Assembly: GCA_003056145.1 (NCBI GenBank)
Contig: LSNL01000002.1
Span: 36,369-100,368, forward strand
Length of the DNA stretch: 64,000 nt
Reading direction: 5' to 3'
Source of the DNA: Parcubacteria group bacterium M10-OD1-1
GTDB lineage: Bacteria > Patescibacteriota > Minisyncoccia > Moranbacterales > UBA2206
Shown here: piece after piece, positions 1 through 64,000 of the stretch
Layout of the letters: every line of letters begins with the position of its first letter
How positions within the stretch are numbered: position 1 is the first letter of the stretch
Notes under the pieces: generated by a model
The model's input: the letters and a program-made list of their open reading frames with translations, nothing else
Told to the model about the DNA's origin: nothing
Databases searched by the model: none
Made by a program: the position numbers and the translations under genes

Positions 1-507
1 GAAGAGGCAACAAGTAAGGTGGGCAATTGGATGCGTCAACGGTCGCGTTGGATTAAGGGATATATGCAGACTTATTTGGTGCATATGCGTCATCCGCACG
101 AGTTTTTGACGGATTTTAAAAATCCACACATCATAACTTTTCAATTAGTAGTAGGCGGGAAAGTACTTTCAATGTTTATCAATCCTTTGATGTGGCTTAT
201 TACAATTTTATATTTTTCTATGCGTGCGACTATAGGACCGCTTATTAAACCTCTTTTTCCTGATGTGATTTTATACATCGCAGTTTTTTCTTTGGTTTTC
301 GGAAATTTTCTATATGTTTATTATTATATGATTGGTTGTGCTAAAAGAGAGCAATGGGATTTGATAAAATATGTTTTTTTGGTGCCGGTATATTGGTTAA
401 TGATGAGTGTGGCTGCTTGGAAAGCGTTATGGCAACTGATTTTCAAACCGCATTATTGGGAAAAAACAGTGCATGGGTTTCATTTGGGTAAGGAAAAAAA
501 TATTTAA
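1..507 (+). CDS. Partial (5'-truncated at window edge) GT2 family processive glycosyltransferase, C-terminal part
   Basis: The reading frame is open from position 1. It contains the QRSRWIKG (QxxRW) motif typical of cellulose/chitin-synthase-like GT2 enzymes, followed by C-terminal transmembrane helices. Confidence 0.5.
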   Translation, partial: EEATSKVGNWMRQRSRWIKGYMQTYLVHMRHPHEFLTDFKNPHIITFQLVVGGKVLSMFINPLMWLITILYFSMRATIGPLIKPLFPDVILYIAVFSLVFGNFLYVYYYMIGCAKREQWDLIKYVFLVPVYWLMMSVAAWKALWQLIFKPHYWEKTVHGFHLGKEKNI

Positions 508-508
508 T

Positions 509-2065
509 ATGATGGATAAAATAAAACAATTTTTTTCCGACCATGATATCCTTATTTTGACATTGGTGGCGTCTGCTTTTAGTATTGGTAGTTTTTTATA
601 TTATTATCATGCTGGACTTATTACGGCATATGGAGATTCACGTGGGCATCTTGATATTGCCCGCCGTGTTGTGGATTCTCTTACCCCTGGAGTGGCGCAA
701 TTAGGCGGATATTGGTTACCATTGCTTCATATTCTGATGCTTCCAACTATTTGGAATAATTTTATGTGGCAATCAGGGCTTTCGGGGTCTATTCCAAGTA
801 TGGTTGCATTTGTTTTAACGGTTGTGTTTATGTACAAATTAGTTTTTTATATTGCTAAAGATAAGTTTTCAGCAGTTATCGCAGCATCTGTTATCATGTT
901 AAATGCGAATCTGCTTTATATGCAAGTTGTGCCGATGACAGAATCATTATTTGTTTGCACTATTACTATATTCATGTATTTTTTCTATAAATGGTTTCAG
1001 GAAAAAAACATTTCCGATCTTATTTTGGCGGCGTTTTTTTTGATTCTATCTTCTTTAAATAGGTATGAAGGATGGGGATTAGTTATTGCGAGTAGTGTTT
1101 TGTTGGTTTTATATTGGGCGCAAAACAAATTTAGCAAAAAAATAGAAGGGGTGATAATAATGTTTTCTACTTTATCATTCCTTGGAATTTTTATGTGGCT
1201 TTTGTGGGGTGCTGTTATCTTTCATGATCCTTTGGAATTTATGCATAATGCTTTGAGCGCAGGCAATCAAACATCTATAGTGGACGCCAATTGGACAGGA
1301 GTAAACAATATTGGAAAAGCAACTATGGTGAATGTTTATGCGATTATTCATACTTCTGGAGGCTTATTGCTTGGGTTGTGCGTTCTAGGCTTCATTATCT
1401 TTTTTATTCGGAAAAAGAAGCATTTTTTAAAAAGTGAAAATCTTATATTGCTTTTACTTATTGTGCCAATGCTATTCGATATTCTAACCGTGTATACTGG
1501 AAAAGTGCCAATTGAAGTGCCAGAGTTATCTAAGATTTCTTTCCCTGGAAATTATTTTAATATACGCTACGCACTTTATAGTCTTCCTTTTATTGCAATT
1601 TTTTCCTCTATAATAAGTAAAAAAAGAATTGTACAAGTTGTTATTTTTTCGTTTATTCTAATTAATTATTCGTTACTGGGCTTTTGTAAAAATAGCAACA
1701 TTGTTGTATTAACGGGTGCTGGTATTTCTCTTAAAGATGGGAGAGAGCAGGCATATGAAGGAGCTGTTGATTGGTTTAAGCATAATTATGATGGTGGGTT
1801 GGTTCTGGCGAGTACTGGAAGTAACGATGGTCTTATGCTGGAAACAGGGATTGATCAGAAATTTTTTATTACCGAAGGTACTTATAAATATTGGGACGAA
1901 TCGTTAAAAGATCCTTCGGAATATGCGACATGGGTTATTTTTTCTAATAATAATCCTAGGGATGCTGTCAATAAAAATGTTAACAAGAAAACTTTATTTG
2001 AAAACTTCGAAATAGTAGAGAAGTATAATAATTTATTGATTATGAAAAAAATAGGAACGAATTGA
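509..2065 (+). CDS. Polytopic membrane glycosyltransferase, GT-C fold (ArnT/PMT-like), paralog A
   Basis: Many transmembrane helices. The N-terminal block HLDIARRVVDSLTPGVAQLGGYWLPLLHILMLPTIWNNFMWQSGLSGS is nearly identical to that of the 6688..8256 protein. ATG at 509 with AGGAAAAAAA RBS; the track ORF starts upstream at 473 and overlaps the previous gene. Confidence 0.5.
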   Translation: MMDKIKQFFSDHDILILTLVASAFSIGSFLYYYHAGLITAYGDSRGHLDIARRVVDSLTPGVAQLGGYWLPLLHILMLPTIWNNFMWQSGLSGSIPSMVAFVLTVVFMYKLVFYIAKDKFSAVIAASVIMLNANLLYMQVVPMTESLFVCTITIFMYFFYKWFQEKNISDLILAAFFLILSSLNRYEGWGLVIASSVLLVLYWAQNKFSKKIEGVIIMFSTLSFLGIFMWLLWGAVIFHDPLEFMHNALSAGNQTSIVDANWTGVNNIGKATMVNVYAIIHTSGGLLLGLCVLGFIIFFIRKKKHFLKSENLILLLLIVPMLFDILTVYTGKVPIEVPELSKISFPGNYFNIRYALYSLPFIAIFSSIISKKRIVQVVIFSFILINYSLLGFCKNSNIVVLTGAGISLKDGREQAYEGAVDWFKHNYDGGLVLASTGSNDGLMLETGIDQKFFITEGTYKYWDESLKDPSEYATWVIFSNNNPRDAVNKNVNKKTLFENFEIVEKYNNLLIMKKIGTN

Positions 2066-2093
2066 GATATTAATAAGGTAACAATTTTATATT

Positions 2094-3044
2094 ATGAATG
2101 AAAACAATAAAAGTATATCAATAATTATTCCAGTCTATAACGAAGCGGAAAGCCTGAAAACTCTTTGCGATGAAATTGTTTCGGCATTTTCTTCGTTGTT
2201 GAATGAATACGAGATTATTTTTATCAATGATGGAAGCTCGGATGACAGTCAAGAAATTCTTGAAGAAATTGCCAAGCAACGCAATGATAAAAATATTCGC
2301 GTCGTTGAGTTAAAAAAAAATTCCGGCAAGGCAACTGCGCTTGATTTGGGATTTTCATTGGCAAGGAGAGATGTTATAATAACAATGGACGCGGATCTGC
2401 AGGATGATCCAAAAGAAATATTTAGATTTATTGAAAAAATTAATGAGGGATATGATATTGTTTCCGGATGGAAAAACAATAGAAAAGATTCTTTCATAAA
2501 AAATAAAACCTCAAAGATTTACAATTTCTGTACTTCTTTTTTAAGTGGTCTTTGGTTGCATGATCATAATTGCGGATTTAAAGCGTACAAAAGTGAAGCC
2601 GTAAAAGACATAGAACTTTACGGACAATTACATCGGTATATTCCTGTGTTGGCACGGGCTAATGGTTATGGAAAAATTACAGAGATTAAAGTACACCATA
2701 GAAAAAGAATTTTTGGAACGACAAAATACGGTCCCAAAAGGTTTCTGCACGGTTTTTTGGATTTGTTGACAGTGTTTTTTATTACAAAATATAAGACAAG
2801 TCCGCTACATTTTTTTGGTTCAATTAGCATGATTTTTTTTGGGTCTGGCTTTACAATTGGAATTTATCTTACTTATTTGCGTGTTTTTGAAAATGCTAAA
2901 ATAGGAGATCGTCCATTGTTGTTTTTAGCTGTTCTTTTGATAGTTGTTGGAGTGCAAATTGGGACAATTGGTTTGATAAGCGAACAAATAACGCATACTA
3001 CTAAAAAAGTGCCAAGAGATTCTATAATTAAAAAAATAATATGA
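2094..3044 (+). CDS. GT2 polyprenol-phosphate glycosyltransferase (DPM1/ArnC/GtrB-like)
   Basis: IIIPVYNEAESL start, DAD(LQDDP) DxD motif, C-terminal 2-TM anchor. Typical dolichol/undecaprenol-phosphate sugar transferase architecture. Confidence 0.8.
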   Translation: MNENNKSISIIIPVYNEAESLKTLCDEIVSAFSSLLNEYEIIFINDGSSDDSQEILEEIAKQRNDKNIRVVELKKNSGKATALDLGFSLARRDVIITMDADLQDDPKEIFRFIEKINEGYDIVSGWKNNRKDSFIKNKTSKIYNFCTSFLSGLWLHDHNCGFKAYKSEAVKDIELYGQLHRYIPVLARANGYGKITEIKVHHRKRIFGTTKYGPKRFLHGFLDLLTVFFITKYKTSPLHFFGSISMIFFGSGFTIGIYLTYLRVFENAKIGDRPLLFLAVLLIVVGVQIGTIGLISEQITHTTKKVPRDSIIKKII

Positions 3045-3640
3045 ACAATGCAACTGACAATTTTAAAAAACATACAAGCAAGAATTTTCTTCAGAGATGG
3101 CTGATTAATAATTTTTACGATGTATTGATATCAATCGTAACCAAGTTAAATTCAGAGAGTATCTTGGATGTTGGCTGTGGCGAGGGTTTTACCTTGTCGT
3201 TACTGGCGAAAAAAAATGTTGACAAAACTCTTGAAGGAATAGATAGTTCTGTTGTTGCAATAAACATTGGGAAAACCCTTTTTCCTAAAATTTCCCTGAA
3301 AACGGGGGATATTTATAATTTGCCATATGAACATGATTCTTTTGAGCTGGTGATATGTTCGGAAGTTCTCGAGCACCTCGAAGACCCGGGTCGAGCGTTA
3401 CAAGAATTAAAAAGGGTGTCGAAAAAATATTGTTTATTTTCTGTTCCCAATGAGCCAATATTTAGACTTGCGAACTTTTTCAGAGGAAAAAATATCTCAA
3501 GATGGGGTAATGACATAGAACACATTAACCATTGGAGTATCCATGAATTCTCTGATTTTATTGGGGGAAAATTGAAAATTTTAGAAAAGAGATTACCGTT
3601 TCCTTGGATTATGGTTTTGGCGAAAAAAAATAATTTATAG
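3041..3640 (+). CDS. Class I SAM-dependent methyltransferase
   Basis: LDVGCGEGF motif I and an acidic motif II (ELVICSEVLEHL). Overlaps the upstream stop by 4 nt, suggesting an operon. Confidence 0.7.
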   Translation: MNNATDNFKKHTSKNFLQRWLINNFYDVLISIVTKLNSESILDVGCGEGFTLSLLAKKNVDKTLEGIDSSVVAINIGKTLFPKISLKTGDIYNLPYEHDSFELVICSEVLEHLEDPGRALQELKRVSKKYCLFSVPNEPIFRLANFFRGKNISRWGNDIEHINHWSIHEFSDFIGGKLKILEKRLPFPWIMVLAKKNNL

Positions 3641-3649
3641 AATTAACAT

Positions 3650-3949
3650 ATGTCGGTTATTATTAAAATTATTTCCTATTTCAAGGATCCTTGGACGATA
3701 TTCGGTCTTTTTGCTCAGTTTATATTTTTTTTACGCTTCATCTTGCAATGGTATCTGTCAGAGAAGCATAAAAAAATTGTAATTCCTAAACTTTTTTGGC
3801 ATTTGAGCATACTTGGATCAATATTAATTCTGATTTATTCGATACACAGAAATGATCCAGTTTTTATCACAGCTGGATTTCTTCAAATAATTATTTTTTC
3901 AAGGAGTCTGGTTATTTATAAAAAGAATGAAAAATTAGACAAAAAATAA
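3650..3949 (+). CDS. Small integral membrane protein (3 TM), unknown function, in glycosylation operon
   Basis: 99 aa and hydrophobic. Sits last in the GT2-MTase operon, followed by a terminator hairpin. Confidence 0.4.
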   Translation: MSVIIKIISYFKDPWTIFGLFAQFIFFLRFILQWYLSEKHKKIVIPKLFWHLSILGSILILIYSIHRNDPVFITAGFLQIIIFSRSLVIYKKNEKLDKK

Positions 3950-3973
3950 TTCTTATTCAAAATTTAAAATCCT

Positions 3974-4006
3974 CATCTACAGAGTTAACTCTGTAGATGG
4001 TTTTTT
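3974..4006 (+). terminator. Rho-independent terminator
   Basis: Perfect 11-bp stem CATCTACAGAG/CTCTGTAGATG with TTAA loop, followed by TTTTTT. Confidence 0.55.
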
Positions 4007-4531
4007 GAGTGGGATAGAGAAGTTAATAATATTTTACAAAAGAGTTCGTTGATAATTATGGAAAAGTATGCTATAATTCCAAATAATAAGAAACAAGAAT
4101 CGAAAAATCATAATTCGAAAACAAAAATAAATTTTGCTGAACAGCCGTTTGGCTTAAAAAATAATATTTTAAAACTAAACTAAACTAAACTAAAACCAAT
4201 AATTTAAAATCAATTATTCTATTTGAGAGACAAAGAAGTTGTTCGGTAAATTAATTTACTGCATAATTTTTTTGTCTCTTTTGTTTTGATAAATAAAATT
4301 GAAATATTCAATTTATTAATAAATAATGCCAGATAGAAAGGCTGGTAAAAATATACAAATATGAAAAACTGCACAAAGAAGCCAAAATGCAAATCATCAG
4401 CTAAGAAAAAAACTGTCAGTGTTAAGGCGTATAAAAGAAGAAAAAAATGTTAGGGTTATAAAAATTATTAGCTATGAAAAATTGTCGTAATTTCTAAGGT
4501 TATATTAATTCAATTTATTAATCGAAAACGA

Positions 4532-5038
4532 TTGCTAGAAAAAAATAATGTGAATAAAATAGCAAAGAAAAATATATATTTTGTATTAATATTTATTGCG
4601 ACAGTTTTTTTATTTTCAGGTTGTGATAGTGATATAGGAAATGTTCAGCCAGCAACAAATATTCAAAAAACAACTCAAGTTCAGGGGGTAGCGACAGAAA
4701 ATAAAAAAGATATTCAACCAGTTGCAAATATTAATGAAAAAAATCAAGTACAACAAGAAAAGATAGTAAATAATAATGACAATGTTAAGTTAGAAAAACA
4801 AAAGAGTCTAAAATTAAAAGAGAAGAAAACCTATAAGACAAAAGAAAGAGCAGTTTCAGCTGTTAAACCAAAAACTTGTGGAGATGATTATTATGTGAAT
4901 GTTAGTGGCAATTGTGTTCATCGTCCAAGTAGTAATCCTTCAGGAGCTTCAGCTAAATGTAGAGATGGATCGTATAGTTATAGTCAACATAGAAGAGGAA
5001 CTTGTTCCGGTCATGGAGGTGTAGCTCAATGGCTTTAA
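4532..5038 (+). CDS. Predicted lipoprotein with Cys/Gly-rich C-terminal domain (DUF3761-like)
   Basis: Signal peptide ending in the lipobox LFSGC. C-terminus is CGDDYYVNVSGNCVHRP...CRDGSYSYSQHRRGTCSGHGGVAQWL. The start codon is uncertain: TTG at 4532, or GTG at 4550. Confidence 0.45.
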   Translation: MLEKNNVNKIAKKNIYFVLIFIATVFLFSGCDSDIGNVQPATNIQKTTQVQGVATENKKDIQPVANINEKNQVQQEKIVNNNDNVKLEKQKSLKLKEKKTYKTKERAVSAVKPKTCGDDYYVNVSGNCVHRPSSNPSGASAKCRDGSYSYSQHRRGTCSGHGGVAQWL

Positions 5039-5414
5039 GCTATTATCTACAGAATTTCCTCCCAAGGCGGATAAAAACTCTGGTGGACTTGTCTGCGAGG
5101 TGGTCAACATATGTTGTAATAGACAGACTATTGACATAATAACCTAGCATAAATTAGGGTATTATAATCCTTTAAATCACATAGAATTTGAAGAATAGCT
5201 TAGCTGATAATTAAAAAAGTAATAAAATGTTGATAAAAAGAACAATACAGGATTATGTCGAGGATTATGATGGGGGACTGCACACCTATGAAATTAAGTG
5301 GAATAGTAAGAAAAAAGTAGTTACACCAAAAAAATGGAAAGATAATTATCCAATCGGATGATTTGAGACTGGGCTTGTTAAAAATGATTATGATATGCTA
5401 GACTTTAAATAGGT

Positions 5415-6233
5415 ATGAATATTGAATATAGTAAAATTTATAACATTCTGCAAATAAAAGACAACATTTTGGTATTTGATTTTCAAAATGTTGGTTTTTT
5501 GAATACTTTTGAAATCGTTGAATTGTTTTCTCTGGCGGTTTCCAGTTTATTTAGTGGAGATAAATACAAGATAATCAATGAAACTAAAGCAAGCAGTCAT
5601 TTAAAAAGAATTAATTTTTTTCCTGTTTTTGAAAAAATGAGAAATATTCCAGCATATGAAGAGGCTAGTTTCTCAACTGGTAACAGTAATAGACTTATAG
5701 AATTGCATAATTATGAACATAAAGAACAATTTTATGGTGATTATGATAAAATTTTTATAATGCTTAAAAATATTGGATTAACAGATGAAACTACTTCTTT
5801 AGTTGCTTCTTCACTGGGTGAAGTAGTGGATAATGCTTTTTTGCATAATCTTGGAATGTGGCCATTGAATATAAGTGGTAGATCAATATTGTTGGCACAG
5901 AATTTTCCACAGAAAAAAGAGTTGTGTTTTTCTTATTGTGATTTCGGTGTTGGCTTTCGAGCTACATTGCTAGAAAATTATCCTGAATTAAAAAATAATT
6001 TTGAAGCTATAAAATTGGCTATGGAAGAAAATGTAACATCACGATTTCCACGAAGAGGCGGAAACGGCTTGAATTATTTACAAAAAAATATTTTCAACGG
6101 ATTTAAAGGTGAATTATTGGTGCGTTCAGGCGAAGCATTGGTTAATGTGCGTAGTCAAGGAGATGTTGAATTAGTTGATAACAATGTGCAAGTTGGTTTT
6201 GGTTCAAACATATTTTTCTCATTAAAATATTAA
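5415..6233 (+). CDS. GHKL-superfamily ATPase-like protein (HATPase_c-like; SpoIIAB/anti-sigma-kinase-like core) with unknown N-terminal region
   Basis: N-box-like EVVDNAFLHN, G1-like DFGVGF and G2-like GGNGL motifs in the C-terminal 150 aa. Confidence 0.45.
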   Translation: MNIEYSKIYNILQIKDNILVFDFQNVGFLNTFEIVELFSLAVSSLFSGDKYKIINETKASSHLKRINFFPVFEKMRNIPAYEEASFSTGNSNRLIELHNYEHKEQFYGDYDKIFIMLKNIGLTDETTSLVASSLGEVVDNAFLHNLGMWPLNISGRSILLAQNFPQKKELCFSYCDFGVGFRATLLENYPELKNNFEAIKLAMEENVTSRFPRRGGNGLNYLQKNIFNGFKGELLVRSGEALVNVRSQGDVELVDNNVQVGFGSNIFFSLKY

Positions 6234-6237
6234 AATT

Positions 6238-6540
6238 ATGAAAACAATTGAAATGAAAAAATTTGGAAAATACTTAGCTGGTCGTGAAGCCGGCAAGCAT
6301 GCCTATGATTTTTTTATAAAAGAAATCGAAAAGATGCCGAAAGATGAAAAAATATTTTGCAATTTTCAGGATGTTTTGCTTTTAGCACCGTCTTATTGTG
6401 ATGAACTTTTTGGTGAAATTCAAGAAAATTTGCCAGATAAGCTTGTAATTGATAAGAATATTGGCAATGCTTTGAAAAAAGCTTTTGATACTGTAGCAGA
6501 GGTGAGGGATTTAGAATTTATGTATGGTGAAAGTGAATAA
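6238..6540 (+). CDS. Small STAS-like (SpoIIAA/DUF4325-like) protein
   Basis: 100 aa, starts 4 nt after the GHKL gene stop. Size and alternating hydrophobic pattern fit STAS-like anti-anti-sigma-type domains. Confidence 0.35.
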   Translation: MKTIEMKKFGKYLAGREAGKHAYDFFIKEIEKMPKDEKIFCNFQDVLLLAPSYCDELFGEIQENLPDKLVIDKNIGNALKKAFDTVAEVRDLEFMYGESE

Positions 6541-6687
6541 TCCATTTTTTGCAATCAATTTTTTTTGAGTGCAGGTTTTAGTTGTGATAAAATTTATTTA
6601 ACTCAAAAGTTGGAAATTGCTGTGGACAAAACTAGAAAAAGAATTATTATTAAAGACTGGGAGGAGTAAGTGAATAAAAGTAATTAA

Positions 6688-8256
6688 ATGTCAGATAGTA
6701 TAAAGAAGAGAAGAGTATTATCATCAAAAACTCAAACAATTATTTTGGCTGTGGTTTTGTCAATTATTTCTATAAGTGCTTTTGTTTATTATTACCAAAA
6801 TGGGCTGAGCCTGGCTTTCAGCGATTCAATGTCGCATCTCAATATTGCCCGGCGCGTCGTTGATAGTCTCACTCCCGGTTTTGCGCAAATAGGAAGCATT
6901 TGGCTGCCATTGCCTCACCTCCTAATGCTTGCCACTGTATGGAATAACTTCATGTGGCATTCCGGACTTTCTGGATCGTTAATCAGTATGATTTCCTATG
7001 TCGTCACCGGAGTTTTGATTTTCAAACTGCTCAAAGAGCTTAGGGTTAATGCGTTAGGAAGAATTGCCGGTGTGGCAATTTTTGCTTTGAACCCGAACAT
7101 TCTCTATCTTCAGTCAACTGCCATGACTGAACTTTTGCTTTTGGCAACAATGATGGCTGGCGCATACTATTTTTTTCTATGGCTAGAAAAAAGTGATGAC
7201 CTGCTTCTTATAAAATCCGCCTTTTGGATTATGCTTTCCACTCTTGTGCGCTATGACGGTTGGTTTCTTCTTTTGTTTGAATCTATATTTCTTCTTTTGC
7301 TCATATGGAAAGAAAAAGGATGGAAAAAAGCAGAGGGTAATTTTTTGGCATTTTGTTTTTTGGGCGGGTTTGGTATTTTTTTGTGGGTGGTGTGGAACTG
7401 GGCGATTTTTGGAGATCCGCTTTATTTCGCATTTGGACCATTTTCCGCACACACCCAACAAGAAAATTTTTCCGTCAATGGACTACTCCTTACTCAGTAT
7501 AATATGTTTTTATCAACAAAAATATATACTATCGCAGTTGAATTTTGCACGGGCTTGCCTATGCTCATCTTGACATCTGTGGGAGTATTGTGGGTATATC
7601 TGAATAAAAATATTGTCGGTAAGATAAAACTGGCATTATTGCTTTTTACCATACCATTCTTCTTTAATATAATTGCTCTCTATTTTGGTCATTCAATTTT
7701 ATTTATGCCTCATATTTTGGGTTCGGGCTGGTTTAATGTTCGCTACGGCGTAATGTGTATTCCGATGATCGCCATATTTGTAGCTCTGCTGATGAATTTT
7801 AAAAATAAAGTTTTTCAAGTTATCCTATCTATTTTTATTATCGTGGCTATCATATTTCCTTTTTCATATGAGCCAGTGACCCTGCAGGATGCGAAAGAAG
7901 GAATGGCTCGCAAAGATCTTCGGGCTGCTGGACACTGGTTGGCTGGCAATGCCACTAATCCGAATGAAGAAATTCTTATTTCGTCTGCCGCTAATGATCC
8001 GATCGTTTTTCTTTCTGGCTTTCCAATAAAGAGATTTATCTATGAAGGCTCGGGGAAATATTGGATTGAGTCAATGAAAAACCCTGCTGAATATGCGACA
8101 TGGGTATTTGTTGATAAGAAAAATTCAATGGATTCTGTTGCAACGAAATTATGGAAGACTGGAATTTTGCAGAAAAAATTTAATTTGGTCCATGAAGATG
8201 AATGGTTTTTGTATTATAAAATTAAGAGTAGTCCGGATAAAAAAATAGGAAATTAA
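6688..8256 (+). CDS. Polytopic membrane glycosyltransferase, GT-C fold (ArnT/PMT-like), paralog B
   Basis: The block HLNIARRVVDSLTPGFAQIGSIWLPLPHLLMLATVWNNFMWHSGLSGS and the C-terminal AEYATWVF motif are shared with the 509..2065 protein. Confidence 0.5.
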   Translation: MSDSIKKRRVLSSKTQTIILAVVLSIISISAFVYYYQNGLSLAFSDSMSHLNIARRVVDSLTPGFAQIGSIWLPLPHLLMLATVWNNFMWHSGLSGSLISMISYVVTGVLIFKLLKELRVNALGRIAGVAIFALNPNILYLQSTAMTELLLLATMMAGAYYFFLWLEKSDDLLLIKSAFWIMLSTLVRYDGWFLLLFESIFLLLLIWKEKGWKKAEGNFLAFCFLGGFGIFLWVVWNWAIFGDPLYFAFGPFSAHTQQENFSVNGLLLTQYNMFLSTKIYTIAVEFCTGLPMLILTSVGVLWVYLNKNIVGKIKLALLLFTIPFFFNIIALYFGHSILFMPHILGSGWFNVRYGVMCIPMIAIFVALLMNFKNKVFQVILSIFIIVAIIFPFSYEPVTLQDAKEGMARKDLRAAGHWLAGNATNPNEEILISSAANDPIVFLSGFPIKRFIYEGSGKYWIESMKNPAEYATWVFVDKKNSMDSVATKLWKTGILQKKFNLVHEDEWFLYYKIKSSPDKKIGN

Positions 8257-8282
8257 ATTACTGATATTTTTTTCGAAAGTTT

Positions 8283-9542
8283 ATGCGTAGAATTTTAATT
8301 TTGTTAGCGATTGTAGGGGCAGTTTTTTTTGTCATACACAATCATTCCTTACATATTTTTCCCAAAAAAACTTTCACCACTCAACTAAGATTGCCTATAG
8401 CTTTGCCAAATTTTCCGAAACTGCCGGAAAATACTTGGAGTATTCAATCAATTGATACGATGAAATATTCAAGGGACGTGGCTAGGTTAAAGGCAAAAGA
8501 CTTAGCTTTTCTAGGTGTAATTAATGGTCAGATGAAAAATATTGCCAATACTGGCGCTAATTATGTTGCCATTGATACTCCATATGACCAAGAGTTCTTT
8601 CCTATGCTTCAAAAGTGGGTGGCGGTTGCCAGAAAATATAATCTACATGTGTGGTTCCGTGGTAATTGGTCAGGATGGGAAGGTTGGTTTAACTATCCAA
8701 AGAATTTAAGCAGACAGGAACATATTCAGAAGAGCAAAAATTTTATATTAAGACATCCTGATATTTTTTCTGACGGGGATATTTTTTCTAGCTGTCCTGA
8801 ATGTGAAAATGGTGGCCCAGGCGATCCGCGTCATACAGGTGATATCACGGGATTTCGCAATTTTATGGTGTCTGAATACAAGATAGAGAAGGATGCTTTT
8901 AAAAAAATTGGAAAAAAAGTTTCGGCAAATTATTATCCGATGAATAGAGATGTGGCAAAGATAGTGATGGACAAAAGCACAACTGCGGCGATGGGTGGTA
9001 TCGTGGTTGTCGATCATTATATAAAATCGCCTCAGCAATACGCAATAGATTTGAAGAATTTGCAACATTTGACAGGTGGAAAAATTGTGTTGGGGGAATT
9101 TGGCGCGCCCATTCCTGATATTCATGGGAAAATGACGAAGGGTCAGCAAGCGCAGTGGATTGATGATGTACTGAATAATTTGAGTGGAGTTGATGGCATT
9201 GAGGGCGTGAACTATTGGGTGAATGCGGGAGGTACTACCTCAATTTGGGATGCAAAAGGGGGAGCCTCTGCTGCTGTTTCGGTTTTGGAAAAATATTTCA
9301 AAGCCAAAAATTCCTATGGCATCGTGACGGATGAGATGAATCGTCCAATCGGCGGAGCAAAAATTTCTTTTCAGGATAAGAATGTATTTTCTCAAGATAA
9401 CGGGTATTTTGAGATTAGATTTATAGAAAATTTTCCGATCAATGTGGTTGTATCAGCTGCCGGATTTTCAAATAAGAATTTTGAAATTAAAGGCAATAAC
9501 AAGCAGTTGCAACTTATTTTGCAACAGAAAAAATTGCAATAA
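8283..9542 (+). CDS. Membrane-anchored extracellular protein, possible TIM-barrel glycoside hydrolase with C-terminal carboxypeptidase-regulatory-like beta domain
   Basis: N-terminal TM helix. Trp-rich central region (WFRGNWSGWEGWF). C-terminal YGIVTDEMNRPIGGAKISF resembles a CarbopepD_reg-type fold. Confidence 0.3.
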   Translation: MRRILILLAIVGAVFFVIHNHSLHIFPKKTFTTQLRLPIALPNFPKLPENTWSIQSIDTMKYSRDVARLKAKDLAFLGVINGQMKNIANTGANYVAIDTPYDQEFFPMLQKWVAVARKYNLHVWFRGNWSGWEGWFNYPKNLSRQEHIQKSKNFILRHPDIFSDGDIFSSCPECENGGPGDPRHTGDITGFRNFMVSEYKIEKDAFKKIGKKVSANYYPMNRDVAKIVMDKSTTAAMGGIVVVDHYIKSPQQYAIDLKNLQHLTGGKIVLGEFGAPIPDIHGKMTKGQQAQWIDDVLNNLSGVDGIEGVNYWVNAGGTTSIWDAKGGASAAVSVLEKYFKAKNSYGIVTDEMNRPIGGAKISFQDKNVFSQDNGYFEIRFIENFPINVVVSAAGFSNKNFEIKGNNKQLQLILQQKKLQ

Positions 9543-9865
9543 TTGATTCTTGGGGAAAAATAAATTTTTATGATATGAGCTGGCTTTGGTTCGGACTGCA
9601 TTTTTATGAAAAAGAGTTAGATAATGATATGATGAAAATGAAATAGAAATCTTTATGGTTTTTAATTTTGGAATATAAAAAAAAATATAGACAATTCTTT
9701 TAGATTTTCTTCTAAAAAATTTACTAGAAGCCTTAATGATGGATGTAAAAACTATTCTTTAGTGGTGGTAAGAAATTTGACTGGATAAGTTTGTTATTAT
9801 AAACTAAAGAGAACGCAAGTTGAACTTTTCTTATTTGTCTTAAGGGCACTTGGTTAACTAAAAAT

Positions 9866-10468
9866 ATGAAATTATTTACTAAAGAAAAAATTCCTGCCAA
9901 GCATCTTCTTAAACATGAAACTAAAAAACAAGCTTTATTAAAGTTTTCTTTATTGTTGCTAGTTTTTTTAGCGTATGGAGGATTTATATCTTGGAAATAT
10001 GGGATGGCGCAAGGATTTTGGGTTTCTATTTTAACTTGGTCTTTTTTTGTTTTGAGTACTCCAGTCGCTGATGCTGGTTTTTTAATCAGTTTTCCAGTAC
10101 GACTTATTATTCAAATGAGAATGTTGGTATCTCAGATTATCGTTTGGTTTGTAGCGGTTTTTTTAAATATTTATACTTTCTTTTTGGTTCCAGACATTTA
10201 TAATAAAACTGATTTACTAAAACTTTTTTATCATATTATTGCTAAACCGATTCCTTTTTGGTTAATCTTTCTAATTTCAGCGATTGGGACGATTGTCTCT
10301 ATTCAATTTGGAGATGAGTTAATGGACACTGAGTTTCATAAAGACCGGGTTTTTTATCAGAAGCATAGAAAAAAGAATAAGTTTTTAATTATGATTTTTT
10401 TATTTATAATTGCTTTTATCTTATATAATTTCTTACTTAAACAATTAGGAATTCATATTTTAAGCTAA
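9866..10468 (+). CDS. Integral membrane protein, unknown function
   Basis: 200 aa with 5-6 predicted transmembrane helices. Confidence 0.4.
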   Translation: MKLFTKEKIPAKHLLKHETKKQALLKFSLLLLVFLAYGGFISWKYGMAQGFWVSILTWSFFVLSTPVADAGFLISFPVRLIIQMRMLVSQIIVWFVAVFLNIYTFFLVPDIYNKTDLLKLFYHIIAKPIPFWLIFLISAIGTIVSIQFGDELMDTEFHKDRVFYQKHRKKNKFLIMIFLFIIAFILYNFLLKQLGIHILS

Positions 10469-10576
10469 AATTTTAGTTGAATTTTTTTTTCTTTTAAGGT
10501 ATTCTTTAATAAAGCAGGCTTATCTTGTACTTGGTATAAGTTTGCTGTTAATATAAATTTTAGAAAGTTAAATAAT

Positions 10577-11557
10577 ATGCGAAAAATACTTATAGTTGGT
10601 GCTAAGGGAATGCTCGGACAGGAGCTAGTAAAAGCCTTTAAAAAGGATAAAGAAAATAAAGTTATTGCTTGGGACAAAGAAGATTTGAATATCTCTAGCG
10701 AAAAAGAGGTTAGTAAAAAAATAGGGTTTACAAAACCTAATATTATTATCAACGCTACCGCTTATAACGCTGTTGATAAGTGTGAGGAGGATAAAAAGGA
10801 GTATGCTATTGCTAGGAAAATCAATGGCTTGGCTCCTGGCTATTTAGCTAGAGCTGCCAAAAAAGCTAAGGCGATTTTAGTACATTATTCCACAGACTAT
10901 GTTTTTAATGGCGAACCAGAAATTCCAGAGCCAGAAGGCTGTTCTCAATCGTGTTCTTCTTGTTCACTTCATGCCGATTTTCAACCGGAAATTGGTTTTG
11001 ATGAAAAAGCTAAACCAAAGCCAATTTCTCAATACGGAAAAACTAAATTGCTTGGAGAAAAAGAAGTTGAGAAGAATATAAAAAAATTCTATTTAATAAG
11101 AACTTCTAGATTATTTGGTCAACCAAATTTGGCTCAAGAAGGCACAAAAAGTTTTTTTGAAATAATGATAGAGTTAGGTAAAAGAAAAAAGAAAATTGAA
11201 GTTGTTGATGAGGAAGCTAGCTGTTTTACTTATGTACCAGATTTAGTGAAAAAAACTAAAGAAATTGTTGATTCCCAAAAACCATTTGGTATCTATCACA
11301 TTGTTAATCGCTTTCCTTGTACTTGGTATGAAGCAGTTGTCTTTTTATATGAAAAAGCCAAAATAAAAGCTGAAGTTATTCCAGTTTCTTCCGAAGAATT
11401 TCCGCGTCCAGCTAAAAGACCGTATTATTCGGTCCTCGTTAATACTAAACTTAATCCATTGCGAGATTGGCGCGAAACTTTGGATGAGTACTTAAAAATT
11501 ATAGTACCAGTTAAGAAAAAAGTTTTAGCGAAAAAGAAAACATCAGCGAAAAAATAA
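10577..11557 (+). CDS. rfbD: dTDP-4-dehydrorhamnose reductase (RmlD) with internal Cys-rich insertion and Lys-rich tail
   Basis: N-terminal Rossmann ILIVGAKGMLG. HYSTDYVF...YGKTKLLGEK matches the RmlD catalytic Y-x3-K region. A ~25-aa insert (PEGCSQSCSSCSLHADFQPEIGFDE) is absent from canonical RmlD. Confidence 0.7.
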   Translation: MRKILIVGAKGMLGQELVKAFKKDKENKVIAWDKEDLNISSEKEVSKKIGFTKPNIIINATAYNAVDKCEEDKKEYAIARKINGLAPGYLARAAKKAKAILVHYSTDYVFNGEPEIPEPEGCSQSCSSCSLHADFQPEIGFDEKAKPKPISQYGKTKLLGEKEVEKNIKKFYLIRTSRLFGQPNLAQEGTKSFFEIMIELGKRKKKIEVVDEEASCFTYVPDLVKKTKEIVDSQKPFGIYHIVNRFPCTWYEAVVFLYEKAKIKAEVIPVSSEEFPRPAKRPYYSVLVNTKLNPLRDWRETLDEYLKIIVPVKKKVLAKKKTSAKK

Positions 11558-11583
11558 ATTTGTAAAAATTAAATTTAGGATAT

Positions 11584-12819
11584 ATGAAGAATCTAAAAAA
11601 ACAAGATAGAGAAGTGTATAAGTCAATTATGGGCGAGCTTAAGCGTCAGCAAGAAGGTATGGAGTTGATTGCTAGTGAAAACTATGTTTCGGAAGCTGTT
11701 TTGGAAGCCCTAGGTTCTGTTTTTACTAATAAATATAGTGAAGGGTATCCTGGGAAAAGATATTATGGAGGACAGGAATACACAGATGTGGTCGAGAATT
11801 TGGCGATTAAAAGAGCGAAAAAACTTTTTCAAGCTGAACATGTTAATGTGCAACCCCTTTCTGGCGCACCAGCTAATATGATTGCTTATATGGCGCTTTT
11901 ACAACCAGGTGATACCATTTTAGGAATGGATTTATCGCATGGAGGACATCTAACTCATGGTCATCCAGTAACTTTAAGTGCGCAAATTTATAATTTTGTT
12001 AGATATAAAACTAAAAAAAATGGCTTAATAGACTACAAGGAGTTGGAAGCAATGGCCATAAAACATAAGCCAAAATTAATTTTAGCTGGATTTTCGGCTT
12101 ATACAAGACAACTTAATTATGCTAAATTTCGTTCTATTGCTAAAAAAGTAGGAGCAATAACTATGATGGATATGGCACATATTGCTGGTTTGGTAGCTGG
12201 AAAAGTGATTACTAATCCAGTCCCTTATTTTGATGTAGTAACAACTACAACTCACAAAACCTTAAGAGGTCCACGAGGAGGAATGATTTTGTGTAAGGAA
12301 AAATATGCTCAAGCTATTGATAAAGCTCTTTTCCCTGGCTTTCAAGGTGGGCCACATGAAAATAATATTGCTGGCAAAGCAGTCGCCTTTGGAGAAGCTT
12401 TGAAGCCATCTTTCAAAAGATATGCTCAACAAATTCTCAAAAACGCTAAAACTTTGGAGAAAGAATTGAAAAAATATGGGTTCAAATTGATGTTTGGTGG
12501 AACGGATAATCATATGGTTTTAGTTGATGTTTTTGGCTCTAAAGGAATAAGTGGTAAAGAAGCGGAAGTTGCTTTAGATAAAGTAGGCATAACTTTAAAT
12601 AAAAATATGATTCCTGATGATCCGAGAAAACCTCTTGATCCTAGCGGAGTAAGAATTGGCGTTCCAGCTATTACAACTAGAGGAATGAAAGAAAAAGAAA
12701 TTAAAAAAATTGCTAATTGGATTAATGATGCTTTAGAAAATCATCAAGATACTAAAAAATTAAAACTAATTCATAAAGAAGTCATTAGCCTTTGTAAAAA
12801 GTTTCCTCTTTATAAATAA
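11584..12819 (+). CDS. glyA: Serine hydroxymethyltransferase
   Basis: [36 protein letters not shown], with the PLP-lysine region [14 protein letters not shown]. Confidence 0.95.
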
Positions 12820-12855
12820 ATCAATCAATTAAAAATAATTTTTTAAGTTAATTAA

Positions 12856-13653
12856 ATGAAAGGAATAATATTATCAGGAGGTACAGCCACTAGGCTTTTT
12901 CCTTTAACTGCTACTACTTCCAAACAACTCTTGCCAGTTTATAATCGGCAGATGATTTTTTATTCTCTAAATGTTTTAATTAAAGCAGGCATTAAAGATA
13001 TTCTTATTATCGTGGCTCCTGAACATTCAGGACAATATTTGAATTTATTAGGATCAATCTTTAAGGATTATGGCATTCATTTATATTTTGAAGTGCAAAA
13101 AGTTCCTCGAGGATTAGCTGATGCTTTTATTATCGGAGAGAAATTTATTGATAATGATTCGGTGGCGATGATTTTAGGAGATAATATTTTTGAAAAAGAT
13201 TTCTCAAAAGAAGTTAAAAATTTTCAATCTGGTGGATTGATTTTTGCTAAAAAAGTAAAAGATCCAGAGCGTTTTGGAGTAGTGAAATTTAATCAAGAAA
13301 AGAAAGCGATTAGAATTGTAGAAAAACCTCAACAATGGATTAGTGATTATATTATTCCTGGTTTTTATATTTATGATAATCGAGTATCTAAAGTAGCTAA
13401 AAAAATTAAACCTTCCAAAAGAGGGGAAATAGAAATTACTCAAGTACATAACTATTACCTTAAACAAGGTGAATTAAAAGTTAGTACTTTTCAAGGCGAG
13501 TGGTTAGATGCAGGAACTTTTGATACTCTATTAGAAGCTGGTCAAGTAGTAAAAGAAAAAAAAATCTACAAAAACTTTGATCCTTTAATTGAGAAAGCAA
13601 TAGCTAATTTCAATAAAGAACTGAAAGCCTTAGCTAAGAAAAAATTATTATAA
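12856..13653 (+). CDS. rmlA: Glucose-1-phosphate thymidylyltransferase (RmlA-like, short form)
   Basis: MKGIILSGGTATRLFPLT...SKQLLPVYNRQMIFYSL closely matches the RmlA N-terminus. Confidence 0.75.
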   Translation: MKGIILSGGTATRLFPLTATTSKQLLPVYNRQMIFYSLNVLIKAGIKDILIIVAPEHSGQYLNLLGSIFKDYGIHLYFEVQKVPRGLADAFIIGEKFIDNDSVAMILGDNIFEKDFSKEVKNFQSGGLIFAKKVKDPERFGVVKFNQEKKAIRIVEKPQQWISDYIIPGFYIYDNRVSKVAKKIKPSKRGEIEITQVHNYYLKQGELKVSTFQGEWLDAGTFDTLLEAGQVVKEKKIYKNFDPLIEKAIANFNKELKALAKKKLL

Positions 13654-13673
13654 TTAGTTAGAAAAATAAAAAT

Positions 13674-14537
13674 ATGTCCAAAATTAGAAAAGCGATTATC
13701 GCTGTTGCTGGATCTGGAACAAGACTTTTACCAGCAACTAAATCAATGCCTAAGGAAATGTTGCCGATTGTAGATAAACCTATTATTCAATTAGTTGTTG
13801 AAGAATTAGTGGAGGCAGGAATTGAAGATATTATTTTTGTTACTCGCTGGGATAAAAAACCTTTGGAAGATCATTTTGACCACAGTATCGCGCTAGAAAA
13901 TGATTTAAGAAAAAATGGTAAAGATGATATGGCTGACAAGATTAGCAAAATTGCGGATATGGCTAATTTTATCTATATTCGTCAAAAAGGACCTTACGGC
14001 AATGGAACGCCAGTTCTGTCGGCGGCTAGCTTGGTAGATGACGAACCATTTATGTTTGTGTGGGGGGATGACTTGGTGAAATCAAAAGTTTCTTTTACTA
14101 AAGAAATGGTGGAGGATTATGAAAAGAATGGTAAGTTGATGATTGGCGTGCAAGAGGTGCCAAAGGAAACGGTTAATCGGTATGGGATTGTTAAATTACG
14201 AGCAGGAACAAATGAAATTGAAGATATAGTAGAAAAACCTTCTATTGAAGAAGCTCCAACATGTTTGGCGGATTTTGGTAGAATGATTCTTAATCAAAAA
14301 TTTATTGATATTCTCAAAAAAACTTCCTTAGGTAAAGGGGATGAGCTTTGGATTACGGATGCTATTCGGGAGTATATTCATCAAGGAGGAACTTTTTTAG
14401 CCAAAGAACTTAAGGATGGTAAATGGCTAACAACAGGAGATCCTTTGAATTATTTGAAAGCAACTCTTGCGTATGCTATGGACAGGGAAGATCTAAAAGA
14501 AGATCTCAAAGAATGTATTTCTTTAGCTAGAAAATAA
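13674..14537 (+). CDS. galU: UTP--glucose-1-phosphate uridylyltransferase
   Basis: KAIIAVAGSGTRLLPATKSMPKEMLPIVDKPIIQ matches the GalU signature. Confidence 0.8.
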   Translation: MSKIRKAIIAVAGSGTRLLPATKSMPKEMLPIVDKPIIQLVVEELVEAGIEDIIFVTRWDKKPLEDHFDHSIALENDLRKNGKDDMADKISKIADMANFIYIRQKGPYGNGTPVLSAASLVDDEPFMFVWGDDLVKSKVSFTKEMVEDYEKNGKLMIGVQEVPKETVNRYGIVKLRAGTNEIEDIVEKPSIEEAPTCLADFGRMILNQKFIDILKKTSLGKGDELWITDAIREYIHQGGTFLAKELKDGKWLTTGDPLNYLKATLAYAMDREDLKEDLKECISLARK

Positions 14538-15668
14538 ATGAAAATTGCTATCCAAACAGCTGATTTAGACGCTGAGAGAATTGATGGAACTAGAGTTTAT
14601 ATCTTAAATTTATTAAAATACTTTGGTCAATTAGATAAAAAAAGTATTTTTTGGCTTTATCATAAAAATAATTTTAATTCTGAATTAACTCCTCCCAACT
14701 TTCCTAATTATAAAGTTAAGAGAATTAAAACTTGGTTTTTTGGTACGCAGATTGGTCTTTGTTGGCGGATTAATAAAGATCGTCCAGATGTTTTGTGGAT
14801 GCCAATGCATAACGCTCCATTTTTTTTAAAGAAAGATATCAAAATATTTGTTACTATTCACGACCTAGCTTTTAAGTATTTTCCTCAGCATTTTACTAAG
14901 AGAGATTTAAGAAAACTCAATTTATTAGCCAAGTTAGCTATTCATAAAAGTCACAAAATCATTGCTATTTCAGAATCAACCAAAAAAGATATTTTAAAAT
15001 TTTATCCAGAAATACCTGAAGAGAAAGTGAAGGTTATTTATCATGGCTTTGATAGAACTCTTTTTCAAAAATCAAAAAATTTCATTAAAGATGGCTTAGT
15101 CCAAAAGAAATTCAAAATTAAAAAAGATTATATTATTTATGTGGGAGCTATTCAACCAAGAAAAAATTTAAAAGTTTTAATTGAAGCTTTTAATTTACTT
15201 AAATCGGATAAAAAGATTAAATCAATGATGCAGGATAGGCAGTTAGTTTTCGCGGGAGAAAAAGCTTGGCTTTACGAAGAAATATTAAAAGAAAAAGAAA
15301 AAAGTCCCTATAAAAATGATATTTTGATTACAGGCAAAATAGATTTTTCAGCAATGAGTCAATTGTTAGAAGGAGCTAGTGTTTTTGTTTATCCTTCACT
15401 TTACGAGGGTTTTGGAATTCCAGTTTTAGAAGCGATGGCTTCTCAAGTTCCAGTTATTGTAGCTAAAAATTCTAGCTTGGTGGAAGTTGGGGGCGAGGCA
15501 GTTAGCTATTTTAAAACTGAAAAATCTGATGACTTATATCAAAAAATAAAAGAAATTTTAACCAATAAAGAATTGGCTGAAAAGATGCGGAAAAAAGGCT
15601 TAAGACAAGTGGAAAAATTTTCCTGGGAAAAATGCGCAAGAGAAACTCTAAATTATTTTAAAAGTTAA
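14538..15668 (+). CDS. GT4 (group 1) glycosyltransferase
   Basis: C-terminal EGFGIPVLEAMASQVPVI motif. Start overlaps the galU stop. Confidence 0.75.
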   Translation: MKIAIQTADLDAERIDGTRVYILNLLKYFGQLDKKSIFWLYHKNNFNSELTPPNFPNYKVKRIKTWFFGTQIGLCWRINKDRPDVLWMPMHNAPFFLKKDIKIFVTIHDLAFKYFPQHFTKRDLRKLNLLAKLAIHKSHKIIAISESTKKDILKFYPEIPEEKVKVIYHGFDRTLFQKSKNFIKDGLVQKKFKIKKDYIIYVGAIQPRKNLKVLIEAFNLLKSDKKIKSMMQDRQLVFAGEKAWLYEEILKEKEKSPYKNDILITGKIDFSAMSQLLEGASVFVYPSLYEGFGIPVLEAMASQVPVIVAKNSSLVEVGGEAVSYFKTEKSDDLYQKIKEILTNKELAEKMRKKGLRQVEKFSWEKCARETLNYFKS

Positions 15669-15682
15669 TGAGATTAAGCTTT

Positions 15683-16075
15683 CTAACTATTAACTTCCAA
15701 AAATTCTTGATATAAAAAGTAACTAATTAGCAAAGCTAAGAAAAGAATAATAATAGCTAAAAAAATATTTAGTTTAAGAAGGCTATTAAAAATTAGTAAG
15801 CTAAAGAGAACTGTTAAAAAAAGAACAGTTTTTTTGTTGGTTTGATTAGTCGGGAAATTAATTTTTAAATAATGACCTAAAAAATAAAGAGTCAATAAAT
15901 TAAGAGCTAAAAGAAAAATTATTTTTAAAAAGCTAATATGAGAAGTAATAATTCCAGGGAGTAAGCTTTCAATTACTAAAGTAAAAGTAAAGAAAATTAA
16001 AACTAAAAATAATAAATCAGTGAGTAATTTATAAGCTAGTAATAATAAATTTTTATTTAACATGAATTTGAACAT
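15683..16075 (-). CDS. Small integral membrane protein
   Basis: 130 aa with 4 hydrophobic segments. Last gene of the minus-strand operon. Confidence 0.35.
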   Translation of the reverse strand: MFKFMLNKNLLLLAYKLLTDLLFLVLIFFTFTLVIESLLPGIITSHISFLKIIFLLALNLLTLYFLGHYLKINFPTNQTNKKTVLFLTVLFSLLIFNSLLKLNIFLAIIILFLALLISYFLYQEFLEVNS

Positions 16076-17393
16076 AATTTCCTATAATTTTATAAAATAA
16101 ATTTTTCAAAGAGTTTTTTAAATTTAGTTTTGTGAAATCTTTTTTAAAATCTAAATTAATAAAACTTAATTGAATATTTTTTGGAGGAGAAACTTTAAAT
16201 TCATAATCATGACCAATCAAGTTTGCTAATTGTTGAGTGGTTGTTTCACAAGAATAAGTAGATGAGCTGAGTAAGTCCTTTTTTAAATAGCAGGAAAGCA
16301 TAGTCGTCAAGCTTTTTCCAGAGATTAGGATCGGACCTTTAAATAGCCAAGAATTGGCAATAGCGGGAGTAGGCAAAAGATGTTTCTGGTGATTTTTTAT
16401 CAAATAATAATGAGAATTTTCTAATACTTTAAAAATTGTTCCAGTCGGATGGACACCCTTGATATTAAAAAGTTTACCTTTTTTATAAATGGCTAATTCA
16501 TTTTCATTGATTGGAATTATATTCTTCCATTGCCAGCCCTTACTTTCAAAAGTCTGGGCATTATTGATGGGATAAAAAACTCCTTGGCTTAAAATATACA
16601 CCGAGATACCTCGTGAAACTAATGTTCCATCAGCAAAGCCAATAGAGTTTTTTGCTAAAGGATATTTTTTTAAAAAAGAAATATTTTTTTCAATACTTTG
16701 CTGTGCTTGGTAACGAGTTTTAAAAGCTTGTGTACTAACAAATTTTTCTAATCTTTGGTTGACTAATAGATAATAATCAGTATTGATTTTAAAAATAGTA
16801 GAATTAGGATATTGTTGAAAACTAGTTATTGGAGAGCCTAAAGGATTATATTTTAAATCTTGAGGAGTAACTGTTTGAAAACTTTTTAAATTATAGCCTA
16901 ATTTTTTTAAAATATTTAGCTGGGAGAACTCTCTTAAATGTCCATCAGAAATTAAATAAAAATGTTGATTATTTTTTAAAAGGGAGCCATCTCTAAAACC
17001 AATAGGGGAACCTTTTTTATAAAGAAAAGCTTGATAGGATTTGCGAAGACTGACTGCTAAGTGAGTTAAATTACTAGATTGGTGAAGCGTGGTTAAAGTT
17101 ATTTTAATTTTTGAATAACCATCGGCTAAATTGGCATCAAAAGATAAAGAAGAATTAGCCGGAACCACTCCATTATAATCAGGATGTGATTTATTTAATA
17201 GAGGAATTGAAAGTGAATTTTTATTAGAATGAGGGTTTAAAAAAGAGAAAGCATAATATTTATGAGGAAACAAAATTAAGTAAGCTAAGTAGAAGGTTAT
17301 AGAAATAGCTAAAATATATAAAACTAAGCGAAGCTTTTTATAGAGTGATTGATAGTGAGGATTTAATTGAATTTCTTTAGTTAAATCAAGCAT
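16053..17393 (-). CDS. Membrane-anchored extracytoplasmic protein, unknown function
   Basis: Single N-terminal TM helix, then a 400-aa soluble domain. Overlaps neighbouring genes, suggesting an operon. Confidence 0.4.
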   Translation of the reverse strand: MLDLTKEIQLNPHYQSLYKKLRLVLYILAISITFYLAYLILFPHKYYAFSFLNPHSNKNSLSIPLLNKSHPDYNGVVPANSSLSFDANLADGYSKIKITLTTLHQSSNLTHLAVSLRKSYQAFLYKKGSPIGFRDGSLLKNNQHFYLISDGHLREFSQLNILKKLGYNLKSFQTVTPQDLKYNPLGSPITSFQQYPNSTIFKINTDYYLLVNQRLEKFVSTQAFKTRYQAQQSIEKNISFLKKYPLAKNSIGFADGTLVSRGISVYILSQGVFYPINNAQTFESKGWQWKNIIPINENELAIYKKGKLFNIKGVHPTGTIFKVLENSHYYLIKNHQKHLLPTPAIANSWLFKGPILISGKSLTTMLSCYLKKDLLSSSTYSCETTTQQLANLIGHDYEFKVSPPKNIQLSFINLDFKKDFTKLNLKNSLKNLFYKIIGNYVQIHVK

Positions 17394-17394
17394 A

Positions 17395-19254
17395 TTATTT
17401 AGTTAACAAATAAATTTCACCATAGCTGTAATTTTTTTGATAAGAAGGAAATTTTATTGGTTGTTGGTAGAGATATTTTTTATTGGTTGAAGGAATAATG
17501 TTAAAAGAGTTTAGTTTAAAAGAATAAGCTTGAATAGGAATTATTTTTTTGATTAAATTATCTTTTTGGTAGAAACCGATTCTTTGATCAGGGATAACAA
17601 AATAAACTTTATGAAATTTTTGAAGATTGATTTTAGCTAAATCGTCAGGGTTAAAAAAGTAAACAGCTTGTTTTCCGAAGATAGAATAAAGTGGTTCATC
17701 CATCATTGCCCAGGGATTACCAGTAGCCTCTCTATCAACTAGTATTAAATCATTTTTTTGAAAAAGGGTACTGATGTTTTTGATCTGGGGGAGTAAATTT
17801 TTATTGGCTGATTTTTTAAGGAAAGGCATAAAAACTAGGAGATTAGAAAATATCAATAAAATGCTAAAACTGTAAAAATAGAAGCGTTTTTTTTGAAAAA
17901 AAGTAGCTAAAAAAATCATAGAATATAAAATAGTAACAGGAATAATAGAAAAAACATAACGTCTTAGTATCCAAGGATGGTCCAAAGAAATACTAGGGTT
18001 TAGGAGATAAATAAAAGCTGGCAGAAGAATAAAGAAAGGAATTAGTAGCTGGAATTTTTTATTTTTTAAAAAATAAAAAATTCCAGCTAGACCAATCAAT
18101 AAATAATTTATTAAAGCATAAAGAGCAAAAACTCGAAGTAAATAAAAAGTTCCAGCTAGGGGATAAGAAGAATTAACTAAATCGTTTTTGTAAAAATGAA
18201 GTGAATTTAAAAAACCCTTTAAGAAGACAATATAAAAAGCGGTATTTATTTTCAGACTTAATAAAAAGAAAAATAAAATAGTTCCTAAGGTTAAGAGTAT
18301 TTTTTTATTAAAAATTAAATTGAAAAAGGCAGGTGCTTTTTTCAATTGAAAAAATAAAACTAAGAGTAACATAGCTAAAAAAGCTAGAGATTCAATCCTA
18401 CAAAAAGTTAAAAGTCCAAAAGTTAAAAGAGAAAGGATTAAATAAAATTTTTCCTGACTTTTGAGAAATAATAAAAATTCCCAGATGCCAAACCAAACTA
18501 AAAAGAGAGCCAGATTTTCGCTAAGAGTATATTTAGCTAGCCAAGAAAAAATAAAAGAAGAGGCGATTACTAGAAAAGTAATCAAAGCTGGCTTTGAAGA
18601 AAGATAATTTCTAGCAGTTAAATAAAAGAAAATGAAAAAGAGAAAAAGAGTTAAGCTATTAGCAATAATCAGCCCATTAAGACCAAAAAGAGAATAAAAA
18701 ATAGCTAGCCACGAAGTATAGCCTAAAGGAAAATGAGTGATTAGATTGCCAGCTTTATCGTAATTAAAGCCAGGAAAATTAAGTGCTTTACCAGCTCCAT
18801 AAATCTTGAAAAATTCTTTTTCAGCCGGAAAATTAAATTTTAACTGATGATTTTGAGAAAGATTAATAGCGGTATTACTAAGCGAGCCTTGGTCGCGACC
18901 AGAAAAAACCGAAGGAGTTGTATAATGAGCTACTAAAATAACCAATAAAAAAGAGAATCCAAATACAAAGAAAAAATTTTTCTGGAAAACAAATTTATGG
19001 CGGTTAATCTTAGCAATATAGATTAAAATCACACCCATAATAATAGCAACGGTGACTATTAAAGAAATATAGAAAAAATTAAAAAAAGTTAAAATTAAAG
19101 CTAGCCAACCAAGCCCAACCCAAAAAAAACCAAGGAAAGAAAGATATTTTATACTGGCACTATTTTTCATAAAATATTTTTTACTAACTAATACGCTCAT
19201 TATAGCTTTAAAGTGTTTCTTTGCCAATCTTTGATTTATGGGGTAAAATTGCAA
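17395..19254 (-). CDS. Large polytopic membrane protein, probable GT-C glycosyltransferase (PMT_2/ArnT-like)
   Basis: 619 aa with more than 12 TM helices. A loop segment (FPLGYTSWLAIFYSLFG...) is typical of ArnT/PMT-family enzymes. Confidence 0.45.
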   Translation of the reverse strand: MQFYPINQRLAKKHFKAIMSVLVSKKYFMKNSASIKYLSFLGFFWVGLGWLALILTFFNFFYISLIVTVAIIMGVILIYIAKINRHKFVFQKNFFFVFGFSFLLVILVAHYTTPSVFSGRDQGSLSNTAINLSQNHQLKFNFPAEKEFFKIYGAGKALNFPGFNYDKAGNLITHFPLGYTSWLAIFYSLFGLNGLIIANSLTLFLFFIFFYLTARNYLSSKPALITFLVIASSFIFSWLAKYTLSENLALFLVWFGIWEFLLFLKSQEKFYLILSLLTFGLLTFCRIESLAFLAMLLLVLFFQLKKAPAFFNLIFNKKILLTLGTILFFFLLSLKINTAFYIVFLKGFLNSLHFYKNDLVNSSYPLAGTFYLLRVFALYALINYLLIGLAGIFYFLKNKKFQLLIPFFILLPAFIYLLNPSISLDHPWILRRYVFSIIPVTILYSMIFLATFFQKKRFYFYSFSILLIFSNLLVFMPFLKKSANKNLLPQIKNISTLFQKNDLILVDREATGNPWAMMDEPLYSIFGKQAVYFFNPDDLAKINLQKFHKVYFVIPDQRIGFYQKDNLIKKIIPIQAYSFKLNSFNIIPSTNKKYLYQQPIKFPSYQKNYSYGEIYLLTK

Positions 19255-19340
19255 TGTATTTTTATTTCTCTGACTGGAAATTGGTTTTTAGAAAAATAAC
19301 TAAATAAAATTCTTAAATAATTAATTAACAGAAAGTTTTA

Positions 19341-20723
19341 ATGCTTAAAAAATTAACGAAAAAAAGGGTTGTAGTCTTTGTGCTTTTTTTGGCTTTAGCT
19401 GGGGTCAGTTTATATCTTTATTCTTTTGCTAAATCTAATAAAAAAATAATTGGAATTAAATCTTTGTCGGTTTTGAATAGTATGTCAAGATTTTTACCAA
19501 TTCCGAATGACGAAAAAGAAGAATTAAAAGTTATTAATAAACTAGTTAAAAATTTCACAATTAAAGATAATCAAACTCGGAGTTTTATCGTTTTTTTACA
19601 AAATAATATGGAACTCCGTCCAGGCGGAGGTTTCTTAGGTCAATACGCTATCCTGAAAGTTAGAAATGGGAAGGTAGTTTCTAGTTATTTAGAAGACGCT
19701 AATTTATTAGATCAAAGAATTAAAACTAAAGTTATCCCTCCGTATCCATTTAGGACAAAAATGCAAATTAGAAAATGGAAATTTAGAGATTCTAATTTTT
19801 CGCCTGATTTTCCAACTAATGTCAGGAAAGCAGAGTATTTCTATCGCTTAGCAGGGAGAGCTAGCAATTTTGATGGAGCAATTGCGGTCAATACGGATGT
19901 TTTTAATGATATTCTAGCTCTAACTGGACCTATTACGGTGCCCGGATATAATGTAACTTTTAATAGTCAGGACGGAGCTTTAAAACTAGAATCTTATGTA
20001 GAGAGATATTACATTGAACATCCAGGGGTTGATACTCAAAATAGGAAGTCTATAATGAAACGAATGACACCAATTATAATTAATAGATTATTCAGTTTGG
20101 GCAATATTTCTAAAATAGCCAATTTTGTTCATCAGGAATTTAAAAAAAGGAATATAATGGTTAATTTTAAAGATCCGCAACTTCAATCAGCTGTAGAAAG
20201 TGTTCAATGGGGAGGAAAAGTTAATCAAACTTGGAAAGAAGACTATTTAATGATGGTAGATGCTAATATGGGAGCCTTAAAAACAGATCATTATATGAAA
20301 CGAAAAGTTAATTATAATATTGATTTAACTACACCAAGGCCAACAGTAACTTTAAATATTATTTATAAAAATACAGCTACTCATGGAGATTGGAGAACTA
20401 GTGATTACCATACTTATTTGCGTGTCTATGTGCCGAAAGGTTCAACTTTAGTGGATAGAAAAATGGTCAGTTATCCAATAACTAGAGAAGCTTTTGGTAA
20501 AACTTATTTTGGTTTTATTTGTGATGTTTTAATTAATCACGAAACTAATGTGATAATTAAATATGAATTACCAGCAGATTTTCCTAAAGAAAATTATAAA
20601 TTACTTATTCAAAAACAATCAGGAGTAGGAGGTATTCCAGTCACTGTTCACCTTAAGAATAAAGAGGGAGAATTTACTCAACAACAAATATTGAATAATG
20701 ATTTGAAATTTAAGTTTCAATAA
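19341..20723 (+). CDS. Membrane-anchored extracellular protein with conserved GGGF domain (possibly DUF4012-like), paralog of 26222..28723
   Basis: N-terminal TM helix. LRPGGGFLGQYAILKVRNGKVV...KVIPPYP corresponds to MRATGGFIGSYGLLDIFNGRV...KIVPPAP in the larger paralog. Confidence 0.4.
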   Translation: MLKKLTKKRVVVFVLFLALAGVSLYLYSFAKSNKKIIGIKSLSVLNSMSRFLPIPNDEKEELKVINKLVKNFTIKDNQTRSFIVFLQNNMELRPGGGFLGQYAILKVRNGKVVSSYLEDANLLDQRIKTKVIPPYPFRTKMQIRKWKFRDSNFSPDFPTNVRKAEYFYRLAGRASNFDGAIAVNTDVFNDILALTGPITVPGYNVTFNSQDGALKLESYVERYYIEHPGVDTQNRKSIMKRMTPIIINRLFSLGNISKIANFVHQEFKKRNIMVNFKDPQLQSAVESVQWGGKVNQTWKEDYLMMVDANMGALKTDHYMKRKVNYNIDLTTPRPTVTLNIIYKNTATHGDWRTSDYHTYLRVYVPKGSTLVDRKMVSYPITREAFGKTYFGFICDVLINHETNVIIKYELPADFPKENYKLLIQKQSGVGGIPVTVHLKNKEGEFTQQQILNNDLKFKFQ

Positions 20724-20768
20724 AGAGAAAAAAGTTAGTCGGTTAATTTTTTAATAGCTTAGACTAAG

Positions 20769-21959
20769 ATGAAATCATTTCTAATTAAAATTGGTAAAGC
20801 TTTTTCAGTTTTAAGAAGAGACGGGATAATGCAAGGTGGAAAAAGAGTCCTCGGTTATTTGAGTCTATTTTTAAAAACTATCTTTTTGGTTAAGCCGGGG
20901 GAAGTATTATTTATAACGGGAGGAGTCGGTGATAGCGCTCTTTATCGGACTTATAATCAAGCGGAAGAATTAAATTTGCATAAAATTAAAGCTTCCGTTG
21001 CTTTGCAAGATAGTCTAAGCCTAGTTTCTTTAGCTAAAAAATTTAAAATATTCATTTTTCATCGAACAAACTACACAAAAAAAATAGCTCAATTAATTCA
21101 AGAAATAAAAAATCAAAAAAAAGAAATTATTTTTGAAACTGATGATTTAGTATTTGATGCTCAATATATCCAAGCCACGGACTTATATCAAAATAAAATG
21201 AGTAGTTTGGAAAAAATGCAATACCAAACGGGAGTAGGAGAAGAAATTCTTAAAGATGACTATGTAAAAACTTGCCTTACTTCATCTACTTATTTGGCAA
21301 AAATTTTAGCTACTTATCAAAAAAAAGTATTTATCACAAAAAACAAAATTTCTAACTCAGAGCTAGAAATTATTGAAAATATTTTAAAGCAAAAAAGGAA
21401 ATCTGACGATGATTATGTGAAAGTTGGTTATTTCAGTGGAACAAATAGTCATAACAAGGATTTCGCTACTATCGTGGAGGTCCTAATTGATATCTTAGAA
21501 AAATATTCCCAAGTGCAACTTATTTTAGCTGGACCTTTAGATATTGATAGCCGATTAGATAAATATAAAAAAAGAATTATCCAATTACCTTTTGCCAACA
21601 GAAAAAAATATTGGCTTAATGTCTTTCAATCTGATATTATTTTAGCTCCCCTGCAAGTCAATAATCCTTTTTGCGATTCTAAGTCAGAGTTAAAATTTTT
21701 TGAAGCAGGAATTTTGAAAATTCCAGTGGTAGCTGTCAGAAATCAAACTTTTTCTGAAGCTATTATGGAAGGGGTAGATGGTTTTTTGGCTAGTAGTCCA
21801 GAAGAATGGAAAAATAAAATTAGTCGTTTAGTGGAAGACAAGGAATTGAGAAAATCAATTGGGGAAAAGGCTTATCAGAAAGTATTGCAAAATTATACAA
21901 ACAGAAATAGTCATAACGAAAAATATTACAATTATCTCAGGGAGATTTTAGACAATTAA
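20769..21959 (+). CDS. Putative GT-B fold glycosyltransferase
   Basis: C-terminal ELKFFEAGILKIPVVAV resembles the GT-B EX7E-like region. Lies within the glycan cluster. Confidence 0.4.
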   Translation: MKSFLIKIGKAFSVLRRDGIMQGGKRVLGYLSLFLKTIFLVKPGEVLFITGGVGDSALYRTYNQAEELNLHKIKASVALQDSLSLVSLAKKFKIFIFHRTNYTKKIAQLIQEIKNQKKEIIFETDDLVFDAQYIQATDLYQNKMSSLEKMQYQTGVGEEILKDDYVKTCLTSSTYLAKILATYQKKVFITKNKISNSELEIIENILKQKRKSDDDYVKVGYFSGTNSHNKDFATIVEVLIDILEKYSQVQLILAGPLDIDSRLDKYKKRIIQLPFANRKKYWLNVFQSDIILAPLQVNNPFCDSKSELKFFEAGILKIPVVAVRNQTFSEAIMEGVDGFLASSPEEWKNKISRLVEDKELRKSIGEKAYQKVLQNYTNRNSHNEKYYNYLREILDN

Positions 21960-22042
21960 ATTTAAGAGTAAGCTTTAGTTTTAGCTAAGAGAAAAAATTA
22001 GTTAAAATAATTTAATTAGTAATTAAAAATTATTAAATTAGT

Positions 22043-23143
22043 ATGAAAATAGCTTTGGTACATGATTATTTGGTTCAATATGGAGGAGCAGAGAGAGTGC
22101 TGGAATGTTTCACGGAACTTTTTCCTGAGGCTACTATTTATACTTTAGTCTATAGCCAAAAGTTGATGAGAGGGAAATTTTCTGAAAAAAGAATTAAGAC
22201 TTCTTTTGTTCAAAAAATACCTTTGGCTAAAAAAAAGCATAGAATTTTTCCTCTTTTTATGACTATTGGAATAGAACAATTTGATTTTTCTGATTACGAT
22301 GTGGTTTTATCTGATTCTTCTAGTTATGCCAAGGGGATTATTACTAATCCGAGCACATTACATATTTGTTATATGCATACACCGATGAGATACGCTTGGG
22401 ATGATTGTCAGAAATATGTTAATGATTTTTATTTCCCGAATATTATTAAAAAAATGATTCCCTTTGTAATGAATTATATTAGGTTATGGGATAAAGTCAG
22501 TGCTGATCGTCCAGATAAAATTATTGCTAATTCTAGGTTTGTCGCTAAAAGGATAAAAAAATATTATCGGCGAGAGGCGACAATTATTCATCCGCCAGTT
22601 AACATTGATAATTTTCAGATTATTAAAAAACAGGAACCTTATTTTTTAATGGTAGGTCGGTTAATCGCATATAAAAGATTTGATATCAGTATTAAAGCTT
22701 TTAACCAATTAGGCTTAAAATTAAAAGTTATTGGTCGAGGACCAGAATTAAAAAGATTAAAAAAAATGGCTGGATCTAATATTGAGTTTTTAGGACGAGT
22801 GCCAGATGATAAATTAGCTGACTATTATGCTCGTTGCCAAGCTTTTATTTTTCCTCAAGAAGAAGATTTTGGAATTGTAGCTATTGAGGCAATGGCTTCA
22901 GGCAGACCTTTAATTGCTTATCGGGGAGGAGATATAGTTGAACATATGGAAGAAGGCAAGATGGGGATTTACTTTGATAATCAAGAAGTTTCAGATATAG
23001 TTGAAGCGGTAAAAAAATTTCAGCAACAAAACTTTAATCCTGAATATATCAAGAAACAAACTTTGAAATTTGACAAAAGAGAGTTTAAGGCTAAAATAAA
23101 GGAATATATAGAGACAGAGTTTCAGCAAAAAGGAAAAGGTTGA
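22043..23143 (+). CDS. GT4 glycosyltransferase
   Basis: EDFGIVAIEAMASGRPLIA motif. Confidence 0.8.
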   Translation: MKIALVHDYLVQYGGAERVLECFTELFPEATIYTLVYSQKLMRGKFSEKRIKTSFVQKIPLAKKKHRIFPLFMTIGIEQFDFSDYDVVLSDSSSYAKGIITNPSTLHICYMHTPMRYAWDDCQKYVNDFYFPNIIKKMIPFVMNYIRLWDKVSADRPDKIIANSRFVAKRIKKYYRREATIIHPPVNIDNFQIIKKQEPYFLMVGRLIAYKRFDISIKAFNQLGLKLKVIGRGPELKRLKKMAGSNIEFLGRVPDDKLADYYARCQAFIFPQEEDFGIVAIEAMASGRPLIAYRGGDIVEHMEEGKMGIYFDNQEVSDIVEAVKKFQQQNFNPEYIKKQTLKFDKREFKAKIKEYIETEFQQKGKG

Positions 23144-23173
23144 TGATTTAAATTTTTCAAGAGTTAGAAGATT

Positions 23174-23779
23174 ATGGAATTAAAAGAGTATATAGCGATT
23201 ATTAGAAAACAAAAATATTTATTCGGGCTAATAACTTTGATGGTAATTTTGGGAACTTTTCTTTTTTTCTTTTGGCAACCAGTTTCTTATGATACTTCTT
23301 TAACTCTAAATGTGACAAGAATTGGAGAACAAACAACTAAGGATTTTCGCTATGATGATTTTTATCGTTTACAAGCTGATGAAAAATTCGCTGAAACTAT
23401 TGTTCAATGGCTTCAGAGTCCACGGATAATAGCTAATATTTATACTAAAGCTGGGATTAAATATCAAAATATTAGCTTGCCAACTTTAAGAAAAAGGTTC
23501 CTAGCTGAAAAAAAATCTTCACAGGTAGTAACGGTCAATTTTTCAAGCTCTTCTTTTAAGAGAGCTAAAAGTATTTCCAAAGGCATTGAGCAAGAACTTA
23601 ATCAAAAAACTCAAGCTTTAAACAAATATCAGAAAGAAAAGTCTTGGTTTACCGTAATGACCGATAAGCCAATTATTGTAAAACACAAATATAATTATAA
23701 AATTATTTTTCTAGCTTCATTTTTAATGGGAATTTTCCTATCTTTTTGGGGAGTTTTAGTAAAACATTATTGGAGTTAA
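23174..23779 (+). CDS. Wzz/chain-length-determinant-like small membrane protein
   Basis: N-terminal YIAIIRKQKYLFGLITLMVILGTF TM helix, followed by a periplasmic segment and a C-terminal TM helix. Confidence 0.45.
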   Translation: MELKEYIAIIRKQKYLFGLITLMVILGTFLFFFWQPVSYDTSLTLNVTRIGEQTTKDFRYDDFYRLQADEKFAETIVQWLQSPRIIANIYTKAGIKYQNISLPTLRKRFLAEKKSSQVVTVNFSSSSFKRAKSISKGIEQELNQKTQALNKYQKEKSWFTVMTDKPIIVKHKYNYKIIFLASFLMGIFLSFWGVLVKHYWS

Positions 23780-23804
23780 AATAATTTTTAGCGATATTAA
23801 AGAT

Positions 23805-24977
23805 ATGAAAATAGCCGTAGATGTTAGATGTCTAGCCGATGGCAGAAGAACAGGAGTTGAAGAATATGTCCTCAACTTACTTTCTAACTTATTTCAATTG
23901 GACAAAAAAAATCAGTATGTCCTTTTTTTAAATTCGTGGAGAGAAGTTAACTCAGACTTCGCTTGGATTGAAAAATATCCTAATGTCTCTTTGAAAAAAT
24001 TCCATTGGTCAAATAAAATTTTGAATTTATTTTTTTGGTATTTTCATTGGCCAAAAATTGATCAGTTAGTTGGAGGGGCTGAAATAGTTTTTTTGCCTAA
24101 TATTATTTTTGCAAGCGTTAGTTCAAAAACTAAATTAGTGGCTACAATACATGATCTTTCTTTTGAATATTATCCAGAATATTTTTCTTTAAAAAGAAGG
24201 TGGTGGCATATTTTTGTTAATCCTAGAAAAATTTGTCAAAGAGCGGATAAAATTATTGCTGTTTCTAATTCTACTAAGGATGATTTATTGAATTTATATA
24301 GAGTACCTTCTTCTAAAATAGAGGTTATTTATAACGCGGGAGATAAAAAATTTAGAGTAATCAACCGCAATAATGAAAAATTAATTCAGACGAAAGAAAA
24401 ATATTCTTTACCGTATAAATTTATTTTATATCTAGGAACAGTAGAGCCAAGGAAAAATATCGTTGGTATTATTAAGGCTTATAATCAATTTCAAAGCTGG
24501 GCCCAGAAAACTGAGAATGAAGAATTACAAAAAATAAGATTAGTAATTGCTGGAGCTAAGGGCTGGTTAGATGAAGAAATCTATAAGGAGATTGAAAAAT
24601 CAAAATTTTCAACTAAAATAAAGATTATTGATTTTATTCCAGATGAAAATAAAGAATATGTTTATAATCTGGCTTCTTTATTTATTTATCCTTCTTTTTT
24701 TGAGGGATTTGGTTTTCCTCCTTTAGAGGCTATGCAATGTGGTTTACCGGTAATTGTTTCTAATAATTCATCTTTGCCTGAGATAGTAGGAAAGGCGGGT
24801 ATTCTAATAGAAGCTAGCAAGCCAGATGAGATTTATAGAGCGTTTAAAGAATTCTTTCTTAATCAAAAACTACAAGAAAAACTTAAAGAAGAGGGACTCA
24901 GGCAAGCTAAAAAATTTCAGTGGTCAGAAACAGCTAAAAAAACTTTAGCTATTTTTCAGCAATTAAAAAATAAGTAG
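23805..24977 (+). CDS. GT4 glycosyltransferase
   Basis: [21 protein letters not shown] motif. Confidence 0.8.
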
Positions 24978-25080
24978 TTAGCTAAGTGCTAAACTTTATT
25001 TATTTTGAAAGAGAGGTAGTTTTATTATTCTGTGCCGCTAATTTTCTAGTTGACGAAGCAGTTTTTTATTTGCCAAAAAA

Positions 25081-25090
25081 ATGGTATAAT
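25081..25090 (+). promoter_or_regulatory. Extended -10 promoter element (TGgTATAAT)
   Basis: TGGTATAAT lies 8 nt upstream of the ATG at 25098. Confidence 0.3.
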
Positions 25091-25097
25091 AAAAAGC

Positions 25098-26225
25098 ATG
25101 AGAATAGGAATAGATGCTCGTTTTTATGGTCCAATCGGCAAGGGCTTAGGGCGTTATACAGAAAAATTAATAGAAAATTTAGAAAAGATTGATCAGGAAA
25201 ATCAATATTTTATTTTTCTAAAAAAAGAAAATATTGACGAATATCAACCAAAAAATAAGAATTTTCAAAAAGTTTTAGCTGACTACCGATGGTATACTTT
25301 AGCGGAGCAAATTAAGTTTCCATACTTGATAAAAAAATACAAAATTGAGTTAATGCATTTTCCTCATTTTAATGTACCAATTTTTTATTGGGGAAAGTTC
25401 GTAGTAACTATTCACGATTTAATTTTATTGCACTTTCCAACTATTAGAAGTTCTACTTTGTCGCCCATTGTATATTGGTTTAAATTTTTAGCGTACAAGA
25501 TAGTTATTAGCTCGGCTATTCGGAGATCTAATAGGGTAATTACTGTTTCTCAGTTTACTAAAAATGATTTATTGGAAAAATATAAAAAAATTCCTAAAGA
25601 AAAAGTTTTAGTAACTTATGAAGCTTGTGACGAGTATCGATTATTTAATCCTCAGGAAAAGGATACTATTCTAAAACGTTATCAGATTAAGGTTCCTTAT
25701 TTACTTTATGTTGGAAATGCTTATCCTCATAAAAATCCAGAAAGGTTAGTGATGGCTTTTAAAGAAATAACTCAAATTTTACCTGATTTAAAGTTAGTTT
25801 TCGTTGGTTCTAAAGATTATTTTTATCAACGATTAGAAGACTTGGTTGTAACCGAAAAAATAAAAAATATTATTTTTGCTGGTTTTGTGCCAGATTATGA
25901 TTTGGATCCTATCTTTCAAAAAGCTATTGCTTACTTGCGTCCTTCGCTTTATGAGGGTTTTGAATTACCGCCTCTAGAAGCAATGGCAAGAGGACTTCCA
26001 GTCATTTGTTCCAGGCATACTTGTGCTCAAGAAATTTTAGAAGATAGTGTTCATTATTTTAATGGAGAGGATATTAGTGATATAATAAGGGCAATAAAAG
26101 ATATCGTGGAAAAAGAAGATTTAAGGAAGAAATTAATAGCTAAAGGTTACCAACAAGTAAAAAAATATAATTGGCAAACGATGGCAAAAAAAACTTTAAA
26201 ATTATATAAAAGTATAAAAAATTGA
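25098..26225 (+). CDS. GT4 glycosyltransferase
   Basis: YEGFELPPLEAMARGLPVICS motif. Start re-assigned to MRIGIDARFYGP; the track ORF begins upstream at 25050. Confidence 0.8.
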   Translation: MRIGIDARFYGPIGKGLGRYTEKLIENLEKIDQENQYFIFLKKENIDEYQPKNKNFQKVLADYRWYTLAEQIKFPYLIKKYKIELMHFPHFNVPIFYWGKFVVTIHDLILLHFPTIRSSTLSPIVYWFKFLAYKIVISSAIRRSNRVITVSQFTKNDLLEKYKKIPKEKVLVTYEACDEYRLFNPQEKDTILKRYQIKVPYLLYVGNAYPHKNPERLVMAFKEITQILPDLKLVFVGSKDYFYQRLEDLVVTEKIKNIIFAGFVPDYDLDPIFQKAIAYLRPSLYEGFELPPLEAMARGLPVICSRHTCAQEILEDSVHYFNGEDISDIIRAIKDIVEKEDLRKKLIAKGYQQVKKYNWQTMAKKTLKLYKSIKN

Positions 26226-28723
26226 TGGGGGAAAATAAAAACTCTAGTTGTAAGAAAAAGAGAATAGTGCCACAAATGTTTGATGTGCGTCCAGTTAATG
26301 AAGCTGGTGATTTCGATATGTCCAAATTAAAGAAAATGAAACGAGTAGTTAGTTTAGTTGAAAAGAGAAAAGAGCAAAAATTAAGTGGTAAAAAACTAAA
26401 AATTGGACAAACTAGTATTTTAGACGAAGAGGTTCAGAGATTTAATAAGGTTTTAGCGAAAAGTAATCATCAGATTAAATTAGCTAGTGAAATTAAAAAT
26501 GTCAAAGACATTTCTTTAGAATTTAAGGGAACAAAAAAAAGCGAATATGATGAAAAAAATTTGATCGAAAAAACTGTTAATAAAAAGAAAACTCAGAAAA
26601 AGGTTAAGACGAAAATTAAAACTAAGAGAAAAACAAGTATCTTTTCAGTTAGATCAAGAAAAAAGAAAAAAATAAAATCTGAAATTTCTCATAAAACTAA
26701 TAGAGAGAAACTTCAACAGCCAATAAAAAGATATTTTTGGATTTTGGCAAAAGCATCTTTTGCTCTAATCGTTTTATTTTTAATTTCTAATTTTGTTATT
26801 AAAGGCTGGCAAATTAAAAATAGTGGAATTTTAAAAACTCAAAAGGCTTTAGCGGAAATGGATCAAGCGAAAAACAATTTAAAAAAGGGTAATTTTCAAC
26901 AATCCTATCTCCAATTTAAGCAGGCTAGTGAAAAATTAAATGAAATGGCTCAAGAAATTAATGGAATGGGAAGTTTTTTGATAAAAGCTACTAAATATGT
27001 ACCTTATCTCTCTAAAGTTTCTTCTGGCGAACATTTGGTTTTGGCCGGTAAAGATTCAGCAAAAGCTGGTTCTTTGATTTCAGAAATGCTTCAATCAATA
27101 GAGGAAATCAAAAATCAAAAAAAGAAAACTGAATCTATTTCTTATTTAAAATTATTCCAGAATAATGAAAGTAAATTAAGGACAATTTCAGCTCTTCTAA
27201 AAGACGCAGAGAATAATTTTCAAGAAGTTAGGATTGATGATGTTCCAGCACCTTATCAAAATAAATTTATTGATATTCAGAAAAGATTACCAGAAATCAA
27301 TCAAGCCTTAACTAATTTTTTAAGTGAAGAAAAAATATTTGTAGATATTTTAGGTGGTAACGGACCAAGAAAATATTTATTTTTATTTCAAAATAATCAA
27401 GAAATGCGAGCGACAGGGGGATTTATTGGTAGCTATGGGTTGCTAGATATTTTTAATGGACGAGTGCGGAATTTTTTTATTGATGGTATTTATAATCCTG
27501 ATGGGCAATTGCATACAAAAATTGTTCCGCCTGCTCCTATTCAAAAAATTAGTGCTAATTGGAGCTTACATGATAGTAACTGGTTCCCAGATTTTCCTGA
27601 GAGTGCTGAAAAAGCTATTTGGTTTTATGAAAAAACTGGTGGTCCAACGGTAGATGGAGTTATCACAATGACACCAACGGTTATGCAAAAACTTTTAAAG
27701 GTAACTGGTCCAATCGCAATGCCTAAATATGGAGTGACAGTTGATGCTAATAATTTTATTGAAAAAATTCAATATGAAGTAGAAACTGATTATGATAAAG
27801 AGCTAAACCACCCAAAAAAGATTTTGAGCGATTTAGCTCCAAAAATTTTAGATAAGATATTTAATGGGCATAAGATTGGTGAGATTGCTAAAACAATGAA
27901 TGTTTTGTTGGCTAGTCTAAATGAAAAACAAATATTAATTTATTCTCGGAATTGGCAAATTGAAAAAATTTTAGCAGATAATAATTGGGCAGGACGAATA
28001 TTAAAAACGCCGAAAGATTATTTAAGTGTTATCAATACTAATATTAATGGATTTAAAACAGATGGCGTAATAAAAGAGAATATTTTCCATAAAGCGGAAA
28101 TTCAAGCGGATGGTTCTATTATTGATACAGTGATTATTACTAGAAAACATAATGGGGGAAATACTCCTTATGAATGGTGGAATAAAGTTAATACAGACTA
28201 TATGCGAGTTTATGTTCCTCAAGGATCTAAACTAATTAGTGCTGAAGGTCAAACTAGAGAATTTGATACACCACCGATTGATTATAAAGCGTTAGGCTTT
28301 CAAAGGGATCCTCAAGTGCAAGCCGAGGAAGATTCTATGCGGATAGACAATAAAAGCGGAACTAGAATATATAATGAAGCAGGGAAAACAGTTTTTGCTA
28401 ATTGGGTTTATGTTAGTCCGCAAGAGACGGTTACGCTTAAATATGTTTATCTCTTGCCTTTTAAAATTAAGTTTGATAGCGTAAGTAAACCGGCTGATAG
28501 CTATTCTTTGCTAGCTCAAAAACAATCAGGTAGTTTGGGCAGTGGTTTAGTGAGTGAAATTAATTATCCAAAAGCCTATAATGTAATTTGGCAATATCCT
28601 AAAAAGAATATTTTAGCGGTAACTAATTTACCAACTAACCAAAAAGGAGTAAAAGTAAAAACTACTTTAAAAGTTGATAAATTTATGGGCTTAGTTTTCT
28701 CACAAACACTTGGCAACAATTAA
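26222..28723 (+). CDS. Large membrane-anchored extracellular protein with Lys-rich N-terminus and GGGF domain (possibly DUF4012-like), paralog of 19341..20723
   Basis: 833 aa. Lys-rich N-terminal 170 aa, a TM helix at YFWILAKASFALIVLFLISNFVI, then the shared conserved domain. Confidence 0.4.
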   Translation: MMGENKNSSCKKKRIVPQMFDVRPVNEAGDFDMSKLKKMKRVVSLVEKRKEQKLSGKKLKIGQTSILDEEVQRFNKVLAKSNHQIKLASEIKNVKDISLEFKGTKKSEYDEKNLIEKTVNKKKTQKKVKTKIKTKRKTSIFSVRSRKKKKIKSEISHKTNREKLQQPIKRYFWILAKASFALIVLFLISNFVIKGWQIKNSGILKTQKALAEMDQAKNNLKKGNFQQSYLQFKQASEKLNEMAQEINGMGSFLIKATKYVPYLSKVSSGEHLVLAGKDSAKAGSLISEMLQSIEEIKNQKKKTESISYLKLFQNNESKLRTISALLKDAENNFQEVRIDDVPAPYQNKFIDIQKRLPEINQALTNFLSEEKIFVDILGGNGPRKYLFLFQNNQEMRATGGFIGSYGLLDIFNGRVRNFFIDGIYNPDGQLHTKIVPPAPIQKISANWSLHDSNWFPDFPESAEKAIWFYEKTGGPTVDGVITMTPTVMQKLLKVTGPIAMPKYGVTVDANNFIEKIQYEVETDYDKELNHPKKILSDLAPKILDKIFNGHKIGEIAKTMNVLLASLNEKQILIYSRNWQIEKILADNNWAGRILKTPKDYLSVINTNINGFKTDGVIKENIFHKAEIQADGSIIDTVIITRKHNGGNTPYEWWNKVNTDYMRVYVPQGSKLISAEGQTREFDTPPIDYKALGFQRDPQVQAEEDSMRIDNKSGTRIYNEAGKTVFANWVYVSPQETVTLKYVYLLPFKIKFDSVSKPADSYSLLAQKQSGSLGSGLVSEINYPKAYNVIWQYPKKNILAVTNLPTNQKGVKVKTTLKVDKFMGLVFSQTLGNN

Positions 28724-28750
28724 ATCAACGATTGAAAATTATAATAAAAT

Positions 28751-30400
28751 ATGATTAAAAAAATTATTAAAGATAATTTGATAAATTCTCGTCCTTATAA
28801 TTCTATAATGTCGGCGGCTTTTCTAATCACAGTAGCTGGGTTAGCCAGTAGAATTCTAGGTTTATTACGAGATAGATTATTGGCTTCTACTTTTGGAGCG
28901 GGGGATACTTTAGATGTTTATTATGCAGCTTTTCGGGTGCCAGATTTAATTTATAATCTTCTGATTTTAGGAGCACTTTCGGCGGCTTTTATTCCTCTTT
29001 TTACTGGACTAATTAGTAATAAAAAAGAAAAAGAAGCTCAAAATTTAGCGAGTGGAATAATGAATTTAGCTATTATAGCTATTGTTTTTTTATCTTTAAT
29101 TCTTGCTTGGCTTTCTCCTCAATTGATGAAACTAATTACACCAGGATTTTCTCCAGCTAAAATGAAAGTGGTAGTAACTTTTACTCGGATAATGTTTTTA
29201 AGTCCTTTATTTCTAGGTATCAGCGGTGTTTTCAGTGGGATACTAACTTCTTATAAACGATTTTTTGTTTATTCTTTAGCTCCAATTTTCTATAATTTCG
29301 GCATAATCATAGGAGTAGTTTTTTTCGTCAGGTTTTGGGGTCCAATCGGATTAGCTTGGGGAGTGGTTTTTGGAGCTTTTTTACATATGTTAGTCCAATA
29401 TCCAGCAGCTCATAGATTAGGATTTCGACAAAGTTGGTCTTTTTGGAAATATTTGTCTGACAAAGATGTAAGGAGAGTTTTTAAATTGATGATTCCTAGA
29501 ACTATGGGTATCGCGGTTAATCAGGTCAATCTATTTGTAATTACCATTTTTGCTTCTACCTTAGCTTCAGGAAGTTTAGCCGTTTTTAGTTTTGCTCAAA
29601 ATTTACAGAGCGTCCCTTTGGGAATTTTTGGAATTTCTTTTGCTATTGCAGTTTTTCCAACTCTTTCAGCTTTAGCTTCTAAGAAAGATGATCAGCAGCT
29701 CATAAAAACTTTTTCTCAAACTTTTAGACAAATACTTTTTTTCGTTATTCCAATTAGTGTTTTTATTATAATTTTAAGAGCTCAGATAGTAAGAGTTGTT
29801 TTAGGAGCTGGAAAATTTAGTTGGGAGGATACTACTTTAACTTTTCAATGTTTAGGGATTTTTGCTTTAAGCTTATTTGCTCAAAGTGTTATTCCTCTTT
29901 TGGCGAGAGTTTTTTATGCTAGACATAATACTAAGACGCCTTTTTACGTGGCGATTGCAGCCGAAGCAGTTAATATCGTAACAGTTTTGCTATTGATTGG
30001 AAAATATCAAATTCTTAGTTTGGCGATAGCTTTTTCTCTAGCTAGTATTATTCAGATGTTTTTACTATTATTTATTTTAAGGTTAGAATTTGAAAAATTA
30101 GATGATCGGAGGATTGTTGAATCAATTAGTAAAATTGCTTTAGCGACTTTTTTTGGCGGACTAACTATTCAATTGTTCAAGTTTTTAATCGCTAAAATAA
30201 TCAATCTGAACACTTTTCTCGGAGTTTTTGCTCAATTATCCTTATCTATAATAGCAGGAGGGGCAATATTTTTATTGGTTAGCTATTTAATGAAGTCCGA
30301 AGAATTTATTAGTTTTAAAACATCTCTAACGAAAAAAATATTTAAAGGGAAAAAGATTTTTCCTAAAGAAGATACTAGCGGAGTTAGTGGTGTATTATAA
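28751..30400 (+). CDS. murJ: Lipid II flippase MurJ
   Basis: LGLLRDRLLASTFGAGDTLDVYYAAFRVPDLIYNLLILGALSAAFIPLF, with 14 TM helices. Confidence 0.85.
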   Translation: MIKKIIKDNLINSRPYNSIMSAAFLITVAGLASRILGLLRDRLLASTFGAGDTLDVYYAAFRVPDLIYNLLILGALSAAFIPLFTGLISNKKEKEAQNLASGIMNLAIIAIVFLSLILAWLSPQLMKLITPGFSPAKMKVVVTFTRIMFLSPLFLGISGVFSGILTSYKRFFVYSLAPIFYNFGIIIGVVFFVRFWGPIGLAWGVVFGAFLHMLVQYPAAHRLGFRQSWSFWKYLSDKDVRRVFKLMIPRTMGIAVNQVNLFVITIFASTLASGSLAVFSFAQNLQSVPLGIFGISFAIAVFPTLSALASKKDDQQLIKTFSQTFRQILFFVIPISVFIIILRAQIVRVVLGAGKFSWEDTTLTFQCLGIFALSLFAQSVIPLLARVFYARHNTKTPFYVAIAAEAVNIVTVLLLIGKYQILSLAIAFSLASIIQMFLLLFILRLEFEKLDDRRIVESISKIALATFFGGLTIQLFKFLIAKIINLNTFLGVFAQLSLSIIAGGAIFLLVSYLMKSEEFISFKTSLTKKIFKGKKIFPKEDTSGVSGVL

Positions 30401-30423
30401 AGTAAAATATTTATTAAAAAATT

Positions 30424-32202
30424 ATGGAGAAAGTTAGAAATTTTTGTATCATTGCGCATATTGATCATGGTAAGTCTACCATTTCAGATAGAATGCTAGA
30501 TATTACTAAAACAGTAGAAAGCAGAAAAATGAAAGAGCAACTTTTAGATCAGATGGATTTAGAGAGAGAAAAAGGTATAACAATTAAAATGCAACCAGTA
30601 CGGATGCATTATCAAGATTATGTCTTGAATTTAATTGATACTCCAGGTCATGTAGATTTTAGCTATGAAGTTTCTCGTTCGCTAGCTGCTGTAGAAGGAG
30701 TTATTCTTTTAGTAGATGCTACTAAGGGAGTACAAGCTCAGACGCTAGCTAATCTTTATCAAGCGCTAGAACATAATTTAGAGATTATTCCAGCAGTTAA
30801 TAAAATAGATTTGCCAAATGCTGATGTGGAGAAAACTAAACGAGAAATTGTCCATTTATTGGGAGGAAAAATGGAGGATGTTTTAGAAGTGTCAGGAAAA
30901 ACTGGACAAGGAGTAGAGAATCTTTTAGACCGAGTACTTACTTCTATTCCTGCCCCTCAAGGAGATATTCAAAAACCTTTACGGGCTTTAATTTTTGACT
31001 CTAAGTACGATATCTACAAAGGAGTTTTAGCTCATGTTAGAATAGTTGATGGAGAAATTGAAGCTGATAGTGAAATAGTAATGATGACTAATGGAGTAAA
31101 AAGTGATGTTATTGAAGTGGGCTATTTTAACCCGAATTTAGAAAAAACTCAAAAACTAGTAGCTGGTGATATTGGTTATATTGCTACTGGTTTAAAAAGC
31201 GTAGAATTTTGTCGAGTAGGAGATACAATTACGGCTAATGGTAGTCAAAGCAAGATAGAAAAATTGCCAGGTTATAAAGAAACTAAGCCGATGGTTTATG
31301 CTTCTTTTTATCCAATAGAAGGGGACGAATATAATTTGATGCGAGATGCTTTAGATAAACTAAAACTTAATGATGCGGCGTTTACTTTTGAGCCAGAGTC
31401 TAATTTAGCCTTAGGTCGTGGTTTTCGTTGTGGATTTTTAGGGTTATTACATTTAGAAATTGTTCAATCAAGACTAGAAAGAGAATTTCAAATTAGTCCA
31501 ACTATTACTACTCCAAGTGTAGTTTATAAAGTAAAACTAATAGGTAAGCAAGAAAAGAAAAAAGTTTATTCTCCTTCGGGATTACCAGATCCATCGTTGA
31601 TAGAGAAAATTTATGAGCCGTATGTTAATTTAGAAGTTGTTTCCTTGAAAAAATATCTAGGGAATATTATGGAAGTAATGAATAATACTAGAGCTCAATA
31701 TTTAGATACAGAATATTTAGATGCTGAAAGGATGATAATTAAATTTGATTGTCCGTTAACAGATGTGATTACCAATTTACACGACGATTTAAAAAGTGCT
31801 TCTTCGGGATATGCTTCTATGAATTATGAAATTAAGGATTATCGTCCGTATGATTTAGTAAAACTAGACATTTTAGTAGCTGAAGAAAAAGTAGACGCTT
31901 TTTCTCGGATTGTCCCACGGGAAAATGCTTTTACTGAAGGGAAAAGAGTTATCAGAAAATTAAAAGAAGTTATTCCAAGACAAAATTTTCAAATTGCTTT
32001 GCAAGCTACTATTTCGGGTAAGATAATTTCCAGAGAGACTATTAAAGCGTTTAGAAAAAATGTTATTGAAAAACTTTATGGAGGAGATATCTCTAGAAAG
32101 AAAAAACTATTAGCTAAACAGAAAAAAGGGAAGAAAAAAATGAAAACAGTTGGTAGAGTATCTATTCCTTCCGAAGCTTTTCTATCAGTTCTAAAAAAAT
32201 AA
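30424..32202 (+). CDS. lepA: Translation elongation factor 4 (LepA)
   Basis: NFCIIAHIDHGKSTISDRML G1 motif, DTPGHVDF, NKIDLP, and the LepA C-terminal domain. Confidence 0.95.
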   Translation: MEKVRNFCIIAHIDHGKSTISDRMLDITKTVESRKMKEQLLDQMDLEREKGITIKMQPVRMHYQDYVLNLIDTPGHVDFSYEVSRSLAAVEGVILLVDATKGVQAQTLANLYQALEHNLEIIPAVNKIDLPNADVEKTKREIVHLLGGKMEDVLEVSGKTGQGVENLLDRVLTSIPAPQGDIQKPLRALIFDSKYDIYKGVLAHVRIVDGEIEADSEIVMMTNGVKSDVIEVGYFNPNLEKTQKLVAGDIGYIATGLKSVEFCRVGDTITANGSQSKIEKLPGYKETKPMVYASFYPIEGDEYNLMRDALDKLKLNDAAFTFEPESNLALGRGFRCGFLGLLHLEIVQSRLEREFQISPTITTPSVVYKVKLIGKQEKKKVYSPSGLPDPSLIEKIYEPYVNLEVVSLKKYLGNIMEVMNNTRAQYLDTEYLDAERMIIKFDCPLTDVITNLHDDLKSASSGYASMNYEIKDYRPYDLVKLDILVAEEKVDAFSRIVPRENAFTEGKRVIRKLKEVIPRQNFQIALQATISGKIISRETIKAFRKNVIEKLYGGDISRKKKLLAKQKKGKKKMKTVGRVSIPSEAFLSVLKK

Positions 32203-32505
32203 GATTGAATAAAGTCTAAAAAGCTGTTAGTATAAGAGTAGTTGAAATTCTTTAAAAAGCTTAGTTTTATTTTCGAATATATTATATTTATTTTTACTGA
32301 AATCCAAGATAACTGATTTTATGAATTGGAAAAATTTAAGATAAGTAATAAAAATAAAAAAGATAAGAAGATTAATTTTATGAGAAGTAAAAAAACACAT
32401 AAAAAAATTAAAGTGGTTTGGCTAATAATAACTATTATTGCTGTTTTAGGAATGGTGCTTTTTACGATAGCTCCAATGCTAATGTATTAAAATAAAGAAT
32501 AAATA

Positions 32506-32922
32506 ATGCGAGAAGGAAATGAAAAAACTTCTAGCTCTTGGCTAGCAAAAATAGTAGTTCTTTTAATTTTTATTGCTTTCGGTCTTTTGGGTTATGCTTT
32601 ATCTAAAGAAATTAAAAAAAAGAAAGAAGTGACTCAAGAAATAAACTCCTTAAAAATAGAAGCTGATAAAATTAAAAAAGAGAATATGCAAATCAAAGAA
32701 AGAATTGCTTATTTTTCTAGCTCAGATTATCAAGAATTAGAGGCTAAAGAAAAGTTGAATCTTCAAAACAAAGAAGAAAAAGTAGTAGTTATTATTCCTA
32801 GTCCAATTAAATCAAAAAAAGTAGCTATTACTAGAAAAATTCAAGCAAAGCCAACTAGGATAATTTCAACAACGAATAATTTTCAAAAGTGGTGGAGATA
32901 TTTTTTTAGCCAGAAAAAATAA
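32506..32922 (+). CDS. FtsB/DivIC-like septum formation protein (TM + coiled coil)
   Basis: N-terminal TM helix followed by a heptad-like coiled-coil segment. Confidence 0.3.
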   Translation: MREGNEKTSSSWLAKIVVLLIFIAFGLLGYALSKEIKKKKEVTQEINSLKIEADKIKKENMQIKERIAYFSSSDYQELEAKEKLNLQNKEEKVVVIIPSPIKSKKVAITRKIQAKPTRIISTTNNFQKWWRYFFSQKK

Positions 32923-32940
32923 AAAAACTAATAATAAGCA

Positions 32941-33993
32941 ATGTTTAAGAATAAAAAGGGAAAAAAAGTTAAAGTAGTTACTATTATTTGGTCAGTTTTG
33001 ATTTTGGCTGTAATCTATTTGGTCTCAGTGGGAATTATTATTTATTTTTTTCCTTCAGTGCAAAGTAGAATTATTCAGAGAACAGCCAGAGTAATTCCTT
33101 ATCCAGTGGCTATAGTCGGGGATAATATTATTACTTTCAGAAAGCTGGAAAAAGAATTATCGGCAGTACAAAAGTTTTATGAAAATCAAAATTTTTCTAA
33201 ATTAGGTATGAGAGTAGATTTTTCAACGGCCGATGGTAAAAAGAGACTGCAAATTAAGGAAAAAGAAATTTTAGATAAACTAATCGAAAACGCAATTATT
33301 AAAGAAGAAGCTAACCAAAGAGGAATAAAATTAACTAAAGATATAATCAATGAAGAAGTTGATAGAAAATTAAAAGAATTTGGCACTAAAAATTATTTAC
33401 GCCATAATTTAGAAAAACTTTATGGCTGGAAGATAGAAGATTTTAAGCAAGATATTGTGGCTCCTGATTTGTATAAAAGCCAATTATTTGCTAAGATTAG
33501 AAAAAATAATTCTAGTTATTTAAAAGCCAAAGAAAAAATTGAGCAAGCTAAAAAAGATTTAAATCAAGGGACTAGCTTTAGGGAAGTGGTGGCTAAGTAT
33601 TCTGAAGGAGAGAGTGCTAAAAATAATGGAGAATTGGGTTGGTTTACCTCTAATCAAATGCTTCCAGCGGTGTCTATAGTAGTGTATAATCTTAAGATAG
33701 GGCAAACAAGTGAAATAATTCAAAGTCCAATTGGTTATCATATTGTACAATTGGAGGATCAAAAAATAGAAAATGGAAAAAAAATAGTTAAAGTAAGGCA
33801 GGTTTTTGTTAAAACGGAAACTTTTTCTCAGTGGCTAGTTAAGAAAGAACAAACAAAATCAGTTTTTATTTTAATGAGAAAATTTCAATGGAGCAAAGAT
33901 AATGCTCAAGTGGAATTTAGAAGTTCAGCGATGCGAGCTTTTGAACAAAAAATAATCAAGAATCCGACTAACGATCCATCAATGATGTTTTAA
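32941..33993 (+). CDS. Membrane-anchored parvulin-type peptidyl-prolyl isomerase (PrsA/SurA-like)
   Basis: Rotamase motifs NNGELGWF and SPIGYHIVQ. N-terminal TM helix. Confidence 0.7.
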   Translation: MFKNKKGKKVKVVTIIWSVLILAVIYLVSVGIIIYFFPSVQSRIIQRTARVIPYPVAIVGDNIITFRKLEKELSAVQKFYENQNFSKLGMRVDFSTADGKKRLQIKEKEILDKLIENAIIKEEANQRGIKLTKDIINEEVDRKLKEFGTKNYLRHNLEKLYGWKIEDFKQDIVAPDLYKSQLFAKIRKNNSSYLKAKEKIEQAKKDLNQGTSFREVVAKYSEGESAKNNGELGWFTSNQMLPAVSIVVYNLKIGQTSEIIQSPIGYHIVQLEDQKIENGKKIVKVRQVFVKTETFSQWLVKKEQTKSVFILMRKFQWSKDNAQVEFRSSAMRAFEQKIIKNPTNDPSMMF

Positions 33994-34038
33994 ATTTTTA
34001 AATAGTGAGTTAAATATTAATTTTTAAATAAAAAAAAT

Positions 34039-34221
34039 ATGTCAAAACCAAAAGTTAATGAAGACATTTGTATCGGTTGTGGAACCTGCGAATCTCTTTG
34101 TCCAAAAGTATTTAAACTAGAAGATGGAAAATCTCATGTTGTAACCGATGAATGCGGTGATTGTGATTGCCAAGAGGTAATTGGTAGTTGTCCAGTAAAT
34201 GCTATTTCAATGGAAGAATAG
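34039..34221 (+). CDS. 4Fe-4S ferredoxin
   Basis: CIGCGTCESLCP cluster motif in a 60-aa protein. Confidence 0.75.
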   Translation: MSKPKVNEDICIGCGTCESLCPKVFKLEDGKSHVVTDECGDCDCQEVIGSCPVNAISMEE

Positions 34222-34484
34222 ATTTCTTCTGTAATTTTTAGTCGGCTTATTGAGACTATTTTTAAAATTAGAGAATCTCAAAACCTCATTAAAACTATTA
34301 GGAGTTTTTTTGAGTGGCTATTGATATTTGGCTATTGATAATCTTTACGCTTGACTAAAAAAGAGTATAATTATATTTGAAGTTATAAAGTTGGAAACTA
34401 AACTAAAATTTTTAACAATCTAATAGTTAAAATAGTGGATTAAGAATAGCAAGTTGATTATTCTCTAATCTACTCATAAAATAT

Positions 34485-35786
34485 ATGGAACAAATTGAAC
34501 CATCAGAAAATCAATCTTTAAAAAACAATCAATCAAAAAGGAAAAATAAACTTGCTTTTTATGGAGGCTTGTTAATTATTTTAATAATTTTTGTTTCAGC
34601 TACTTTTGGAGCGGTTTTTGGTTTTTTGGCATCTAAATCAGGAACATCAATTCTTGCTAATTTAGACCATGGAAAGTTTAAATTTTTAGTAGCACAAAAA
34701 GAAATTAAAAAACAGCCAGATATTATAAAGCAGAAAATAATTCAAGAAGACTCGGCTGTTATTGATGTCGTTAAAAAAACTACTCCAGCAGTTGTGAGTA
34801 TTGTTATCAGCAAGGATATTCCGCAAACTATTAATTTTGATAATTTGCCTAATTTTTTTGGTTTTGGTTTTGGACAAAATAATCAAAATAATCAAAAAGA
34901 AACTTTTAAAAAGCAAACTATTGGTGGAGGAACGGGATTTTTTATTACTACTGATGGAATGATTGTTACTAATAGGCACGTAGTAGATGATCCAAACGCT
35001 ACCTATACTGTTGTAACTAATGATAAGAAAAAACATTCAGCTAAAGTTTTGGCTATTGATCCAGTTAACGACTTAGCGGTTATTAAGATTAAAGGGAATG
35101 GTTATCCTACTTTATCTTTAGGTGATTCCGATAAAGCGCAAATAGGACAAACAGTTATTGCAATTGGGAATTCTTTAGGTCAGTTTTCAAATACAGTCAG
35201 TAGAGGAATTATCTCGGGACTTAAAAGAAGTGTAACTGCAGGAGGCTATATTGGACAAGTAGAAAAATTGAAGAATATTATTCAAACTGATGCTGCTATT
35301 AATCCAGGAAATTCTGGGGGTCCACTTCTAAATATTAACGGAAAAGTTGTTGGAATTAATGTAGCAATTGTCCAAGGAGCACAAAATATTGGTTTTGCTA
35401 TTCCAGCTAAACAAGTTAAGAAAGTAGTAGAAGAGGTTAAGAAAACAGGAAAAATCTCAACTCCTTATCTAGGTGTAAGATATATCCCAGTTACTAAAAC
35501 TTTACAGAAGAGGTATAATCTTCCTTATGGTTATGGTAGTTTAGTTTTGCGAGGAAATAAGATAACTGATTTAGCGGTTGTCCCAGGCTCTCCAGCTGAT
35601 AAAGCTGGAATTATGGAAAATGATATAATCTTAGAAGTAGATGGAAAAAAGGTTAACGCTTCTCAGGATGGAGATAGTTTATCAGATTTAATTGCCGAAA
35701 AAAATATAGGAGAAACTGTAACTCTGAAAATCTGGCATAAAGGAAAAAATAAAACTGTTCAAGCTAAATTAACAGCTAGGGAATAA
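34485..35786 (+). CDS. htrA: HtrA/DegP-family serine protease with PDZ domain
   Basis: His region GMIVTNRHVV, Asp region NDLAVIKI, Ser region GNSGGPLLN. C-terminal PDZ domain. Confidence 0.85.
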   Translation: MEQIEPSENQSLKNNQSKRKNKLAFYGGLLIILIIFVSATFGAVFGFLASKSGTSILANLDHGKFKFLVAQKEIKKQPDIIKQKIIQEDSAVIDVVKKTTPAVVSIVISKDIPQTINFDNLPNFFGFGFGQNNQNNQKETFKKQTIGGGTGFFITTDGMIVTNRHVVDDPNATYTVVTNDKKKHSAKVLAIDPVNDLAVIKIKGNGYPTLSLGDSDKAQIGQTVIAIGNSLGQFSNTVSRGIISGLKRSVTAGGYIGQVEKLKNIIQTDAAINPGNSGGPLLNINGKVVGINVAIVQGAQNIGFAIPAKQVKKVVEEVKKTGKISTPYLGVRYIPVTKTLQKRYNLPYGYGSLVLRGNKITDLAVVPGSPADKAGIMENDIILEVDGKKVNASQDGDSLSDLIAEKNIGETVTLKIWHKGKNKTVQAKLTARE

Positions 35787-35792
35787 AAAAAG

Positions 35793-35829
35793 AGGCACTT
35801 ACTAAATGGAGTAAGTGCCTAGTTTTTTC
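35793..35829 (+). terminator. Rho-independent terminator
   Basis: AGGCACTTACT / AGTAAGTGCCT stem followed by AGTTTTTTC. Confidence 0.55.
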
Positions 35830-35956
35830 AAATCCAATTTATAGTCTAAAAACTTAAAGAAAAGTTGCAATTTAATTTATTCAAGGTAAAATGAAAAAAG
35901 AGAAGAATTAAATAATTATTTCTTATCTCTTAACTAAAATTTAGTTTTCTATTAGT

Positions 35957-36697
35957 GTGTTTTTAAAATTACAACCATTATTATATAGCCTGATGTTTTT
36001 GTTAGGCTTAGAATTTATAGTATTAGAGCATAAGAACGTTTTAGTGATTGTGTTTTTTTTGTTTTTGATGTCTATTTATCAAGGAAAAAAAGTAGGTAAA
36101 AAATGGAAATTCTCTGTTTTACCTGCCTTTTTTACTCTTTCTTCAGTCGCTTTATTATACTTAATCACCTTAGGTTATGAACAGCAGGCTTTTATTGCTC
36201 TGACTGTGTCAATGTATTATCTCTCTTTATTTGGAGCTTATAGGTTGAGTAAATATAAAGGTGATCAAACAGCCAGAGGAATGATTATGTCAGCTACGGT
36301 TTCAACTATATTTTTTACTTATGCTGGAGCCTATGGATTATATTTGAATTTTTTAGTGCCTCTATTTTTCTTGATGCTGGTTTATATGGTGGTTACTTTA
36401 TTGGTTAGCTACCAATATTTTTCTATTTTAGAAAATAAGAAAAAAAGAATTATTTGGGTATATAGTTTTGTATTGGCTCTTTCTATGACAGAAATTGTTT
36501 GGGCAATTAATTTTTGGCCTTTTGGATACTTGACTACCGGAGTTATTGCTCTTATACTCTATTATGTGCTTTGGGACATTATTCAAAGCCATTTTTTGAA
36601 TATTTTAAATAAAAAAAGAGTTGTAGCTAATTTAATCCTTTTTTCTTTTCTCATCGTTTTAGTTTTAATGAGTTCCAAATGGATTCCTGTTATCTAA
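35957..36697 (+). CDS. Integral membrane protein, unknown function
   Basis: 246 aa with 7-8 TM helices. Confidence 0.4.
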   Translation: MFLKLQPLLYSLMFLLGLEFIVLEHKNVLVIVFFLFLMSIYQGKKVGKKWKFSVLPAFFTLSSVALLYLITLGYEQQAFIALTVSMYYLSLFGAYRLSKYKGDQTARGMIMSATVSTIFFTYAGAYGLYLNFLVPLFFLMLVYMVVTLLVSYQYFSILENKKKRIIWVYSFVLALSMTEIVWAINFWPFGYLTTGVIALILYYVLWDIIQSHFLNILNKKRVVANLILFSFLIVLVLMSSKWIPVI

Positions 36698-36718
36698 AAA
36701 TATAGTTATAAGATTAAT

Positions 36719-37873
36719 ATGTTTAAAAAAATAATTTTAGTTTTTGCCATTTTAATAGTCGCTGGAATTAGCGGAATTTATGGTGATAGATATTTATTTC
36801 CTTATTTGGCGACCACATCGCTTTTTTCAAAATATCAATTTTTGAAAAAAGCGACTAATAATGTAACTGTTATCAATAAAACGGAGAAAGTTTATGTTAA
36901 AGAAGATTCTTCTATTAAAGGAATTGCTAATCAGACCGTTGCTTCTATTGTTAATATTATTTCTTATCCAAGTAATAATCAAAAAAAGAATATAATTCTT
37001 CGGTCTCGGAAAAAAGAAGCTAATTTCAAAAATGGGACTGGCGAAATTGTTACTAGCGATGGAATTATTATGACTTATATTTCAGCTATTAACCCAAAAA
37101 ATTCTAATTATAAAATTTTAACTTCAGACGGAAATTCTTACGATGGAAAATTATTAGAGGTAGATTCTTGGAGTAATTTAGCTTTTATTAAGATTAATAC
37201 TAGCAATCTTCCAGTAGTAGCTTTTGGAAACTTTAAAAACTATAGCTCAGGTAGAAAGGTCATTGCTATTGGTAATAATATGGTGAGATACCAAAATAGT
37301 TTTAGTCTAGGAATTTTAAATAGTTTTAATCCAACTTTTAATATTTCTGGACAATCGCTTTCATCTTCTGAAAAATTAGAAGGAGTTTTTCTGACTGATT
37401 TTAGTCAAGGATCTCTATCGGTAGGTGGTCCAATTATTGATTATTCTGGTAAAATTATTGGTGTAACTGGAGCAATAACTATCAATGGAAAAACTACTTA
37501 TTTTGAAATTCCATCCAATAAAGTGGAATTAGTTTTAGATAAAGTAATCAACAAGGAAGTAAAAACCAATCCAATTTTAGGAGTTTATTATGTTTCATTG
37601 AGTAAGTCTTACGCACTGGCTAATAATTTAAGTCAGGATCATGGTGCTTTGATTTATTCTAAATCTGGGCAACAAGGTTTGGCGGTGATTTCTGGAACCC
37701 CAGCCTTTAAATCCGGTCTCAAAATTAGAGATATAATTACAAAAGCTAATGGTCAAGATATAAATTTGGATCACAATCTTTCTGATGTGTTGTATTCTTT
37801 CAAAAAAGGAGATAAAATTGAATTAACGGTTTTGAGAAATGGCAAGGAAATTAAAATCGAAGTACAATTATAG
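36719..37873 (+). CDS. HtrA-like pseudo-protease (trypsin fold + PDZ, catalytic triad not conserved)
   Basis: Aligns with the HtrA at 34485..35786, but the His region is IIMTYISAI, the Asp region is SNLAFIKI and the Ser region is GSLSVGGP. Confidence 0.55.
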   Translation: MFKKIILVFAILIVAGISGIYGDRYLFPYLATTSLFSKYQFLKKATNNVTVINKTEKVYVKEDSSIKGIANQTVASIVNIISYPSNNQKKNIILRSRKKEANFKNGTGEIVTSDGIIMTYISAINPKNSNYKILTSDGNSYDGKLLEVDSWSNLAFIKINTSNLPVVAFGNFKNYSSGRKVIAIGNNMVRYQNSFSLGILNSFNPTFNISGQSLSSSEKLEGVFLTDFSQGSLSVGGPIIDYSGKIIGVTGAITINGKTTYFEIPSNKVELVLDKVINKEVKTNPILGVYYVSLSKSYALANNLSQDHGALIYSKSGQQGLAVISGTPAFKSGLKIRDIITKANGQDINLDHNLSDVLYSFKKGDKIELTVLRNGKEIKIEVQL

Positions 37874-38008
37874 AAAGAAGCATGAGACTTGATGGGCATT
37901 AAATTTTGAAACTCAGGCTGTTTACTTTTTAGAAGAAAAAAATTAGAAAAATTTTAATCTTTATAGTTAAATTATAATTTATTTTGTCAGTTAAGGGGGT
38001 AGGATATT

Positions 38009-38374
38009 ATGAAAAAAGAATTGGAGCTTGTTAAAAAGTTTCACGAAAAATTTAAGACGCCAATTTTAAGAAAGCCATCTTTAATTGCAAAAGACCGGTT
38101 TGAATTGCGTCATCATTTAATAGATGAAGAAGTGCAGGAATATTTAGAAGGTGCTCAAAAAGGAGATCTGGAAAACATCGCCAATGAATTGGCGGATATC
38201 TTGTATTCGGTCTACGGGACTGTTCTTGAACACGGGTTACAAGATGTGATGGATGAGGTTTTCGAAGAAGTGCATCGCTCGCACATGAGCAAAGACTATC
38301 ATCCGTATAAAATGATTAAAGGTAAAAAATATTTTAAACCAGAATTGGGAAAAATTTTTAAGAAGAAGAAATAG
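38009..38374 (+). CDS. MazG-like nucleoside triphosphate pyrophosphohydrolase family protein
   Basis: All-alpha NTP-PPase signature: EExxEY...ELADIL...EV. Confidence 0.55.
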   Translation: MKKELELVKKFHEKFKTPILRKPSLIAKDRFELRHHLIDEEVQEYLEGAQKGDLENIANELADILYSVYGTVLEHGLQDVMDEVFEEVHRSHMSKDYHPYKMIKGKKYFKPELGKIFKKKK

Positions 38375-38396
38375 ATAAAATTGTGAGTTATCTTAT

Positions 38397-38425
38397 TTGA
38401 CAAAAAATAAATTATAATTCATAAT
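38397..38425 (+). promoter_or_regulatory. Sigma70-like promoter (TTGACA-17nt-CATAAT)
   Basis: Consensus -35 TTGACA at 38397-38402 and CATAAT at 38420-38425 with 17-nt spacing, upstream of the KH-domain gene. Confidence 0.4.
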
Positions 38426-38566
38426 ATAAGTAGTTAAAAATAGGGGTTTTTGTCATTTTTTACAAATTGACAAAGATAAATTGGAATGGCTTGGTCGATC
38501 CTCCAGCTCACTAAGTTTAACTGAAAATGCCTTTTAAGGCGATAATCTTTAATACAGAAAACATAT

Positions 38567-38896
38567 ATGACAGAACAAGCAACCGACAAAGACTTCGTAG
38601 AGTATGTCGTTAAACAAGTTGTAAATAATCCTGACGACGTAAAAGTTGAAAGGAAAATTGATGAGATGGGAGTTCTTATAACTTTAGATGTAAATCCTGA
38701 AGATATGGGAATGATCATTGGTCGTGAAGGTGCGACTGCTAAAGCCCTTAGAACCCTTTTGAGAGTTATTGGAGCAAAAAATAACGCTAGAGTTAATCTT
38801 AAGATTAACGAACCAGAAGGAAGCGAAAGAAATGAGAAAAGAGAAAGTACAGAAAGAAAAAGTATTGATGAAGTTGTAGGTGATATTAATATCTAA
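38567..38896 (+). CDS. KH-domain RNA-binding protein (KhpA/YlqC-like) with basic/acidic C-terminal tail
   Basis: LITLDVNPEDMGMIIGREGATAKALRTLLR matches the KhpA GxxG KH motif. Confidence 0.6.
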   Translation: MTEQATDKDFVEYVVKQVVNNPDDVKVERKIDEMGVLITLDVNPEDMGMIIGREGATAKALRTLLRVIGAKNNARVNLKINEPEGSERNEKRESTERKSIDEVVGDINI

Positions 38897-38920
38897 AACA
38901 ACTTTAAATTTCTCAGTAAA

Positions 38921-38948
38921 AGACCTTGTTTAAACAAGGTCTTTTTTG
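38921..38948 (+). terminator. Rho-independent terminator
   Basis: AGACCTTGT / ACAAGGTCT stem with TTAA loop, followed by TTTTTT. Confidence 0.55.
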
Positions 38949-39018
38949 TTTTTTAATTTGGAATATGCTATTATTAGATTAAAATTTGCTTTATTTAAAA
39001 TAGATTTTAGTAACTTAT

Positions 39019-39684
39019 ATGCAATTTGATATTATTACAATTTTTCCGTCAATGTTTGATTCTTATTTCTCGTATTCTATTCTTAAGCGAGCTCAGGAGA
39101 AAAAATTAATTCAAATAAAAGTTCATAATTTACGAGATTATGCTAATGATAAACATAAGACTGTTGATGACACTCCTTATGGAGGAGGAGCTGGAATGGT
39201 AATGAAAGTAGAGCCGATCTATAAAATAATTCAAAACCTCAAAGAAGAAGCTAATCAAACAAAAAAGAAAACTAGAATTATTTTATTTTCAGCTAAAGGA
39301 AAACAATATAATCAAAAAGAAGCAGAAAAATTATCAAAATATGATCAATTAATTTTAATTTGTGGACGCTATGAAGGGGTAGATGAAAGAGTGTCTCAAT
39401 ATATTGCTGAAGAAGAAATTGCTATTGGAGAATATGTTTTAACGGGCGGAGAAATACCAGCAATGGTGTTGGTTGACAGTGTATCGCGTCTTATCCCTAA
39501 TGTATTGGGTAATGAGGAAAGTTCTAAAAATGAATCACATAAAGAAGAAAATTATTTAGAATATCCTCAATATACAAAACCAGAAAATTTTTTAAACTGG
39601 AAAGTTCCCCCAGTTCTTTTAAGTGGTAACCATCAAGCTATCAATAAATGGAGAGAAGAGGAAAGTCATAATTATGAAAAATAA
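39019..39684 (+). CDS. trmD: tRNA (guanine37-N1)-methyltransferase
   Basis: [16 protein letters not shown] start, with [10 protein letters not shown] and [10 protein letters not shown] motifs. Confidence 0.9.
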
Positions 39685-40792
39685 AATTAGCAAAATAAGA
39701 CAGTCAATAGATACTAAATTATTTTTTACTGTTTTTGGTTTGCTGATTTTTGGTTTAATTATGATTGCTTCAGCTGGAATTTCTTATTCTCGGGTTCACT
39801 TCGGTGATCCGTATTATTTTTTTAAACATCAACTTTTTTATGGTGTAATTCCTGGCTTTATTATGCTTTATATTGCCCAAAGAGTTAATTATAATTTTTG
39901 GAAAAGAATATCCTTTCCTTTTTTTCTTTTGAGTATAATATTTTTAGTTTTAGTTTTTGTGCCGGGTTTTGGTTCTAGAATTTATGGAGCTAGTCGCTGG
40001 ATCAAATTAGGTCCTTTCTCTTTTCAACCAGCGGAAATGTTAAAGCTTTCTATGGTTATTTATTTAGCTGCTTGGCTAGAGGGTAAAATAAATAAAGTGA
40101 AGGATTTTTATGAAGGCTTAGTTCCTTTTTTAGTAATTTTAGGTATTGTAAGTTTTCTTTTAATTAAGCAACCAGATATGGGAACTTTAGGAGTAATAAT
40201 TTTAATTGCTATTTCTATTTTTTTTATTTCTGGAGCTAAAGTTTCTCATATTCTAATGATGGGAAGTATCGGATTTTTAGGATTGTATATTTTAATAAAA
40301 ATAAAACCGTATAGAATGAATCGGTTTTTAGTTTTTTTGCATCCCGAGCTTGATCCACAAGGAATTGGTTATCAAATCAATCAGGCTCTTTTAGCTATTG
40401 GGTCAGGTGGAATTTTTGGAGTTGGCTTGGGACATAGTTTGCAGAAAATGAATTATTTACCTGAGCCAGTAGGTGATTCTATTTTTGCAATTATTGGCGA
40501 AGAGTTAGGTTTGATTGGAGCAGTTGCTTTAATTGCTCTTTTTGTTTATTTTGCAATACGAGGATTGAGAATTGCCAAAAATGCTCCTGACCGTTTTTCT
40601 CAATTAATAGCTGTTGGGATAGTGTCTTGGATTGCTTTTCAGGCTTTCATTAATATAGCTGCTATCTCTGGACTAATTCCTTTAACTGGAATTCCACTTC
40701 CATTTATCAGTTATGGAGGAACTTCAATTATTTTTCTGATGGTTGCCGTTGGCATATTGCTTAACATTTCAAAATATTCAAAATCTAGCTAA
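39674..40792 (+). CDS. ftsW: SEDS-family peptidoglycan glycosyltransferase FtsW/RodA
   Basis: 10 TM helices and SEDS motifs. Start set at the ATG at 39674 (preceded by a GAGGAAAG RBS), which overlaps the trmD end by 11 nt. The track ORF starts upstream at 39623. Confidence 0.85.
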
Positions 40793-40819
40793 TTTTAATT
40801 TATTTAATATTATAAAAAT

Positions 40820-41923
40820 ATGAAAATTGTCTTAACTGGAGGTGGAACAGGAGGGCATTTAGTTCCCCTTGTCGTCATAGCTAAAAAAATAAAGGAAAAA
40901 AATCCAGAAGCTCAATTTTTATTTATCGGTCCAGCTGGAGCAATGGAGAAAAAAATAATTGGCGGAGCAGGGATTCCGATGAAAAAAATTGCGACTGGAA
41001 AAATGAGGAGGTATTTTTCTTTTCAAAATTTAGTAGATTTTTTTAAGGTACCTTTCGGAATCTTGCAAGTGCTATGTTTACTTTTATGGAATATGCCAGA
41101 TGCCATTTTTTCTAAAGGCGGTTATGCTTCAGTCCCAGTTGTTTTAGTTGGTTGGCTTTATAGAATTCCAATTTTAATTCATGAATCTGATGCTAATCCT
41201 GGAGTTTCCAATAGTATTTTAGCTAAATTTGCTAACCGAGTAGCAGTAGCTTATTCGCAAGCTGAAATATATTTTCCAGCAGAACAAGTAGTTTTGACTG
41301 GCAATCCATTACGAGAAGATATTGTTCAAGGAGAAGCTCAAAAAGCAAGAGAACTTTTTTCTTTAATTGAATCTAAAAAAGTTATTTTTGTTTGGGGCGG
41401 TTCGCAAGGTTCAAAAATTATTAACGATAACATTTTAGAGGTCTTACCAGAGCTGCTAAGAGAGTATCAGGTTATTCATCAGACTGGAGAAAATAATTTG
41501 AAAGAAGTGAAAAAGAAAGCAGGAGAATTAGGGATTAAGGCTGGGAGAGAAGGTTATTTTCCTTTAGCTTTTATTGAAGAAGAATTAAAAGATATTTTAG
41601 CTGTTTCTGATTTAGTTATTTCTCGAGCGGGAAGTAGCTCAATTTCTGAAATAGCTGCTAACAGAATACCATCAATCTTAATTCCTTTAGAAAACGCAGC
41701 CAATAATCATCAAAGAATGAATGCCTATGCGATTGCTAAAATCGGAGGAACAGTAGTTTTAGAAGAAGCTAATTTAAGGGGGCATATTTTATTAGGAAAA
41801 ATTAAAGAAATTTTAACCAATGATGAATTCAGGGAAAAGTTAAGGAATAATGTAGGAAAATTTTATCACGCTGACGCAACGGAAAAAATAGCGGAAGGAT
41901 TACTAGGAATGATTAGAGACTAA
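40820..41923 (+). CDS. murG: Undecaprenyldiphospho-muramoylpentapeptide beta-N-acetylglucosaminyltransferase
   Basis: MKIVLTGGGTGGHLVPLVVIA start, and a GGSQGSK region. Confidence 0.9.
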   Translation: MKIVLTGGGTGGHLVPLVVIAKKIKEKNPEAQFLFIGPAGAMEKKIIGGAGIPMKKIATGKMRRYFSFQNLVDFFKVPFGILQVLCLLLWNMPDAIFSKGGYASVPVVLVGWLYRIPILIHESDANPGVSNSILAKFANRVAVAYSQAEIYFPAEQVVLTGNPLREDIVQGEAQKARELFSLIESKKVIFVWGGSQGSKIINDNILEVLPELLREYQVIHQTGENNLKEVKKKAGELGIKAGREGYFPLAFIEEELKDILAVSDLVISRAGSSSISEIAANRIPSILIPLENAANNHQRMNAYAIAKIGGTVVLEEANLRGHILLGKIKEILTNDEFREKLRNNVGKFYHADATEKIAEGLLGMIRD

Positions 41924-41933
41924 TTTTAAAAAT

Positions 41934-43337
41934 ATGAAACTAGATTTAACAAAAATAAAAAAAGTTTATGTAATCGGGATTAAAGGTTCAGGAATTATTG
42001 CGATTGTGCAAATGCTACATTCTCAAGGAATAGAAATTTTAGGATCAGATACGACCGAAAAATTTTTTACTGATGCAATTTTACAAAAGATGAAAATAAA
42101 ATATTTTGAGGGGTTTAATCCTGAAAATATTCCTTTAGATGTTGATTTAGTAATTTATTCTACTTCTTATAATGAAAATAATAATGCAGAATTGGTAGAA
42201 GCTAAAAAAAGAAATTTAAAAATTATCAGTTATCCAGAAATTCTAGCTTCTTTCTTTAACCAAAAATTCGGTATTGCTGTTGCAGGAACTCATGGAAAAA
42301 CTACTACCTCCGCTATGTTAGCGCAGGTGATGTTAGAGGCTGGTGCCGATCCAAGCGCCGTTGTGGGTAGTCAAATTAAAAGTTGGGAAGGCAATGCTTT
42401 AGTTGGTCGGGGAGAATATTTTATTGCAGAAGCAGATGAATTTCAAAATAAACTTCAATTCTATTTTCCTAAAATGGTAATTTTAACCAGTGTAGATTGG
42501 GATCATCCAGATTTTTTTGAAAAATTTTCTGATTATAAAAAAGTTTTCCAAGACTTCGTTAAAAAAATTCCACGAACAGGATTATTAGTAGTTTGGGGAG
42601 AAAGTGTAGATACCTTGGAAGTAGCTAAGGAAGCTACTTGTCAAATAATTAGATATGGTTTTGCAGAAGATAATGAGGTGAGAATTATCAACTATCAATT
42701 ACAAATTCCTGAACAATCTTCAATTTCTAATTGGCAAGAATTTGAAATTTCAATCAAGGGAAAGTCTTTAGGTAAATTTAAAACTCGGCTAGTTGGTCAA
42801 CATAATGTTTTGAATGTAGCTAGTGTAATTGTTATTTGCTATAAGTTAAATTTAAATATGGAAAAAGTCAAAAAAGCTCTTTGGGATTTTCAAGGAACAG
42901 CTAGAAGATTTGAATATATTGGAACCAGAAATGGAGCTATTTTAATTGATGATTACGGGCATCATCCAGAGGAAATAAAAGCTACTCTAAAAAGTGCTAG
43001 GGAAATTTATCCTCAAAAAAATATTTTGGCAATTTTTCAGCCACATACTTTCACTAGAACAAAAATGTTTCTTGACGAATTTGCTCAAAGTTTTAGTGCA
43101 GTTGATAAAGTGATTGTTTTGGATATTTATGGCAGTGCTAGAGAAAATCAAGGAGGAGTTAGCTCTCAGGATTTAGTAACTTTAATTAATAAATTTGATT
43201 ATCAAAAAGCTCAAAACATTGCAACGGCAGAAAAAGCAGTGGAATATTTAAAAGATAAGCTAGATCAGAATGATGTAGTTATTACTATTGGCGCTGGTAA
43301 TGGTTGGAAAATTGTAGAACAATTAAAAAAAGATTAG
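41934..43337 (+). CDS. murC: UDP-N-acetylmuramate--L-alanine ligase
   Basis: VYVIGIKGSGIIAIVQMLHSQGIEILGSD, and GIAVAGTHGKTTTSAML P-loop. Confidence 0.9.
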   Translation: MKLDLTKIKKVYVIGIKGSGIIAIVQMLHSQGIEILGSDTTEKFFTDAILQKMKIKYFEGFNPENIPLDVDLVIYSTSYNENNNAELVEAKKRNLKIISYPEILASFFNQKFGIAVAGTHGKTTTSAMLAQVMLEAGADPSAVVGSQIKSWEGNALVGRGEYFIAEADEFQNKLQFYFPKMVILTSVDWDHPDFFEKFSDYKKVFQDFVKKIPRTGLLVVWGESVDTLEVAKEATCQIIRYGFAEDNEVRIINYQLQIPEQSSISNWQEFEISIKGKSLGKFKTRLVGQHNVLNVASVIVICYKLNLNMEKVKKALWDFQGTARRFEYIGTRNGAILIDDYGHHPEEIKATLKSAREIYPQKNILAIFQPHTFTRTKMFLDEFAQSFSAVDKVIVLDIYGSARENQGGVSSQDLVTLINKFDYQKAQNIATAEKAVEYLKDKLDQNDVVITIGAGNGWKIVEQLKKD

Positions 43338-43381
43338 GAATAAAATAATAAGGGTAGGTAAGTTAAAAAATATAAAAAAAT

Positions 43382-46300
43382 ATGGATAAACAAAAAAACA
43401 AATTACAAAATTTTACTAATCTCTATGAGCTATCAAAAACTTTGAGGTTTGAGTTGAAACCGGTTGGGGAAACACTTGCAAAAATAAAAGAACACTTTCA
43501 GTATGATAAAGATTTGCAAACTTTTTTGAAGGATCAAAAGATTGAAGATGCTTATCAATTATTAAAACCAAAAATAGATACCATTCATGAATTTTTTATT
43601 GATACTAGTTTAGAGTCGGCAAAAGCAAAGCAAATAGATTTTAGTGAATATCTTGAAAAATATAAAAAGAAAGATGCTTTACTAGACACAGAAAAGAAGT
43701 TAAGAAATGCTATTGGAAAAACTTATCTTGAAGGAGGGAAAAAACTAAAATATGAATATCTAGATTTAAAATGGAAAAAAGGAAGTAGTGAAACAAGGGG
43801 AGTGAATATGCTTTTTTCTATTGATATTTTAGAAGCAGTAAGACAAGATTTTTCTGATGATGAAGATGTAGAAAATGCTTTGGAGGAATTTAAAAGTTTT
43901 TTCACTTATCTTTCCGGTTTTAATCAAAACAGAGCTAATTATTATACAACAGATGGAAAAGTTACTGCAATAGCAACTCGTATTGTTGATGAAAATTTAC
44001 CAAAATTTTGTGCCAATACTTTGCAGTTTAACGGATACACGAAAAAAAATAAAAAAGGAAAAGAGATAAAATTTGATAGAAAAAATGAATATCTTGAAAT
44101 ATACACATATCTCAAAGCTCAAAACAAAACAACTCAAATCAAAGATGCTGATACAGACACAATGATAGAGGCAACTCCTATTACTGAAGAAATATTTCAG
44201 ATAGCTTATTTTGTAAATTGTTTTTCACAAAAAGAGATTGAAGAATATAATAAAAAAATAGGACATTGCAATCAACTTATCAATCTTTATAATCAAGCGA
44301 AAAACAAAGAAGAAAATTTCAAAAAACTTCCGTTGTTTAATACACTTTACAAGCAAATTGGATGCGGTAAAAGAGAGCCATTATTTTTTAGCATTACTCA
44401 TGACACAAAAAAGCAATCTAAAGAAAACAAAGAAAAATTCTCAAAACCATATTCGGTAGAAGAAATTTTGGAAGATGCCAAAGATGGTGGAGAAAAGTTT
44501 TTTAAAGAACCAAGTAATAACGAGGATATGACAGTTTATACTTTGACTAAATGGCTTAGAAACAATAAAGATTGGGAAGGTGTATATTGGTCAAAACCTG
44601 CTATAAATACAATTTCTAACAAATATTTTGCTAATTGGCATGAAATAAAAGATAAATTAAAAAAAGATAAAACCGTTGCTAGTTTTAACAAAAAAAGAGA
44701 GGAACAAATAAAGATTAATGATGCTGTTGAATTAGCGGGACTTTTTGAAGTGTTGGATGATTTTGGAGATGAAGGAATGCAACCAGGGCGGAGTGAGAAG
44801 TTTTTTAAACCATCAATTATTCAAGATAGAAAAGATGAAATAGATGAATCTAAAACGCTAAGCCAAAATCTTCTCAGTATGCTTTGTAATGATATAGAAA
44901 ATAATGCAAAAGATTTTACAGATACAGAAAAACAAGCAAAAATCTTTTCAATCTCAGATTACAAAGAAGATAAAAATAAAAAATTTATCAAAGAATGGAT
45001 GGATGGTGCTTTGGCTGTAAACAAAATGATAAAGTATTTTAGAGTAAAGGCAAACAAGATAAAAGGATCAGAAATAAACACAGAACTTAACAATATTTTA
45101 GATATTCTTTTGGATAAAGAAAAAGCAGATTGGTTTAAGTGTTATGATTCTTTGAGAAACTATCTTACAAAAAAACCGCAAGATGATGTAAAAGAAAATA
45201 AATTGAAGTTGAATTTTGAAAAAGGAAATTTGTTAAATGGTTTTGTTGATTCGCATTCTGCATCTGATAATGCTACGCAATACGGAGGGTATTTATTTAG
45301 AAAATATATTGGAAATGATGAGTTAGAATATAAAAAATATTATTATTATTTAGGAATTAGTAAAGATCCAAAATTATTTCGTTGTCATTTGCAGAATGAA
45401 ATCCGAGAAAATGATAAGAATGAATTGCAAAGATTGGAATATTATCAACCTAAATCTACTACTTTTTTTAGTGATAAGTATTCAGAAAATAAGAAAAAAA
45501 TTGTAGAGTATCTTTCTGCAGAATTAAATGTGCAAATTGAAAAAGAAAAGGAGCTTTTAGATATAGAAAATGATAATAAAAAAATAGGTGAGCTAGATAG
45601 ACTAAAAACGAAATTATTAAAAGGAGATACTCCTACAAAATTATTTGATAATATACAAAAAAATAAAAAGTATATATATATTTTAGAAGATAAAAAACTA
45701 AATGAACTAGTTGATGAAACTATTAAAGAGATGAAAATTTTTATTAAAAATTATGAAGAAAGAACCTCAAAATTAAAAGAGATTCAAGAAAGAAAATATA
45801 TTGGCTGGAAAGATTTAAAGTGTATAATTGATGATTTACAAGAAATAGCTAAAAAACAAAAAGTATATAATTTTTTTGCTATTAGTAATTCTGAATTTCA
45901 GGAAGTAAAAAATAGAAAAGACAAGCCATTGTTTTTATTTCAAATAGTAAATAAAGATTTACAAAGGCCATTAATACTAAAAGACAAAAAAACAGGAAGG
46001 TCTGTTATAAACAATCTTCACACCATCTATTTTGAGACACTACTTTCTGGAAATCAAGACGCTATTGACATAGGAGCTGGAGCTATTTTTTACAGGCAAT
46101 ATGCTATTGATAAAAAGGTGTTAAAAGATGGATATGAAAAAAAGCCATGGATTATAAAAAATAAAAGATTTACAAAAAATGAATCATTGACTGAAGATAA
46201 AAAAATGTTATCACAAGATGGAAAATCTTTTTTTCTACATTTATCAATCAGTTTAAATTTTTCATCAGATCCTAGTACTATAAGGGGTAAAAGAAATAAA

Positions 46301-47710
46301 AAAGTAGTTGCAACTCTTAACACACTTACTCAAACGGAATTTATCAAGCAAGAAAATATTTACTTCCTTGGTCTTGATCGAGGAGAAAAACACCTTGTAT
46401 ATTATTGTTTAATTGACCAAAAAGGAAAAATTATAAAACAAGGAGATTTAGACATGCCATTTCTAGATGCAAATAAAAATCCTAGAAGTGTTTTGAGGAA
46501 AAAATATTTTTATGATAAAAAGACAAAAGAATGGGAGGAGAAGGAAGTAGATTGTTGGAATTATAATGATTTACTGGATGCTGTTTCCTCAAATCGTGAT
46601 ATGGCTCGTAAAAATTGGCAAACTATTGGGAATATAAAGAATCTCAAAGCGGGATATATTTCACAAATTGTTTATGAGATTGTAAAAGAAGTAACGAATA
46701 AACCAACTTATATCGTTTTGGAAGATTTAAATACGGGATTCAAAAGAGGAAGACAAAAAATAGAAAAACAAATTTATCAAAAATTTGAAGTGGCACTTGC
46801 TAAAAAACTTAACTTCATTGTAGATAAAACAGCTCAAGATGGAGAGCTTGCATCGGTTACAAAAGCATTGCAACTTACTCCACCTGTAGAAAATTATCAA
46901 GATATTGAGAAGAAAAAACAAGTGGGAGTTATGCTTTATACAAGAGCTAATTATACTTCTGTTACTGATCCAAAAACGGGATGGAGAAAAACAGTTTACT
47001 TGAAAAAAGGATCGGAAGAATCAATTAAAGAACAAATTTTAGAAAAATTTACTGATATTGGATTTGATGGAAAAGATTATTTTTTTGAGTATGAAGATGA
47101 TTTCACAGGAAAAAAATGGAGGATTTGGTCAGGAAAAGATGGGAAAGCACTGTTGCGCTATAGAGGAAAGAGAGGAAAAGATAAATATGAATGGATTATT
47201 GAAGAGCAAGATATTGTTGAAATTTTAGATGGTGTATTTCAGAAATTTGATAAAAATCGCTCGTTATATGGTCAAATTAAAGAAGGTATAAAGCTTATAA
47301 AATATAATGAACATACCGCTTGGGAATCTTTGCGTTTTGCTATTGATCTTATCCAACAAATTAGAAACTCAGGAGATGTTGAAAAAAAAGAAGATGACAA
47401 TTTCTTGCTTTCGCCGGTAAAAGATGAAAATGGAAAGCATTTTGATTCTCGTGAATATGAAAACCAAGAAAATGCTGATATGCCAAGAGATGCTGATGCA
47501 AATGGGGCATTCAATATCGCTAGAAAAGGTTTGATAATGCATGAGCATATTAAGCAATGGAAAAAAGATGGCGCAAGAAATAAAGACTTAAATTTATTTA
47601 TTTCAGATAGAGAGTGGGATTTGTGGCTATTAAATAGAGAAGAATGGAGAAATAAGTTATCAACTTTTGCATCACAGAAGTTATGGGATGATTTTGCAAC
47701 TAAAAAATAA
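43382..47710 (+). CDS. cas12a: Cas12a (Cpf1) type V-A CRISPR effector nuclease
   Basis: N-terminus FTNLYELSKTLRFELKPVGETL is the Cas12a WED signature. RuvC-I is LGLDRGEKHLVYY (D around aa 999). RuvC-II is YIVLEDLNTGFKRGRQKIEKQIYQKFE. RuvC-III is DADANGAFNIARKGL. A Nuc-like segment lies between RuvC-II and RuvC-III. Adjacent to a CRISPR array with Cas12a-type repeats. Confidence 0.92.
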   Translation: MDKQKNKLQNFTNLYELSKTLRFELKPVGETLAKIKEHFQYDKDLQTFLKDQKIEDAYQLLKPKIDTIHEFFIDTSLESAKAKQIDFSEYLEKYKKKDALLDTEKKLRNAIGKTYLEGGKKLKYEYLDLKWKKGSSETRGVNMLFSIDILEAVRQDFSDDEDVENALEEFKSFFTYLSGFNQNRANYYTTDGKVTAIATRIVDENLPKFCANTLQFNGYTKKNKKGKEIKFDRKNEYLEIYTYLKAQNKTTQIKDADTDTMIEATPITEEIFQIAYFVNCFSQKEIEEYNKKIGHCNQLINLYNQAKNKEENFKKLPLFNTLYKQIGCGKREPLFFSITHDTKKQSKENKEKFSKPYSVEEILEDAKDGGEKFFKEPSNNEDMTVYTLTKWLRNNKDWEGVYWSKPAINTISNKYFANWHEIKDKLKKDKTVASFNKKREEQIKINDAVELAGLFEVLDDFGDEGMQPGRSEKFFKPSIIQDRKDEIDESKTLSQNLLSMLCNDIENNAKDFTDTEKQAKIFSISDYKEDKNKKFIKEWMDGALAVNKMIKYFRVKANKIKGSEINTELNNILDILLDKEKADWFKCYDSLRNYLTKKPQDDVKENKLKLNFEKGNLLNGFVDSHSASDNATQYGGYLFRKYIGNDELEYKKYYYYLGISKDPKLFRCHLQNEIRENDKNELQRLEYYQPKSTTFFSDKYSENKKKIVEYLSAELNVQIEKEKELLDIENDNKKIGELDRLKTKLLKGDTPTKLFDNIQKNKKYIYILEDKKLNELVDETIKEMKIFIKNYEERTSKLKEIQERKYIGWKDLKCIIDDLQEIAKKQKVYNFFAISNSEFQEVKNRKDKPLFLFQIVNKDLQRPLILKDKKTGRSVINNLHTIYFETLLSGNQDAIDIGAGAIFYRQYAIDKKVLKDGYEKKPWIIKNKRFTKNESLTEDKKMLSQDGKSFFLHLSISLNFSSDPSTIRGKRNKKVVATLNTLTQTEFIKQENIYFLGLDRGEKHLVYYCLIDQKGKIIKQGDLDMPFLDANKNPRSVLRKKYFYDKKTKEWEEKEVDCWNYNDLLDAVSSNRDMARKNWQTIGNIKNLKAGYISQIVYEIVKEVTNKPTYIVLEDLNTGFKRGRQKIEKQIYQKFEVALAKKLNFIVDKTAQDGELASVTKALQLTPPVENYQDIEKKKQVGVMLYTRANYTSVTDPKTGWRKTVYLKKGSEESIKEQILEKFTDIGFDGKDYFFEYEDDFTGKKWRIWSGKDGKALLRYRGKRGKDKYEWIIEEQDIVEILDGVFQKFDKNRSLYGQIKEGIKLIKYNEHTAWESLRFAIDLIQQIRNSGDVEKKEDDNFLLSPVKDENGKHFDSREYENQENADMPRDADANGAFNIARKGLIMHEHIKQWKKDGARNKDLNLFISDREWDLWLLNREEWRNKLSTFASQKLWDDFATKK

Positions 47711-47740
47711 ATTAAAAAGTTATGTCTAAAAATAAAAAAT

Positions 47741-50700
47741 ATGAATAATTTCAAAAATTTGTATGAAATAACGAAGACGGTGCGGTTTCAAGCGATTCCT
47801 CAAAATGATAATGCAAAAAATAAAGAATTTATTGATAAAACAAAGCCAGATATTTTTAAATTTACAAAACAATGTCAAAAAATTCAGGAAAATTTTTTAG
47901 ATATTTTTTGTTATAAAGACGCTTTTGAAGAAGAGAATAAAATAGAATTTAAGAAAAAGCGAAAAATAAGGTATGGTTGGTTAAGAAATTACATAAAAAT
48001 TGATTTTTATGATTGGAAAAAAGAAAATAATCGAAATGATAAAGAATATTTTTTAACAGAAGTTGACTATTTACCGAAAGAATTTTTAAGGTGGATAAAT
48101 GAGTGGCAAGAACTTACAAATAAGTTAGATGAGTTTGTTGATAAAAATGAAGAGGAACAGGAACGAAAAAGTGAGATTGCTTTTGTCTTGCGTGGGTTTT
48201 TAAAACGGCAAAATTTTGAATTTATTCAAGAATTTGTAAAAGCGGTAATGGATTTGCAAAATGAAAGTGGAATAGAGTTAGATAAAAAAATAAAAGAGTT
48301 AAGAGAATTAATTTCAGAAACTTATAGAAATTTAAAAGCCTGTGAAAGAAAGTATTTACCCGCTCAAAGCACCGGAGTCTGTTTATATAAAGCAAGTTTG
48401 AATTACTATACAATAAACAAGACACCAAAATATTACACAAAAGAAAAAGAAAAAAAAGAAAAAGAGTTAGAAATGGAAATTATTGATTGTAAAGATAAAT
48501 TTGGAAAACCAGAGTTTTGGTTTGATAAAAAGTTTAATTTTAGAGAAAATCCACTTTATTGGACTCTTGAAGATGCCTATCAAAAAATGAAAATTTGGAA
48601 AGCAGATCAAAAATCAAAATTTAATGAAAAAATTGGGAATTTTATTTCCGATTATTTAAAAAAAGAATTTAAGGAGGATGAAATAAATCAATCACGGTTA
48701 GAAATTGCAAAAAATATTTTAAAAAAATATCCGTTATTTTCACCTATCAAAGAAGACTTTTTTATATCTTTTTTAGAACAGACAAAGGAAATAAAAATAA
48801 AATCTAAACAAAAAAATGATATTCTGCAAAAAAATGGAGATATAAAATCAAAAGAATTTGAAAAAATAATTTCTCAAAAATTACAAAATAGAAAGGTTCT
48901 CACAGAAGATGAGAACAATTTTGAGCAACTTTCAAAAGAAATAGCTAATATTGCCAAAGAGAGAGGAAAATTTTTTAATGCTCCAAATCAAACTATTCAA
49001 ACAAAAAATTATTATGAATTGTGTGAATTGTACAAACAAATTGCGATGAAGCGTGGGAAGATTATCGCAGAAATAAAAGGGTTGGAAAATGAAGAAGTGC
49101 AATCCCAAATGCTTTCTCATTGGGCCTTGGTGGTGCAAAAAAGGGAAAAAAGGTATGTTGTTTTTATTTCTCGTGGAGAAAATGAAAATCATAAGAAGGC
49201 TCATGATTGGCTAGAAAGAAACAAAGAGAATTTACAAAAAAAATCAGATGATTCTGTTATTTTGTATCATTTTAAATCTCTCACTTTACGAGCATTAGAG
49301 AAACTTTGTTTTAAAGAAGTTGAAAATACTTTTGCTCCAAAATTGAAACAAGGGGGAGTTAAGGTTAATTTTACGAGAATTAAAAAAGAATCCGGAAAAG
49401 AAAAAATAATTGATGTTTATGAGTTTCCAAGGTGTAAGCAAGAATTAAAAACAGATAACGAAAAAATAAATTTTTATTTAGAAGTTTTAAGATTTGAAGC
49501 AAGTAGACAAGATTATGAACTTAAACAATTAGATTTAGTTGATTTCGGAGGTTTGAAAGAATTTTTAGAAAAATCATCTGGTGATTTTGATAATCTGCAA
49601 GAATTTGAATCAGAGCTTGAAAAGGTGTGTTATGTTAAAGTACTTCTTTATTTTTTGGAAGATCAGTATGATAAATTTTTAGACATACTAAATGCAAAAG
49701 AGTTTGAAATAACAACTCGAAGTATCTCAAAAGAGAGTAAGAGAAAAGAAAATGCACATGCAGAAATTTGGAAAAATTTTTGGAATGATGAAAATGAAAA
49801 AAGTAATTATATTACCCGATTAAATCCAGAGATGAGTGTTTTTTATAGAGACACTCTTGATACACATGAAGGGAACAGAAACAGGTTTTCAGAACCTCGT
49901 TTTACACTTGCAACAACTATTACACTCAACGCAACGGCTAAAAAATCAAATTTATCATTTAAGACAATAGATGATATTAAAAAGAGTATTGATAAATTTA
50001 ATAAAGGGTTCAATAAGAATTTTAGAGGAGAATGGAGTTTTGGAATTGATAGAGGATTAAAAGAATTAGCGACTTTAAATATTGTAAAATTTGCAAAAGA
50101 TAAAAATGAATTTGGTGTTTCAAAACCAGAAAATTTTGCAGAGATAACAGTTTATAAATTAAAAGATGGGGATACATTTTTGACCGATAGTAGTGGTAAT
50201 GATTTGATAAATGCAAAAGGAGAAAAAAGAAAAATTATTGATAATATTTCGGAGGTTTTGCAAGAAAATGTGGAACCTGACTCAGAACTATTTGAGAAAC
50301 AAATTATTTCCAGTATTGATTTAACTCAAGCAAAACTTATCAAAGGGCATATTATTCTGAATGGAGATCAAAAAACTTATTTAAAACTTAAAGAATTATC
50401 AGCAAAAAGAAGAATTTTTGAGCTTTTTTCTACAAGAAAAATTGATAAGAGTTCAGAGATTACAGGAAAAAATAATTTTATAATTGGTGGTGAGAAAATC
50501 TATTTTGCAACAGAATGGCAAAAAGAAAATAAACATTGGAGAACAAATAGAGAAATAATAAAAGCTGATTTAAAAGATTATTTATTGAAATTAGATAAAA
50601 AAAATAAATTTGAAGATATTGAGCAAATAGAAAAAATAAATCATTTACGAGATGCAATAACGGCAAATATGGTTGGAATTATTTTTCACCTGCAAAATGT

Positions 50701-51226
50701 ACTAGGGATGAATGGTTTTATTGGATTGGAAAATCTTGATGTAATACGAAAAGAACTTTTAGAAAATGAAAAACAAGAAGACAAAAAAATGATTGAAGAG
50801 CATTTTGATCAGAGTAATGAAGATATTTCTCGTCGTTTGGAGTGGGCATTGTATAGAAAATTTGCAAATGTTGGGGATGTTCCACCACAAATAAAAGAAT
50901 CAATATTACTGAGAGATGATTTTTTGACCTATCAAATTGGAATTTTGAAATTTGTAAAAGTTGGCGGAACAAGTCGAGGTTGTCCAAACTGTAAAATATT
51001 TTGGGACAATGGGTGTGGTAGTAAATGTAATCCAAAGTGTAGTAGGTGTTTGGAAAATGAAGAATATAAGAAAAGTAAGAATAAAAATATTTATATTTGC
51101 AAAGACGTAAAAAAATGTAAATTTTCAACAGAAGAAAATCGAAATTTATTAGAAGAAAATCTTAATAATTCAGATGAGGTTGCAGCATATAATGTAGCAA
51201 AAAATGCTTTTGAGGAAACATATTAA
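47741..51226 (+). CDS. cas12a2: Second, divergent Cas12a-like effector with zinc-ribbon in place of Nuc domain (Cas12a2-like)
   Basis: N-terminus MNNFKNLYEITKTVRFQAIPQNDNA is Cas12a-WED-like. RuvC-I is WSFGIDRGLKELATL (around aa 770). RuvC-II is NGFIGLENLDV (around aa 997). RuvC-III is NSDEVAAYNVAKNAF (around aa 1145). Between RuvC-II and RuvC-III lies a Cys-rich segment: GCPNCKIFWDNGCGSKCNPKCSRCL...ICKDVKKCKF. The protein is 1161 aa, against 1442 aa for the adjacent Cas12a. It starts 31 nt after the cas12a stop and shares the downstream array. Confidence 0.65.
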   Translation: MNNFKNLYEITKTVRFQAIPQNDNAKNKEFIDKTKPDIFKFTKQCQKIQENFLDIFCYKDAFEEENKIEFKKKRKIRYGWLRNYIKIDFYDWKKENNRNDKEYFLTEVDYLPKEFLRWINEWQELTNKLDEFVDKNEEEQERKSEIAFVLRGFLKRQNFEFIQEFVKAVMDLQNESGIELDKKIKELRELISETYRNLKACERKYLPAQSTGVCLYKASLNYYTINKTPKYYTKEKEKKEKELEMEIIDCKDKFGKPEFWFDKKFNFRENPLYWTLEDAYQKMKIWKADQKSKFNEKIGNFISDYLKKEFKEDEINQSRLEIAKNILKKYPLFSPIKEDFFISFLEQTKEIKIKSKQKNDILQKNGDIKSKEFEKIISQKLQNRKVLTEDENNFEQLSKEIANIAKERGKFFNAPNQTIQTKNYYELCELYKQIAMKRGKIIAEIKGLENEEVQSQMLSHWALVVQKREKRYVVFISRGENENHKKAHDWLERNKENLQKKSDDSVILYHFKSLTLRALEKLCFKEVENTFAPKLKQGGVKVNFTRIKKESGKEKIIDVYEFPRCKQELKTDNEKINFYLEVLRFEASRQDYELKQLDLVDFGGLKEFLEKSSGDFDNLQEFESELEKVCYVKVLLYFLEDQYDKFLDILNAKEFEITTRSISKESKRKENAHAEIWKNFWNDENEKSNYITRLNPEMSVFYRDTLDTHEGNRNRFSEPRFTLATTITLNATAKKSNLSFKTIDDIKKSIDKFNKGFNKNFRGEWSFGIDRGLKELATLNIVKFAKDKNEFGVSKPENFAEITVYKLKDGDTFLTDSSGNDLINAKGEKRKIIDNISEVLQENVEPDSELFEKQIISSIDLTQAKLIKGHIILNGDQKTYLKLKELSAKRRIFELFSTRKIDKSSEITGKNNFIIGGEKIYFATEWQKENKHWRTNREIIKADLKDYLLKLDKKNKFEDIEQIEKINHLRDAITANMVGIIFHLQNVLGMNGFIGLENLDVIRKELLENEKQEDKKMIEEHFDQSNEDISRRLEWALYRKFANVGDVPPQIKESILLRDDFLTYQIGILKFVKVGGTSRGCPNCKIFWDNGCGSKCNPKCSRCLENEEYKKSKNKNIYICKDVKKCKFSTEENRNLLEENLNNSDEVAAYNVAKNAFEETY

Positions 51227-51240
51227 ATAATTTCTTAGAA

Positions 51241-51309
51241 ATTAAAAATGGCGATGATTTAGCTTCTTATAACATCGCAAAGCGAGGATTAAAAATTTGC
51301 AAAATATTA
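51241..51309 (+). pseudogene. Orphan fragment encoding a Cas12 RuvC-III/C-terminal-like peptide (IKNGDDLASYNIAKRGLKICKIL)
   Basis: Translation of 51241-51309 gives NGDDLASYNIAKRGL, matching the Cas12a DADANGAYNIARKGL motif. No start codon. Lies 15 nt after the stop of the second effector. Confidence 0.35.
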
Positions 51310-51618
51310 TAACAAGAGTAGAATTAGAGTATAAAAAGGATTTTACTGGAGGAGATAGTATTTATATATTTCAAGTATGCGAAGGATGTAAAAAAAAGAT
51401 TAAACGATATGGTTATGCTAAACATGAAGAATCAGATTTTATTTGCGTTTCATAAGGCTCTTTTACAATTAGCTAAAAGTATAAATTTCAGTCAGCCTAT
51501 TTCAAAAAATACAAAACCTCAGTTTCAATATCGTGGTTTTGCTTTATTTAAGTCAAAAAGTCGTTTTAACCTTAGTTTAAAATTTGCATCTTTTTGGCTT
51601 AAATATGCTATTTCTGGG

Positions 51619-53366
51619 CTCAAATAGACTTATCAAATTTCTACTTTTGTAGATTACATCTCCTATTACAATTATATCGTTCTCAAATAGACTTATCAAA
51701 TTTCTACTTTTGTAGATATGCGTTTTTTAAGATTTTTAATAATTGCTCAAATAGACTTATCAAATTTCTACTTTTGTAGATATTTTTGCTCCTCTACCAT
51801 TTTTCCTCTCAAATAGACTTATCAAATTTCTACTTTTGTAGATCTAATTTACCACCTTGTTGGGTTTCAACTCAAATAGACTTATCAAATTTCTACTTTT
51901 GTAGATTCTTTATCGCCAATTCTATGCGGCTTCTCAAATAGACTTATCAAATTTCTACTTTTGTAGATCAATAACTAAATAAAAGTTTTTGGGTGAACTC
52001 AAATAGACTTATCAAATTTCTACTTTTGTAGATTTCTAACATAAAATATGACTGTAAATCTCTCAAATAGACTTATCAAATTTCTACTTTTGTAGATTGA
52101 AGACTTGGAGTAAATCTAAAATAGACTCAAATAGACTTATCAAATTTCTACTTTTGTAGATCTAGATACTTGTTTGGCTAATGTAGCTCCTACACTCAAA
52201 TAGACTTATCAAATTTCTACTTTTGTAGATGAGTTGCTCAAAAGTATATTTTAGAGATAGATCTCAAATAGACTTATCAAATTTCTACTTTTGTAGATGT
52301 TATAGCGTTCATTTTACCAGCAAAGCTCAAATAGACTTATCAAATTTCTACTTTTGTAGATTTTGCTTAATCCCAACCCAGATGCCCCTCAAATAGACTT
52401 ATCAAATTTCTACTTTTGTAGATAGGGGTGTAGGCTTTCCTCCTGGCTTGGACCTCAAATAGACTTATCAAATTTCTACTTTTGTAGATCCTCGTGCACA
52501 TCTTTGCGTACTACTACCTCAAATAGACTTATCAAATTTCTACTTTTGTAGATTTCTATCGTGCAGGAGTTAAAAGTATTGCTCAAATAGACTTATCAAA
52601 TTTCTACTTTTGTAGATGATGATTTAAGAAATAATAATAAATACTCAAATAGACTTATCAAATTTCTACTTTTGTAGATATTGTTCCCGTGATTACATCC
52701 ACTGATGGCTCAAATAGACTTATCAAATTTCTACTTTTGTAGATTCTACCCTTGGCTATATCAACCATTCTCAAATAGACTTATCAAATTTCTACTTTTG
52801 TAGATCTCGCCTAGCCAGCGAATAGCTAATACTCAAATAGACTTATCAAATTTCTACTTTTGTAGATGTAGTGAAGAAAATAACTTAATTTTAGACTCAA
52901 ATAGACTTATCAAATTTCTACTTTTGTAGATAAGGACCCATTAGGCAAACGGTAAGCGTCCTCAAATAGACTTATCAAATTTCTACTTTTGTAGATGGCG
53001 TGACAGACAATGCAACATCCATACTCAAATAGACTTATCAAATTTCTACTTTTGTAGATGTAGAATTGTCTGTATTAAATAACCTAGAACTCAAATAGAC
53101 TTATCAAATTTCTACTTTTGTAGATAGTCCAGAGGTCTTCAGTGTCTACATACTCAAATAGACTTATCAAATTTCTACTTTTGTAGATTCATTGCCACTC
53201 TTATCCGGTGATCACTCAAATAGACTTATCAAATTTCTACTTTTGTAGATACCGCCTATCAGCGATATTACTCTCCTCAAATAGACTTATCAAATTTCTA
53301 CTTTTGTAGATAAGTGGAAATTAAAAACCCAATTAAAGCTCAAATAGACTTATCAAATTTCTACTT
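51619..53366 (+). CRISPR. CRISPR array: 28 repeats (27 full plus 1 degenerate terminal) of 36 nt, CTCAAATAGACTTATCAAATTTCTACTTTTGTAGAT, and 27 spacers of 25-33 nt
   Basis: Repeats start at 51619, 51682, 51746, 51808, 51871 and so on, through 53276. The last repeat (53339-53366) diverges after CTACTT. The repeat 3' half AATTTCTACTTTTGTAGAT is the Cas12a crRNA 5'-handle, with stem TCTAC/GTAGA and loop TTTT. The array is oriented on the + strand: leader on the cas-proximal side, degenerate repeat distal. Confidence 0.97.
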
Positions 53367-53610
53367 GGGAGCATTTTTTTCATTTGCGTTGTTCTTCTGC
53401 AGCTGAACCATCAATGCGAGAAGTAACAATTCCCCTTAGTGAGGAATTTTGTAAAAAATTTCCTCAACATTCATTTAATAGGCGGATGCCAGAGGGTTGG
53501 ATTTTAGAAAAATAGAAAAAATTTAGATTTGAGAATAGTAATAAAGCTATTGTTTGTAACCAAACAATAGCTTTTAAAATTGGTATAAGTGTGATAAAAT
53601 TTAATTAGTA

Positions 53611-54591
53611 ATGAAAGTAAAAATAGAGAGAAAAAATAAAGAATTAGTAGGAAATAAAAACTTTATGATAAATATTCAAGAAAATATTTCTTTGGTTCCG
53701 TATACTACCTTTAGAATTGGCGGATTAGCGAAATTTTTTTGTGAAGTTAAAAATCAAGAAGAACTTAAAGAGGCACTTGATTTCGCTGAAAAAAACAAGG
53801 TTGTAGTTTTTCTATTGGGTAAGGGCAGTAATATATTATTTAGTGATGATGGTTTTGCTGGTTTGGTAATTAAGCTTATTAAGGGAGCTTGCCAAATATC
53901 AGGAACAAATATGAAATGTGGAGCTGGAATGTCGTTAGCAAAAGTGGTGATTTTAGCAATGAAAACTTCTTTAACTGGTTTAGAATGGGCGGCTGGAATT
54001 CCAGGTACAATCGGTGGAGCAGTGAGAGGAAATGCTGGCGCATATGGTTCGGAAATGAAAAATATCGTGCAAGCAGTCAAGGTCTTTGATATTAAAGAAA
54101 AGCAAGTAAGAATCTATAATTCAGTCGAATGCGAATTTGAATATCGTTGTAGTCTTTTTAAAAAAAATAAAAATCTAATTATTCTATCGGTTACTTTGGA
54201 ATTACAAAAAGGAGAAACTGAGCAAATTAGCCAAAAAATACAAACTATAGTTAAAAAAAGAAAAGATACTTTACCAAAAGAAAGAAGTGCGGGTAGTTTT
54301 TTTAAAAATCCAATAACTAATAATAAAAAATTAATCAAACAATTTGAAGAAGAAAAAAAAGTGAAAATACGAGATGATAAAATTCCTGCTGCTTGGTTAA
54401 TTGAAGAGGCTGGACTGAGAGGAAAAAAAATTGGTGGAGCACAGGTTGATAAAAAGCATAGTAATTTTATTGTTAATACAGGACAAGCAACTGCTCAGGA
54501 TGTTATTATTCTAGCTAGTGTAATTAAACAAAAAGTAAGAGAAAAATTGAGCATTCAGTTGCGAGAAGAGATTCAATATGTAGGATTTTAA
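53611..54591 (+). CDS. murB: UDP-N-acetylenolpyruvoylglucosamine reductase
   Basis: LVPYTTFRIGGLAKFF, GKGSNILFSD, and GAGMSLAKVV FAD-binding motifs. An alternative start at 53662 (MINIQ) is possible. Confidence 0.85.
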   Translation: MKVKIERKNKELVGNKNFMINIQENISLVPYTTFRIGGLAKFFCEVKNQEELKEALDFAEKNKVVVFLLGKGSNILFSDDGFAGLVIKLIKGACQISGTNMKCGAGMSLAKVVILAMKTSLTGLEWAAGIPGTIGGAVRGNAGAYGSEMKNIVQAVKVFDIKEKQVRIYNSVECEFEYRCSLFKKNKNLIILSVTLELQKGETEQISQKIQTIVKKRKDTLPKERSAGSFFKNPITNNKKLIKQFEEEKKVKIRDDKIPAAWLIEEAGLRGKKIGGAQVDKKHSNFIVNTGQATAQDVIILASVIKQKVREKLSIQLREEIQYVGF

Positions 54592-54621
54592 AAAATTAAT
54601 TAATAATTAATATTCAACAAT

Positions 54622-55014
54622 ATGTCTGAAGAAAAAATTCTTAATTTACGCTTATTTTGTAAAAATGTAGAGTTAGATGACCAAACTAAGGATTATATTA
54701 TTAAAAGAATTCAGAAGATGGAAAAATTTTTGCAAAAAACCTTAGAATATGAAGTAGAGGTTTCAGTTGATAAAAAAGGAAAATTTTATGGAGAAATTAT
54801 GATTCAAACTCCACATAAATTATATCGTTCGTCCAATACCTCGGAAAGTATAGAAGGGTCTATTGATATGGCGGTTGCAGAAATGCAAAGGCAGATAGTT
54901 TCTGACAGAGATAAATTTCGCGAACTTCAAGAAAGAGGTGCTAGATCAATTAAAAAGAAAATGGTTTTATCAGAAGAGGCTAGATTTAAAAAATCTTCTT
55001 TAACTAATAGCTAG
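54622..55014 (+). CDS. hpf: Ribosome hibernation promoting factor (HPF/RaiA family)
   Basis: About 100-aa S30AE-family pattern (NVELDDQTKDYIIKRIQKMEKF...) with a short C-terminal extension. Confidence 0.65.
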   Translation: MSEEKILNLRLFCKNVELDDQTKDYIIKRIQKMEKFLQKTLEYEVEVSVDKKGKFYGEIMIQTPHKLYRSSNTSESIEGSIDMAVAEMQRQIVSDRDKFRELQERGARSIKKKMVLSEEARFKKSSLTNS

Positions 55015-55074
55015 TAACCATAGGATTATGTTATAATAAAGTTAAAAGTTAGTGTAAAAAATAATTAGAAAAAT

Positions 55075-55653
55075 ATGAATAAAAAAATAAAGATTTTAGT
55101 TGTAGACGATGATGATTTAATGAGAGAAACTTACGTTGAAGTTTTTAAACAAAAAAGTTTTGAAGTTATTGAGGCTATTGATGGATTGGAAGGCTTAGAT
55201 AAAGCTACTCAAGAAATTCCGGATGTTATTTTTACTGGAATTATGATGCCTAAGATGGACGGGTTCAGCTTGAAAGAGGCTTTAGCAAAAAATGTTGTTA
55301 CTGCTAGTATTCCAGTAGTGATGTCTTCCCATATGGGCAGAGAGGAAGACCGAGAACGAGCTAATCAACTAGGAGTTAAAGAGTTTATTGTTAAAGGAAT
55401 GATTACTCCTAATCAAGTAGTAACCAAAATAAAAAATTTATTTTCAGCGGGAGAATATAAAATTAAATTTTATACAGAAGATTTAGATGCTCAAAGATTA
55501 TCAGAAGATTTAGGATTAAGTTCTAATTTTGGGTGTCCTCAATGTTCTCAAGAAATGGTTTTAGCTCTTAACATTGAAAATAAGGAAAAACATCAATTTT
55601 CAGCTCAGCTAATTTGTCCTAATTGTGATAATAATAATTCAGAAAAAAACTAA
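55075..55653 (+). CDS. Atypical response-regulator receiver domain protein with C-terminal zinc-ribbon
   Basis: KILVVDDDDLMRE acidic pocket and a conserved Lys (FIVKG). The phospho-acceptor position aligns to Gly (DVIFTGIMMPKMDG versus the canonical D-x4-D-x-x-MP-x-MDG). C-terminal CPQC...CPNC. Confidence 0.6.
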   Translation: MNKKIKILVVDDDDLMRETYVEVFKQKSFEVIEAIDGLEGLDKATQEIPDVIFTGIMMPKMDGFSLKEALAKNVVTASIPVVMSSHMGREEDRERANQLGVKEFIVKGMITPNQVVTKIKNLFSAGEYKIKFYTEDLDAQRLSEDLGLSSNFGCPQCSQEMVLALNIENKEKHQFSAQLICPNCDNNNSEKN

Positions 55654-55686
55654 AATTTTAGTAATTGATTAAAATTAAAACGAGGT

Positions 55687-55715
55687 TTTTGACCTCGTTT
55701 TAATTTAAAAACTAT
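55687..55715 (+). terminator. Putative rho-independent terminator
   Basis: AAAACGAGGT / ACCTCGTTTT inverted repeat followed by an A/T-rich tail. Confidence 0.35.
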
Positions 55716-57435
55716 GGAAAAAATTTGGAGAATAAAAAAGAATCCAGAAATAGTAGCTAATGATTTAAAAGAAAAATATAATTTTATAATTTTAAAATTA
55801 TTGGCACTTCGAGGATTGAAAAAAAAATCTGAGATTGATCAATATTTTAATTTTGATTACAATCAAAATTTAAGTGATCCTTTCTTAGTAACTGATATGG
55901 ATAAAGTAGTGCTGAGGATTATTAAGGCTCAAAAAGAAGAAGAAAAAATTGCTATTTTTGGTGATTATGATGCTGACGGAGTAACTGCCTCGGCGGTTTT
56001 ATATGAAACTTTTCGACAATTAGGTTTAGAGAACATTATTTGCTATATTCCTGATCGCCAAACGGAAGGCTACGGAATTAACAAAAAAGCTTTAGCTTAT
56101 TTAGCTAAAGAAAAAACTAATTTAATTATTACTGTTGATTGTGGAATAACTAATTATGAAGAAATAGAAGAAGCGAAAAAATTAGGAATAGATGTTATTA
56201 TTACTGATCATCACAATATTCCTGAAAAAATTCCAGAAGCTTACGCTGTTATTAACCCTAACTTAGCTAATACTGGTTTTGCGTGGAATAATTTAGCTGG
56301 AGTAGGAGTAGCTTTTAAAGTAGCTCAAGCTCTTTTTCAAAAAATTATTCCTCAAAAAAAAGAACAACTAAAATGGCTTTTAGATATTGTAGCAATTGGA
56401 ACTATTGCTGACTGTGTTCCTTTAATTGGCGAAAACAGAATTTTAGCGAAATATGGCTTAATTGTTATTTCTAAGACTCGGAGGACTGGATTACTAGAAC
56501 TATTTAAAGTTGGTAGGATTATGATTAGTGATAATAAAATTCCTAGCGCTCATCAAGTAGCTTTCCAAATTGCTCCTCGGATTAATGCAGCTGGAAGAAT
56601 GGATCATGCCAACATTGCCTTTGATTTGTTAACGGAAGAAGACCCTGTTTTAGCCAGAGGAATGGCTTTAGAAGTGGAAGAAAAAAATAAAAATAGACAA
56701 AAAATAACAGCGGAGATATTTAAAGAAATTCAAATAATAGCTAAAAATTTTTTTCAAGAGAAAAAATTTATTTATGCTTCTAACTCGCATTGGCCAGTAG
56801 GAATTTTAGGTTTAGTAGCTGGGAGAATAACGGATGAATTTAAGCGGCCAACTATTGTTTTACAAGAACAAGAAAATGAATATGTTGGTTCTTTGCGAAG
56901 TATCCCAGAGGTTAATATAATGAAAATATTAAAAGATTGTCAAGATTTATTACAAAAATTTGGTGGTCATTCACAAGCGGCTGGGGTTACTATTACTAAA
57001 AAAAATATTGAGAAATTTTATGCTAAGATGTCTTCATTAGTAGAAAAAGAGTTAGCAGAGAAAAAAATAGCACCCATTTTAGAAGTTGATTTAGAAATAT
57101 CAACTCAAGAAATAAGTTGGGATTTAGTAATGGAGTTAAAAAAAATGGAGCCTTTTGGTATTGGTAATCAAGAGCCAATTTTTTCTACTCGTTCATTGAT
57201 TATTAGTGAATGCAAAATAGTTGGTAATGGAAGTAAACATTGGAAATTAGTTCTAAAAGATGAGCAAGGCGGTTCTCAACTTTTTGAGGCGATTGGTTTT
57301 TCTTTAGTTAATAAATTTCCAAATCTTAAAAAAGATGATAAGATAGATATAGTTTTCAATATCCAGGAAGATGAATGGAATGGAAATAAAAAGATTCAAT
57401 TAAATTTAATTGATTTAAAAATAAAAACTAGTTAA
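55714..57435 (+). CDS. recJ: Single-stranded-DNA-specific exonuclease RecJ
   Basis: DHH motifs IAIFGDYDADGVTASAVL and ITDHHN, plus the DHHA1 GGHSQAAG. Confidence 0.85.
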   Translation: MEKIWRIKKNPEIVANDLKEKYNFIILKLLALRGLKKKSEIDQYFNFDYNQNLSDPFLVTDMDKVVLRIIKAQKEEEKIAIFGDYDADGVTASAVLYETFRQLGLENIICYIPDRQTEGYGINKKALAYLAKEKTNLIITVDCGITNYEEIEEAKKLGIDVIITDHHNIPEKIPEAYAVINPNLANTGFAWNNLAGVGVAFKVAQALFQKIIPQKKEQLKWLLDIVAIGTIADCVPLIGENRILAKYGLIVISKTRRTGLLELFKVGRIMISDNKIPSAHQVAFQIAPRINAAGRMDHANIAFDLLTEEDPVLARGMALEVEEKNKNRQKITAEIFKEIQIIAKNFFQEKKFIYASNSHWPVGILGLVAGRITDEFKRPTIVLQEQENEYVGSLRSIPEVNIMKILKDCQDLLQKFGGHSQAAGVTITKKNIEKFYAKMSSLVEKELAEKKIAPILEVDLEISTQEISWDLVMELKKMEPFGIGNQEPIFSTRSLIISECKIVGNGSKHWKLVLKDEQGGSQLFEAIGFSLVNKFPNLKKDDKIDIVFNIQEDEWNGNKKIQLNLIDLKIKTS

Positions 57436-57445
57436 AAAAGAGTGA

Positions 57446-57880
57446 ATGGATAAAATAATTATGTATACTGATGGAGGAGCGAGAAATAATCCAGGACCAG
57501 CTGGCGTTGGTGTTTGGGTGGAAACATTAAACAAAAAATATAAAGAATATATTGGAGAAAAAACTAATAATGAAGCTGAATATGAAGCCTTAATCTTTGG
57601 CTTAAAAAAACTGAAACAACTATTAGGTAAAGAAAAACTAAAACAATCAAAAATAGCATGTTATTTAGATAGCGAATTAGTAGTTAAACAATTGAATCAT
57701 ATCTACAAATTAAGAGAGAAACACATTCAAGAAAAATTTATTGAAATTTGGAATTTGACATTAGATTTCAAGAAGGTTAGCTTTCAACATATTCCTAGAG
57801 AAAAAAATAAAATTGCTGATAGGTTAGTCAATGAAGCGTTGGATGAAAAAGAAAAACAAAAAAACCTTTTTGATATTTAA
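57446..57880 (+). CDS. rnhA: Ribonuclease HI
   Basis: YTDGGARNNPGPAGVGV, EAEYEALIFGL, and C-terminal D...N catalytic residues. Confidence 0.8.
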   Translation: MDKIIMYTDGGARNNPGPAGVGVWVETLNKKYKEYIGEKTNNEAEYEALIFGLKKLKQLLGKEKLKQSKIACYLDSELVVKQLNHIYKLREKHIQEKFIEIWNLTLDFKKVSFQHIPREKNKIADRLVNEALDEKEKQKNLFDI

Positions 57881-57929
57881 GGTTTGTATTTTTCAAAAAT
57901 AATAAAAAATCATTTAAATATAAAAAATT

Positions 57930-58928
57930 ATGTTTAAGCATAAAAAAATATTCGTCACGATTGTAGCAGTTGTTTTTGTAGTTGGAGGATTTTTTTATTT
58001 CAAAAGTAATAAACCCAAGGTTAAATATGAGACAACTCAGGCTCAAAAAGGAAATTTATTACGAACAGTTTCAGTAACAGGCGTTTTGGAGCCAGAAAAT
58101 AAAATTAATGTTTCTTTTAAAATTAATGGTCGAGCAGAACTTGTAAATTATGATATAGGAGACAAAGTCAAAGAAGGAGTGGTGTTGGCTAAAATCGACA
58201 AAGGAACACTAGGCTCTCAATTAGCACAAGCTCAAGCAACCCTAAACGCACAAAAAGAAAAATACTCTCTTATAAAAAGGCGAGATGATTTATACAAATA
58301 TGAAGAAAAACAAGCTCAAAAGGCAGAAGTAGAAAAAGCCAGAGCCGCTATTACTGCTATTAGGGAAGAAATAAATGAAACTACGCTTCGTGCTCCAATT
58401 GATGGAATAATTATAAGAAAGAATATTGAGAAAGGAGAGAACGCTATTGCCAATAAGACTATTTTTACTATTTCTGATGAAAATGAGCCGATTATTGAAG
58501 CTGATATTCCAGAATCTGATATTGTTGATATTAAGCTTGGACAAAAAGCAGAAGTTTCTCTTGATGCTCTATCATCTAATGAGAATTTAGCGGCTGAAGT
58601 TACTGAAATTGAACCAGCTTCAACTGTTATCCAAGATGTTGTTTATTATAAGATAAAACTAAAATTTGAAAAATTTGATAATCGTCTTAAAATTGGTATG
58701 AGTGCTGATATAGATATCAATACTGCTGAAAAAGATGATGTTATTATGATTCCATGGAGAGCGGTCAAGGAAAAGGGAAATCAAAAATATGTAGAAATTC
58801 TGAAAGCAAATAATCAAGTAGAAAAAATTGATATTAAAACTGGACTCAAGGGAGATGATGGATCAGTAGAAGTTATATCTGGAATTCAAGGAGGAGAAAA
58901 TGTTGTTACACTTACTAAGTCTCTATAG
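57930..58928 (+). CDS. Efflux transporter periplasmic adaptor subunit (HlyD/MacA-like membrane fusion protein)
   Basis: N-terminal TM helix, a coiled-coil segment, and lipoyl/beta-barrel motifs (TLRAPIDGIII). Confidence 0.7.
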   Translation: MFKHKKIFVTIVAVVFVVGGFFYFKSNKPKVKYETTQAQKGNLLRTVSVTGVLEPENKINVSFKINGRAELVNYDIGDKVKEGVVLAKIDKGTLGSQLAQAQATLNAQKEKYSLIKRRDDLYKYEEKQAQKAEVEKARAAITAIREEINETTLRAPIDGIIIRKNIEKGENAIANKTIFTISDENEPIIEADIPESDIVDIKLGQKAEVSLDALSSNENLAAEVTEIEPASTVIQDVVYYKIKLKFEKFDNRLKIGMSADIDINTAEKDDVIMIPWRAVKEKGNQKYVEILKANNQVEKIDIKTGLKGDDGSVEVISGIQGGENVVTLTKSL

Positions 58929-58949
58929 AACAAAATATGAGAATATAAT

Positions 58950-59675
58950 ATGTCTAATTTAATTATTCAGACTGAAAAGATATCTAAGACTTATAATAAC
59001 GAAGGAGTTAAAACGAGAGCTTTGGTAGATATTGACCTTACTATTTATCAGGGAGAGTTTGTTTCTATTATGGGACCAAGCGGATCGGGTAAATCTACTC
59101 TGATGCAAATTTTAGGTTTTCTTGATAAGTCAACTAAGGGAGAATATTTTTTTAATGGTAAAAATATCAATACTTTTTCTTATGATGAATTAGCAAGAAT
59201 TAGAAATGAAGAAGTGGGATTTGTTTTTCAATCATTCAATCTTTTACCACGAACCTCCGTTTGGGAAAATGTGGAGTTACCTTTATTTTATAGAAAAGTA
59301 CATGAAAAAAATTCTAAAGATAAAATTTTTAAAGCTTTGCAAATGGTTGGAATGGAACACAGAAAAAAATATTTATCTAATCAGATTTCTGGAGGAGAAA
59401 AACAAAGAGTGGCTATTGCTAGAGCACTAGTAAATAATCCTGAAGTTATTTTTGCTGATGAGCCAACGGGCAATTTAGATTCAAAAACAGGAACGCAAGT
59501 TATGAAAATTTTACAAGAACTTAACAATAAAGGACATACTATAATTTTAGTTACCCATGAAACTTTTACAGCTGAACATGCCAAGAGAATTATTAATATG
59601 AAAGATGGTAGGATTATTTCTAACAAGCCAGTGATAAATAGAAGAATTGCTAGAGACGGAGAACTTTTAAAATAA
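58950..59675 (+). CDS. ABC transporter ATP-binding protein (MacB/LolD-like)
   Basis: Walker A GPSGSGKST, Q-loop, LSGGEKQRVAIARAL signature, Walker B IFADEPT. Confidence 0.9.
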   Translation: MSNLIIQTEKISKTYNNEGVKTRALVDIDLTIYQGEFVSIMGPSGSGKSTLMQILGFLDKSTKGEYFFNGKNINTFSYDELARIRNEEVGFVFQSFNLLPRTSVWENVELPLFYRKVHEKNSKDKIFKALQMVGMEHRKKYLSNQISGGEKQRVAIARALVNNPEVIFADEPTGNLDSKTGTQVMKILQELNNKGHTIILVTHETFTAEHAKRIINMKDGRIISNKPVINRRIARDGELLK

Positions 59676-59688
59676 ATCCAAAGGTATT

Positions 59689-60936
59689 ATGAATATTTTC
59701 TTTCCTATAAAAATTTCTTATAAGTATTTGTTAGCAGCGAAATTTCGTTCTTTTTTGACAATATTAGGAATAATTATTGGAGTAGCTAGTGTTATTATAA
59801 TTATGTCTATTGGACAATCAGCTCAAGCGTTAATTTTAGATCAAATTACTGGGGTGGGCTCTAATTTGATTGTAATTCTTCCCGGGGCATCTGAAAAAAA
59901 TGGACCACCTGCAGCTATGATGGGTGTCTCAATAACTACTTTGAAATACGCTGATTTAAAAGCACTTAAAAATAAAAAAAATGTTCCAGAAGTTGAAGAT
60001 GCAGCAGGGTATGTTTTAGGAACGACCTCAATTATTCATGGAGGAAATAGTATGAATGTTTCTTTTGAGGGAACAACTGCTAGCTATGTGAATGTAGAAA
60101 ATGCTGAGATTGCTAAAGGAAATTTTTTTAATCAAGATGAAGAAACTAATTTATCAAGAGTAGTAGTTTTGGGTGATTCTATAGCGAAAGAAATTTTTCA
60201 AAATACTAATCCATTAAATAAAATTTTAAAAATTAAGAATCAGAATTTTCTAGTTATTGGAGTTCTGGCAAAAAGAGGATCGAGTGGATTTGGCGTTACG
60301 AGTCAAGACGATACGATATTTGTTCCTTTAAGAACTGCGCAAAGAATGCTTTTAGGAATTAGTCATTTGGGATTTATTCGTTTAAAAGCAAAAAATGCTA
60401 ATTTAATCTCGGAAGCTGAAACGAATATTGCTACAACATTACGAGAACGACATAAAATAGATAACCCATCTAATGATGATTTTACTATTCGCGATGAAGC
60501 TTCTGCGATTAGTATTATTAAGCAAGTTACAGATATTCTTAGATATTTCCTATTAGCTATAGGGACTATTTCGCTTATAGTAGGGGGAATCGGAGTTATG
60601 AACATAATGATTATGGCAGTTAATCAAAGAATCAGAGAGATAGGACTCAGGAAGGCAGTGGGAGCGAAAAATAGCGATGTTCAGATGCAATTTTTAATAG
60701 AATCAATTTTTATATCTTTTTTAGGTGGGATTATTGGAATAATTATTGGGATTTTGGTTTCTTTTACTATTTCTAAGATTATTCAATATTTACAATATAA
60801 CTGGCCGTTTCTTATCACTTGGCAGTCAATTGTGGTCGCTAGCTTAGTATCGATTGTTATTGGAATTATCTTTGGAATTTATCCTGCCCGTAAAGCCTCT
60901 CAGATTAGTCCGATGGAGGCATTGAGATATGAATAA
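59689..60936 (+). CDS. ABC transporter permease (FtsX/MacB-type)
   Basis: N-terminal TM helix, a large periplasmic domain, and a C-terminal FtsX 3-TM bundle. Confidence 0.8.
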   Translation: MNIFFPIKISYKYLLAAKFRSFLTILGIIIGVASVIIIMSIGQSAQALILDQITGVGSNLIVILPGASEKNGPPAAMMGVSITTLKYADLKALKNKKNVPEVEDAAGYVLGTTSIIHGGNSMNVSFEGTTASYVNVENAEIAKGNFFNQDEETNLSRVVVLGDSIAKEIFQNTNPLNKILKIKNQNFLVIGVLAKRGSSGFGVTSQDDTIFVPLRTAQRMLLGISHLGFIRLKAKNANLISEAETNIATTLRERHKIDNPSNDDFTIRDEASAISIIKQVTDILRYFLLAIGTISLIVGGIGVMNIMIMAVNQRIREIGLRKAVGAKNSDVQMQFLIESIFISFLGGIIGIIIGILVSFTISKIIQYLQYNWPFLITWQSIVVASLVSIVIGIIFGIYPARKASQISPMEALRYE

Positions 60937-60955
60937 AAAATAAAAGTAAAATAAG

Positions 60956-62209
60956 ATGCAAGATTTTTTAATTTCAATTAAATTAGCCATAAAAAGTCTT
61001 CATTTAAATTGGGGAAGAACTCTACTGTCCTTAATTGGAATTATTATTGGAGTAGCTAGTGTTATTCTTGTTTTATCTTTTGGTAACGGAGTAAAAGGAT
61101 TTTTAGTTGACCAAGTTTCGGCTTTTGGGAGTGATATTATGGAGATAGAAGTAAAAGTTCCGAAAACTAATAAAGCTTCATCACAAAATGTAGGAGGTAT
61201 GGTTGGTGGAACACAAATTACAACTTTTAAACTTAAAGATGCTCAAAAAATAGGAAAACTTCCTAATGTAAGTGCTTGGTATGCATCTGTGATGGGACAA
61301 CAAGTAGTTAGCTATGCTAGTAAAAATAAGCAAACTTATATTATGGGAGTTACTTCCGGCATATCTAAAGTAGATAAAAAAATGGAAATAGCTTCAGGGA
61401 CTATATTTACTGAGGAAGACAATAATGGTTTGAAACAAGTGGCAATTATTGGAAGCGGCATAAAAGATGATTTTTTTGGAAATCAAAGCCCAATAGGAAA
61501 AAAAATTAAGATAAAAGGACAAACATATAGAGTTATCGGAGTTTTGAAGAAAAGAGGAGCTTCCGGATTTTTTAATTTTGATGATATTATCTATCTTCCT
61601 TTAAAAACAGTTCAAAAAAAATTAACTGGCGTAAACTATATAAAGTTCGCTGTTTTTAAATTGAAAGATATGAGTCGCTTGGATATCACTATGCTTAATG
61701 CGACTGATATTATGCGAGAGCGGCATGACATTACCAATCCTAATGATGATGATTTTTCCGTAAACTCAATCGTGGAAGTTACTAATATTTTAAATAAAGT
61801 TTTTTTTACTATAAATTTGCTCTTACTTGCTCTTGCATCTATTTCTCTGATAGTTGGAGGAGTTGGAATTATGAATGTTATGTATATAGCAGTAGTGGAG
61901 AGAACTTTTGAAATTGGGCTTAAAAAAGCCGTTGGCGCAAAAAATAAGGACATCTTGATGCAATTTCTTTTGGAAGCTATTTTTTTAACCGCTTTGGGTG
62001 GGATTGGAGGACTTGCCGTAGGTCTGATTGTTTCAAGAATAGGGGAAGTCTTAATCAGTAACTTTGGTTATACCCTTAAATTTACAGTTACTTGGTGGGC
62101 AGCCCTTATTGGTGTCGGTTTTTCTGCAATAGTTGGAATAACTTTTGGGTATTGGCCGGCACGAAAAGCTTCTCAACTATCTCCGATGGAAGCTTTGAGA
62201 AAAGAATAG
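60956..62209 (+). CDS. ABC transporter permease (FtsX/MacB-type), second copy
   Basis: Paralogous to 59689..60936; for example, PMEALR is shared at the C-terminus. Confidence 0.8.
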   Translation: MQDFLISIKLAIKSLHLNWGRTLLSLIGIIIGVASVILVLSFGNGVKGFLVDQVSAFGSDIMEIEVKVPKTNKASSQNVGGMVGGTQITTFKLKDAQKIGKLPNVSAWYASVMGQQVVSYASKNKQTYIMGVTSGISKVDKKMEIASGTIFTEEDNNGLKQVAIIGSGIKDDFFGNQSPIGKKIKIKGQTYRVIGVLKKRGASGFFNFDDIIYLPLKTVQKKLTGVNYIKFAVFKLKDMSRLDITMLNATDIMRERHDITNPNDDDFSVNSIVEVTNILNKVFFTINLLLLALASISLIVGGVGIMNVMYIAVVERTFEIGLKKAVGAKNKDILMQFLLEAIFLTALGGIGGLAVGLIVSRIGEVLISNFGYTLKFTVTWWAALIGVGFSAIVGITFGYWPARKASQLSPMEALRKE

Positions 62210-62345
62210 TTTAAAATTTGTATAGTCACTTTTTTTAAAGCTTTAGAAAGGCTTTTAAATTAGGCAATAAATTAATAATTTCGCAAGTTGTTGAGTGTTT
62301 TAATTTGTGATAGCCTTAAAAAGTAATTATTGAATAGAAAAACAT

Positions 62346-62708
62346 ATGGAGCATAAGGAAAAAAATATTCAAGAGGCTAAAACTTATGAAATAAAAGAAG
62401 AGCAAGAAACTTTAGCAGAAGAAAATCAAGAAAAAGAAAAATCTCCTGCTCAAAAAGGGAAGGTAGATTTTTATATGGAGTTGGTTTTATTTTTTATTTT
62501 AGGTGTTTTACTGGGAATTGCTATTAAAACAATTGCAGTTAAAAAAATAACGATAGGATTTGATGATTACAAGATGAATATTCAAAGACAAGATTACGAT
62601 ATTAATCAACTACAGGCTAAATTGGTTAATAAAGAAGTTAAAAAAGATCAATCTGAAAATCAAGCAAAGAAAAAAGATTCTCAATCAGATAATAATTTAA
62701 AAAAGTAA
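62346..62708 (+). CDS. Small acidic/basic single-TM protein, unknown function
   Basis: 120 aa with one central TM helix and charged termini. Confidence 0.3.
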   Translation: MEHKEKNIQEAKTYEIKEEQETLAEENQEKEKSPAQKGKVDFYMELVLFFILGVLLGIAIKTIAVKKITIGFDDYKMNIQRQDYDINQLQAKLVNKEVKKDQSENQAKKKDSQSDNNLKK

Positions 62709-62746
62709 AGTAGAAAATTTATTTTAACTATTAAATATTTAAAATT

Positions 62747-63820
62747 ATGGAAGAAGAAATTAATCAAGAAAATAAGCAAGAATTGTTAAAACAGGAAGCT
62801 AAAAAAATAAAGAAAATGGAAACTAAAAAGATAAAAAATCTTATTTCATTAATAATTTTATTAGCAGGTCTTTTGGTGGGCAGTCTATTTGTTGATTTTA
62901 GCCAGTTAATTAAGGGAAATGGATATTCGGAAAAAAATTTAAATAAATCAGATGTTTTTGAAGCTAATGGAAAAACTTGGGTTGCTTACAATGAACCGGC
63001 CGTTCCAGTCTCTGTGATAACAGATGATAAATGTAAAAAATGTAATCCAAGTGAAGTTTTAGTTTGGTTAAGGCAAGTTATACCAACTATTAGTACAGAA
63101 AAAGTAAGTTTTAATTCAAAACAAGGAAAAAAAATAATTAAGCAGTTTGATATTAAAACTTTACCAGCTTTTATTTTTAATTCATCGGTGAAAAAAACAG
63201 AATTATATAATCAAGCTAAGCCAATTTTTAATTTAAAGAATAAAGAATATATTTTAGACACTCAGAAACTAGGTTTGCCAGTAGGAGAATATTTAGAAGC
63301 TCCAAAAGTCAATAAGGAAGATGCTACTTTTGGTCAAGCTAATGCTAAAGTTAAAGTTATTGTGTATTCTGATTTTCAGTGTCCTTATTGTAAAATATTT
63401 TATAAAACTCTTAGAGGTGTAATGAAAGAATATAAAAGTAAAGTTTTATTCGTTTTTAAAGAGCTACCTTTAAATATTCATCCTCAAGCTAATAATGCGG
63501 CCTTAGCTTCAGAATGTGCGTTAAAGCAGGGGAAATTTTGGGAATATGCTGATAATCTTTACGCTAAACAATCTCAGTGGGCTAATACTAAAGGTACAGC
63601 TAGCTTTAAACATTATGCTGGTAATCTAAAATTAAATATGAAACAATTCAGCCAATGTTTAAATGATAAAACAGGTCAAGCTATAATTGACGCTAATCAA
63701 AAGGAAGCAATAAAATTTAGAATATCGGCAACACCAACTATTTTTATCAATAAGCATTTAGCTAGTGGAGCAATGACTGTTTCAGAATTAAAAGACGAAA
63801 TAAACAAGCAACTTAAATAA
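62747..63820 (+). CDS. Membrane-anchored DsbA-family thiol:disulfide oxidoreductase with extra N-terminal CxxC domain
   Basis: Thioredoxin-fold CPYC active site (FQCPYCKIF), an additional CKKC motif, and an N-terminal TM helix. Confidence 0.7.
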   Translation: MEEEINQENKQELLKQEAKKIKKMETKKIKNLISLIILLAGLLVGSLFVDFSQLIKGNGYSEKNLNKSDVFEANGKTWVAYNEPAVPVSVITDDKCKKCNPSEVLVWLRQVIPTISTEKVSFNSKQGKKIIKQFDIKTLPAFIFNSSVKKTELYNQAKPIFNLKNKEYILDTQKLGLPVGEYLEAPKVNKEDATFGQANAKVKVIVYSDFQCPYCKIFYKTLRGVMKEYKSKVLFVFKELPLNIHPQANNAALASECALKQGKFWEYADNLYAKQSQWANTKGTASFKHYAGNLKLNMKQFSQCLNDKTGQAIIDANQKEAIKFRISATPTIFINKHLASGAMTVSELKDEINKQLK

Positions 63821-64000
63821 AAAATTCAATTTTTACGGTTTTTTACAAAAGATGTAGCTCAGGCTACATTTTTTGGTTTATTTTAAATTTTATGATATAC
63901 TATTTTTAGAAAGAAAAGATAAATAATAAGCAATTAATAAAAAATATTTTAATTAAATGAAATACGAAAAAGATATTTTTGAAATTATTTTTTTTGCTCG

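Follow-up and report, generated by a model that had tools for sequence, protein, structure and literature searches.

Two genes lie side by side on the + strand of the DNA analysed here, a stretch of 64,000 nucleotides that we refer to as the window. The first, gene A (5415-6233), is an open reading frame of 272 amino acids with an ATG start and a TAA stop. The second, gene B (6238-6540, + strand), also starts with ATG and encodes 100 amino acids. Its product is a STAS-like protein of the DUF4325 kind that resembles VapS, and it is the predicted substrate or partner of A. Both reading frames had been called in an initial annotation of this DNA and are confirmed at these positions, with a spacer of 4 nt (AATT) between them.

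The pair is set off from its neighbours by spacers of 376 nt upstream (GC 0.322) and 147 nt downstream (GC 0.265). These had been taken for long, AT-rich regions that isolate the two genes. The gaps are real, but they are not unusually AT-rich when compared with the mean GC of the window (0.302); the pair itself has a GC of 0.29-0.31. A compositional island was looked for and none was found, therefore the composition carries no sign of recent transfer. The glycosylation genes that had been reported on the two sides are indeed present. Upstream of the pair the window holds GT2, methyltransferase, LAB_N and DUF3761 protein genes, and the next gene downstream of B encodes a PMT_2-like membrane protein.

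A consensus scan of the DNA around the pair returned a weak promoter-like site, TTGAGA and GATTAT separated by 17 nt (5363-5391, + strand), about 24 nt upstream of the start of A. Such sites are not above background in this region, where 17 were counted, compared with 12.9 +/- 4.3 in shuffled sequences. A short element, TGCTA(G/T)ACT (5396-5404), is common to the window and to the related locus L019. As a possible third component, a 44-codon ORF at 5227-5361 in the upstream spacer was examined; neither it nor the rest of the upstream region shows conservation. The scan detected no terminator-like site from 4400 to 6900, and there were no matches to tRNAs or Rfam RNA elements in the window.

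The two proteins

In an AF2 model (pLDDT 83.8, pTM 0.88), A is a two-domain protein, with an N-terminal STAS fold and a C-terminal GHKL domain of the SpoIIAB/RsbW type. The predicted STAS-like domain spans approximately residues 10-76 (5442-5642, + strand) in the order beta-beta-alpha-beta-alpha-alpha, and its beta-strands begin at residue 12 of the model. This part of the protein had been described as uncharacterised, a label that it has now lost. The predicted GHKL domain has a Bergerat fold and covers approximately residues 98-272 (5706-6230, + strand). In structure comparisons the best matches of A are anti-sigma kinases, with 1l0o and 1th8 at the top, and the best matches of the STAS domains are anti-anti-sigma factors.

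The three motifs expected of a GHKL protein were found in the sequence of A, all on the + strand. These are the N-box at E136-H144 (EVVDNAFLH; 5820-5846), the G1 motif at D176-G180 (DFGVG; 5940-5954) and the G2 motif at G215-L219 (GGNGL; 6057-6071). The spacing of the N-box, E-x3-N-A-x2-H, is that of SpoIIAB. The family of A is small, with 18 clusters among 5.8 billion proteins, and E136, D139, N140, H144, D176, G178, G180 and G215-L219 are invariant among its 18 members. Much of this extends to the wider superfamily, as judged from 148 representatives: E136 is kept in 143 of 144 sequences, N140 in 144 of 144, H144 in 143 of 143, D176 in 140 of 141, G216 in 134 of 139 and G218 in 136 of 140. 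Two positions vary across the same representatives, D139 (D in 38/144, N in 70/144) and G215 (G in 32/139, R in 81/139). On the evidence of these alignments, the GHKL motifs of A are not a product of chance, and its ATP/Mg-binding motifs are all intact. The initial description of the first protein as GHKL ATPase-like has held up well, the quoted motifs being present and conserved and the Bergerat fold being recovered by structure prediction.

Profile libraries give a different kind of picture. A has no match in Pfam or NCBIfam even at E<=1, and the Pfam HATPase models, including HATPase_c_2, do not detect it. Because these models miss A, its assignment as a kinase rests on structure prediction and motifs, and we describe A as a predicted serine kinase that is VapK-like. 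Searches of the PDB by sequence and by profile, with A, the A family and the N-domain, were all empty. A does fall within phrog_3364 ('unknown function'; E 1.5e-21), in a match that runs over residues 15-250 and takes in both domains. The window copy has His at position 62, which is Tyr in 70 of 72 relatives.

The small protein B had been proposed to be STAS-like, of the DUF4325 type. The window copy alone falls below the gathering threshold of the corresponding Pfam model (PF14213; 17.3 bits, E 0.004, threshold 23 bits). Seven of its seven orthologues match the model at E<=0.1, with a best E of 3.2e-9, and three B partners carry precomputed PF14213 matches. Sequence comparison therefore places B in DUF4325 at the level of the family, as had been suggested. 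Pfam STAS models do not detect B. It has no match to an HTH either, and its 100 amino acids are fully covered by the STAS-like core.

We aligned 15 B partners from CPR MAGs, from Streptococcus, Gordonia and Marinitoga phages and from a Pseudomonas plasmid. Besides the start Met, the sole invariant residue is Ser52 of B, a candidate phospho-acceptor whose codon (TCT) was verified at 6391-6393 on the + strand. B alone has no match in the PDB. The profile built from the 15 partners has one significant match among 177,635 PDB sequences, the chain 9Z7O_A, 'Escherichia VapS' (E 4e-7). We infer that this chain carries an 18-residue tag, because it has 134 residues and native VapS has 116. With the tag assumed, Ser48, the characterised phospho-acceptor of VapS (in FASPFF), lies opposite Pro51 of B, and VapS Pro49 lies opposite Ser52 of B (in LAPSYC). 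The two serines are thus offset by one residue, at the start of the second helix in the HMM alignment. Past the aligned core, 28 residues are left in B compared with 46 in VapS, and the partners of the close family are 98-109 amino acids long. On sequence similarity, B is a homologue of the antitoxin VapS. It is itself reduced to a STAS-like DUF4325 domain and has one serine that never varies.

Inheritance and spread of the pair

A and B behave as a single compact unit in both inheritance and divergence. In 12 of the 12 loci with room for one, A is followed immediately by a B-like ORF, and the same holds for L017 and for L019 to L021. The spacers between the two genes range from 3 to 11 nt across loci. 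The identities of A and of B to the window copies co-vary (r = 0.94, nine loci), and many lineages retain full-length, intact pairs, at 40-75% identity. In two loci, L014 and L016, a fragmentary A-like ORF adjoins an intact B. Whether the pair is conserved as a unit elsewhere had been posed as a question, and the answer is that it is, in unrelated neighbourhoods. The hosts of the A family include Melainabacteria (Caenarcanales), Saccharibacteria, Gracilibacteria, Peribacteria and one gammaproteobacterial MAG. The pair is horizontally scattered across these distant lineages, and its neighbourhoods are all different.

Approximately half of the neighbourhoods that we sampled for the close family are plain housekeeping ones, that of the window among them. 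The others of this kind hold an HflX-like GTPase and dihydroorotate dehydrogenase (L003), IF3 and L20 (L017), RecQ (L018), or RuvA and fumarase (L020). L006 is an island with Zeta toxin, AbiEii, DUF3800, GIY-YIG and nSTAND3 genes, L019 has SLFN_AlbA_2 twice and a DUF1016/YhcG nuclease, and L021 has a DDE transposase. L006 and L019 are the two closest relatives of the window pair. The genes that follow B in these two loci are mutually unrelated, there is no conserved third gene, and no remnants of either set were found in the window. There is also no PIN/VapC gene in the window or after the pair in about 20 related loci. A scan of IMG/VR with close-family patterns gave no loci.

The initial annotation had remarked on the lack of an adjacent sigma factor, and this held in every one of about 20 loci, the window included. 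Within about 5-8 kb of the pair in the window and related loci, the only gene for a sigma factor or PP2C phosphatase is one of the sigma-70 family, seen 7.6 kb from the pair in L003-L005.

The apparent association with defence is strongest for the wider superfamily rather than for the close family. An exhaustive profile search gave 1580 superfamily representatives at E<=1e-3, and the full STAS-GHKL architecture is present in 82 of the best 166 proteins scored. Pairs of a kinase and a small DUF4325 partner that come without a PIN gene were found in Streptococcus prophages, a Marinitoga phage and a Pseudomonas plasmid. In the Streptococcus prophages they lie between lysis genes and paratox, or between a CI/ImmA-type regulator pair and the integrase. 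In the Marinitoga phage MPV1 the pair lies between the CI repressor and a serine integrase, and the partner is annotated as a 'putative anti-sigma factor'. On the conjugative Pseudomonas plasmid it adjoins a Dam methylase. The Gordonia phage Phishy has a pair between its tail genes and the integrase and immunity repressor, with a partner of only 75 amino acids that has no Pfam match. In a published Francisella prophage, the gene for a 293-aa protein comes before that of a DUF4325 protein of 112 amino acids, again between CI repressor and integrase. Against PHROGs, the prophage kinases fall in phrog_3364 (1e-102 and 2e-39) and the partners in phrog_9989.

A vapKSC-type operon was recovered in the phage contig L033, with K, S and C of 290, 125 and 188 amino acids, respectively. 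S is a DUF4325 protein (53.6 bits), C matches PIN (E 4e-4; 21.3 bits, just below the Pfam cut-off of 23.6), and the VapK-type kinase falls in phrog_3364 (7e-34). The HMM of the A family scores this kinase at 23.5 bits over its GHKL half only. The same HMM scores the two-gene phage and plasmid kinases at 29-51 bits, and that of MPV1 over its full length.

Natural single-chain proteins in which the architecture of A is fused to DUF4325 also exist, for example P0096 and P0171. They form a family of at least 190 clusters, with a length of about 400 amino acids, and fall in phrog_5816. One fusion (L029) closes an operon that also encodes a DpdE/DrmD-like SNF2 helicase, a DrmMI-like methylase and an LmuB-like ATPase. 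Another (L026) lies beside PsyrT and ankyrin PDC-M72A genes, and a third (L027) between ParB and an integrase. The first ~400 positions of the PADLOC 'DrmA' model PDLC02567 hold the whole kinase-substrate (K-S) architecture, as shown by P0096 (E 1e-95), and free B partners match its positions 312-393. Window A matches this model at E 1.7e-4, over positions 141-248 of 1750. We considered membership of DISARM and rejected it, as A has no helicase domain, there are no Drm genes nearby, and the match is to the N-terminal module of one model. No helicase-fused K-S protein was found among 120 listed members of the fusion family or in plasmids, and a preprint on YprA helicases does not mention STAS or GHKL.

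These relatives bear on the earlier suggestion that such compact pairs resemble defence modules. It has gained support from the homology to VapK and VapS, and from the occurrence of relatives in prophage lysogeny modules, on plasmids and in defence islands.

Function of the pair and alternative explanations

The characterised members of this superfamily are recent. Once activated by ssDNA, CapK (HTH-STAS-GHKL) adds a phosphate to a conserved serine of the repressor CapS (STAS-wHTH) (Chambers et al., EMBO J 2026, PMC13373217). For VapKSC, the proposal is that VapK (STAS-GHKL) phosphorylates the antitoxin VapS and thereby frees the PIN toxin VapC; VapS is a small STAS domain with a C-terminal helix (residues 94-116) that plugs VapC, and the system gives approximately 2 logs of protection against one phage (PMC13373217). 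Activation by ssDNA acts via an aromatic residue, W68 in CapK and F54 in VapK, which is conserved and lies between STAS and GHKL, and bare pairs and fusions are absent from the discussion in that work (PMC13373217). A clade of VapC with coupled DUF4325 genes had already appeared in an earlier survey (PMC5499597). We found no earlier description of the pair in the literature on DUF4325/PF14213, or on STAS with HATPase or defence.

We propose that A and B form a self-contained, stand-alone kinase-substrate module of the VapK/VapS-like kind, and we give this reading a somewhat better than even chance. The window pair most probably works by the same kinase-substrate logic as CapKS and VapKSC. By analogy, B would dock on the GHKL domain of A as SpoIIAA does on SpoIIAB. 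A stress or infection cue, which is ssDNA for CapK and VapK, would activate A, and A would then phosphorylate B on or beside Ser52. This phosphorylation would switch the binding of B or of the A-B complex. There is no recognisable effector domain in A or B. Since B lacks a wHTH and the VapS helix, and since there is no conserved third gene, the output may be a target encoded elsewhere (in trans) or the kinase A itself. One residue could be relevant to the cue. A has Phe at position 28, where 61 of 68 superfamily members carry an aromatic residue. By eye, this Phe lines up with W47 in the VapK-type kinase from L033, and it may be the counterpart of CapK W68 and VapK F54. An accessory role in conflict or stress, such as phage defence, superinfection exclusion or an addiction-like function, is more likely than housekeeping regulation.

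If the output is the kinase, the pair could be a toxin-antitoxin system in which A is the effector, an idea that we regard as possible but rather unlikely. A would arrest growth, either as a promiscuous Ser/Thr kinase or as a SpoIIAB-like binder of host proteins, and B would be the pseudosubstrate or antitoxin that holds A inactive, so that a third gene is not needed. No such gene is conserved even among the closest relatives, the catalytic residues of A are strongly conserved, and toxin-antitoxin pairs typically consist of two co-diverging genes in a tight operon. The islands of L006 and L019 are rich in toxin-antitoxin genes, and stable fusions of both parts exist. SpoIIAB is itself both a kinase and a protein-binding inhibitor, which counts in the same direction. 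However, the order of a large gene then a small one and the permanent fusion are atypical of type II systems, and the characterised relatives use the kinase as sensor, not as effector (PMC13373217). Taken further, and with the same low expectation, the bare K-S pair might be a complete, portable immune or addiction module with a GHKL kinase as effector and without a nuclease, pore or NADase. On an infection cue the kinase would escape its STAS partner, or be freed by phosphorylating it, and would then phosphorylate or sequester host or phage proteins. If true, this would be a kinase-based defence carried by Streptococcus, Gordonia, Marinitoga and Francisella prophages as well as by ultra-small CPR bacteria, and the K-S pair would have been re-used as the fused regulatory head of larger systems.

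It seems improbable to us that A and B are a housekeeping partner switch like RsbW/RsbV, controlling a sigma factor or host regulator encoded elsewhere. Such a role would agree with the structural matches of A to anti-sigma kinases and of the STAS domains to anti-anti-sigma factors, with several housekeeping contexts, and with the sigma-70 family gene 7.6 kb away in L003-L005. It is made less likely by the sparse distribution of the family over scattered phyla (18 clusters in 5.8 billion proteins), with no conserved synteny, and by the lack of an adjacent sigma factor or PP2C phosphatase in about 20 loci. Furthermore, the closest characterised sequence relatives are VapS and the VapK-type kinase, not RsbV and RsbW. 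That the pair is a decaying and functionless remnant, left by a vapKSC or capKS locus after the loss of its effector, is very unlikely because of its conservation. Intact pairs at 40-75% identity still share invariant catalytic motifs, and their two genes co-diverge. The pair does lack VapC, the C-terminal helix of VapS and a wHTH, and two loci, L014 and L016, have only a fragmentary A-like ORF beside an intact B. Nevertheless, several phages and plasmids show the effector-less shape independently of one another, and the HMM of the A family ranks two-gene phage kinases above the VapK-type kinase, which points to a separate, stable lineage.

It was not until 2026 that the CapK/VapK-CapS/VapS pair was described, in the role of a DNA-damage sensor coupled either to a repressor domain or to a PIN toxin. 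The locus and its relatives add at least two architectures to this, a bare two-gene pair without an output domain and a single-chain fusion (at least 190 clusters). Both are spread across the lysogeny modules of prophages, plasmids, defence islands, and CPR and Melainabacteria lineages with reduced genomes, and their database labels do not go beyond 'unknown function', 'ATP-binding protein' or 'DUF4325'. Should the bare pair work on its own, what do a sensor kinase and a STAS substrate act on without an effector? The Streptococcus and Gordonia prophages are tractable test cases for this question. For curators, annotation is gained for phrog_3364, phrog_9989 and phrog_5816, and the PADLOC 'DrmA' model can be flagged as partly representing the K-S module.

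Comparison with known systems

The window pair is a member of the CapK/VapK-CapS/VapS superfamily, without the effector-defining features of either named system. A first comparison is with the pairs SpoIIAB-SpoIIAA and RsbW-RsbV. A shares with these kinases the E-x3-N-A-x2-H N-box and the DxGxG and GxGL motifs, and it too has a small STAS partner gene adjoining. However, the A-B pair has no sigma factor or PP2C phosphatase in its operon, A carries a predicted STAS domain of its own in cis, and the Pfam HATPase_c_2 and STAS models miss A and B. The distribution of the pair is also sporadic and horizontally scattered.

A second comparison is with CapKS (CapS structures 9Z71-9Z73). Both systems combine a STAS-GHKL kinase with a STAS substrate that has a conserved serine on the second helix, both have a SpoIIAB/SpoIIAA-like geometry, as predicted for the window pair, and both can be seen as a modular 'sensor' pair. 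They differ at either end of the module. CapK has an extra N-terminal HTH, whereas A starts with the STAS domain and has no HTH by Pfam. B consists of a STAS domain alone, in contrast to CapS, which represses by binding DNA and has a wHTH at its C-terminus. In addition, capKS lies upstream of an immune operon, whereas the genes downstream of A and B vary, are mostly not immune-related, and in the window are glycosyltransferase-like.

A third comparison is with VapKSC (VapS-VapC structure 9Z7O). VapK has the predicted architecture of A, STAS and GHKL without an HTH, and A and the L033 kinase share phrog_3364. VapS, like B, is a small protein of the DUF4325/STAS kind. Its Ser/Thr (S48) is absolutely conserved, and B has the invariant Ser52 at an offset of one residue. 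In both systems the kinase gene comes before that of the STAS partner with tight spacing, and both occur in connection with mobile elements and defence islands. On the other hand, neither the window pair nor the ~20 related loci have the PIN/VapC gene, and the HMM of the A family matches the L033 VapK-type kinase over the GHKL half only. B is shorter than VapS (100 versus 116 aa) and has no equivalent of the helix that inhibits VapC (residues 94-116).

Finally, the K-S fusions, which are annotated as 'DUF4325 domain-containing protein', can be compared with the window pair directly. Their sequence similarity to window A is weak, and they are one polypeptide where the window has two genes. Nonetheless, they present STAS, GHKL and DUF4325 domains in the same order as A then B.

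Setting of the cassette in the window

The predicted serine kinase (272 aa, STAS-GHKL, VapK-like; window 5415-6233, + strand) and its STAS-like DUF4325 partner (100 aa, VapS-like; 6238-6540, + strand) form a cassette. On either side of it lies a membrane protein of about 525 aa (473-2065 and 6688-8256); the two are paralogues, each with a weak match to PMT_2, a dolichyl-phosphate-mannose transferase-like family. The interval between them also holds a GT2 glycosyltransferase, a methyltransferase, a LAB_N protein and a DUF3761 protein. As the PMT_2-like paralogues lie on both sides of this region, we place the cassette inside a duplicated glycosylation locus. In the DUF3761 protein (168 aa, 4532-5038) a predicted membrane anchor and a long Q/K/N-rich low-complexity linker precede the C-terminal DUF3761 domain, whose match is clear (E 1e-21).

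Within the 376-nt spacer upstream of the kinase there is a 44-codon ORF (5227-5361). No conservation of this spacer was found in the closest relatives of the pair (loci L006 and L019), so we regard the ORF as probably spurious. More broadly, the GC content of the window is 30%, the + strand carries almost all of the large ORFs from 14 kb onward, and neither tRNA genes nor Rfam families at the gathering threshold were found across all 64 kb (1-64000).

Variation in the kinase and its partner

Residue 62 of the window's kinase is a histidine (nt 5598-5600), at a position where 70 of the 72 superfamily members carry a tyrosine. The other 17 members of the close family have tyrosine here as well, with at most one exception. 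Two relatives have the same GHKL domain joined to another N-terminal partner or domain than STAS: the STAS domain is replaced by a MerR-type HTH in P0050 (248 aa), and by a cytidylyltransferase domain in P0065 (320 aa).

The partner varies too. In Gordonia phage Phishy, gp33 (75 aa, L023 4817-5044) accompanies gp32, a STAS-GHKL protein named as a 'histidine kinase'. A Pfam search with gp33 gave no match; the protein retains the ISFADE motif, including the conserved serine, and is a minimal form of the STAS partner.

In some loci the kinase-like frame is fragmentary or missing. The Saccharibacteria and Peribacteria MAG loci L014 and L016 host an intact partner beside a fragmentary kinase-like frame (59 aa at L014 5177-5356 and 46 aa at L016 3934-4074), and no kinase-like ORF was recovered under code 11 in the Gracilibacteria locus (L015 8001-8725). 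These cases could be frameshifts, pseudogenes or the result of recoding. Gracilibacteria read UGA as glycine, and the missing ORF in their locus may reflect this code.

Fused proteins, defence neighbourhoods and the DrmA model

Kinase and partner also occur as a single STAS-GHKL-DUF4325 chain of about 400 aa. This family comprises at least 190 clusters (including P0096 and P0171-P0290), which the databases name only 'DUF4325 domain-containing protein'. Locations of the fused genes (e.g. L026 7567-8769, L027 10001-11239, L029 10001-11236 and L034 1914-3158) include defence islands, an integrase-flanked element and a Nostoc conjugative plasmid.

The L029 gene closes an operon (1-11236) that encodes a DpdE/DrmD-like SNF2 helicase, a 175-aa protein, a 1504-aa DrmMI/type IIG-like methylase, a 672-aa LmuB-like ATPase and a 284-aa protein; SRAP, an HTH gene and an RHS toxin come next. 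This operon may encode a composite defence system that has not been described so far. On the Pseudomonas conjugative plasmid pBYT1-1 the pair (L025 1365-4073) adjoins a Dam methylase, an 8-oxoguanine glycosylase and a 7-cyano-7-deazaguanine synthase. These neighbours suggest a region concerned with DNA modification or defence.

The kinase-partner architecture is also present in the PADLOC model PDLC02567 ('DrmA', 1750 positions), where it makes up the first ~400 positions. The fusions P0096 and P0257 match this model with E 1e-95 and E 9e-101, and free STAS partners align to positions 312-393. PADLOC would therefore label stand-alone kinase-partner fusions as DrmA, a possible cause of false DISARM calls.

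What the first reader, a model, noticed from the sequence alone, without database searches (positions are those of the whole stretch)
41934..54591. CRISPR-Cas locus inserted between murC and murB inside the cell-wall synthesis gene cluster
ftsW, murG and murC run contiguously up to 43337, and murB resumes at 53611. The 10 kb in between is entirely cas12a, the cas12a2-like gene, and the array. In most bacteria murG-murC-murB are adjacent in the dcw cluster. The defense locus therefore looks like an insertion into a highly conserved syntenic block. This is useful for comparing with related genomes to date the acquisition.
Basis: inference. Interest (0 to 1): 0.5.

Follow-up and report, generated by a model that had tools for sequence, protein, structure and literature searches.

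The report
Dual-nuclease CRISPR locus splitting murC–murB
A 10-kb CRISPR defence locus with two different RNA-guided nucleases (Cas12a and a Cas12a3-type enzyme) sharing one spacer array has been inserted between two cell-wall genes that are normally fused into one operon in this bacterium's relatives; the parts are of known kinds, but co-existing strains differ in which Cas12a gene they carry and in whether they keep the spacer-acquisition genes.

Summary
On the + strand the order is ftsW, murG, murC (to 43337), cas12a (43382-47710), a second 1161-aa effector (47741-51226), a 28-repeat/27-spacer array (51619-53374), then murB (53611). The genome is a Candidatus Moranbacteria (CPR). Of 112 informative related loci, 58 have murC and murB less than 250 nt apart. 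That includes the two nearest relatives (8-nt overlap, 10-nt gap; clade bootstrap 97/100). None of 131 related loci has a cas gene nearby, so the locus is a lineage-specific insertion.

Three corrections apply.
- The junction is not inviolate. About a third of relatives carry other genes there, mainly a P-type ATPase or a PMT_2 glycosyltransferase.
- There is no GC or codon-usage shift, transposase, integrase or target-site duplication.
- The second effector is a Cas12a3-clade protein, not Cas12a2-like. It is 52% identical to Rb2Cas12a3 and its fold is closest to Cas12a3 structures. It belongs to the Roizmanbacteria type, in which the tRNA-loading domain region is largely deleted.

A same-species contig has a cas12a only about 30-33% identical between near-identical flanks, and it keeps cas4-cas1-cas2. 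The window has lost these genes, leaving a cas2 tail. Verdict: a new member of a known kind, of moderate interest.

The parts
39623..40792 (+). ftsW (SEDS lipid II polymerase/flippase family). This is the ORF as listed; gene callers start it about 50 nt later.
   Evidence: Pfam FTSW_RODA_SPOVE E 9e-109. Gene calls on identical contigs.
40820..41923 (+). murG
   Evidence: Pfam Glyco_transf_28 plus Glyco_tran_28_C.
41934..43337 (+). murC, the upstream flank of the insertion.
   Evidence: Pfam Mur ligase N/M/C domains. NCBIfam TIGR01082 equivalog, 459 bits against a cut-off of 335.
43338..43381 (+). 44-nt murC-cas12a spacer. No promoter-like or terminator-like site was detected, so read-through from the dcw operon is inferred.
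43382..47710 (+). cas12a, the 1442-aa 'long' allele, with RuvC D-E-D motifs present. The stretch from about 43476 to 47682 is replaced by a gene about 30-33% identical (1313 aa) in same-species contig L001.
   Evidence: NCBIfam TIGR04330 492 against 300, PADLOC Cas12a, PDB Cas12a hits. Allele comparison.
47741..51226 (+). cas12a3-type effector of the Roizmanbacteria type, with the tRNA-loading domain region largely deleted. Catalytic D770/E997/D1145 and a Cys-rich zinc ribbon are present.
   Evidence: PDB Cas12a3 hits at E 3e-61. 52% identity over 100% coverage to Rb2Cas12a3. Foldseek TM 0.65 to 21we/9hlx, against 0.45 for Cas12a2 and 0.3 for Cas12a. Alignments A2 and A3.
51247..51312 (+). Out-of-frame relic of a Cas12a3-type C-terminus (NGDDLASYNIAKRGL...), also present in L001.
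   Evidence: Sequence reading and alignment with L001. Compare the Rb2Cas12a3 C-terminus.
51297..51455 (+). cas2 3' remnant, equal to codons 42-93 of L001 Cas2 plus the stop. It marks a 1.8-kb deletion of cas4-cas1 and the 5' part of cas2.
   Evidence: tblastn 100% over 52 aa. blastn and alignment with L001.
51456..51618 (+). CRISPR leader, matching the L001 leader in every position but the last.
51619..53374 (+). CRISPR array. It has 27 perfect 36-nt repeats (CTCAAATAGACTTATCAAATTTCTACTTTTGTAGAT) plus a degenerate terminal repeat at 53339-53374, and 27 spacers of 25-33 nt. It is transcribed in the same direction as the cas genes.
   Evidence: The repeat 3' hairpin UCUAC-UUUU-GUAGA is shown.
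53543..53574 (+). Perfect 14-bp hairpin 37 nt upstream of murB. It may terminate the array transcript; a promoter-like site lies at 53573-53600.
   Evidence: Fold z-score -3.6, with 0 of 200 shuffles as stable. Consensus scan; the promoter count is not above chance.
53611..54591 (+). murB, the downstream flank of the insertion, followed by hpf, a response regulator and recJ.
   Evidence: Pfam FAD_binding_4 plus MurB_C. NCBIfam PRK13905 296 against 259.

Best explanation
A complete type V cassette (cas12a - cas12a3 - cas4 - cas1 - cas2 - array) was acquired horizontally by the ancestor of this Candidatus Moranbacteria species. It landed in the short or overlapping junction between murC and murB, co-directional with the ftsW-murG-murC-murB operon.

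The locus most likely works as follows.
- It is probably transcribed at least partly by read-through from murC (inferred).
- Both nucleases process the same pre-crRNA through the canonical Cas12a 5' handle carried by every repeat.
- Cas12a cuts PAM-flanked invader DNA.
- The Cas12a3-type enzyme is triggered by complementary invader RNA. Because it is the Roizmanbacteria type with a largely deleted tRNA-loading domain, it most likely cleaves target and bystander RNA. The result would be growth arrest as a back-up when DNA targeting fails.

The locus has since been remodelled within the species.
- The cas12a gene was exchanged for a distant allele by recombination. One breakpoint lies in its conserved first 93 nt and the other at the cas12a3 border.
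- In the strain of this window, a 1.8-kb deletion removed cas4, cas1 and most of cas2. The array can therefore no longer be extended in cis.
For: Shown:
- Gene identities.
- murC-murB adjacency in 58 of 112 relatives, and tight coupling in the two nearest, L049 and L034, which form a clade with the window at 97/100.
- No cas genes at this site in any of 131 related loci.
- The same cassette, with the same 19-nt repeat core (crRNA handle), lies at unrelated chromosomal sites in other genomes (L169/L170 and L172).
- Same-species contig L001 has cas4-cas1-cas2 exactly where the window keeps only codons 42-93 of cas2 at 100% identity.
- The flanks are 98.7-99.8% identical while the cas12a alleles are 30-33% identical, with the first 31 aa identical.
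- Four independent assemblies break exactly at that divergence point.
- The catalytic D-E-D triad is conserved in both effectors.
- The repeat folds into the Cas12a handle hairpin.
- The second effector is 52% identical to Rb2Cas12a3. Its fold is closest to Cas12a3 (TM 0.65). About 85 residues of the tRLD region are missing.

From the literature:
- The tRLD-less RoiCas12a3 cleaves target ssRNA and shows strong collateral RNase activity (PMC13594972).
- Cas12a3 loci are often associated with Cas12a.
- Tandem Cas12a/Cas12a2 loci share an array and were proposed as a back-up pair (PMC9811890).
Against: - No compositional or codon-usage signature of foreign origin.
- No transposase, integrase or target-site duplication at the borders. 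The insertion mechanism is therefore unknown.
- The nearest non-conspecific genomes are only 64-66% identical in MurC. No close 'empty site' was found and the acquisition cannot be dated.
- The next-closest relatives carry a P-type ATPase at this junction. The pre-insertion state could have been murC-ATPase-murB rather than direct adjacency.
- No protospacers were found, so PAM, PFS and activity are untested.
- Read-through transcription and the RNA-cleavage mode are inferences.
- Promoter-like hits are not above chance in this AT-rich DNA.
Confidence: 0.7

Rival explanations
1. Replacement rather than simple insertion. The ancestor had murC - P-type ATPase (with or without a PMT_2 glycosyltransferase) - murB, as in the next-closest relatives. 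The CRISPR cassette displaced that gene or genes.
For: Four lineages (L007, L008, L089, L096) join the window trio in a clade at 94/100, and all have a roughly 910-aa P-type ATPase between murC and murB. They did not form a separate monophyletic group in any bootstrap replicate, so the window trio may be nested among them. The window encodes no homologue of that ATPase.
Against: The window's two closest relatives have murC and murB overlapping or 10 nt apart. One loss of the ATPase in the trio's ancestor followed by insertion is therefore more parsimonious than displacement plus two independent clean losses. No ATPase remnant is seen in 43338-43381 or 53375-53610.
Confidence: 0.2
2. Ancestral residence. 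The CRISPR locus was already at this site in the common ancestor of the clade and was lost precisely from the relatives.
For: cas gene composition is indistinguishable from the host genes, which is compatible with long residence.
Against: None of 131 related loci carries cas genes near murC. Repeated scar-free excision restoring an 8-nt gene overlap or a 10-nt gap is improbable. Homologous cassettes sit at different sites in other genomes.
Confidence: 0.05
3. Assembly artefact. The cas locus and the dcw genes were joined wrongly at repeats or at strain-variable sequence.
For: Short-read contigs break at the array and at the cas12a divergence point. One contig (L087) shows spacer 11 directly before the terminal repeat. 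This may be a repeat-induced misjoin or a real contraction.
Against: The murC->cas12a junction (44 nt, unique sequence) is present in at least seven contigs from different samples. The terminal repeat->murB junction is present in at least two. cas12a->cas12a3 is contiguous in L001 and L002, and cas12a3->cas2->leader->array is contiguous in L001. Only the interior order of the spacers is unverified.
Confidence: 0.03
4. Functional coupling. The position inside the cell-wall operon is selected. It might tie cas expression to growth or division, or make loss of the locus costly because deletions would hit essential neighbours.
For: The locus is co-directional, with a 44-nt gap and no terminator after murC. 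The insert is present in every contig recovered for this species. Another genome (L171) has a solitary cas12a3 plus mini-array directly after ftsA-ftsZ.
Against: Two of the five cas12a3 gene contexts examined lie next to cell-wall/division genes, which is anecdotal. Homologous cassettes sit next to unrelated genes. The junction also accepts unrelated cargo in relatives, which fits a permissive site rather than a selected one.
Confidence: 0.12

Closest known systems
Roizmanbacteria 'Cas12a + Cas12a'' loci (Chen et al. 2019, PMC6509639) and Rb2Cas12a3/RoiCas12a3 (PMC12851939, PMC13594972)
   Same: - CPR host.
- A canonical cas12a is followed by a divergent second type V effector next to the adaptation genes and one array.
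- The window's second effector is 52% identical over its full length to Rb2Cas12a3.
- It shares the Rb2Cas12a3 deletions in the tRLD region and its extended Cys-rich zinc ribbon.
   Different: - The host is a different phylum-level lineage (Moranbacteria).
- The locus lies between murC and murB.
- The adaptation genes are deleted in this strain.
- The partner cas12a is a different, long (1442-aa) lineage.
- It could not be confirmed that RoiCas12a3 is the same protein as Rb2Cas12a3.
Ba1Cas12a3 / BaCas12a3 (PDB 9hlx, 21we): RNA-triggered tRNA CCA-tail nucleases
   Same: - Best sequence and fold matches among solved structures (E 3e-61; TM 0.65).
- Conserved RuvC D-E-D triad (Ba1 D712/E1032/D1137 correspond to D770/E997/D1145).
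- Zinc ribbon.
- Cas12a-type crRNA handle.
   Different: - About 22% identity in the structural alignment.
- About 85 residues are missing in three gaps within the tRNA-loading domain region, including the segment that holds Y922 and N924. R902 is not conserved in the alignment.
- Specific tRNA-tail cleavage is therefore not expected by homology.
Tandem Cas12a + Cas12a2 systems (Dmytrenko et al. 2023, PMC9811890)
   Same: Two type V nucleases in tandem beside a single shared array with Cas12a-type repeats, one DNA-targeting and one RNA-triggered. They were proposed as a back-up against escape mutants and anti-CRISPRs.
   Different: The second nuclease here is not Cas12a2. There is no PDB Cas12a2 hit at E <= 0.01 by sequence, and fold TM is 0.45 against 0.65 for Cas12a3. 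Published Cas12a3 proteins lack the Cas12a2 aromatic clamp and cause no DNA damage.
Homologous cassettes at other chromosomal sites (L172, GCA_054008515.1; L169/L170, JGI Ga0209467)
   Same: - Same gene order: cas12a-cas12a3-(cas4-cas1-cas2)-array.
- Same 19-nt repeat core AATTTCTACTTTTGTAGAT.
- The Cas12a3 proteins are 53-56% identical.
- L172 Cas12a/Cas4/Cas1/Cas2 are 66/73/73/68% identical to those of the sister strain L001.
   Different: They lie next to an aminoacyl-tRNA synthetase gene or radical-SAM/RiPP-like genes, not in the dcw cluster. L172 has an extra pentapeptide-repeat gene. The partner Cas12a proteins fall into three lineages about 33% identical to each other.
Canonical dcw (division and cell wall) cluster
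   Same: ftsW-murG-murC-murB order on one strand. murC and murB are translationally coupled in the nearest relatives.
   Different: Only a four-gene fragment is present here. It is preceded by trmD, not mraY/murD, and followed by hpf, not ddl/ftsQAZ. murJ lies 13 kb upstream.

Membership tests
Type V-A CRISPR-Cas (Cas12a) | Cas12a effector passing a curated family model | tested here: met
   TIGR04330 cas_Cpf1 equivalog, 491.6 bits against a cut-off of 300. PADLOC Cas12a models. PDB Cas12a hits down to E 5e-90.
Type V-A CRISPR-Cas (Cas12a) | Intact RuvC-I/II/III catalytic motifs | tested here: met
   LGLDRGEKHL, IVLEDLN and DADANGAFNIARKG align with the same motifs of the L001 Cas12a.
Type V-A CRISPR-Cas (Cas12a) | Repeat ending in the 5'-handle AAUUUCUACU-loop-GUAGAU, with the array co-oriented so that the repeat precedes the spacer | tested here: met
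   27 identical repeats end in AATTTCTACTTTTGTAGAT. The predicted hairpin is UCUAC/GUAGA. The degenerate repeat lies at the distal end.
Type V-A CRISPR-Cas (Cas12a) | Adaptation module cas4-cas1-cas2 | tested here: not met
   There is no cas1 or cas4 in the 64-kb window, only codons 42-93 of cas2. The module is present in same-species contig L001.
Type V-A CRISPR-Cas (Cas12a) | T-rich 5' PAM on protospacers | not testable with these tools
   No protospacers were found for 8 spacers against IMG/VR (exact prefix of 24-26 nt per spacer), for the whole array against INPHARED, or for any spacer against all fetched loci.
Cas12a3 clade (Dmytrenko et al. 2026; NAR 2026) | Sequence membership in the published clade | tested here: met
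   52% identity over 100% coverage to P0007. P0007 matches Rb2Cas12a3 of the paper's FASTA in both peptides searched and in length. The only PDB sequence hits are Cas12a3.
Cas12a3 clade (Dmytrenko et al. 2026; NAR 2026) | Fold closest to Cas12a3 structures | tested here: met
   AF2 model with pLDDT 79. Foldseek gives 21we_A and 9hlx_A at TM 0.65, Cas12a2 at 0.45 and Cas12a at about 0.3.
Cas12a3 clade (Dmytrenko et al. 2026; NAR 2026) | RuvC D-E-D triad and zinc ribbon | tested here: met
   D770 and E997 are invariant and D1145 is nearly invariant across 34 homologues. CPNC and further Cys columns are conserved.
Cas12a3 clade (Dmytrenko et al. 2026; NAR 2026) | tRNA-loading domain (Ba1 residues 855-960 with R902, Y922, N924) | tested here: not met
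   phmmer alignments skip Ba1 912-994. MAFFT shows three gaps totalling about 85 residues in this region, shared with Rb2Cas12a3. According to PMC13594972 only about 35% of Cas12a3 homologues have this domain. Its absence defines a sub-type rather than exclusion from the clade.
Cas12a3 clade (Dmytrenko et al. 2026; NAR 2026) | RNA-triggered cleavage of tRNA 3' tails / collateral RNA | not testable with these tools
   This needs biochemistry. The published tRLD-less RoiCas12a3 cleaves target and collateral RNA.
Cas12a2 | Sequence or fold closest to SuCas12a2; aromatic clamp for dsDNA collateral cleavage | tested here: not met
   No Cas12a2 chain at E <= 0.01. Foldseek TM 0.40-0.46 to 8d49/8d4a/8d4b, below Cas12a3. 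The aromatic clamp was not examined residue by residue.
Mobile element or integrase-borne defence island | Transposase or integrase, flanking direct or inverted repeats, compositional shift | tested here: not met
   No such genes lie between murC and murB. The longest flank repeat is 8-10 nt, within the shuffle expectation. GC3 and codon usage are within the host range.
dcw cluster synteny in Moranbacteria | murC immediately followed by murB | tested here: inconclusive
   This is true for 58 of 112 informative relatives and for both nearest relatives. However, 34 have 0.25-9.6 kb of other genes in between, and in 20 murB was not found within the 1.5-10 kb held downstream of murC.

The most novel reading that the evidence does not exclude
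The locus may be a natural 'plug-and-play' dual-effector system. On this reading the RNA-triggered Cas12a3 gene, the array and its handle are the stable core. The DNA-cutting cas12a is repeatedly exchanged by homologous recombination at its conserved first ~93 nt and at the cas12a3 border.

Three Cas12a lineages about 33% identical to each other partner one Cas12a3 lineage across genomes. Two of them appear to co-exist within this single species. The implied driver is diversifying selection, for example by anti-CRISPRs or PAM escape. Lodging the locus between translationally coupled essential genes would anchor it and supply constitutive read-through expression.
Probability: 0.25. Interest if true: 0.65.

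Novelty: new member of a known kind. Interest (0 to 1): 0.45.

Why it matters
CPR bacteria rarely carry CRISPR-Cas, and Cas12a3 nucleases were characterised only in 2026. Three aspects give this locus value.

- It adds a Moranbacteria example of the tandem Cas12a/Cas12a3 architecture and provides a new orthologue of the tRLD-less (Roizmanbacteria-type) subgroup.
- Comparison with a same-species contig shows how such loci evolve on short time scales: wholesale exchange of the DNA-targeting effector while the RNA-targeting effector and repeat are retained, loss of the adaptation module, and turnover of leader-proximal spacers.
- The two cas12a alleles must work with the same crRNA handle. They form a ready-made natural experiment on effector interchangeability, PAM compatibility and anti-CRISPR evasion.

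The position between normally coupled murC and murB shows that an essential operon can tolerate a 10-kb co-directional insert. Apart from that, the chromosomal location is of local rather than general significance.

Tried and rejected
1. GC, GC3, codon-usage and tetranucleotide tests for foreign origin gave no signal beyond what the repeats and two long Lys/Glu-rich genes produce.
2. A search for target-site duplications or inverted repeats at the insert borders found nothing above shuffle expectation.
3. Protospacer searches found no convincing hit. They covered all spacers against the window and 170+ fetched loci, 8 spacers against IMG/VR viral contigs (exact prefixes), and the whole array against 50,697 phage records. 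There was no self-targeting, so PAM and PFS could not be derived.
4. Looking for a close 'empty-site' relative failed. One scan each of genome contigs and metagenome contigs with MurC found nothing closer than 64-66% identity. Exact-protein look-ups found only contigs that already carry the insert.
5. The idea that the murC-murB junction is a defence hotspot was rejected. Cargo in relatives is a P-type ATPase, a PMT_2 glycosyltransferase, an IS200-like gene, a TrmB-like regulator, an Asn-synthase-like gene and unknowns, not recognisable defence systems.
6. Promoter and terminator consensus scans gave counts at chance level. Only the hairpin at 53543-53574 stands out.
7. Rfam and tRNA scans of the window found nothing.
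8. A literature look-up of the assembly and run accessions found no paper.
9. The exact identity of RoiCas12a3 with Rb2Cas12a3 could not be confirmed from the NAR text.
Full report
**1. What is there**

All genes from 19.3 kb to the end of the window are on the + strand.
- Pfam and NCBIfam identify FtsW (39623-40792), MurG (40820-41923), MurC (41934-43337; TIGR01082 459 bits against a cut-off of 335) and MurB (53611-54591; PRK13905 296 against 259).
- Downstream come hpf, a response regulator, recJ, an RNase H-like gene and a MacAB-type ABC system.
- Upstream lie trmD, a KH-domain gene, HtrA-like proteases, a SurA-like gene, DivIC, LepA, MurJ and a glycosyltransferase cluster.

Between murC and murB lie 10,273 nt.
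- cas12a (43382-47710, 1442 aa) scores 492 bits on TIGR04330 against a cut-off of 300, and has PDB Cas12a hits to E 5e-90.
- A second large gene (47741-51226, 1161 aa) has no Pfam or NCBIfam match.
- A 392-nt stretch follows (51227-51618).
- The CRISPR array has 27 perfect 36-nt repeats plus a degenerate terminal repeat (51619-53374), with 27 spacers of 25-33 nt.
- A 236-nt trailer precedes murB.

Every repeat ends in AATTTCTACTTTTGTAGAT. This folds into the canonical Cas12a 5'-handle hairpin.

**2. Is it an insertion?**

Record titles of 80 genome loci retrieved with MurC place the organism among Candidatus Moranbacteria/Moraniibacteriota, in the Parcubacteria group of the CPR. A further 80 metagenome loci were added. 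I mapped the window's proteins onto all loci.

After removing duplicates, 131 loci remain, of which 112 are informative.

| State of the murC-murB junction | Loci |
|---|---|
| murB starts less than 250 nt after murC | 58 |
| Gap of 250-1200 nt | 12 |
| Gap of more than 1.2 kb | 22 |
| murB not found within the 1.5-10 kb held downstream of murC | 20 |

None of the 131 has a cas12a or cas12a3 homologue.

A neighbour-joining tree of concatenated FtsW+MurG+MurC puts the window in a clade with L049 and L034 (97/100 bootstrap). In L049 murC and murB overlap by 8 nt, and in L034 they are 10 nt apart.

The next relatives (L007, L008, L089, L096) join this trio at 94/100. They carry a roughly 910-aa P-type cation ATPase at the junction. 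Other clades add a PMT_2 glycosyltransferase or assorted ORFs.

So the cas locus is a derived, lineage-specific acquisition at this junction. The junction is a recurrent site of gene gain and loss, not an inviolate one. A scenario in which the cassette displaced the ATPase cannot be excluded but is less parsimonious.

All contigs that encode the identical MurC run into cas12a. All contigs with the identical MurB start in the end of the array. The insert therefore appears fixed in the sampled populations, and the two junctions are independently confirmed.

**3. How did it get there?**

There is no transposase, integrase or flanking repeat. There is also no compositional signal:

| Measure | cas12a | cas12a3 | 44 other ORFs of the window (mean ± sd) |
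|---|---|---|---|
| GC | 0.281 | 0.271 | 0.313 ± 0.027 |
| GC3 | 0.185 | 0.177 | 0.219 ± 0.054 |
| Codon-usage distance | 0.060 | 0.070 | 0.085 ± 0.023 |

The same cassette order (cas12a, cas12a3, cas4, cas1, cas2, array, with the same 19-nt repeat core) occurs at unrelated sites in other genomes.
- L172 lies next to an aminoacyl-tRNA synthetase gene.
- L169/L170 lie next to radical-SAM/PqqD genes.

This supports movement of the cassette as a unit, from donors of unconfirmed lineage; a CPR donor with similarly low G+C would explain the missing compositional signal, but the composition of these contigs was not measured. The mechanism of integration remains unknown.

**4. The second effector**

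By sequence, its only solved relatives are Cas12a3 proteins: Ba1Cas12a3 9hlx at E 3e-61, and BaCas12a3 21we. Among 5.8 billion proteins it has only 36 homologues at E <= 1e-10.
- One of them, P0007, is 52% identical over full length.
- P0007 matches Rb2Cas12a3 of the Cas12a3 discovery paper in the two peptides searched and in length (PMC12851939).
- The window's own protein is not in that paper's list.

An AlphaFold2 model (pLDDT 79) matches Cas12a3 binary complexes best (TM 0.65). Cas12a2 follows at 0.45 and Cas12a at about 0.3.

The RuvC triad (D770, E997, D1145) and the zinc-ribbon cysteines are conserved.

About 85 residues are missing in three gaps inside the region that forms the tRNA-loading domain of Ba-type enzymes. 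The missing part includes the segment with Y922 and N924. The zinc ribbon is longer. Rb2Cas12a3 shares both features.

PMC13594972 reports that only about 35% of Cas12a3 homologues have this domain. It also reports that a Roizmanbacteria representative without it (RoiCas12a3) cleaves its RNA target, has strong collateral RNase activity, and degrades tRNA with a different pattern.

I therefore assign the gene to the Cas12a3 clade, tRLD-less subtype. I infer RNA-triggered target and collateral RNA cleavage rather than specific CCA-tail trimming. That function is inferred, not shown.

The 'cas12a2-like' label is close but not correct.

Tandem Cas12a plus a divergent second Cas12 was already noted in Roizmanbacteria in 2019 (PMC6509639). 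It was noted for Cas12a2 in 2023 (PMC9811890) and for Cas12a3 in 2026. The architecture is therefore known.

**5. Strain-level remodelling (not in the original finding)**

Contig L001 (GCA_003056095.1) has an identical MurC. It matches the window as follows:
- 99.8% identity over 11.5 kb, up to 93 nt into cas12a;
- 98.7% identity across cas12a3.

Between those points, its cas12a encodes a 1313-aa protein that shares only the first 31 residues and then 30-33% identity with the window's 1442-aa protein. Four contigs from other assemblies end exactly at that divergence point. A fifth ends about 78 nt after the end of cas12a, near where the two haplotypes re-converge. This is what an assembly graph does at a polymorphic bubble.

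Across genomes the pattern repeats.
- The Cas12a3 proteins of the window, L169 and L172 are 53-56% identical to one another.
- Their partner Cas12a proteins fall into three lineages about 33% identical to each other. L001 and L172 are 66% identical and belong to one lineage.
- cas12a is thus the exchangeable component of a conserved cas12a3-adaptation-array core.

L001 also retains cas4, cas1 and cas2. The window lacks 1.8 kb there. It keeps only the last 52 codons of cas2 (100% identical, 51297-51452) followed by a leader that matches L001's in every position but the last. This strain has therefore lost its adaptation module by deletion.

The four leader-proximal spacers visible in L001 are absent from the window's 27 spacers. 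The arrays therefore diverged after the strains split.

A short out-of-frame relic of a Cas12a3-type C-terminus (NGDDLASYNIAKRGL) sits just after the cas12a3 stop in both strains. This is a further trace of past recombination.

**6. Likely operation**

- cas12a starts 44 nt after murC, with no terminator-like or promoter-like site detected. Read-through from the cell-wall operon is plausible but inferred.
- Both nucleases would mature crRNAs from the shared array.
- Cas12a would cut PAM-flanked DNA.
- The Cas12a3-type enzyme would respond to invader transcripts and shut down the cell's RNA pool.
- A perfect 14-bp hairpin (53543-53574; z = -3.6) followed by a promoter-like site lies just upstream of murB. 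It may terminate the array transcript and re-initiate murB. The promoter evidence is weak in this AT-rich DNA.
- No protospacers or self-targets were found, so activity, PAM and PFS are untested.

**7. Verdict**

The components belong to known families, so this is a new member of a known kind. The chromosomal position is a curiosity of moderate interest. The added value lies in the within-species cas12a exchange and the adaptation-module loss, which are directly testable with the existing read sets.

Noticed in passing
window 43476-47682 vs L001 11543-15356: Two cas12a alleles (1442 aa and 1313 aa, about 30-33% identical after an identical 31-aa N-terminus) sit between flanks that are 98.7-99.8% identical in same-species contigs. 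Four other assemblies break exactly at the divergence point.
   Followed up: yes
window 51297-51455: A cas2 3' remnant (codons 42-93, 100% identical to L001 Cas2) marks a 1.8-kb deletion of cas4-cas1 and the 5' part of cas2. There is no cas1 or cas4 anywhere in the window.
   Followed up: yes
window 51247-51312 (also L001 about 18930-19020): An out-of-frame relic encoding NGDDLASYNIAKRGL..., a second copy of the RuvC-III/C-terminal motif of a Cas12a3-type gene, lies just after the cas12a3 stop codon.
   Followed up: partly
L087 1-330 (Logan SRR6439372 contig): In this contig spacer 11 of the window's array sits directly before the degenerate terminal repeat, upstream of murB. It is either a real array contraction (loss of spacers 12-27) in a subpopulation or a repeat-induced misjoin.
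   Followed up: partly
L171 10001-13480 (GCA_942490825.1): A solitary cas12a3-type gene (48% identical) with a four-repeat mini-array lies immediately after ftsA-ftsZ, with no cas12a or adaptation genes. This is a second case of this effector abutting division genes.
   Followed up: partly
L007, L008, L009, L012, L014, L019, L020, L026, L030, L038, L040, L047, L089, L096 (murC-murB gap): A roughly 910-aa P-type cation ATPase, often with a roughly 512-aa PMT_2 glycosyltransferase, occupies the murC-murB junction in several Moranbacteria clades. L007 also has an IS200-like Y1 transposase fragment there. The window encodes no homologue of the ATPase; no homologue of the relatives' PMT_2 protein was found by tblastn either, though two window ORFs (473-2065, 6688-8256) have weak sub-threshold PMT_2 Pfam hits.
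   Followed up: partly
L011, L017, L029, L031, L036, L044, L048 and duplicates: In one Moranbacteria clade murC is followed directly, or after a PMT_2 gene, by the RNase H-like and HlyD-like genes that lie at 57446-58928 in the window. murB-hpf-response regulator-recJ are not found within 10 kb.
   Followed up: no
L141 11390-21010: A 9.6-kb murC-murB gap is filled with many small ORFs (DUF3232, a TrmB-like regulator, an Asn-synthase-like gene and unknowns). It may be a mobile or phage-derived insert.
   Followed up: partly
many related loci (e.g. L013, L015, L021, L023, L033, L116): A gap of about 1.0-1.4 kb (up to 3.5 kb in L150) between murG and murC in a subclade suggests an extra gene at that junction too. 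The window has only 10 nt there.
   Followed up: no
window 53543-53574: A perfect 14-bp hairpin (AAAGCTATTGTTTG-TAAC-CAAACAATAGCTTT) lies 37 nt upstream of murB. It is much more stable than shuffles (z = -3.6).
   Followed up: partly
window 16053-19254 (- strand): Two adjacent minus-strand ORFs (446 and 619 aa), plus a 130-aa ORF at 15683-16075, form the only opposite-strand block in the window. The two large ORFs have no Pfam match.
   Followed up: no
window 19341-28723: A cluster of four GT4 glycosyltransferases is bracketed by two DUF4012 proteins (460 and 833 aa) and followed by MurJ. Two of the GT4 proteins also hit the 'GT4-conflict' Pfam family.
   Followed up: no
L172 13306-14313: A pentapeptide-repeat protein (335 aa) is inserted between cas12a3 and cas4 in the most similar complete cassette.
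   Followed up: no

Follow-up and report, generated by a model that had tools for sequence, protein, structure and literature searches.

A chromosomal type V CRISPR locus with Cas12a and Cas12a3 effectors predicted to draw on one array in a Moranbacteria-like bacterium

The Cas12a3 clade of type V CRISPR effectors was published in 2026 (Dmytrenko et al., Nature, PMC12851939; Li et al., NAR, PMC13594972), and its characterized members cleave RNA only, either tRNA tails or collateral RNA, leaving DNA undamaged. The type members, Ba1Cas12a3 and BaCas12a3, for which cryo-EM structures are available (PDB 9HLX, 9HM4-6, 21WE, 21WJ), display the domain order WED, REC, PI, RuvC, insertion domain and zinc ribbon, and contain a tRNA-loading domain (tRLD) that gates the active site. 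In Ba1Cas12a3, residues R902, Y922 and N924 of this domain stack on the tRNA CCA tail, and deletion of the tRLD from either type member strongly reduces or abolishes cleavage. Two characterized members lack this domain: RoiCas12a3 from Candidatus Roizmanbacteria cuts the target ssRNA, shows high collateral RNA cleavage and differs from Ba1Cas12a3 in its tRNA cleavage pattern (PMC13594972), whereas ca23Cas12a3 still trims tRNA tails, with in vitro 3' patterns like those of Ba1Cas12a3, at a 226-fold lower activity. Cas12a2 (SuCas12a2, MpCas12a2) is likewise a Cas12a-related, RNA-triggered abortive-infection effector in which a zinc ribbon replaces Nuc. It relies on Cas12a crRNAs, as Cas12a3 does, and its gene is frequently a neighbor of cas12a; unlike the RNA-specific Cas12a3 enzymes, it uses aromatic clamps to shred dsDNA and induces an SOS response. 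Cas12a, Cas12a2 and Cas12a3 process identical repeats and can share arrays (PMC13594972).

The locus described here lies inside an ftsW-murG-murC ... murB gene cluster within the window, that is, the entire 64-kb stretch of DNA that was analyzed, and consists of two intact tandem ORFs, separated by 30 bp, located 5' of a CRISPR array:

41934..43337, + strand: murC, upstream chromosomal flank (Pfam Mur_ligase domains detected on the identical gene in loci L001 and L002)
43382..47710, + strand: cas12a (ORF1), 1442 aa, predicted DNA-targeting type V-A effector
47741..51226, + strand: cas12a3 (ORF2), 1161 aa, predicted RNA-triggered effector with RuvC and zinc ribbon, of a subclade without the tRNA-loading domain
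51619..53374, + strand: CRISPR array in which 28 36-nt repeats, the final one degenerate, alternate with 27 spacers of 25-33 nt
53611..54591, + strand: murB, downstream chromosomal flank (Pfam MurB_C, 6e-32, and FAD_binding_4)

The coordinates of the two ORFs are exactly those given in the first-pass annotation, and both have the WED-type N-terminus noted there (NLYELSKTLRFELKP in ORF1 and NLYEITKTVRFQAIP in ORF2); the 28-repeat array with a Cas12a handle was also recovered but ends 8 nt past the claimed position 53366. Identical contigs of the locus were obtained in two independent sequencing runs. The MurC protein is 60-66% identical to proteins of Moranbacteria, which identifies the host as an uncultured Moranbacteria-like CPR bacterium, in line with the CPR affiliation originally proposed. 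The suggestion that a CPR representative would be unusual does not hold, given that Roizmanbacteria and Gracilibacteria are already included in the published Cas12a3 set.

By its sequence, ORF1 is a Cas12a, as first annotated. It matches the TIGR04330 (cas_Cpf1) model over the full length with 491.6 bits (cutoff 300) and the PADLOC Cas12a model with E=0, its PDB matches are to Cas12a only (best E 5e-90), and it clusters with Cas12a references in the neighbor-joining (NJ) tree. Pfam detects REC1 and RuvC_1 domains in ORF1, with the NUC and PI models below threshold. The protein contains the RuvC motifs GLDRGEK (997-1003), VLEDLN (1112-1117) and DADANGA (1370-1376) with residues D999, E1114 and D1372, the bridge-helix region, the helix FKRGRQKIEKQIYQKFE at residues 1120-1136, and a segment of 257 aa between RuvC-II and RuvC-III that holds Nuc. 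The protein differs from known Cas12a in its length and divergence, and its nearest relative in the loci retrieved from genomes of species representatives (L023) is 44-52% identical.

ORF2 contains the RuvC motifs GIDRGLK (D770), GLENLD (E997) and NSDEVAA (D1145), and its C-terminal part shows these features:

50048..50050, + strand: RuvC-I Asp D770 (= Ba1Cas12a3 D712), invariant in the 47-sequence alignment, D in 152/152 aligned sequences
50408..50668, + strand: insertion-domain segment R890-N976, 86 aa compared with 162-175 aa in Ba1-like Cas12a3 (152 proteins measured)
50729..50731, + strand: RuvC-II Glu E997 (= Ba1Cas12a3 E1032), invariant in the alignment
50981..51118, + strand: zinc ribbon with ligands C1081, C1084, C1120 and C1126, a CCCC pattern found family-wide (152-sequence alignment)
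51173..51175, + strand: RuvC-III Asp D1145 (= Ba1Cas12a3 D1137), at least 90% conserved in the alignment

Between RuvC-II and RuvC-III, the protein carries a cysteine-rich stretch (CPNC at 1081-1084, CGSKCNPKCSRC at 1092-1103 and CKDVKKC at 1120-1126), in which three cysteines (C1081, C1084, C1126) do not vary across the 47-sequence alignment and conservation of C1120 is at least 90%. Four extra cysteines (C1092, C1096, C1100, C1103) form a lineage-specific insert that, among the 20 closest relatives inspected, is common only to the Roizmanbacteria protein Rb2Cas12a3 (PIZ64637.1; P0007), an 8-Cys zinc-ribbon variant as well, and P0008; the AF2 model has low confidence here (pLDDT <50 at 1091-1097). 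Because RuvC-II and RuvC-III are separated by only 148 aa, as opposed to 257 aa in ORF1, a Cas12a-type Nuc domain cannot fit. The residues that contact the protospacer-flanking sequence (PFS) in BaCas12a3 (PMC13594972) are kept: S513, T515 and K521 align with S469, T471 and K477, and Y223 aligns with Y218. Judged from these alignments, the RuvC triad, the four-Cys zinc ribbon and the PFS-contact residues are intact, and the initial description of ORF2 as a diverged, RuvC-only relative of Cas12a with a zinc ribbon replacing Nuc is borne out.

The first-pass annotation went further and proposed that ORF2 is a Cas12a2, an enzyme that upon sensing its RNA target would degrade ssRNA, ssDNA and dsDNA without discrimination and give abortive infection with DNA damage. 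The WED N-terminus, RuvC, the zinc ribbon replacing Nuc and the tandem with Cas12a are indeed shared with Cas12a2, and Cas12a2 is the second-best fold match (8d4a, TM 0.58; Cas12a is at ~0.3). However, the top Foldseek match of the AF2 model (pLDDT 82.7) is the BaCas12a3 ternary complex (TM 0.71), and the sequence searches and tree below point to Cas12a3. In blastp searches against published references, ORF2 aligns with ca1Cas12a3 over the full length (55% identity, E=0), with ca20Cas12a3 at 38% identity, and with ca23Cas12a3 and Ba1Cas12a3 with E-values of 1e-96 and 3e-61, respectively (E=0 to 1e-60 for Cas12a3 overall), whereas the alignments with four Cas12a2 references are partial, with E-values of 1e-9 or worse (best 2.5e-9). 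A phmmer search of the PDB retrieved Cas12a3 chains only (9hlx, 3e-61; 21we, 1e-58), with no Cas12a2 chain even at E<=10. In the NJ tree, bootstrap support is 100% for the Cas12a3 clade that includes ORF2 and excludes Cas12a2 and Cas12a4, and 99% for its subclade with ca1Cas12a3, ca20Cas12a3 and Rb2Cas12a3. Furthermore, the aromatic-clamp regions required for DNA shredding are missing from the Cas12a3 proteins published so far, which elicit no SOS response. Given these observations, we consider the Cas12a2 assignment highly improbable. A Cas12a4-type identity for ORF2, or its origin as a plain DNA-targeting duplicate of Cas12a, has a likelihood close to nil: PADLOC (2023) labels the protein 'Cas12a' (PDLC01232, 2e-235) and the N-terminal motif is Cas12a-like, but the best Cas12a4 hit has E=7e-5, the Cas12a references score 2e-4 or worse, ORF2 is not recognized by the Cas12a models of Pfam or NCBIfam, the Nuc domain is missing, and the tree groups the protein with Cas12a3. 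By sequence and modeled structure, ORF2 thus belongs to the Cas12a3 clade and is not a Cas12a2.

Within the clade, Rb2Cas12a3 (or RoiCas12a3, the accession of which is presumed) and ca1Cas12a3 are 52-55% identical to ORF2 over the full length (PMC12851939, PMC13594972), so that the closest characterized relative is presumably ~52% identical. These proteins and ca20Cas12a3 share with ORF2 the RuvC triad, the zinc ribbon and a short, tRLD-less insertion segment, and are associated with a Cas12a-type repeat, as here. The type members Ba1Cas12a3 and BaCas12a3 show the same domain order, catalytic triad and PFS-contact residues but are only 27% identical to ORF2. Cas12a is located directly upstream in the Roizmanbacteria loci L004 and L006 and on the Ba1Cas12a3 contig (L061), and in 26 of the 53 assessable species-genome loci; hence the tandem cas12a-cas12a3 is a common layout.

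Downstream of cas12a3, the window contains the remains of other genes and a leader:

51226..51297, + strand: Cas12a-family C-terminus relic NNFLEIKNGDDLASYNIAKRGLK, non-coding, out of frame with cas12a3 (read from the sequence)
51297..51455, + strand: cas2 3' remnant, codons 42-93 and stop (tblastn with the sister genome's Cas2, 100% identity, E=8e-32)
51456..51618, + strand: CRISPR leader, one base different from that of the sister genome (alignment)

The relic resembles RuvC-III, tblastn aligning 51244-51291 weakly with this region of Cas12a, and is present in a longer version in the sister genome. As the first-pass annotation maintained, there is no intact cas1, cas2 or cas4 within the 64-kb window, and the Cas1 and Cas4 proteins of the sister genome gave no tblastn hit there at E<0.2. 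This absence, however, is no design feature but a recent strain-level deletion: the sister genome, which has a different cas12a allele, retains cas4-cas1-cas2, as the Roizmanbacteria loci do, whereas here 1811 bp comprising cas4, cas1 and the beginning of cas2 were removed, with the junction at 51297 (blastn break at L001 13557/15369). In the array, 27 of the 28 repeats are identical (CTCAAATAGACTTATCAAATTTCTACTTTTGTAGAT) and the degenerate terminal one has 5 mismatches; the 3' end of the repeat carries the Cas12a-type handle AAUUUCUACUUUUGUAGAU and folds as a 5-bp UCUAC/GUAGA stem. At least three Cas12a-type handles are present in 51 of the 80 fetched loci, three of them duplicates of the present locus or of the sister one.

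The substrate preference of ORF2 cannot be read from its sequence, because ca23Cas12a3 (insertion segment ~95 aa by eye, no long insertion) and RoiCas12a3 behave differently. The short insertion segment implies the absence of the tRLD, which spans residues 855-960 of Ba1Cas12a3: the AF2 model of R890-N976 shows a hairpin plus helices only, and in the alignment with Ba1Cas12a3 and ca26 the CCA-stacking residues R902, Y922 and N924 fall in the roughly 80 aa of the domain that are missing from ORF2. Accordingly, strict specificity for the tRNA CCA tail is not expected and behavior like that of RoiCas12a3 is. A strict tRNA-tail nuclease, sparing the target RNA and trimming only tRNA 3' CCA as Ba1Cas12a3 does, would be compatible with the common clade and with the Ba1-like patterns of ca23Cas12a3; the weak activity of the latter, the effect of tRLD removal from the type members, and the target cutting, high collateral cleavage and distinct tRNA pattern of the Roizmanbacteria ortholog from ORF2's own subclade make this rather unlikely. 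Decay of the locus, with cas12a3, the array or both non-functional or in a purely non-immune role, might be suspected from the deletion, from the relic directly 3' of cas12a3 and from the spacers, for which no match to any phage record and no protospacer were found. Nevertheless, this too appears very unlikely, considering that neither effector ORF is disrupted and no catalytic residue is missing, that the repeats are nearly uniform, that the cas12a3 copies of this strain and its sister are 99% identical without any disabling change, and that independent sequencing runs agree. Loci with effectors and an array but no adaptation genes are common and can rely on Cas1-Cas2 provided in trans.

The most probable reading is that Cas12a and an RNA-cleaving Cas12a3 share the array. 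By analogy with the orthologs (PMC12851939, PMC13594972), the two effectors would process and bind a common set of crRNAs; Cas12a would cleave matching dsDNA adjoining a T-rich PAM, and Cas12a3 would be switched on by base pairing of the crRNA to a complementary transcript beside a purine-rich PFS. Because PFS and PAM are complementary, a spacer picked up beside a Cas12a PAM would also provide an RNA target if the target strand is transcribed. The RuvC domain of the activated Cas12a3 would then cut RNA only, stalling translation and arresting growth without DNA damage. Like RoiCas12a3, ORF2 would be expected to cut the target RNA and also to cleave collateral RNA strongly, tRNAs included. RNA-triggered, RNA-only collateral cleavage that includes tRNAs and leads to growth arrest is thus the likely function of ORF2. 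The indiscriminate nucleic acid degradation previously envisaged is not expected, since the characterized Cas12a3 cleave RNA only; for the activated enzyme, we predict neither collateral cleavage of ssDNA or dsDNA nor SOS induction.

In summary, this is a chromosomal type V CRISPR system with two effectors that would draw on one array, a further example of the already known pairing of Cas12a with Cas12a3 and not a novel system type. Having recently lost cas4-cas1-cas2, the strain can no longer gain spacers from this locus, and it is quite probable that Cas12a and Cas12a3 here jointly use the existing array to mount a response whose collateral arm would act on RNA alone.

The CRISPR locus is inserted in a chromosomal cell-wall gene cluster, between ftsW-murG-murC and murB, and starts with two large genes separated by 30 bp, the positions and lengths of which are those given in the first-pass annotation.

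Features of the CRISPR locus and its borders (window coordinates)
41934-43337, murC
43382..47710, plus strand, ORF1, cas12a, 1442 aa
47741..51226, plus strand, ORF2, cas12a3, 1161 aa
51226-51297, relic resembling a Cas12a-family C-terminus, right after the cas12a3 stop and in another frame, NNFLEIKNGDDLASYNIAKRGLK
51297-51455, 3' remnant of cas2, codons 42-93, 100% identical to the sister genome, directly upstream of the intact leader
51619..53374, CRISPR array, 28 repeats of 36 nt and 27 spacers of 25-33 nt
53543-53574, perfect 14-bp hairpin, AAAGCTATTGTTTG...CAAACAATAGCTTT
53611-54591, murB

The best named relatives of MurC are Moranbacteria proteins (60-66% identity), indicating that the host is a CPR bacterium, as had been proposed. 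The genes downstream of the locus include those for a ribosome hibernation factor, a response regulator, RecJ and RNase H. Searches with Rfam and ARAGORN detected no tRNA, tmRNA or Rfam family at threshold in the 64-kb window.

The array repeats, 27 of which are identical whereas the last one is degenerate, end with AAUUUCUACUUUUGUAGAU, which includes a Cas12a-type 5-bp hairpin (UCUAC/GUAGA stem, predicted -4.8 kcal/mol); the array with a Cas12a handle is thus corroborated, and the Cas12a-type repeat array that counts among the criteria for Cas12a3 is associated with the locus. All the RuvC and Cys motifs quoted in the first-pass annotation were found in the two proteins, and the locus encompasses two effectors, both intact and with a complete active site, on a single Cas12a-type array. 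A promoter and terminator scan yielded fewer promoter-like sites than shuffled sequence. The hairpin located between the array end and murB could be a terminator.

The assignment of ORF1 to Cas12a was upheld by the TIGR04330 profile (491.6 bits, cutoff 300) and by the PADLOC Cas12a models (E=0). The PDB sequences matched by this protein are Cas12a throughout, with Cas12a alignments spanning residues 776-1420, and in the neighbor-joining (NJ) tree it clusters with the Cas12a references. The motifs RuvC-I GLDRGEK (997-1003), RuvC-II VLEDLN (1112-1117) and RuvC-III DADANGA (1370-1376) are readily recognizable, and the Pfam NUC model gave no match at E<=0.1. ORF1 fits the curated Cas12a/Cpf1 equivalog over its full length, with RuvC and a predicted Nuc-bearing insert.

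Scans of ORF2 against Pfam and NCBIfam produced zero matches, which is uninformative with regard to novelty because these libraries contain no Cas12a3 model. A phmmer search of PDB sequences retrieved just two proteins, Ba1Cas12a3 (9hlx, 3e-61) and BaCas12a3 (21we, 1e-58), and no Cas12a2 chain even at E<=10. For blastp comparisons, we used the labelled reference sequences from the supplementary FASTA of Dmytrenko et al. (PMC12851939), the lengths of which agree with the table in that paper; the Cas12a3 references were hit with E-values from 0 to 1e-35.

Comparison of ORF2 with labelled references by blastp
ca1Cas12a3: 55% identity over the full length, E=0
ca20Cas12a3: 38% identity
ca23Cas12a3: 1e-96
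Ba1Cas12a3: 3e-61
Best of four Cas12a2 references: 2.5e-9, 21% identity, partial alignment
Best Cas12a4 reference (ca40Cas12a4): 7e-5

In an NJ tree of labelled published references (979 trimmed columns, 100 bootstraps; Sm3Cas12a3 and SuCas12a2 not included), ORF2 belongs to a Cas12a3 clade with 100% bootstrap support, with all Cas12a2 and Cas12a4 references outside, and within it to a subclade with ca1, ca20 and Rb2Cas12a3 (99% bootstrap), the latter being the Roizmanbacteria protein PIZ64637.1 (P0007 in our set of relatives). An AlphaFold2 model of ORF2 built from 47 homologues (pLDDT 82.7, pTM 0.68) matched the BaCas12a3 ternary complex best (TM 0.71), ahead of Cas12a2 (0.58) and Cas12a (about 0.3). 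The sequence searches, the tree and the fold match therefore identify ORF2 as Cas12a3 rather than Cas12a2, the family proposed in the first-pass annotation; the weak, partial Cas12a2 match, the lack of any Cas12a2 chain among the PDB hits and the separation of the clades led us to reject that placement, and the still weaker best match together with the position outside the Cas12a4 clade led us to reject Cas12a4. The feature itself is real and was accurately observed; the Cas12a2 family call was wrong.

The architecture of ORF2 is consistent with this assignment. The RuvC motifs GIDRGLK (D770), GLENLD (E997) and NSDEVAA (D1145) align with D712, E1032 and D1137 of Ba1Cas12a3, so that the catalytic residues are conserved, and the protein possesses the three RuvC motifs with the D/E/D triad characteristic of Cas12a3. 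The Cys-rich stretch between RuvC-II and RuvC-III consists of CPNC (1081-1084), CGSKCNPKCSRC (1092-1103) and CKDVKKC (1120-1126), and the distance between the two motifs is 148 aa compared to 257 aa in ORF1; with the ligands C1081, C1084, C1120 and C1126 conserved, the reading of this region as a zinc ribbon in place of Nuc holds. In the 47-sequence alignment, D770, E997, C1081, C1084 and C1126 are invariant and D1145 and C1120 are at least 90% conserved, and the D/E/D triad and CCCC pattern are near-universal across 152 family members. Furthermore, Y223, S513, T515 and K521 of ORF2 align, in the phmmer alignment with 21we, with Y218, S469, T471 and K477 of BaCas12a3, which contact the PFS, the flank read on the RNA target (Li et al., PMC13594972); in the 47-sequence alignment, S513 does not vary and conservation of T515 and K521 is 90% or higher. 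The PFS-contact residues typical of Cas12a3 are retained.

Cas12a3 was described in 2026 (PMC12851939, PMC13594972); the former paper reports an effector that, when triggered by RNA, cuts the 3' CCA tails of tRNAs, with a tRNA-loading domain (tRLD) at residues 855-960 of Ba1Cas12a3. This domain is present in only about 35% of the Cas12a3 clade and marks a tRNA-specific subgroup (PMC13594972). Its absence is compatible with clade membership. The segment R890-N976 of ORF2 comprises 86 aa, compared to 162-175 aa in about ten Ba1-like proteins, and the alignment shows no counterpart of R902, Y922 and N924, which hold the CCA tail in Ba1Cas12a3; these observations place ORF2 among the tRLD-less majority and argue against strict CCA-tail specificity. 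The tRLD-less RoiCas12a3 from Roizmanbacteria cuts the target RNA and displays strong collateral RNA cleavage (PMC13594972), and given this behavior and the missing domain, target-RNA cleavage with broad collateral RNA cleavage, tRNAs being among the substrates, would be expected of ORF2, whereas strict CCA-tail trimming is not expected. That ORF2 is a tRNA-tail trimmer despite the lack of the tRLD is unlikely, and is kept under consideration because ca23Cas12a3, likewise without a tRLD, trims tRNA tails weakly; the activity of RoiCas12a3 argues against it.

By analogy with the characterized orthologues, ORF2 would be activated by an RNA target and would cleave RNA only, be it tRNA or collateral RNA (PMC12851939, PMC13594972). 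Repeats processed by Cas12a are also processed by Cas12a2 and Cas12a3, and the three can use a common array (PMC13594972); ORF1 and ORF2 would probably load the same crRNAs. Cas12a would then cut dsDNA next to its PAM, and Cas12a3 would be activated by a transcript that pairs with the crRNA and is flanked by a purine-rich PFS, complementary to the T-rich PAM; the ensuing RNA cleavage would stall translation and arrest growth without DNA damage. The aromatic-clamp regions responsible for dsDNA distortion and collateral cleavage in Cas12a2 are reported to be entirely missing from Cas12a3 (PMC12851939).

The zinc ribbon of ORF2 contains four additional cysteines, C1092, C1096, C1100 and C1103 (C-x3-C-x3-C-x2-C; window 51014-51049). 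Among the 20 closest relatives inspected, these are shared only with P0007 and one other protein (P0008), and they are missing from P0003, P0004 and ca1 although these are nearer to ORF2 in the tree, which suggests mosaic evolution. The extra cysteines could form a second zinc site; the AlphaFold2 confidence is low at this insert. In BaCas12a3, the RuvC groove is gated jointly by the zinc ribbon and the tRLD, and hence the enlarged ribbon of ORF2 might act as a substrate gate in place of the tRLD. If so, its substrate preference would differ from those of Ba1Cas12a3 (tRNA tails), Cas12a2 (everything) and Cas12a4.

We surveyed 77 loci with a gene for a Cas12a3 relative, all from species-representative genomes. 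A strong Cas12a match adjoins the Cas12a3 gene in 38 of them, directly upstream and on the same strand in 32, and the contig encoding Ba1Cas12a3 (L061) also carries Cas12a upstream; where the sequence extends 4 kb or more upstream (53 loci), Cas12a directly precedes the gene in 26. Where 3 kb or more of downstream sequence is available (56 loci), cas1 is present in 40, and L039 is the only assessable locus that combines Cas12a and Cas12a3 without a nearby cas1. The association of Cas12a3 with Cas12a was already noted (PMC13594972), and a CPR representative is not as unusual as was initially thought, the published Cas12a3 set including Roizmanbacteria and Gracilibacteria.

Comparison with the locus of a sister genome (L001; GCA_003056095.1, LSNQ01000003.1) is informative with respect to the adaptation genes. 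Both share the gene order trypsin/PDZ, PRA-PH, KH, trmD, ftsW, murG, murC, cas12a, cas12a3, and in the sister genome cas12a3 is followed by cas4, cas1, cas2, a leader and an array. Positions 1-6120 of L001 are 99.9% and positions 9935-13557 98.6% identical to the window, whereas the 1811 bp at 13558-15368, which encompass cas4, cas1 and cas2 up to codon 41, are missing, with the junction at 51297; the leaders differ by a single base. The absence of cas1, cas2 and cas4 in cis is thus true of the window, with no Cas1 or Cas4 homologue in the 64 kb, but reflects a recent deletion. In another patescibacterial locus (L051, WGDO01000035.1), Cas4, Cas1 and Cas2 are about 80% identical to those of the sister genome, compared to 48% for Cas12a (against the sister protein) and 31% for Cas12a3 (against ORF2); the adaptation modules of these loci have thus not shared the history of their effector modules.

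The relic that follows the cas12a3 stop is longer in the sister genome, where it ends with ...RGLEFIKSKSSEDDNEE*, and resembles what would remain of an older 3' end after displacement by recombination. We considered whether this RuvC-III-like piece signified a frameshift or truncation of ORF2 and rejected this, given that the 'AAYNVAKNAF..' C-terminus is common to many intact relatives and that the intact sister gene is followed by the same relic.

Between the two strains, which are otherwise nearly identical, the body of cas12a has been replaced (window 43476-47682, L001 6121-9934): there is no nucleotide similarity across approximately 4 kb, between flanks that are 99.9% and 98.6% identical, and the proteins share the first 31 residues and are 29-33% identical. 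Among the fetched species-representative loci, the window Cas12a is closest to Gracilibacteria Cas12a (44-52%) and the sister protein to Roizmanbacteria Cas12a (56%). Nine of the 10 amino-acid differences between the two Cas12a3 proteins fall within residues 10-35, so that the right recombination boundary lies inside the 5' end of cas12a3. The arrays have the same repeats, one sister repeat being off by one base, and none of the seven leader-proximal spacers of the sister array (L001 15687-16168) occurs among the 27 of the window. Searched against 50,697 phage records, the whole array gave only two matches, both at chance level (E=0.1 and 0.5), and exact matches in IMG/VR were absent for the three GC-rich spacers looked up. 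None of the spacers targets the window itself, and the fetched loci yielded no meaningful match. Replacement of cas12a next to a conserved cas12a3 could reflect selection, e.g., by anti-CRISPRs, on the DNA-targeting partner only. We regard this reading, like that of a second zinc site and a ribbon gate in place of the tRLD, as quite improbable.

The locus does not represent a new class of system: publications of 2026 already cover the Cas12a3 family, its mechanism, crRNA sharing with Cas12a and the frequent tandem placement, and only the swap of the cas12a allele between strains, the loss of the adaptation genes by deletion and the zinc ribbon with eight cysteines go beyond that picture. It is a well-assembled, Moranbacteria-like CPR example of the two-effector arrangement of Cas12a and Cas12a3, and yields candidates for the study of tRLD-less Cas12a3 enzymes with an 8-Cys zinc ribbon. 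Together with the sister genome, which retains cas4-cas1-cas2 and has another cas12a allele but a nearly identical cas12a3, leader and set of repeats, it represents a natural before-and-after pair for the exchange and loss of CRISPR modules.

What the first reader, a model, noticed from the sequence alone, without database searches (positions are those of the whole stretch)
51227..51618. Cas12 C-terminal-motif gene fragment and Cys-containing peptide remnant between the second effector and the CRISPR leader
Translating 51241-51309 gives IKNGDDLASYNIAKRGLKICKIL*, a clear match to the Cas12a RuvC-III/C-terminal consensus DADANGAYNIARKGL. It has no start codon. In another frame, 51312-51452 encodes ...DSIYIFQVCEGCKKKIKRYGYAKHEESDFICVS*, a zinc-ribbon-like peptide also without a start. 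This suggests a recombination or duplication scar. It could be the relic of a former effector 3' end or of an adaptation or accessory gene. That could explain how the second effector arose and why no acquisition genes remain. The annotated ORF 51409..51627 overlapping the leader is probably not real.
Basis: seen in the sequence. Interest (0 to 1): 0.5.

Follow-up and report, generated by a model that had tools for sequence, protein, structure and literature searches.

The report
Gene-loss scar beside a CRISPR array
The 392 bases between the second CRISPR nuclease gene and the CRISPR array are a double scar: the tail end of an older, replaced nuclease gene joined to the last half of cas2. The join was left by a 1.8-kb deletion that removed the spacer-acquisition genes, so this is ordinary gene decay, here documented precisely.

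Summary
A sister contig (L001, GCA_003056095.1) has the same murC|cas12a-second effector|array|murB locus. It differs at one base across window 47849-51244, but carries cas4, cas1 and a 93-codon cas2 where the window has nothing.

- **Deletion.** The window lacks 1,812 bp, with the junction at 51296/51297.
- **Second peptide.** 51297-51455 is 100% identical to Cas2 residues 42-93. It is not a zinc ribbon: its CEGC is a conserved motif of this Cas2 family.
- **First peptide.** 51229-51296 is a RuvC-III and C-terminal relic that is also present, and longer, upstream of cas4 in L001, so it predates the deletion.
- **Origin of the relic.** It matches the short C-terminal ends of Cas12a3-type effectors (profile E 1.4e-8), not Cas12a. 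The final "CKIL*" is cas2 DNA read out of frame.
- **Second effector.** It is Cas12a3-clade, not Cas12a2.
- **Junction.** The same relic|cas2 junction occurs in an independent metagenome contig (L042), so it is not an assembly artefact.
- **ORF 51409-51627.** Not conserved, and probably spurious.

One lead remains. The cas2 remnant starts exactly at a promoter-like TTGCAA-N16-TAGAAT that lacks synonymous variation in 13 cas2 genes. C-terminal cas2 stubs beside arrays recur in other loci.

The parts
43382..47710 (+). cas12a, the first effector (1442 aa). Context only.
   Evidence: Pfam RuvC_1 and REC1. NCBIfam TIGR04330 cas_Cpf1, 491.6 bits against a cutoff of 300.
47741..51226 (+). Second effector (1161 aa) of the Cas12a3 clade. 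It ends ...NSDEVAAYNVAKNAFEETY* and has an intact natural stop.
   Evidence: The only significant PDB sequence matches (E<=0.001; nothing else with E below 0.3) are Ba1Cas12a3 9hlx (E 3e-61) and Cas12a3 21we (1.3e-58). Homologues at 38-52% identity are listed as Cas12a3 in PMC12851939 Supplementary Table 1. Homologues end at the same point.
51229..51296 (+). Relic of the last ~23 codons of a former Cas12a3-type effector gene: the RuvC-III motif D-x4-YNIAKRGL and the start of the C-terminal tail (NFLEIKNGDDLASYNIAKRGLKI). No start codon, and nothing upstream of it belongs to that gene.
   Evidence: Profile E 1.4e-8. A longer copy, NFLEIRNGDDLASYNIAKRGLEFIKSKSSEDDNEE*, lies upstream of cas4 in L001 and L078. 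The best external match is the C-terminus of the L055 effector...EEIKNSDDVAAYNIAKRGWEFIKTQKI*.
51296..51297 (.). Deletion junction. 1,812 bp present in L001 (13558-15369) are absent: the relic tail, cas4, cas1 and cas2 codons 1-41. There is at most 1 nt of microhomology.
   Evidence: blastn of L001 against the window. Sequences read directly. The same junction, GCGAGGATTAAAA(A/G)TT|TGCAAAATATT, is in the independent contig L042.
51297..51455 (+). cas2 remnant: codons 42-93 plus the stop. Formally a 52-codon TTG ORF with GAGGA 8 nt upstream.
   Evidence: 100% identical to L001 Cas2 residues 42-93. Cas2 HMM positions 40-92. The fragment alone reaches no Pfam or NCBIfam threshold.
51297..51324 (+). 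Promoter-like element TTGCAA-N16-TAGAAT inside cas2 codons 42-51. Inferred candidate promoter for the leader and array.
   Evidence: Consensus scan gives 9 of 12 matches, not above shuffles. Among 34 invariant-residue degenerate codons in 13 cas2 DNAs, only codons 42 (TTG), 44 (AAT) and 50 (GAA) show no synonymous variation. The element is kept in the decayed stubs of L005 and L068.
51456..51618 (+). CRISPR leader, intact. It differs from L001 at one base and has conserved blocks, for example TTTGCATCTTTTTGGCTTAAATA at 51583-51605.
   Evidence: Alignment of ten loci.
51409..51627 (+). 72-codon ATG ORF that overlaps the cas2 3' end, the leader and the first 9 nt of repeat 1. Probably spurious.
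   Evidence: Open only in the window, L001, L087 and L088. Interrupted in L089, L090 and L080. ACG replaces ATG in L084 and L086. No family hit.
51619..53311 (+). CRISPR array of 27 identical 36-nt repeats (CTCAAATAGACTTATCAAATTTCTACTTTTGTAGAT), followed by one more spacer and a degenerate terminal repeat at about 53339-53371.

Best explanation
Window 51227-51618 is non-functional debris from two successive rearrangements, plus an intact CRISPR leader.

**Step 1, older (inferred).** The resident Cas12a3-type effector gene sat directly upstream of cas4-cas1-cas2. It was replaced by a different Cas12a3 allele with the ...NVAKNAFEETY* type of end. The incoming gene brought its own stop codon. It was joined illegitimately about 30 codons before the end of the old gene. 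This left the old RuvC-III and C-terminal tail as an untranslated relic in the -1 frame.

**Step 2 (shown by comparison).** A 1,812-bp deletion with no useful microhomology removed the end of that relic, cas4, cas1 and the first 41 codons of cas2. It fused relic codon ~23 to cas2 codon 42.

The result is a locus that should still make crRNAs for two effectors (Cas12a and Cas12a3), because the leader, the array and both effector genes are intact. It cannot acquire spacers with its own genes.

The deleted haplotype was not created freshly from an L001-like sequence. The last 16 nt of the relic carry the states of the diverged contig L042, which has the same junction. The intact and deleted haplotypes therefore coexist and are exchanged by homologous recombination between near-identical backgrounds.

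**Secondary claim (inferred, about 40% confidence).** The remnant begins exactly at a sigma-70-like promoter embedded in cas2 codons 42-51. That promoter would drive the leader and array, which would explain why this half of cas2 survives.
For: **Sister locus**
- L001 shares the flanks at 99.9% and the effector with one mismatch across window 47849-51244 (about 3.4 kb). It has cas4 (TIGR04328), cas1 (TIGR04329) and cas2 (TIGR01573) between the relic and the leader.
- The window's remnant equals Cas2 residues 42-93 exactly. Together, the cas2 remnant and the leader differ from L001 at a single base, at 51618 in the leader.

**Relic**
- The relic lies upstream of cas4 in L001 and L078, so it predates the deletion.
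- It is significant against a Cas12a3 C-terminus profile (E 1.4e-8). It ranks with Cas12a3-type tails rather than Cas12a tails, by score and by distance to the stop.
- The current effector ends where its homologues end.

**Junction and haplotypes**
- The same junction is present in the independent contig L042, whose effector is only 60% identical. L042 also has a further 34-nt internal deletion in the relic, as expected of decaying DNA.
- Window and L001 differ at 9 of about 50 nt just left of the junction, yet are nearly identical on both sides. At the three junction-proximal sites the window has the L042 state.
- A Logan contig from SRR14803398 ends exactly at 51244, the base before the first difference. 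This is what an assembly-graph bubble would produce.

**Promoter sub-claim**
- Codons 42, 44 and 50 alone lack synonymous variation in 13 cas2 sequences.
- The 40-nt element persists in L005 and L068 although the rest of cas2 has gone or decayed.
Against: - **Direction of the recent exchange.** It cannot be told whether the deleted patch was imported into an L001-like genome or an intact module into a window-like genome.
- **No extant source for the relic.** No extant effector with a closely matching tail was found. A 40-residue search of 5.8 billion proteins returned nothing. The best relative, L055, shares about 17 of 25 positions.
- **Codon-position bias in the relic.** Six of the nine window/L001 differences fall at third codon positions of the relic frame. 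This is mildly unexpected for neutral DNA; my binomial estimate is p about 0.04.
- **Promoter.** It matches only 9 of 12 consensus positions and is not above shuffled expectation. Part of its conservation is forced by conserved residues. One Bacteroidales locus (L065) has a cas2 stub cut inside the corresponding region. There are no transcript data.
Confidence: 0.88

Rival explanations
1. Chance resemblance in AT-rich intergenic DNA. Neither peptide derives from a gene.
For: Against this genome's own Cas12a the motif match is only 18.5 bits and sits among many chance-level hits. The sequence is AT-rich and has no ATG start.
Against: The relic has profile E 1.4e-8 in a six-frame search of the whole window, against 0.12 for the next hit. 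The second peptide is 52 of 52 residues identical to Cas2 of L001. Both pieces are syntenic with the intact genes in L001.
Confidence: 0.01
2. The effector relic is the 3' end of a former cas12a gene, and not of a Cas12a3-type gene.
For: The motif 'NGDD..YNIA' also resembles CPR Cas12a sequences such as KNGDDNGAYNIARKGI in L001, L080 and L004. Cas12a has clearly been swapped at this locus.
Against: The best Cas12a score is 61. The twelve best non-self matches, scoring 62-93, are all Cas12a3-type C-termini. In L001 the relic stops 22 residues after the motif, like Cas12a3-type proteins (12-26), whereas Cas12a continues for 49-63 residues. 'AKRGLEFIK' matches L055 'AKRGWEFIK'. The Cas12a3 C-terminus profile does not pick up this window's own Cas12a at all.
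Confidence: 0.07
3. The 52-codon cas2 remnant (51297-51455) is a functional mini-protein. The fusion created it: the GAGGA Shine-Dalgarno comes from the relic and TTG is the start.
For: GAGGA lies 8 nt upstream of TTG, and L042 has the same arrangement. The ORF is intact in the window, L042 and L089. Differences from intact cas2 genes are mostly synonymous; L042 against L087 is 92% identical in nucleotides with 3 residue changes.
Against: The fragment lacks the N-terminal half of Cas2, including strand 1 with the catalytic Asp8, and it has no Cas1 partner. The window copy is identical to an intact cas2, so it has had no independent evolution to test. L042 carries Y53C, seen in 0 of 97 intact Cas2 sequences. 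In L005 and L068 the coding part is deleted or frameshifted while the first 40 nt persist. Each stub is closest to an intact cas2 rather than to other stubs, so the synonymous pattern can come from recent truncation or from recombination.
Confidence: 0.08
4. Assembly artefact. The junction is a chimeric join or a collapsed region in a metagenome-assembled contig, and the real genome has the adaptation genes.
For: The source is evidently a metagenome-derived CPR genome. A Logan contig breaks at 51244, which shows assembly ambiguity exactly here.
Against: The identical relic|cas2 junction is present in an independent and diverged contig (L042, VAPK010152412.1). The sequence left of the junction carries L042-like states, not L001-like states, which a collapse of L001-type reads would not produce.
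Confidence: 0.04

Closest known systems
Type V-A CRISPR-Cas loci with an additional Cas12a3 effector (Cas12a3 clade; Nature 2026, 649:1312, PMC12851939)
   Same: The second effector's only significant solved relatives (E<=0.001) are Cas12a3 structures. Relatives at 38-52% identity are listed as Cas12a3. It shares a Cas12a-type repeat and sits next to an array. That paper's Supplementary Table 1 shows many Cas12a3 and Cas12a2 loci with an array but no cas1, cas2 or cas4.
   Different: Here the loss of the adaptation genes is caught in the act. The breakpoint is known to the base, an intact sister haplotype exists, and the tail of a previous effector remains. I built no tree and did not examine the tRNA-loading domain.
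Cas2 (Pfam PF09827, NCBIfam TIGR01573) of type V-A adaptation modules
   Same: Residues 42-93 are identical to a bona fide 93-residue Cas2 that passes both models. The conserved CEGC and RYGYAKHEESD motifs are present.
   Different: The N-terminal 41 residues are missing, including the first strand with the catalytic Asp. The fragment passes no family threshold, and no Cas1 or Cas4 is present in the window.
Degenerate or adaptation-less CRISPR loci and cas pseudogene remnants in general (recalled from general knowledge of CRISPR-Cas evolution, not tested here)
   Same: Modular loss and exchange of the adaptation and effector modules, with interference parts and the array kept.
   Different: A C-terminal cas2 stub starting at codons 39-51 next to the leader recurs in several unrelated loci (L022, L032, L065, L089). 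I am not aware of this having been described as a pattern.

Membership tests
Cas12a3-type effector, C-terminal end (for the relic 51229-51296) | RuvC-III motif with the catalytic Asp five residues before [YF]N[IV]A[KR] | tested here: met
   The relic reads NGDDLASYNIAKRGL. D is at position -5 and the YNIAK core is present.
Cas12a3-type effector, C-terminal end (for the relic 51229-51296) | Significant match to a profile of family C-termini | tested here: met
   E 1.4e-8 and 31.5 bits in a six-frame search of the window. The next best hit has E 0.12.
Cas12a3-type effector, C-terminal end (for the relic 51229-51296) | Protein ends 12-26 residues after the motif, unlike Cas12a | tested here: met
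   The undeleted relic in L001 stops 22 residues after the motif. In the window the tail is cut by the junction.
Cas12a3-type effector, C-terminal end (for the relic 51229-51296) | A complete gene: RuvC-I and RuvC-II, zinc ribbon, REC lobe, start codon | tested here: not met
   The relic begins 2 nt after the stop of the current effector. A TGA at 51211-51213 closes its frame upstream. It is a fragment, not a gene.
Cas12a (TIGR04330), as the source of the relic | About 50-60 further residues (end of RuvC and Nuc) follow the RuvC-III motif | tested here: not met
   Cas12a tails are 49-63 residues long, against 22 for the relic. The best Cas12a score is 61, against 93 for L055.
Cas12a3 (for the second effector 47741-51226) | Closest characterised relatives are Cas12a3, not Cas12a2 or Cas12a | tested here: met
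   PDB hits are 9hlx Ba1Cas12a3 (E 3e-61) and 21we Cas12a3 (1.3e-58). No Cas12a2 chain appears even at E<=10. Homologue loci L025, L022, L034 and L045 are named Cas12a3 in PMC12851939.
Cas12a3 (for the second effector 47741-51226) | tRNA-loading domain and RNA-triggered cleavage of tRNA 3' tails | not tested
   No structure prediction or domain mapping was done. The activity cannot be tested with these tools.
Cas2 (PF09827 / TIGR01573), for 51297-51455 | Sequence homology to Cas2 | tested here: met
   52 of 52 residues identical to L001 Cas2 42-93. A family HMM covers positions 40-92 at 82 bits.
Cas2 (PF09827 / TIGR01573), for 51297-51455 | Full ferredoxin-like fold, including N-terminal strand 1 with the catalytic Asp (residue 8 in L001 Cas2) | tested here: not met
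   Codons 1-41 are absent. The fragment reaches no Pfam or NCBIfam cutoff, whereas the 93-residue L001 protein does.
   There is only one CxxC (CEGC) plus a single distant Cys. CEGC is a conserved Cas2 motif in this family. There is no zinc-ribbon Pfam hit; the only match is a sub-threshold Sgf11 hit at E 0.03.
Sigma-70-type promoter (for 51297-51324) | -35 and -10 hexamers with a 16-18 nt spacer | tested here: inconclusive
   TTGCAA-16-TAGAAT matches 9 of 12 positions. The number of such sites in the region is not above shuffles.
Sigma-70-type promoter (for 51297-51324) | DNA-level conservation beyond what the coding sequence requires | tested here: met
   Of 34 invariant-residue degenerate codons in 13 cas2 DNAs, only codons 42 (TTG in 13 of 13), 44 and 50 lack synonymous variation. 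The spacer codons 46-48 vary.
Sigma-70-type promoter (for 51297-51324) | A mapped transcription start | not testable with these tools
   No RNA data are available.

The most novel reading that the evidence does not exclude
In this family of type V loci the 3' half of cas2, from about codon 42, is part of the functional array-expression unit. It would carry the pre-crRNA promoter TTGCAA-N16-TAGAAT. 'Half-cas2 + leader + array' would then be a selectable module that survives, or is duplicated, whenever the adaptation genes are lost or the effector cassette is exchanged. That would explain why every partial Cas2 hit in 91 sequences surveyed is a C-terminal stub starting at HMM positions 39-51 and lying beside an array. 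It would also explain why stubs in the CPR loci keep the first 40 nt even when the rest has decayed.
Probability: 0.3. Interest if true: 0.45.

Novelty: new member of a known kind. Interest (0 to 1): 0.3.

Why it matters
This locus gives a base-resolution record of how a dual-effector (Cas12a + Cas12a3) CRISPR locus is remodelled. One effector allele replaced another and left its tail behind. The adaptation module was then excised, and both forms circulate in near-identical genomes.

There are two practical points for annotation. A 52-residue Cas2 stub and a 23-residue RuvC-III stub escape all family models, while a spurious 72-codon ORF over the leader does get called.

The finding also makes one modest hypothesis testable: that the array promoter lies inside cas2. 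Otherwise this is ordinary pseudogene debris.

Tried and rejected
- **Wrong first label.** I first called the second effector Cas12a2 from memory. The PDB search showed only Cas12a3 matches, and the label was corrected.
- **Relic search with no result.** The 40-residue L001 relic was searched against the 5.8-billion-protein database. No candidate shared enough words.
- **Tandem duplication rejected.** The relic is not a recent tandem duplication of the current effector's own 3' end. The two tails are of different types (NVAKNAF... against NIAKRGLEF...), and by eye the DNA is only roughly 60% alike.
- **Microhomology-mediated deletion rejected.** The nearest shared pentamers (AGGGT, AAAAT) would give junction sequences different from the one observed.
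- **Programmed -1 frameshift rejected.** No slippery heptamer lies between the -1-frame TGA at 51211 and the stop at 51224, and the product would carry a second RuvC-III motif.
- **Leader promoters.** Conserved leader blocks such as TTTACA...TATAAAT have spacings that do not fit sigma-70, and were left uninterpreted.
- **Promoter scan alone.** It is not informative in this AT-rich DNA.
- **Loci with the closest adaptation modules.** L080-86 and L092-97 were checked for an effector tail matching the relic. None was closer than L055; L093 scored 57.
- **L022 insertion.** The 906-residue ORF between the two cas2-leader copies in L022 is a UvrD/PcrA helicase, not a mobile-element or reverse-transcriptase gene.

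Full report
**Setting.** The window carries ftsW (39623-40792), murG, murC (41934-43337), a 1442-residue Cas12a (43382-47710; TIGR04330, 491 bits) and a 1161-residue second effector (47741-51226). A 392-bp gap follows, then an array of 27 identical 36-nt repeats (51619-53311) and murB (53611-54591). No cas4, cas1 or cas2 is present. The second effector has no Pfam or NCBIfam hit. Its only significant solved relatives (E<=0.001) are Ba1Cas12a3 (9hlx, E 3e-61) and another Cas12a3 (21we), with no Cas12a2 chain even at E<=10. Several of its homologue loci are listed as Cas12a3 in Supplementary Table 1 of PMC12851939. I therefore call it Cas12a3-clade. My initial 'Cas12a2' label was wrong.

**Checking the observation.** Against this genome's own Cas12a the first peptide is unimpressive (18.5 bits). 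Its best local match is the extreme C-terminus of the adjacent second effector. A fair test used a profile of the C-termini of 34 homologues, searched against every stop-to-stop peptide in all six frames of the window. That gave the effector's own end (E 9e-13), then the relic (E 1.4e-8), then nothing better than E 0.12. The second peptide is 52 of 52 residues identical to a Cas2. Both observations are real.

**The sister locus.**
- The 99%-identical cluster representative of the second effector lies on LSNQ01000003.1 (GCA_003056095.1; L001) in the same murC-...-array context.
- L001 matches window 37356-43475 at 99.9%. It matches 47683-51297 at 98.6%, with a single mismatch between 47849 and 51244. 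From cas2 codon 42 to the first repeat it differs at one base.
- Between those blocks L001 has cas4 (TIGR04328), cas1 (TIGR04329) and a 93-codon cas2 (TIGR01573).
- The window lacks L001 13558-15369, which is 1,812 bp. The junction is at 51296/51297, with at most one base of microhomology.
The 'CKIL*' that ends the first peptide is cas2 DNA read out of frame.
- The 'zinc-ribbon-like' CxxC is the CEGC motif conserved in about 90 of 97 Cas2 proteins of this family.

**The effector relic.**
- The relic is not a product of the deletion. In L001, and identically in the metagenome contig L078, it lies between the effector's stop and cas4. There it reads NFLEIRNGDDLASYNIAKRGLEFIKSKSSEDDNEE*.
- The current effector ends where its homologues end (...NVAKNAF-x3-4*), so the relic lies beyond a natural stop and in the -1 frame.
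- All RuvC-III-containing C-termini in the fetched loci were ranked against the relic. The twelve best non-self matches (scores 62-93) are all Cas12a3-type ends, led by L055 ...EEIKNSDDVAAYNIAKRGWEFIKTQKI* at 93. The best Cas12a scores 61.
- The relic's 22-residue distance to its stop fits Cas12a3-type proteins (12-26) and not Cas12a (49-63).
- L055 also has the cas4 and cas2 most similar to L001's among the loci with an effector attached.
- The simplest reading is that a resident Cas12a3-type gene, native to this adaptation module, was overwritten by another Cas12a3 allele and only its last ~35 codons were left. This step is inferred. I found no extant gene with a near-identical tail.

**Age and spread of the junction.**
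- Contig L042 (VAPK010152412.1) has an effector only 60% identical to the window's. It has the same post-stop sequence (TAAATAATTTCT) and the same relic|cas2 junction (GCGAGGATTAAAAGTT|TGCAAAATATT). It also has an extra 34-nt deletion inside the relic. The junction is therefore neither private nor an assembly artefact.
- Window and L001 differ at 9 of about 50 nt immediately left of the junction, while they are almost identical on both sides. At the three junction-proximal sites the window carries the L042 state.
- Each cas2 stub is closer in nucleotides to some intact cas2 than to other stubs: window = L001 at 100%; L042-L087 at 92% against L042-window at 88%.
- I conclude that deleted and intact haplotypes coexist and are exchanged by short-patch homologous recombination. 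Which of the two genomes is the recent recombinant cannot be told.
- A Logan contig from SRR14803398 stops at exactly 51244, the last base before the haplotypes diverge. This is what a graph bubble would cause.
- The same two genomes also carry entirely different cas12a alleles: 29-33% identity, yet the first 31 residues are identical. Recombination at this locus is clearly rampant.
- The arrays share no spacer among the 7 L001 spacers and the 26 interior window spacers (the spacer before the degenerate terminal repeat was not compared).

**The 72-codon ORF.** ORF 51409-51627 overlaps the cas2 3' end in another frame, crosses the leader and stops inside repeat 1. It is open in the window, L001, L087 and L088. 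It is interrupted in L089, L090 and L080 and lacks the ATG in L084 and L086. The leader alignment shows conserved blocks and indels that are not multiples of three, rather than codon periodicity. It is most probably not a gene.

**Does anything in the scar still work?**
- The cas2 stub begins at TTGCAA (51297-51302). Sixteen bases later comes TAGAAT (51319-51324). As a bare consensus match this is weak (9 of 12, not above shuffles).
- In 13 cas2 DNA sequences of this family, 34 codons encode an invariant residue with degenerate codons. Only three of them show no synonymous variation: codon 42 (Leu, TTG in 13 of 13, while other invariant Leu codons use 2-4 codons), codon 44 (AAT) and codon 50 (GAA). 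These lie in or next to the two hexamers. The spacer codons 46-48 vary freely.
- In L005 the stub is reduced to these ~40 nt followed directly by a crRNA handle and array. In L068 the rest of the stub is frameshifted but the element is intact.
- I take this as moderate support (about 40%) for a cas2-internal promoter that feeds the leader and array. That would explain why this half of cas2 is retained.
- The alternative is that the stub is translated as a mini-Cas2, using GAGGA 8 nt upstream of TTG. I consider this unlikely, for the reasons given under rivals.

**A wider pattern.** A Cas2 HMM was searched against the six-frame translations of all 91 sequences in hand. It gave 52 full-length hits and six genuine partial hits. 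All six are C-terminal stubs ending at the natural C-terminus and starting at HMM positions 39, 39, 40, 40, 46 and 51, each beside a leader or array. They include Bacteroidales loci (L022, L065) that are independent of the CPR group. My rough scan-statistic estimate for such clustering is p about 0.02. This is an estimate, not a tool result, and detection limits narrow the range. It remains unexplained.

**Verdict.** The effector family and the 'zinc ribbon' need correcting. In kind it is ordinary: pseudogene debris in a decaying and recombining CRISPR-Cas locus. There is one modest and testable lead, a promoter inside cas2.

Noticed in passing
window 43475-47848 vs L001 6120-10108: The two near-identical genomes carry completely different cas12a alleles (1442 vs 1313 aa, 29-33% identity). 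The first 31 residues and the last few residues are identical. The divergent tract runs about 108 nt into the 5' end of the second effector. This looks like a clean cassette replacement by recombination at conserved gene ends.
   Followed up: partly
window 41934-54591: The whole CRISPR-Cas locus (cas12a, Cas12a3-type gene, array) is inserted inside the cell-wall/division cluster, between murC and murB. The same insertion site is used in L001.
   Followed up: no
L022 10964-15372 (JAIRNR010000051, Bacteroidales Cas12a3 locus): An intact cas2, leader and first repeat are followed by a 906-aa UvrD/PcrA helicase gene. A 368-bp duplicate at 93% identity then starts at cas2 nt 117 (codon 39) and runs through the leader into the real array.
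   Followed up: partly
L065 6290-6460; L032 3900-3400 (minus strand); L089 950-1150: These are further C-terminal cas2 stubs beside arrays. In L065 the Cas12a3 gene's last codons are themselves made of cas2 DNA read out of frame (junction near cas2 codon 46). L089 has a cas12a 3' end, itself disrupted at about 527-640, followed by a stub starting at or before codon 39. L032 has a stub preceded by an isolated repeat.
   Followed up: partly
L005 9169-9250 (Moraniibacteriota, CALNYG010000015): The Cas12a3 stop is followed within about 12 nt by the first 15 codons of the cas2 stub, including TTGCAA-N16-TAGAAT. A bare 19-nt crRNA handle and a short array follow directly, with no leader at all.
   Followed up: partly
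window 51245-51295: Six of the nine differences between the window and L001 relics fall at third codon positions of the relic's old reading frame. This is mildly unexpected for neutral DNA; my binomial estimate is p about 0.04.
   Followed up: partly
L091 (Logan SRR14803398_11082), end = window 51244: An independent assembly of this effector gene terminates exactly one base before the first position at which the deleted and intact haplotypes differ. This suggests that both haplotypes are present in that sample.
   Followed up: partly
window 51230-51244: A perfect 7-1-7 palindrome, AATTTCT-T-AGAAATT, lies immediately after the effector's stop codon. It is shared with L001 and lost in L042. Any function (weak terminator?) is unknown.
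   Followed up: no
window 51456-51618: The leader has strongly conserved blocks across ten loci. Examples are CTTTTACAATT, AAAAAATACAAAACC and TTTGCATCTTTTTGGCTTAAATA (51583-51605). Their spacings do not fit a standard sigma-70 promoter.
   Followed up: no
window 51619-53371 vs L001 15691-16168: All 27 window repeats are identical. None of the 26 interior window spacers (the spacer before the degenerate terminal repeat was not compared) matches any of the 7 leader-proximal L001 spacers, although the leaders are identical. A degenerate terminal repeat lies at about 53339-53371.
   Followed up: partly
L048, L050/L051, L034, L010: Other Cas12a3-type loci show different partial losses of the adaptation module. 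L048 has a cas4 stub fused to the cas1 C-terminal half. L050 and L051 have only cas2 after the effector. L034 has lost cas1. Decay of the adaptation module is common in this group.
   Followed up: no
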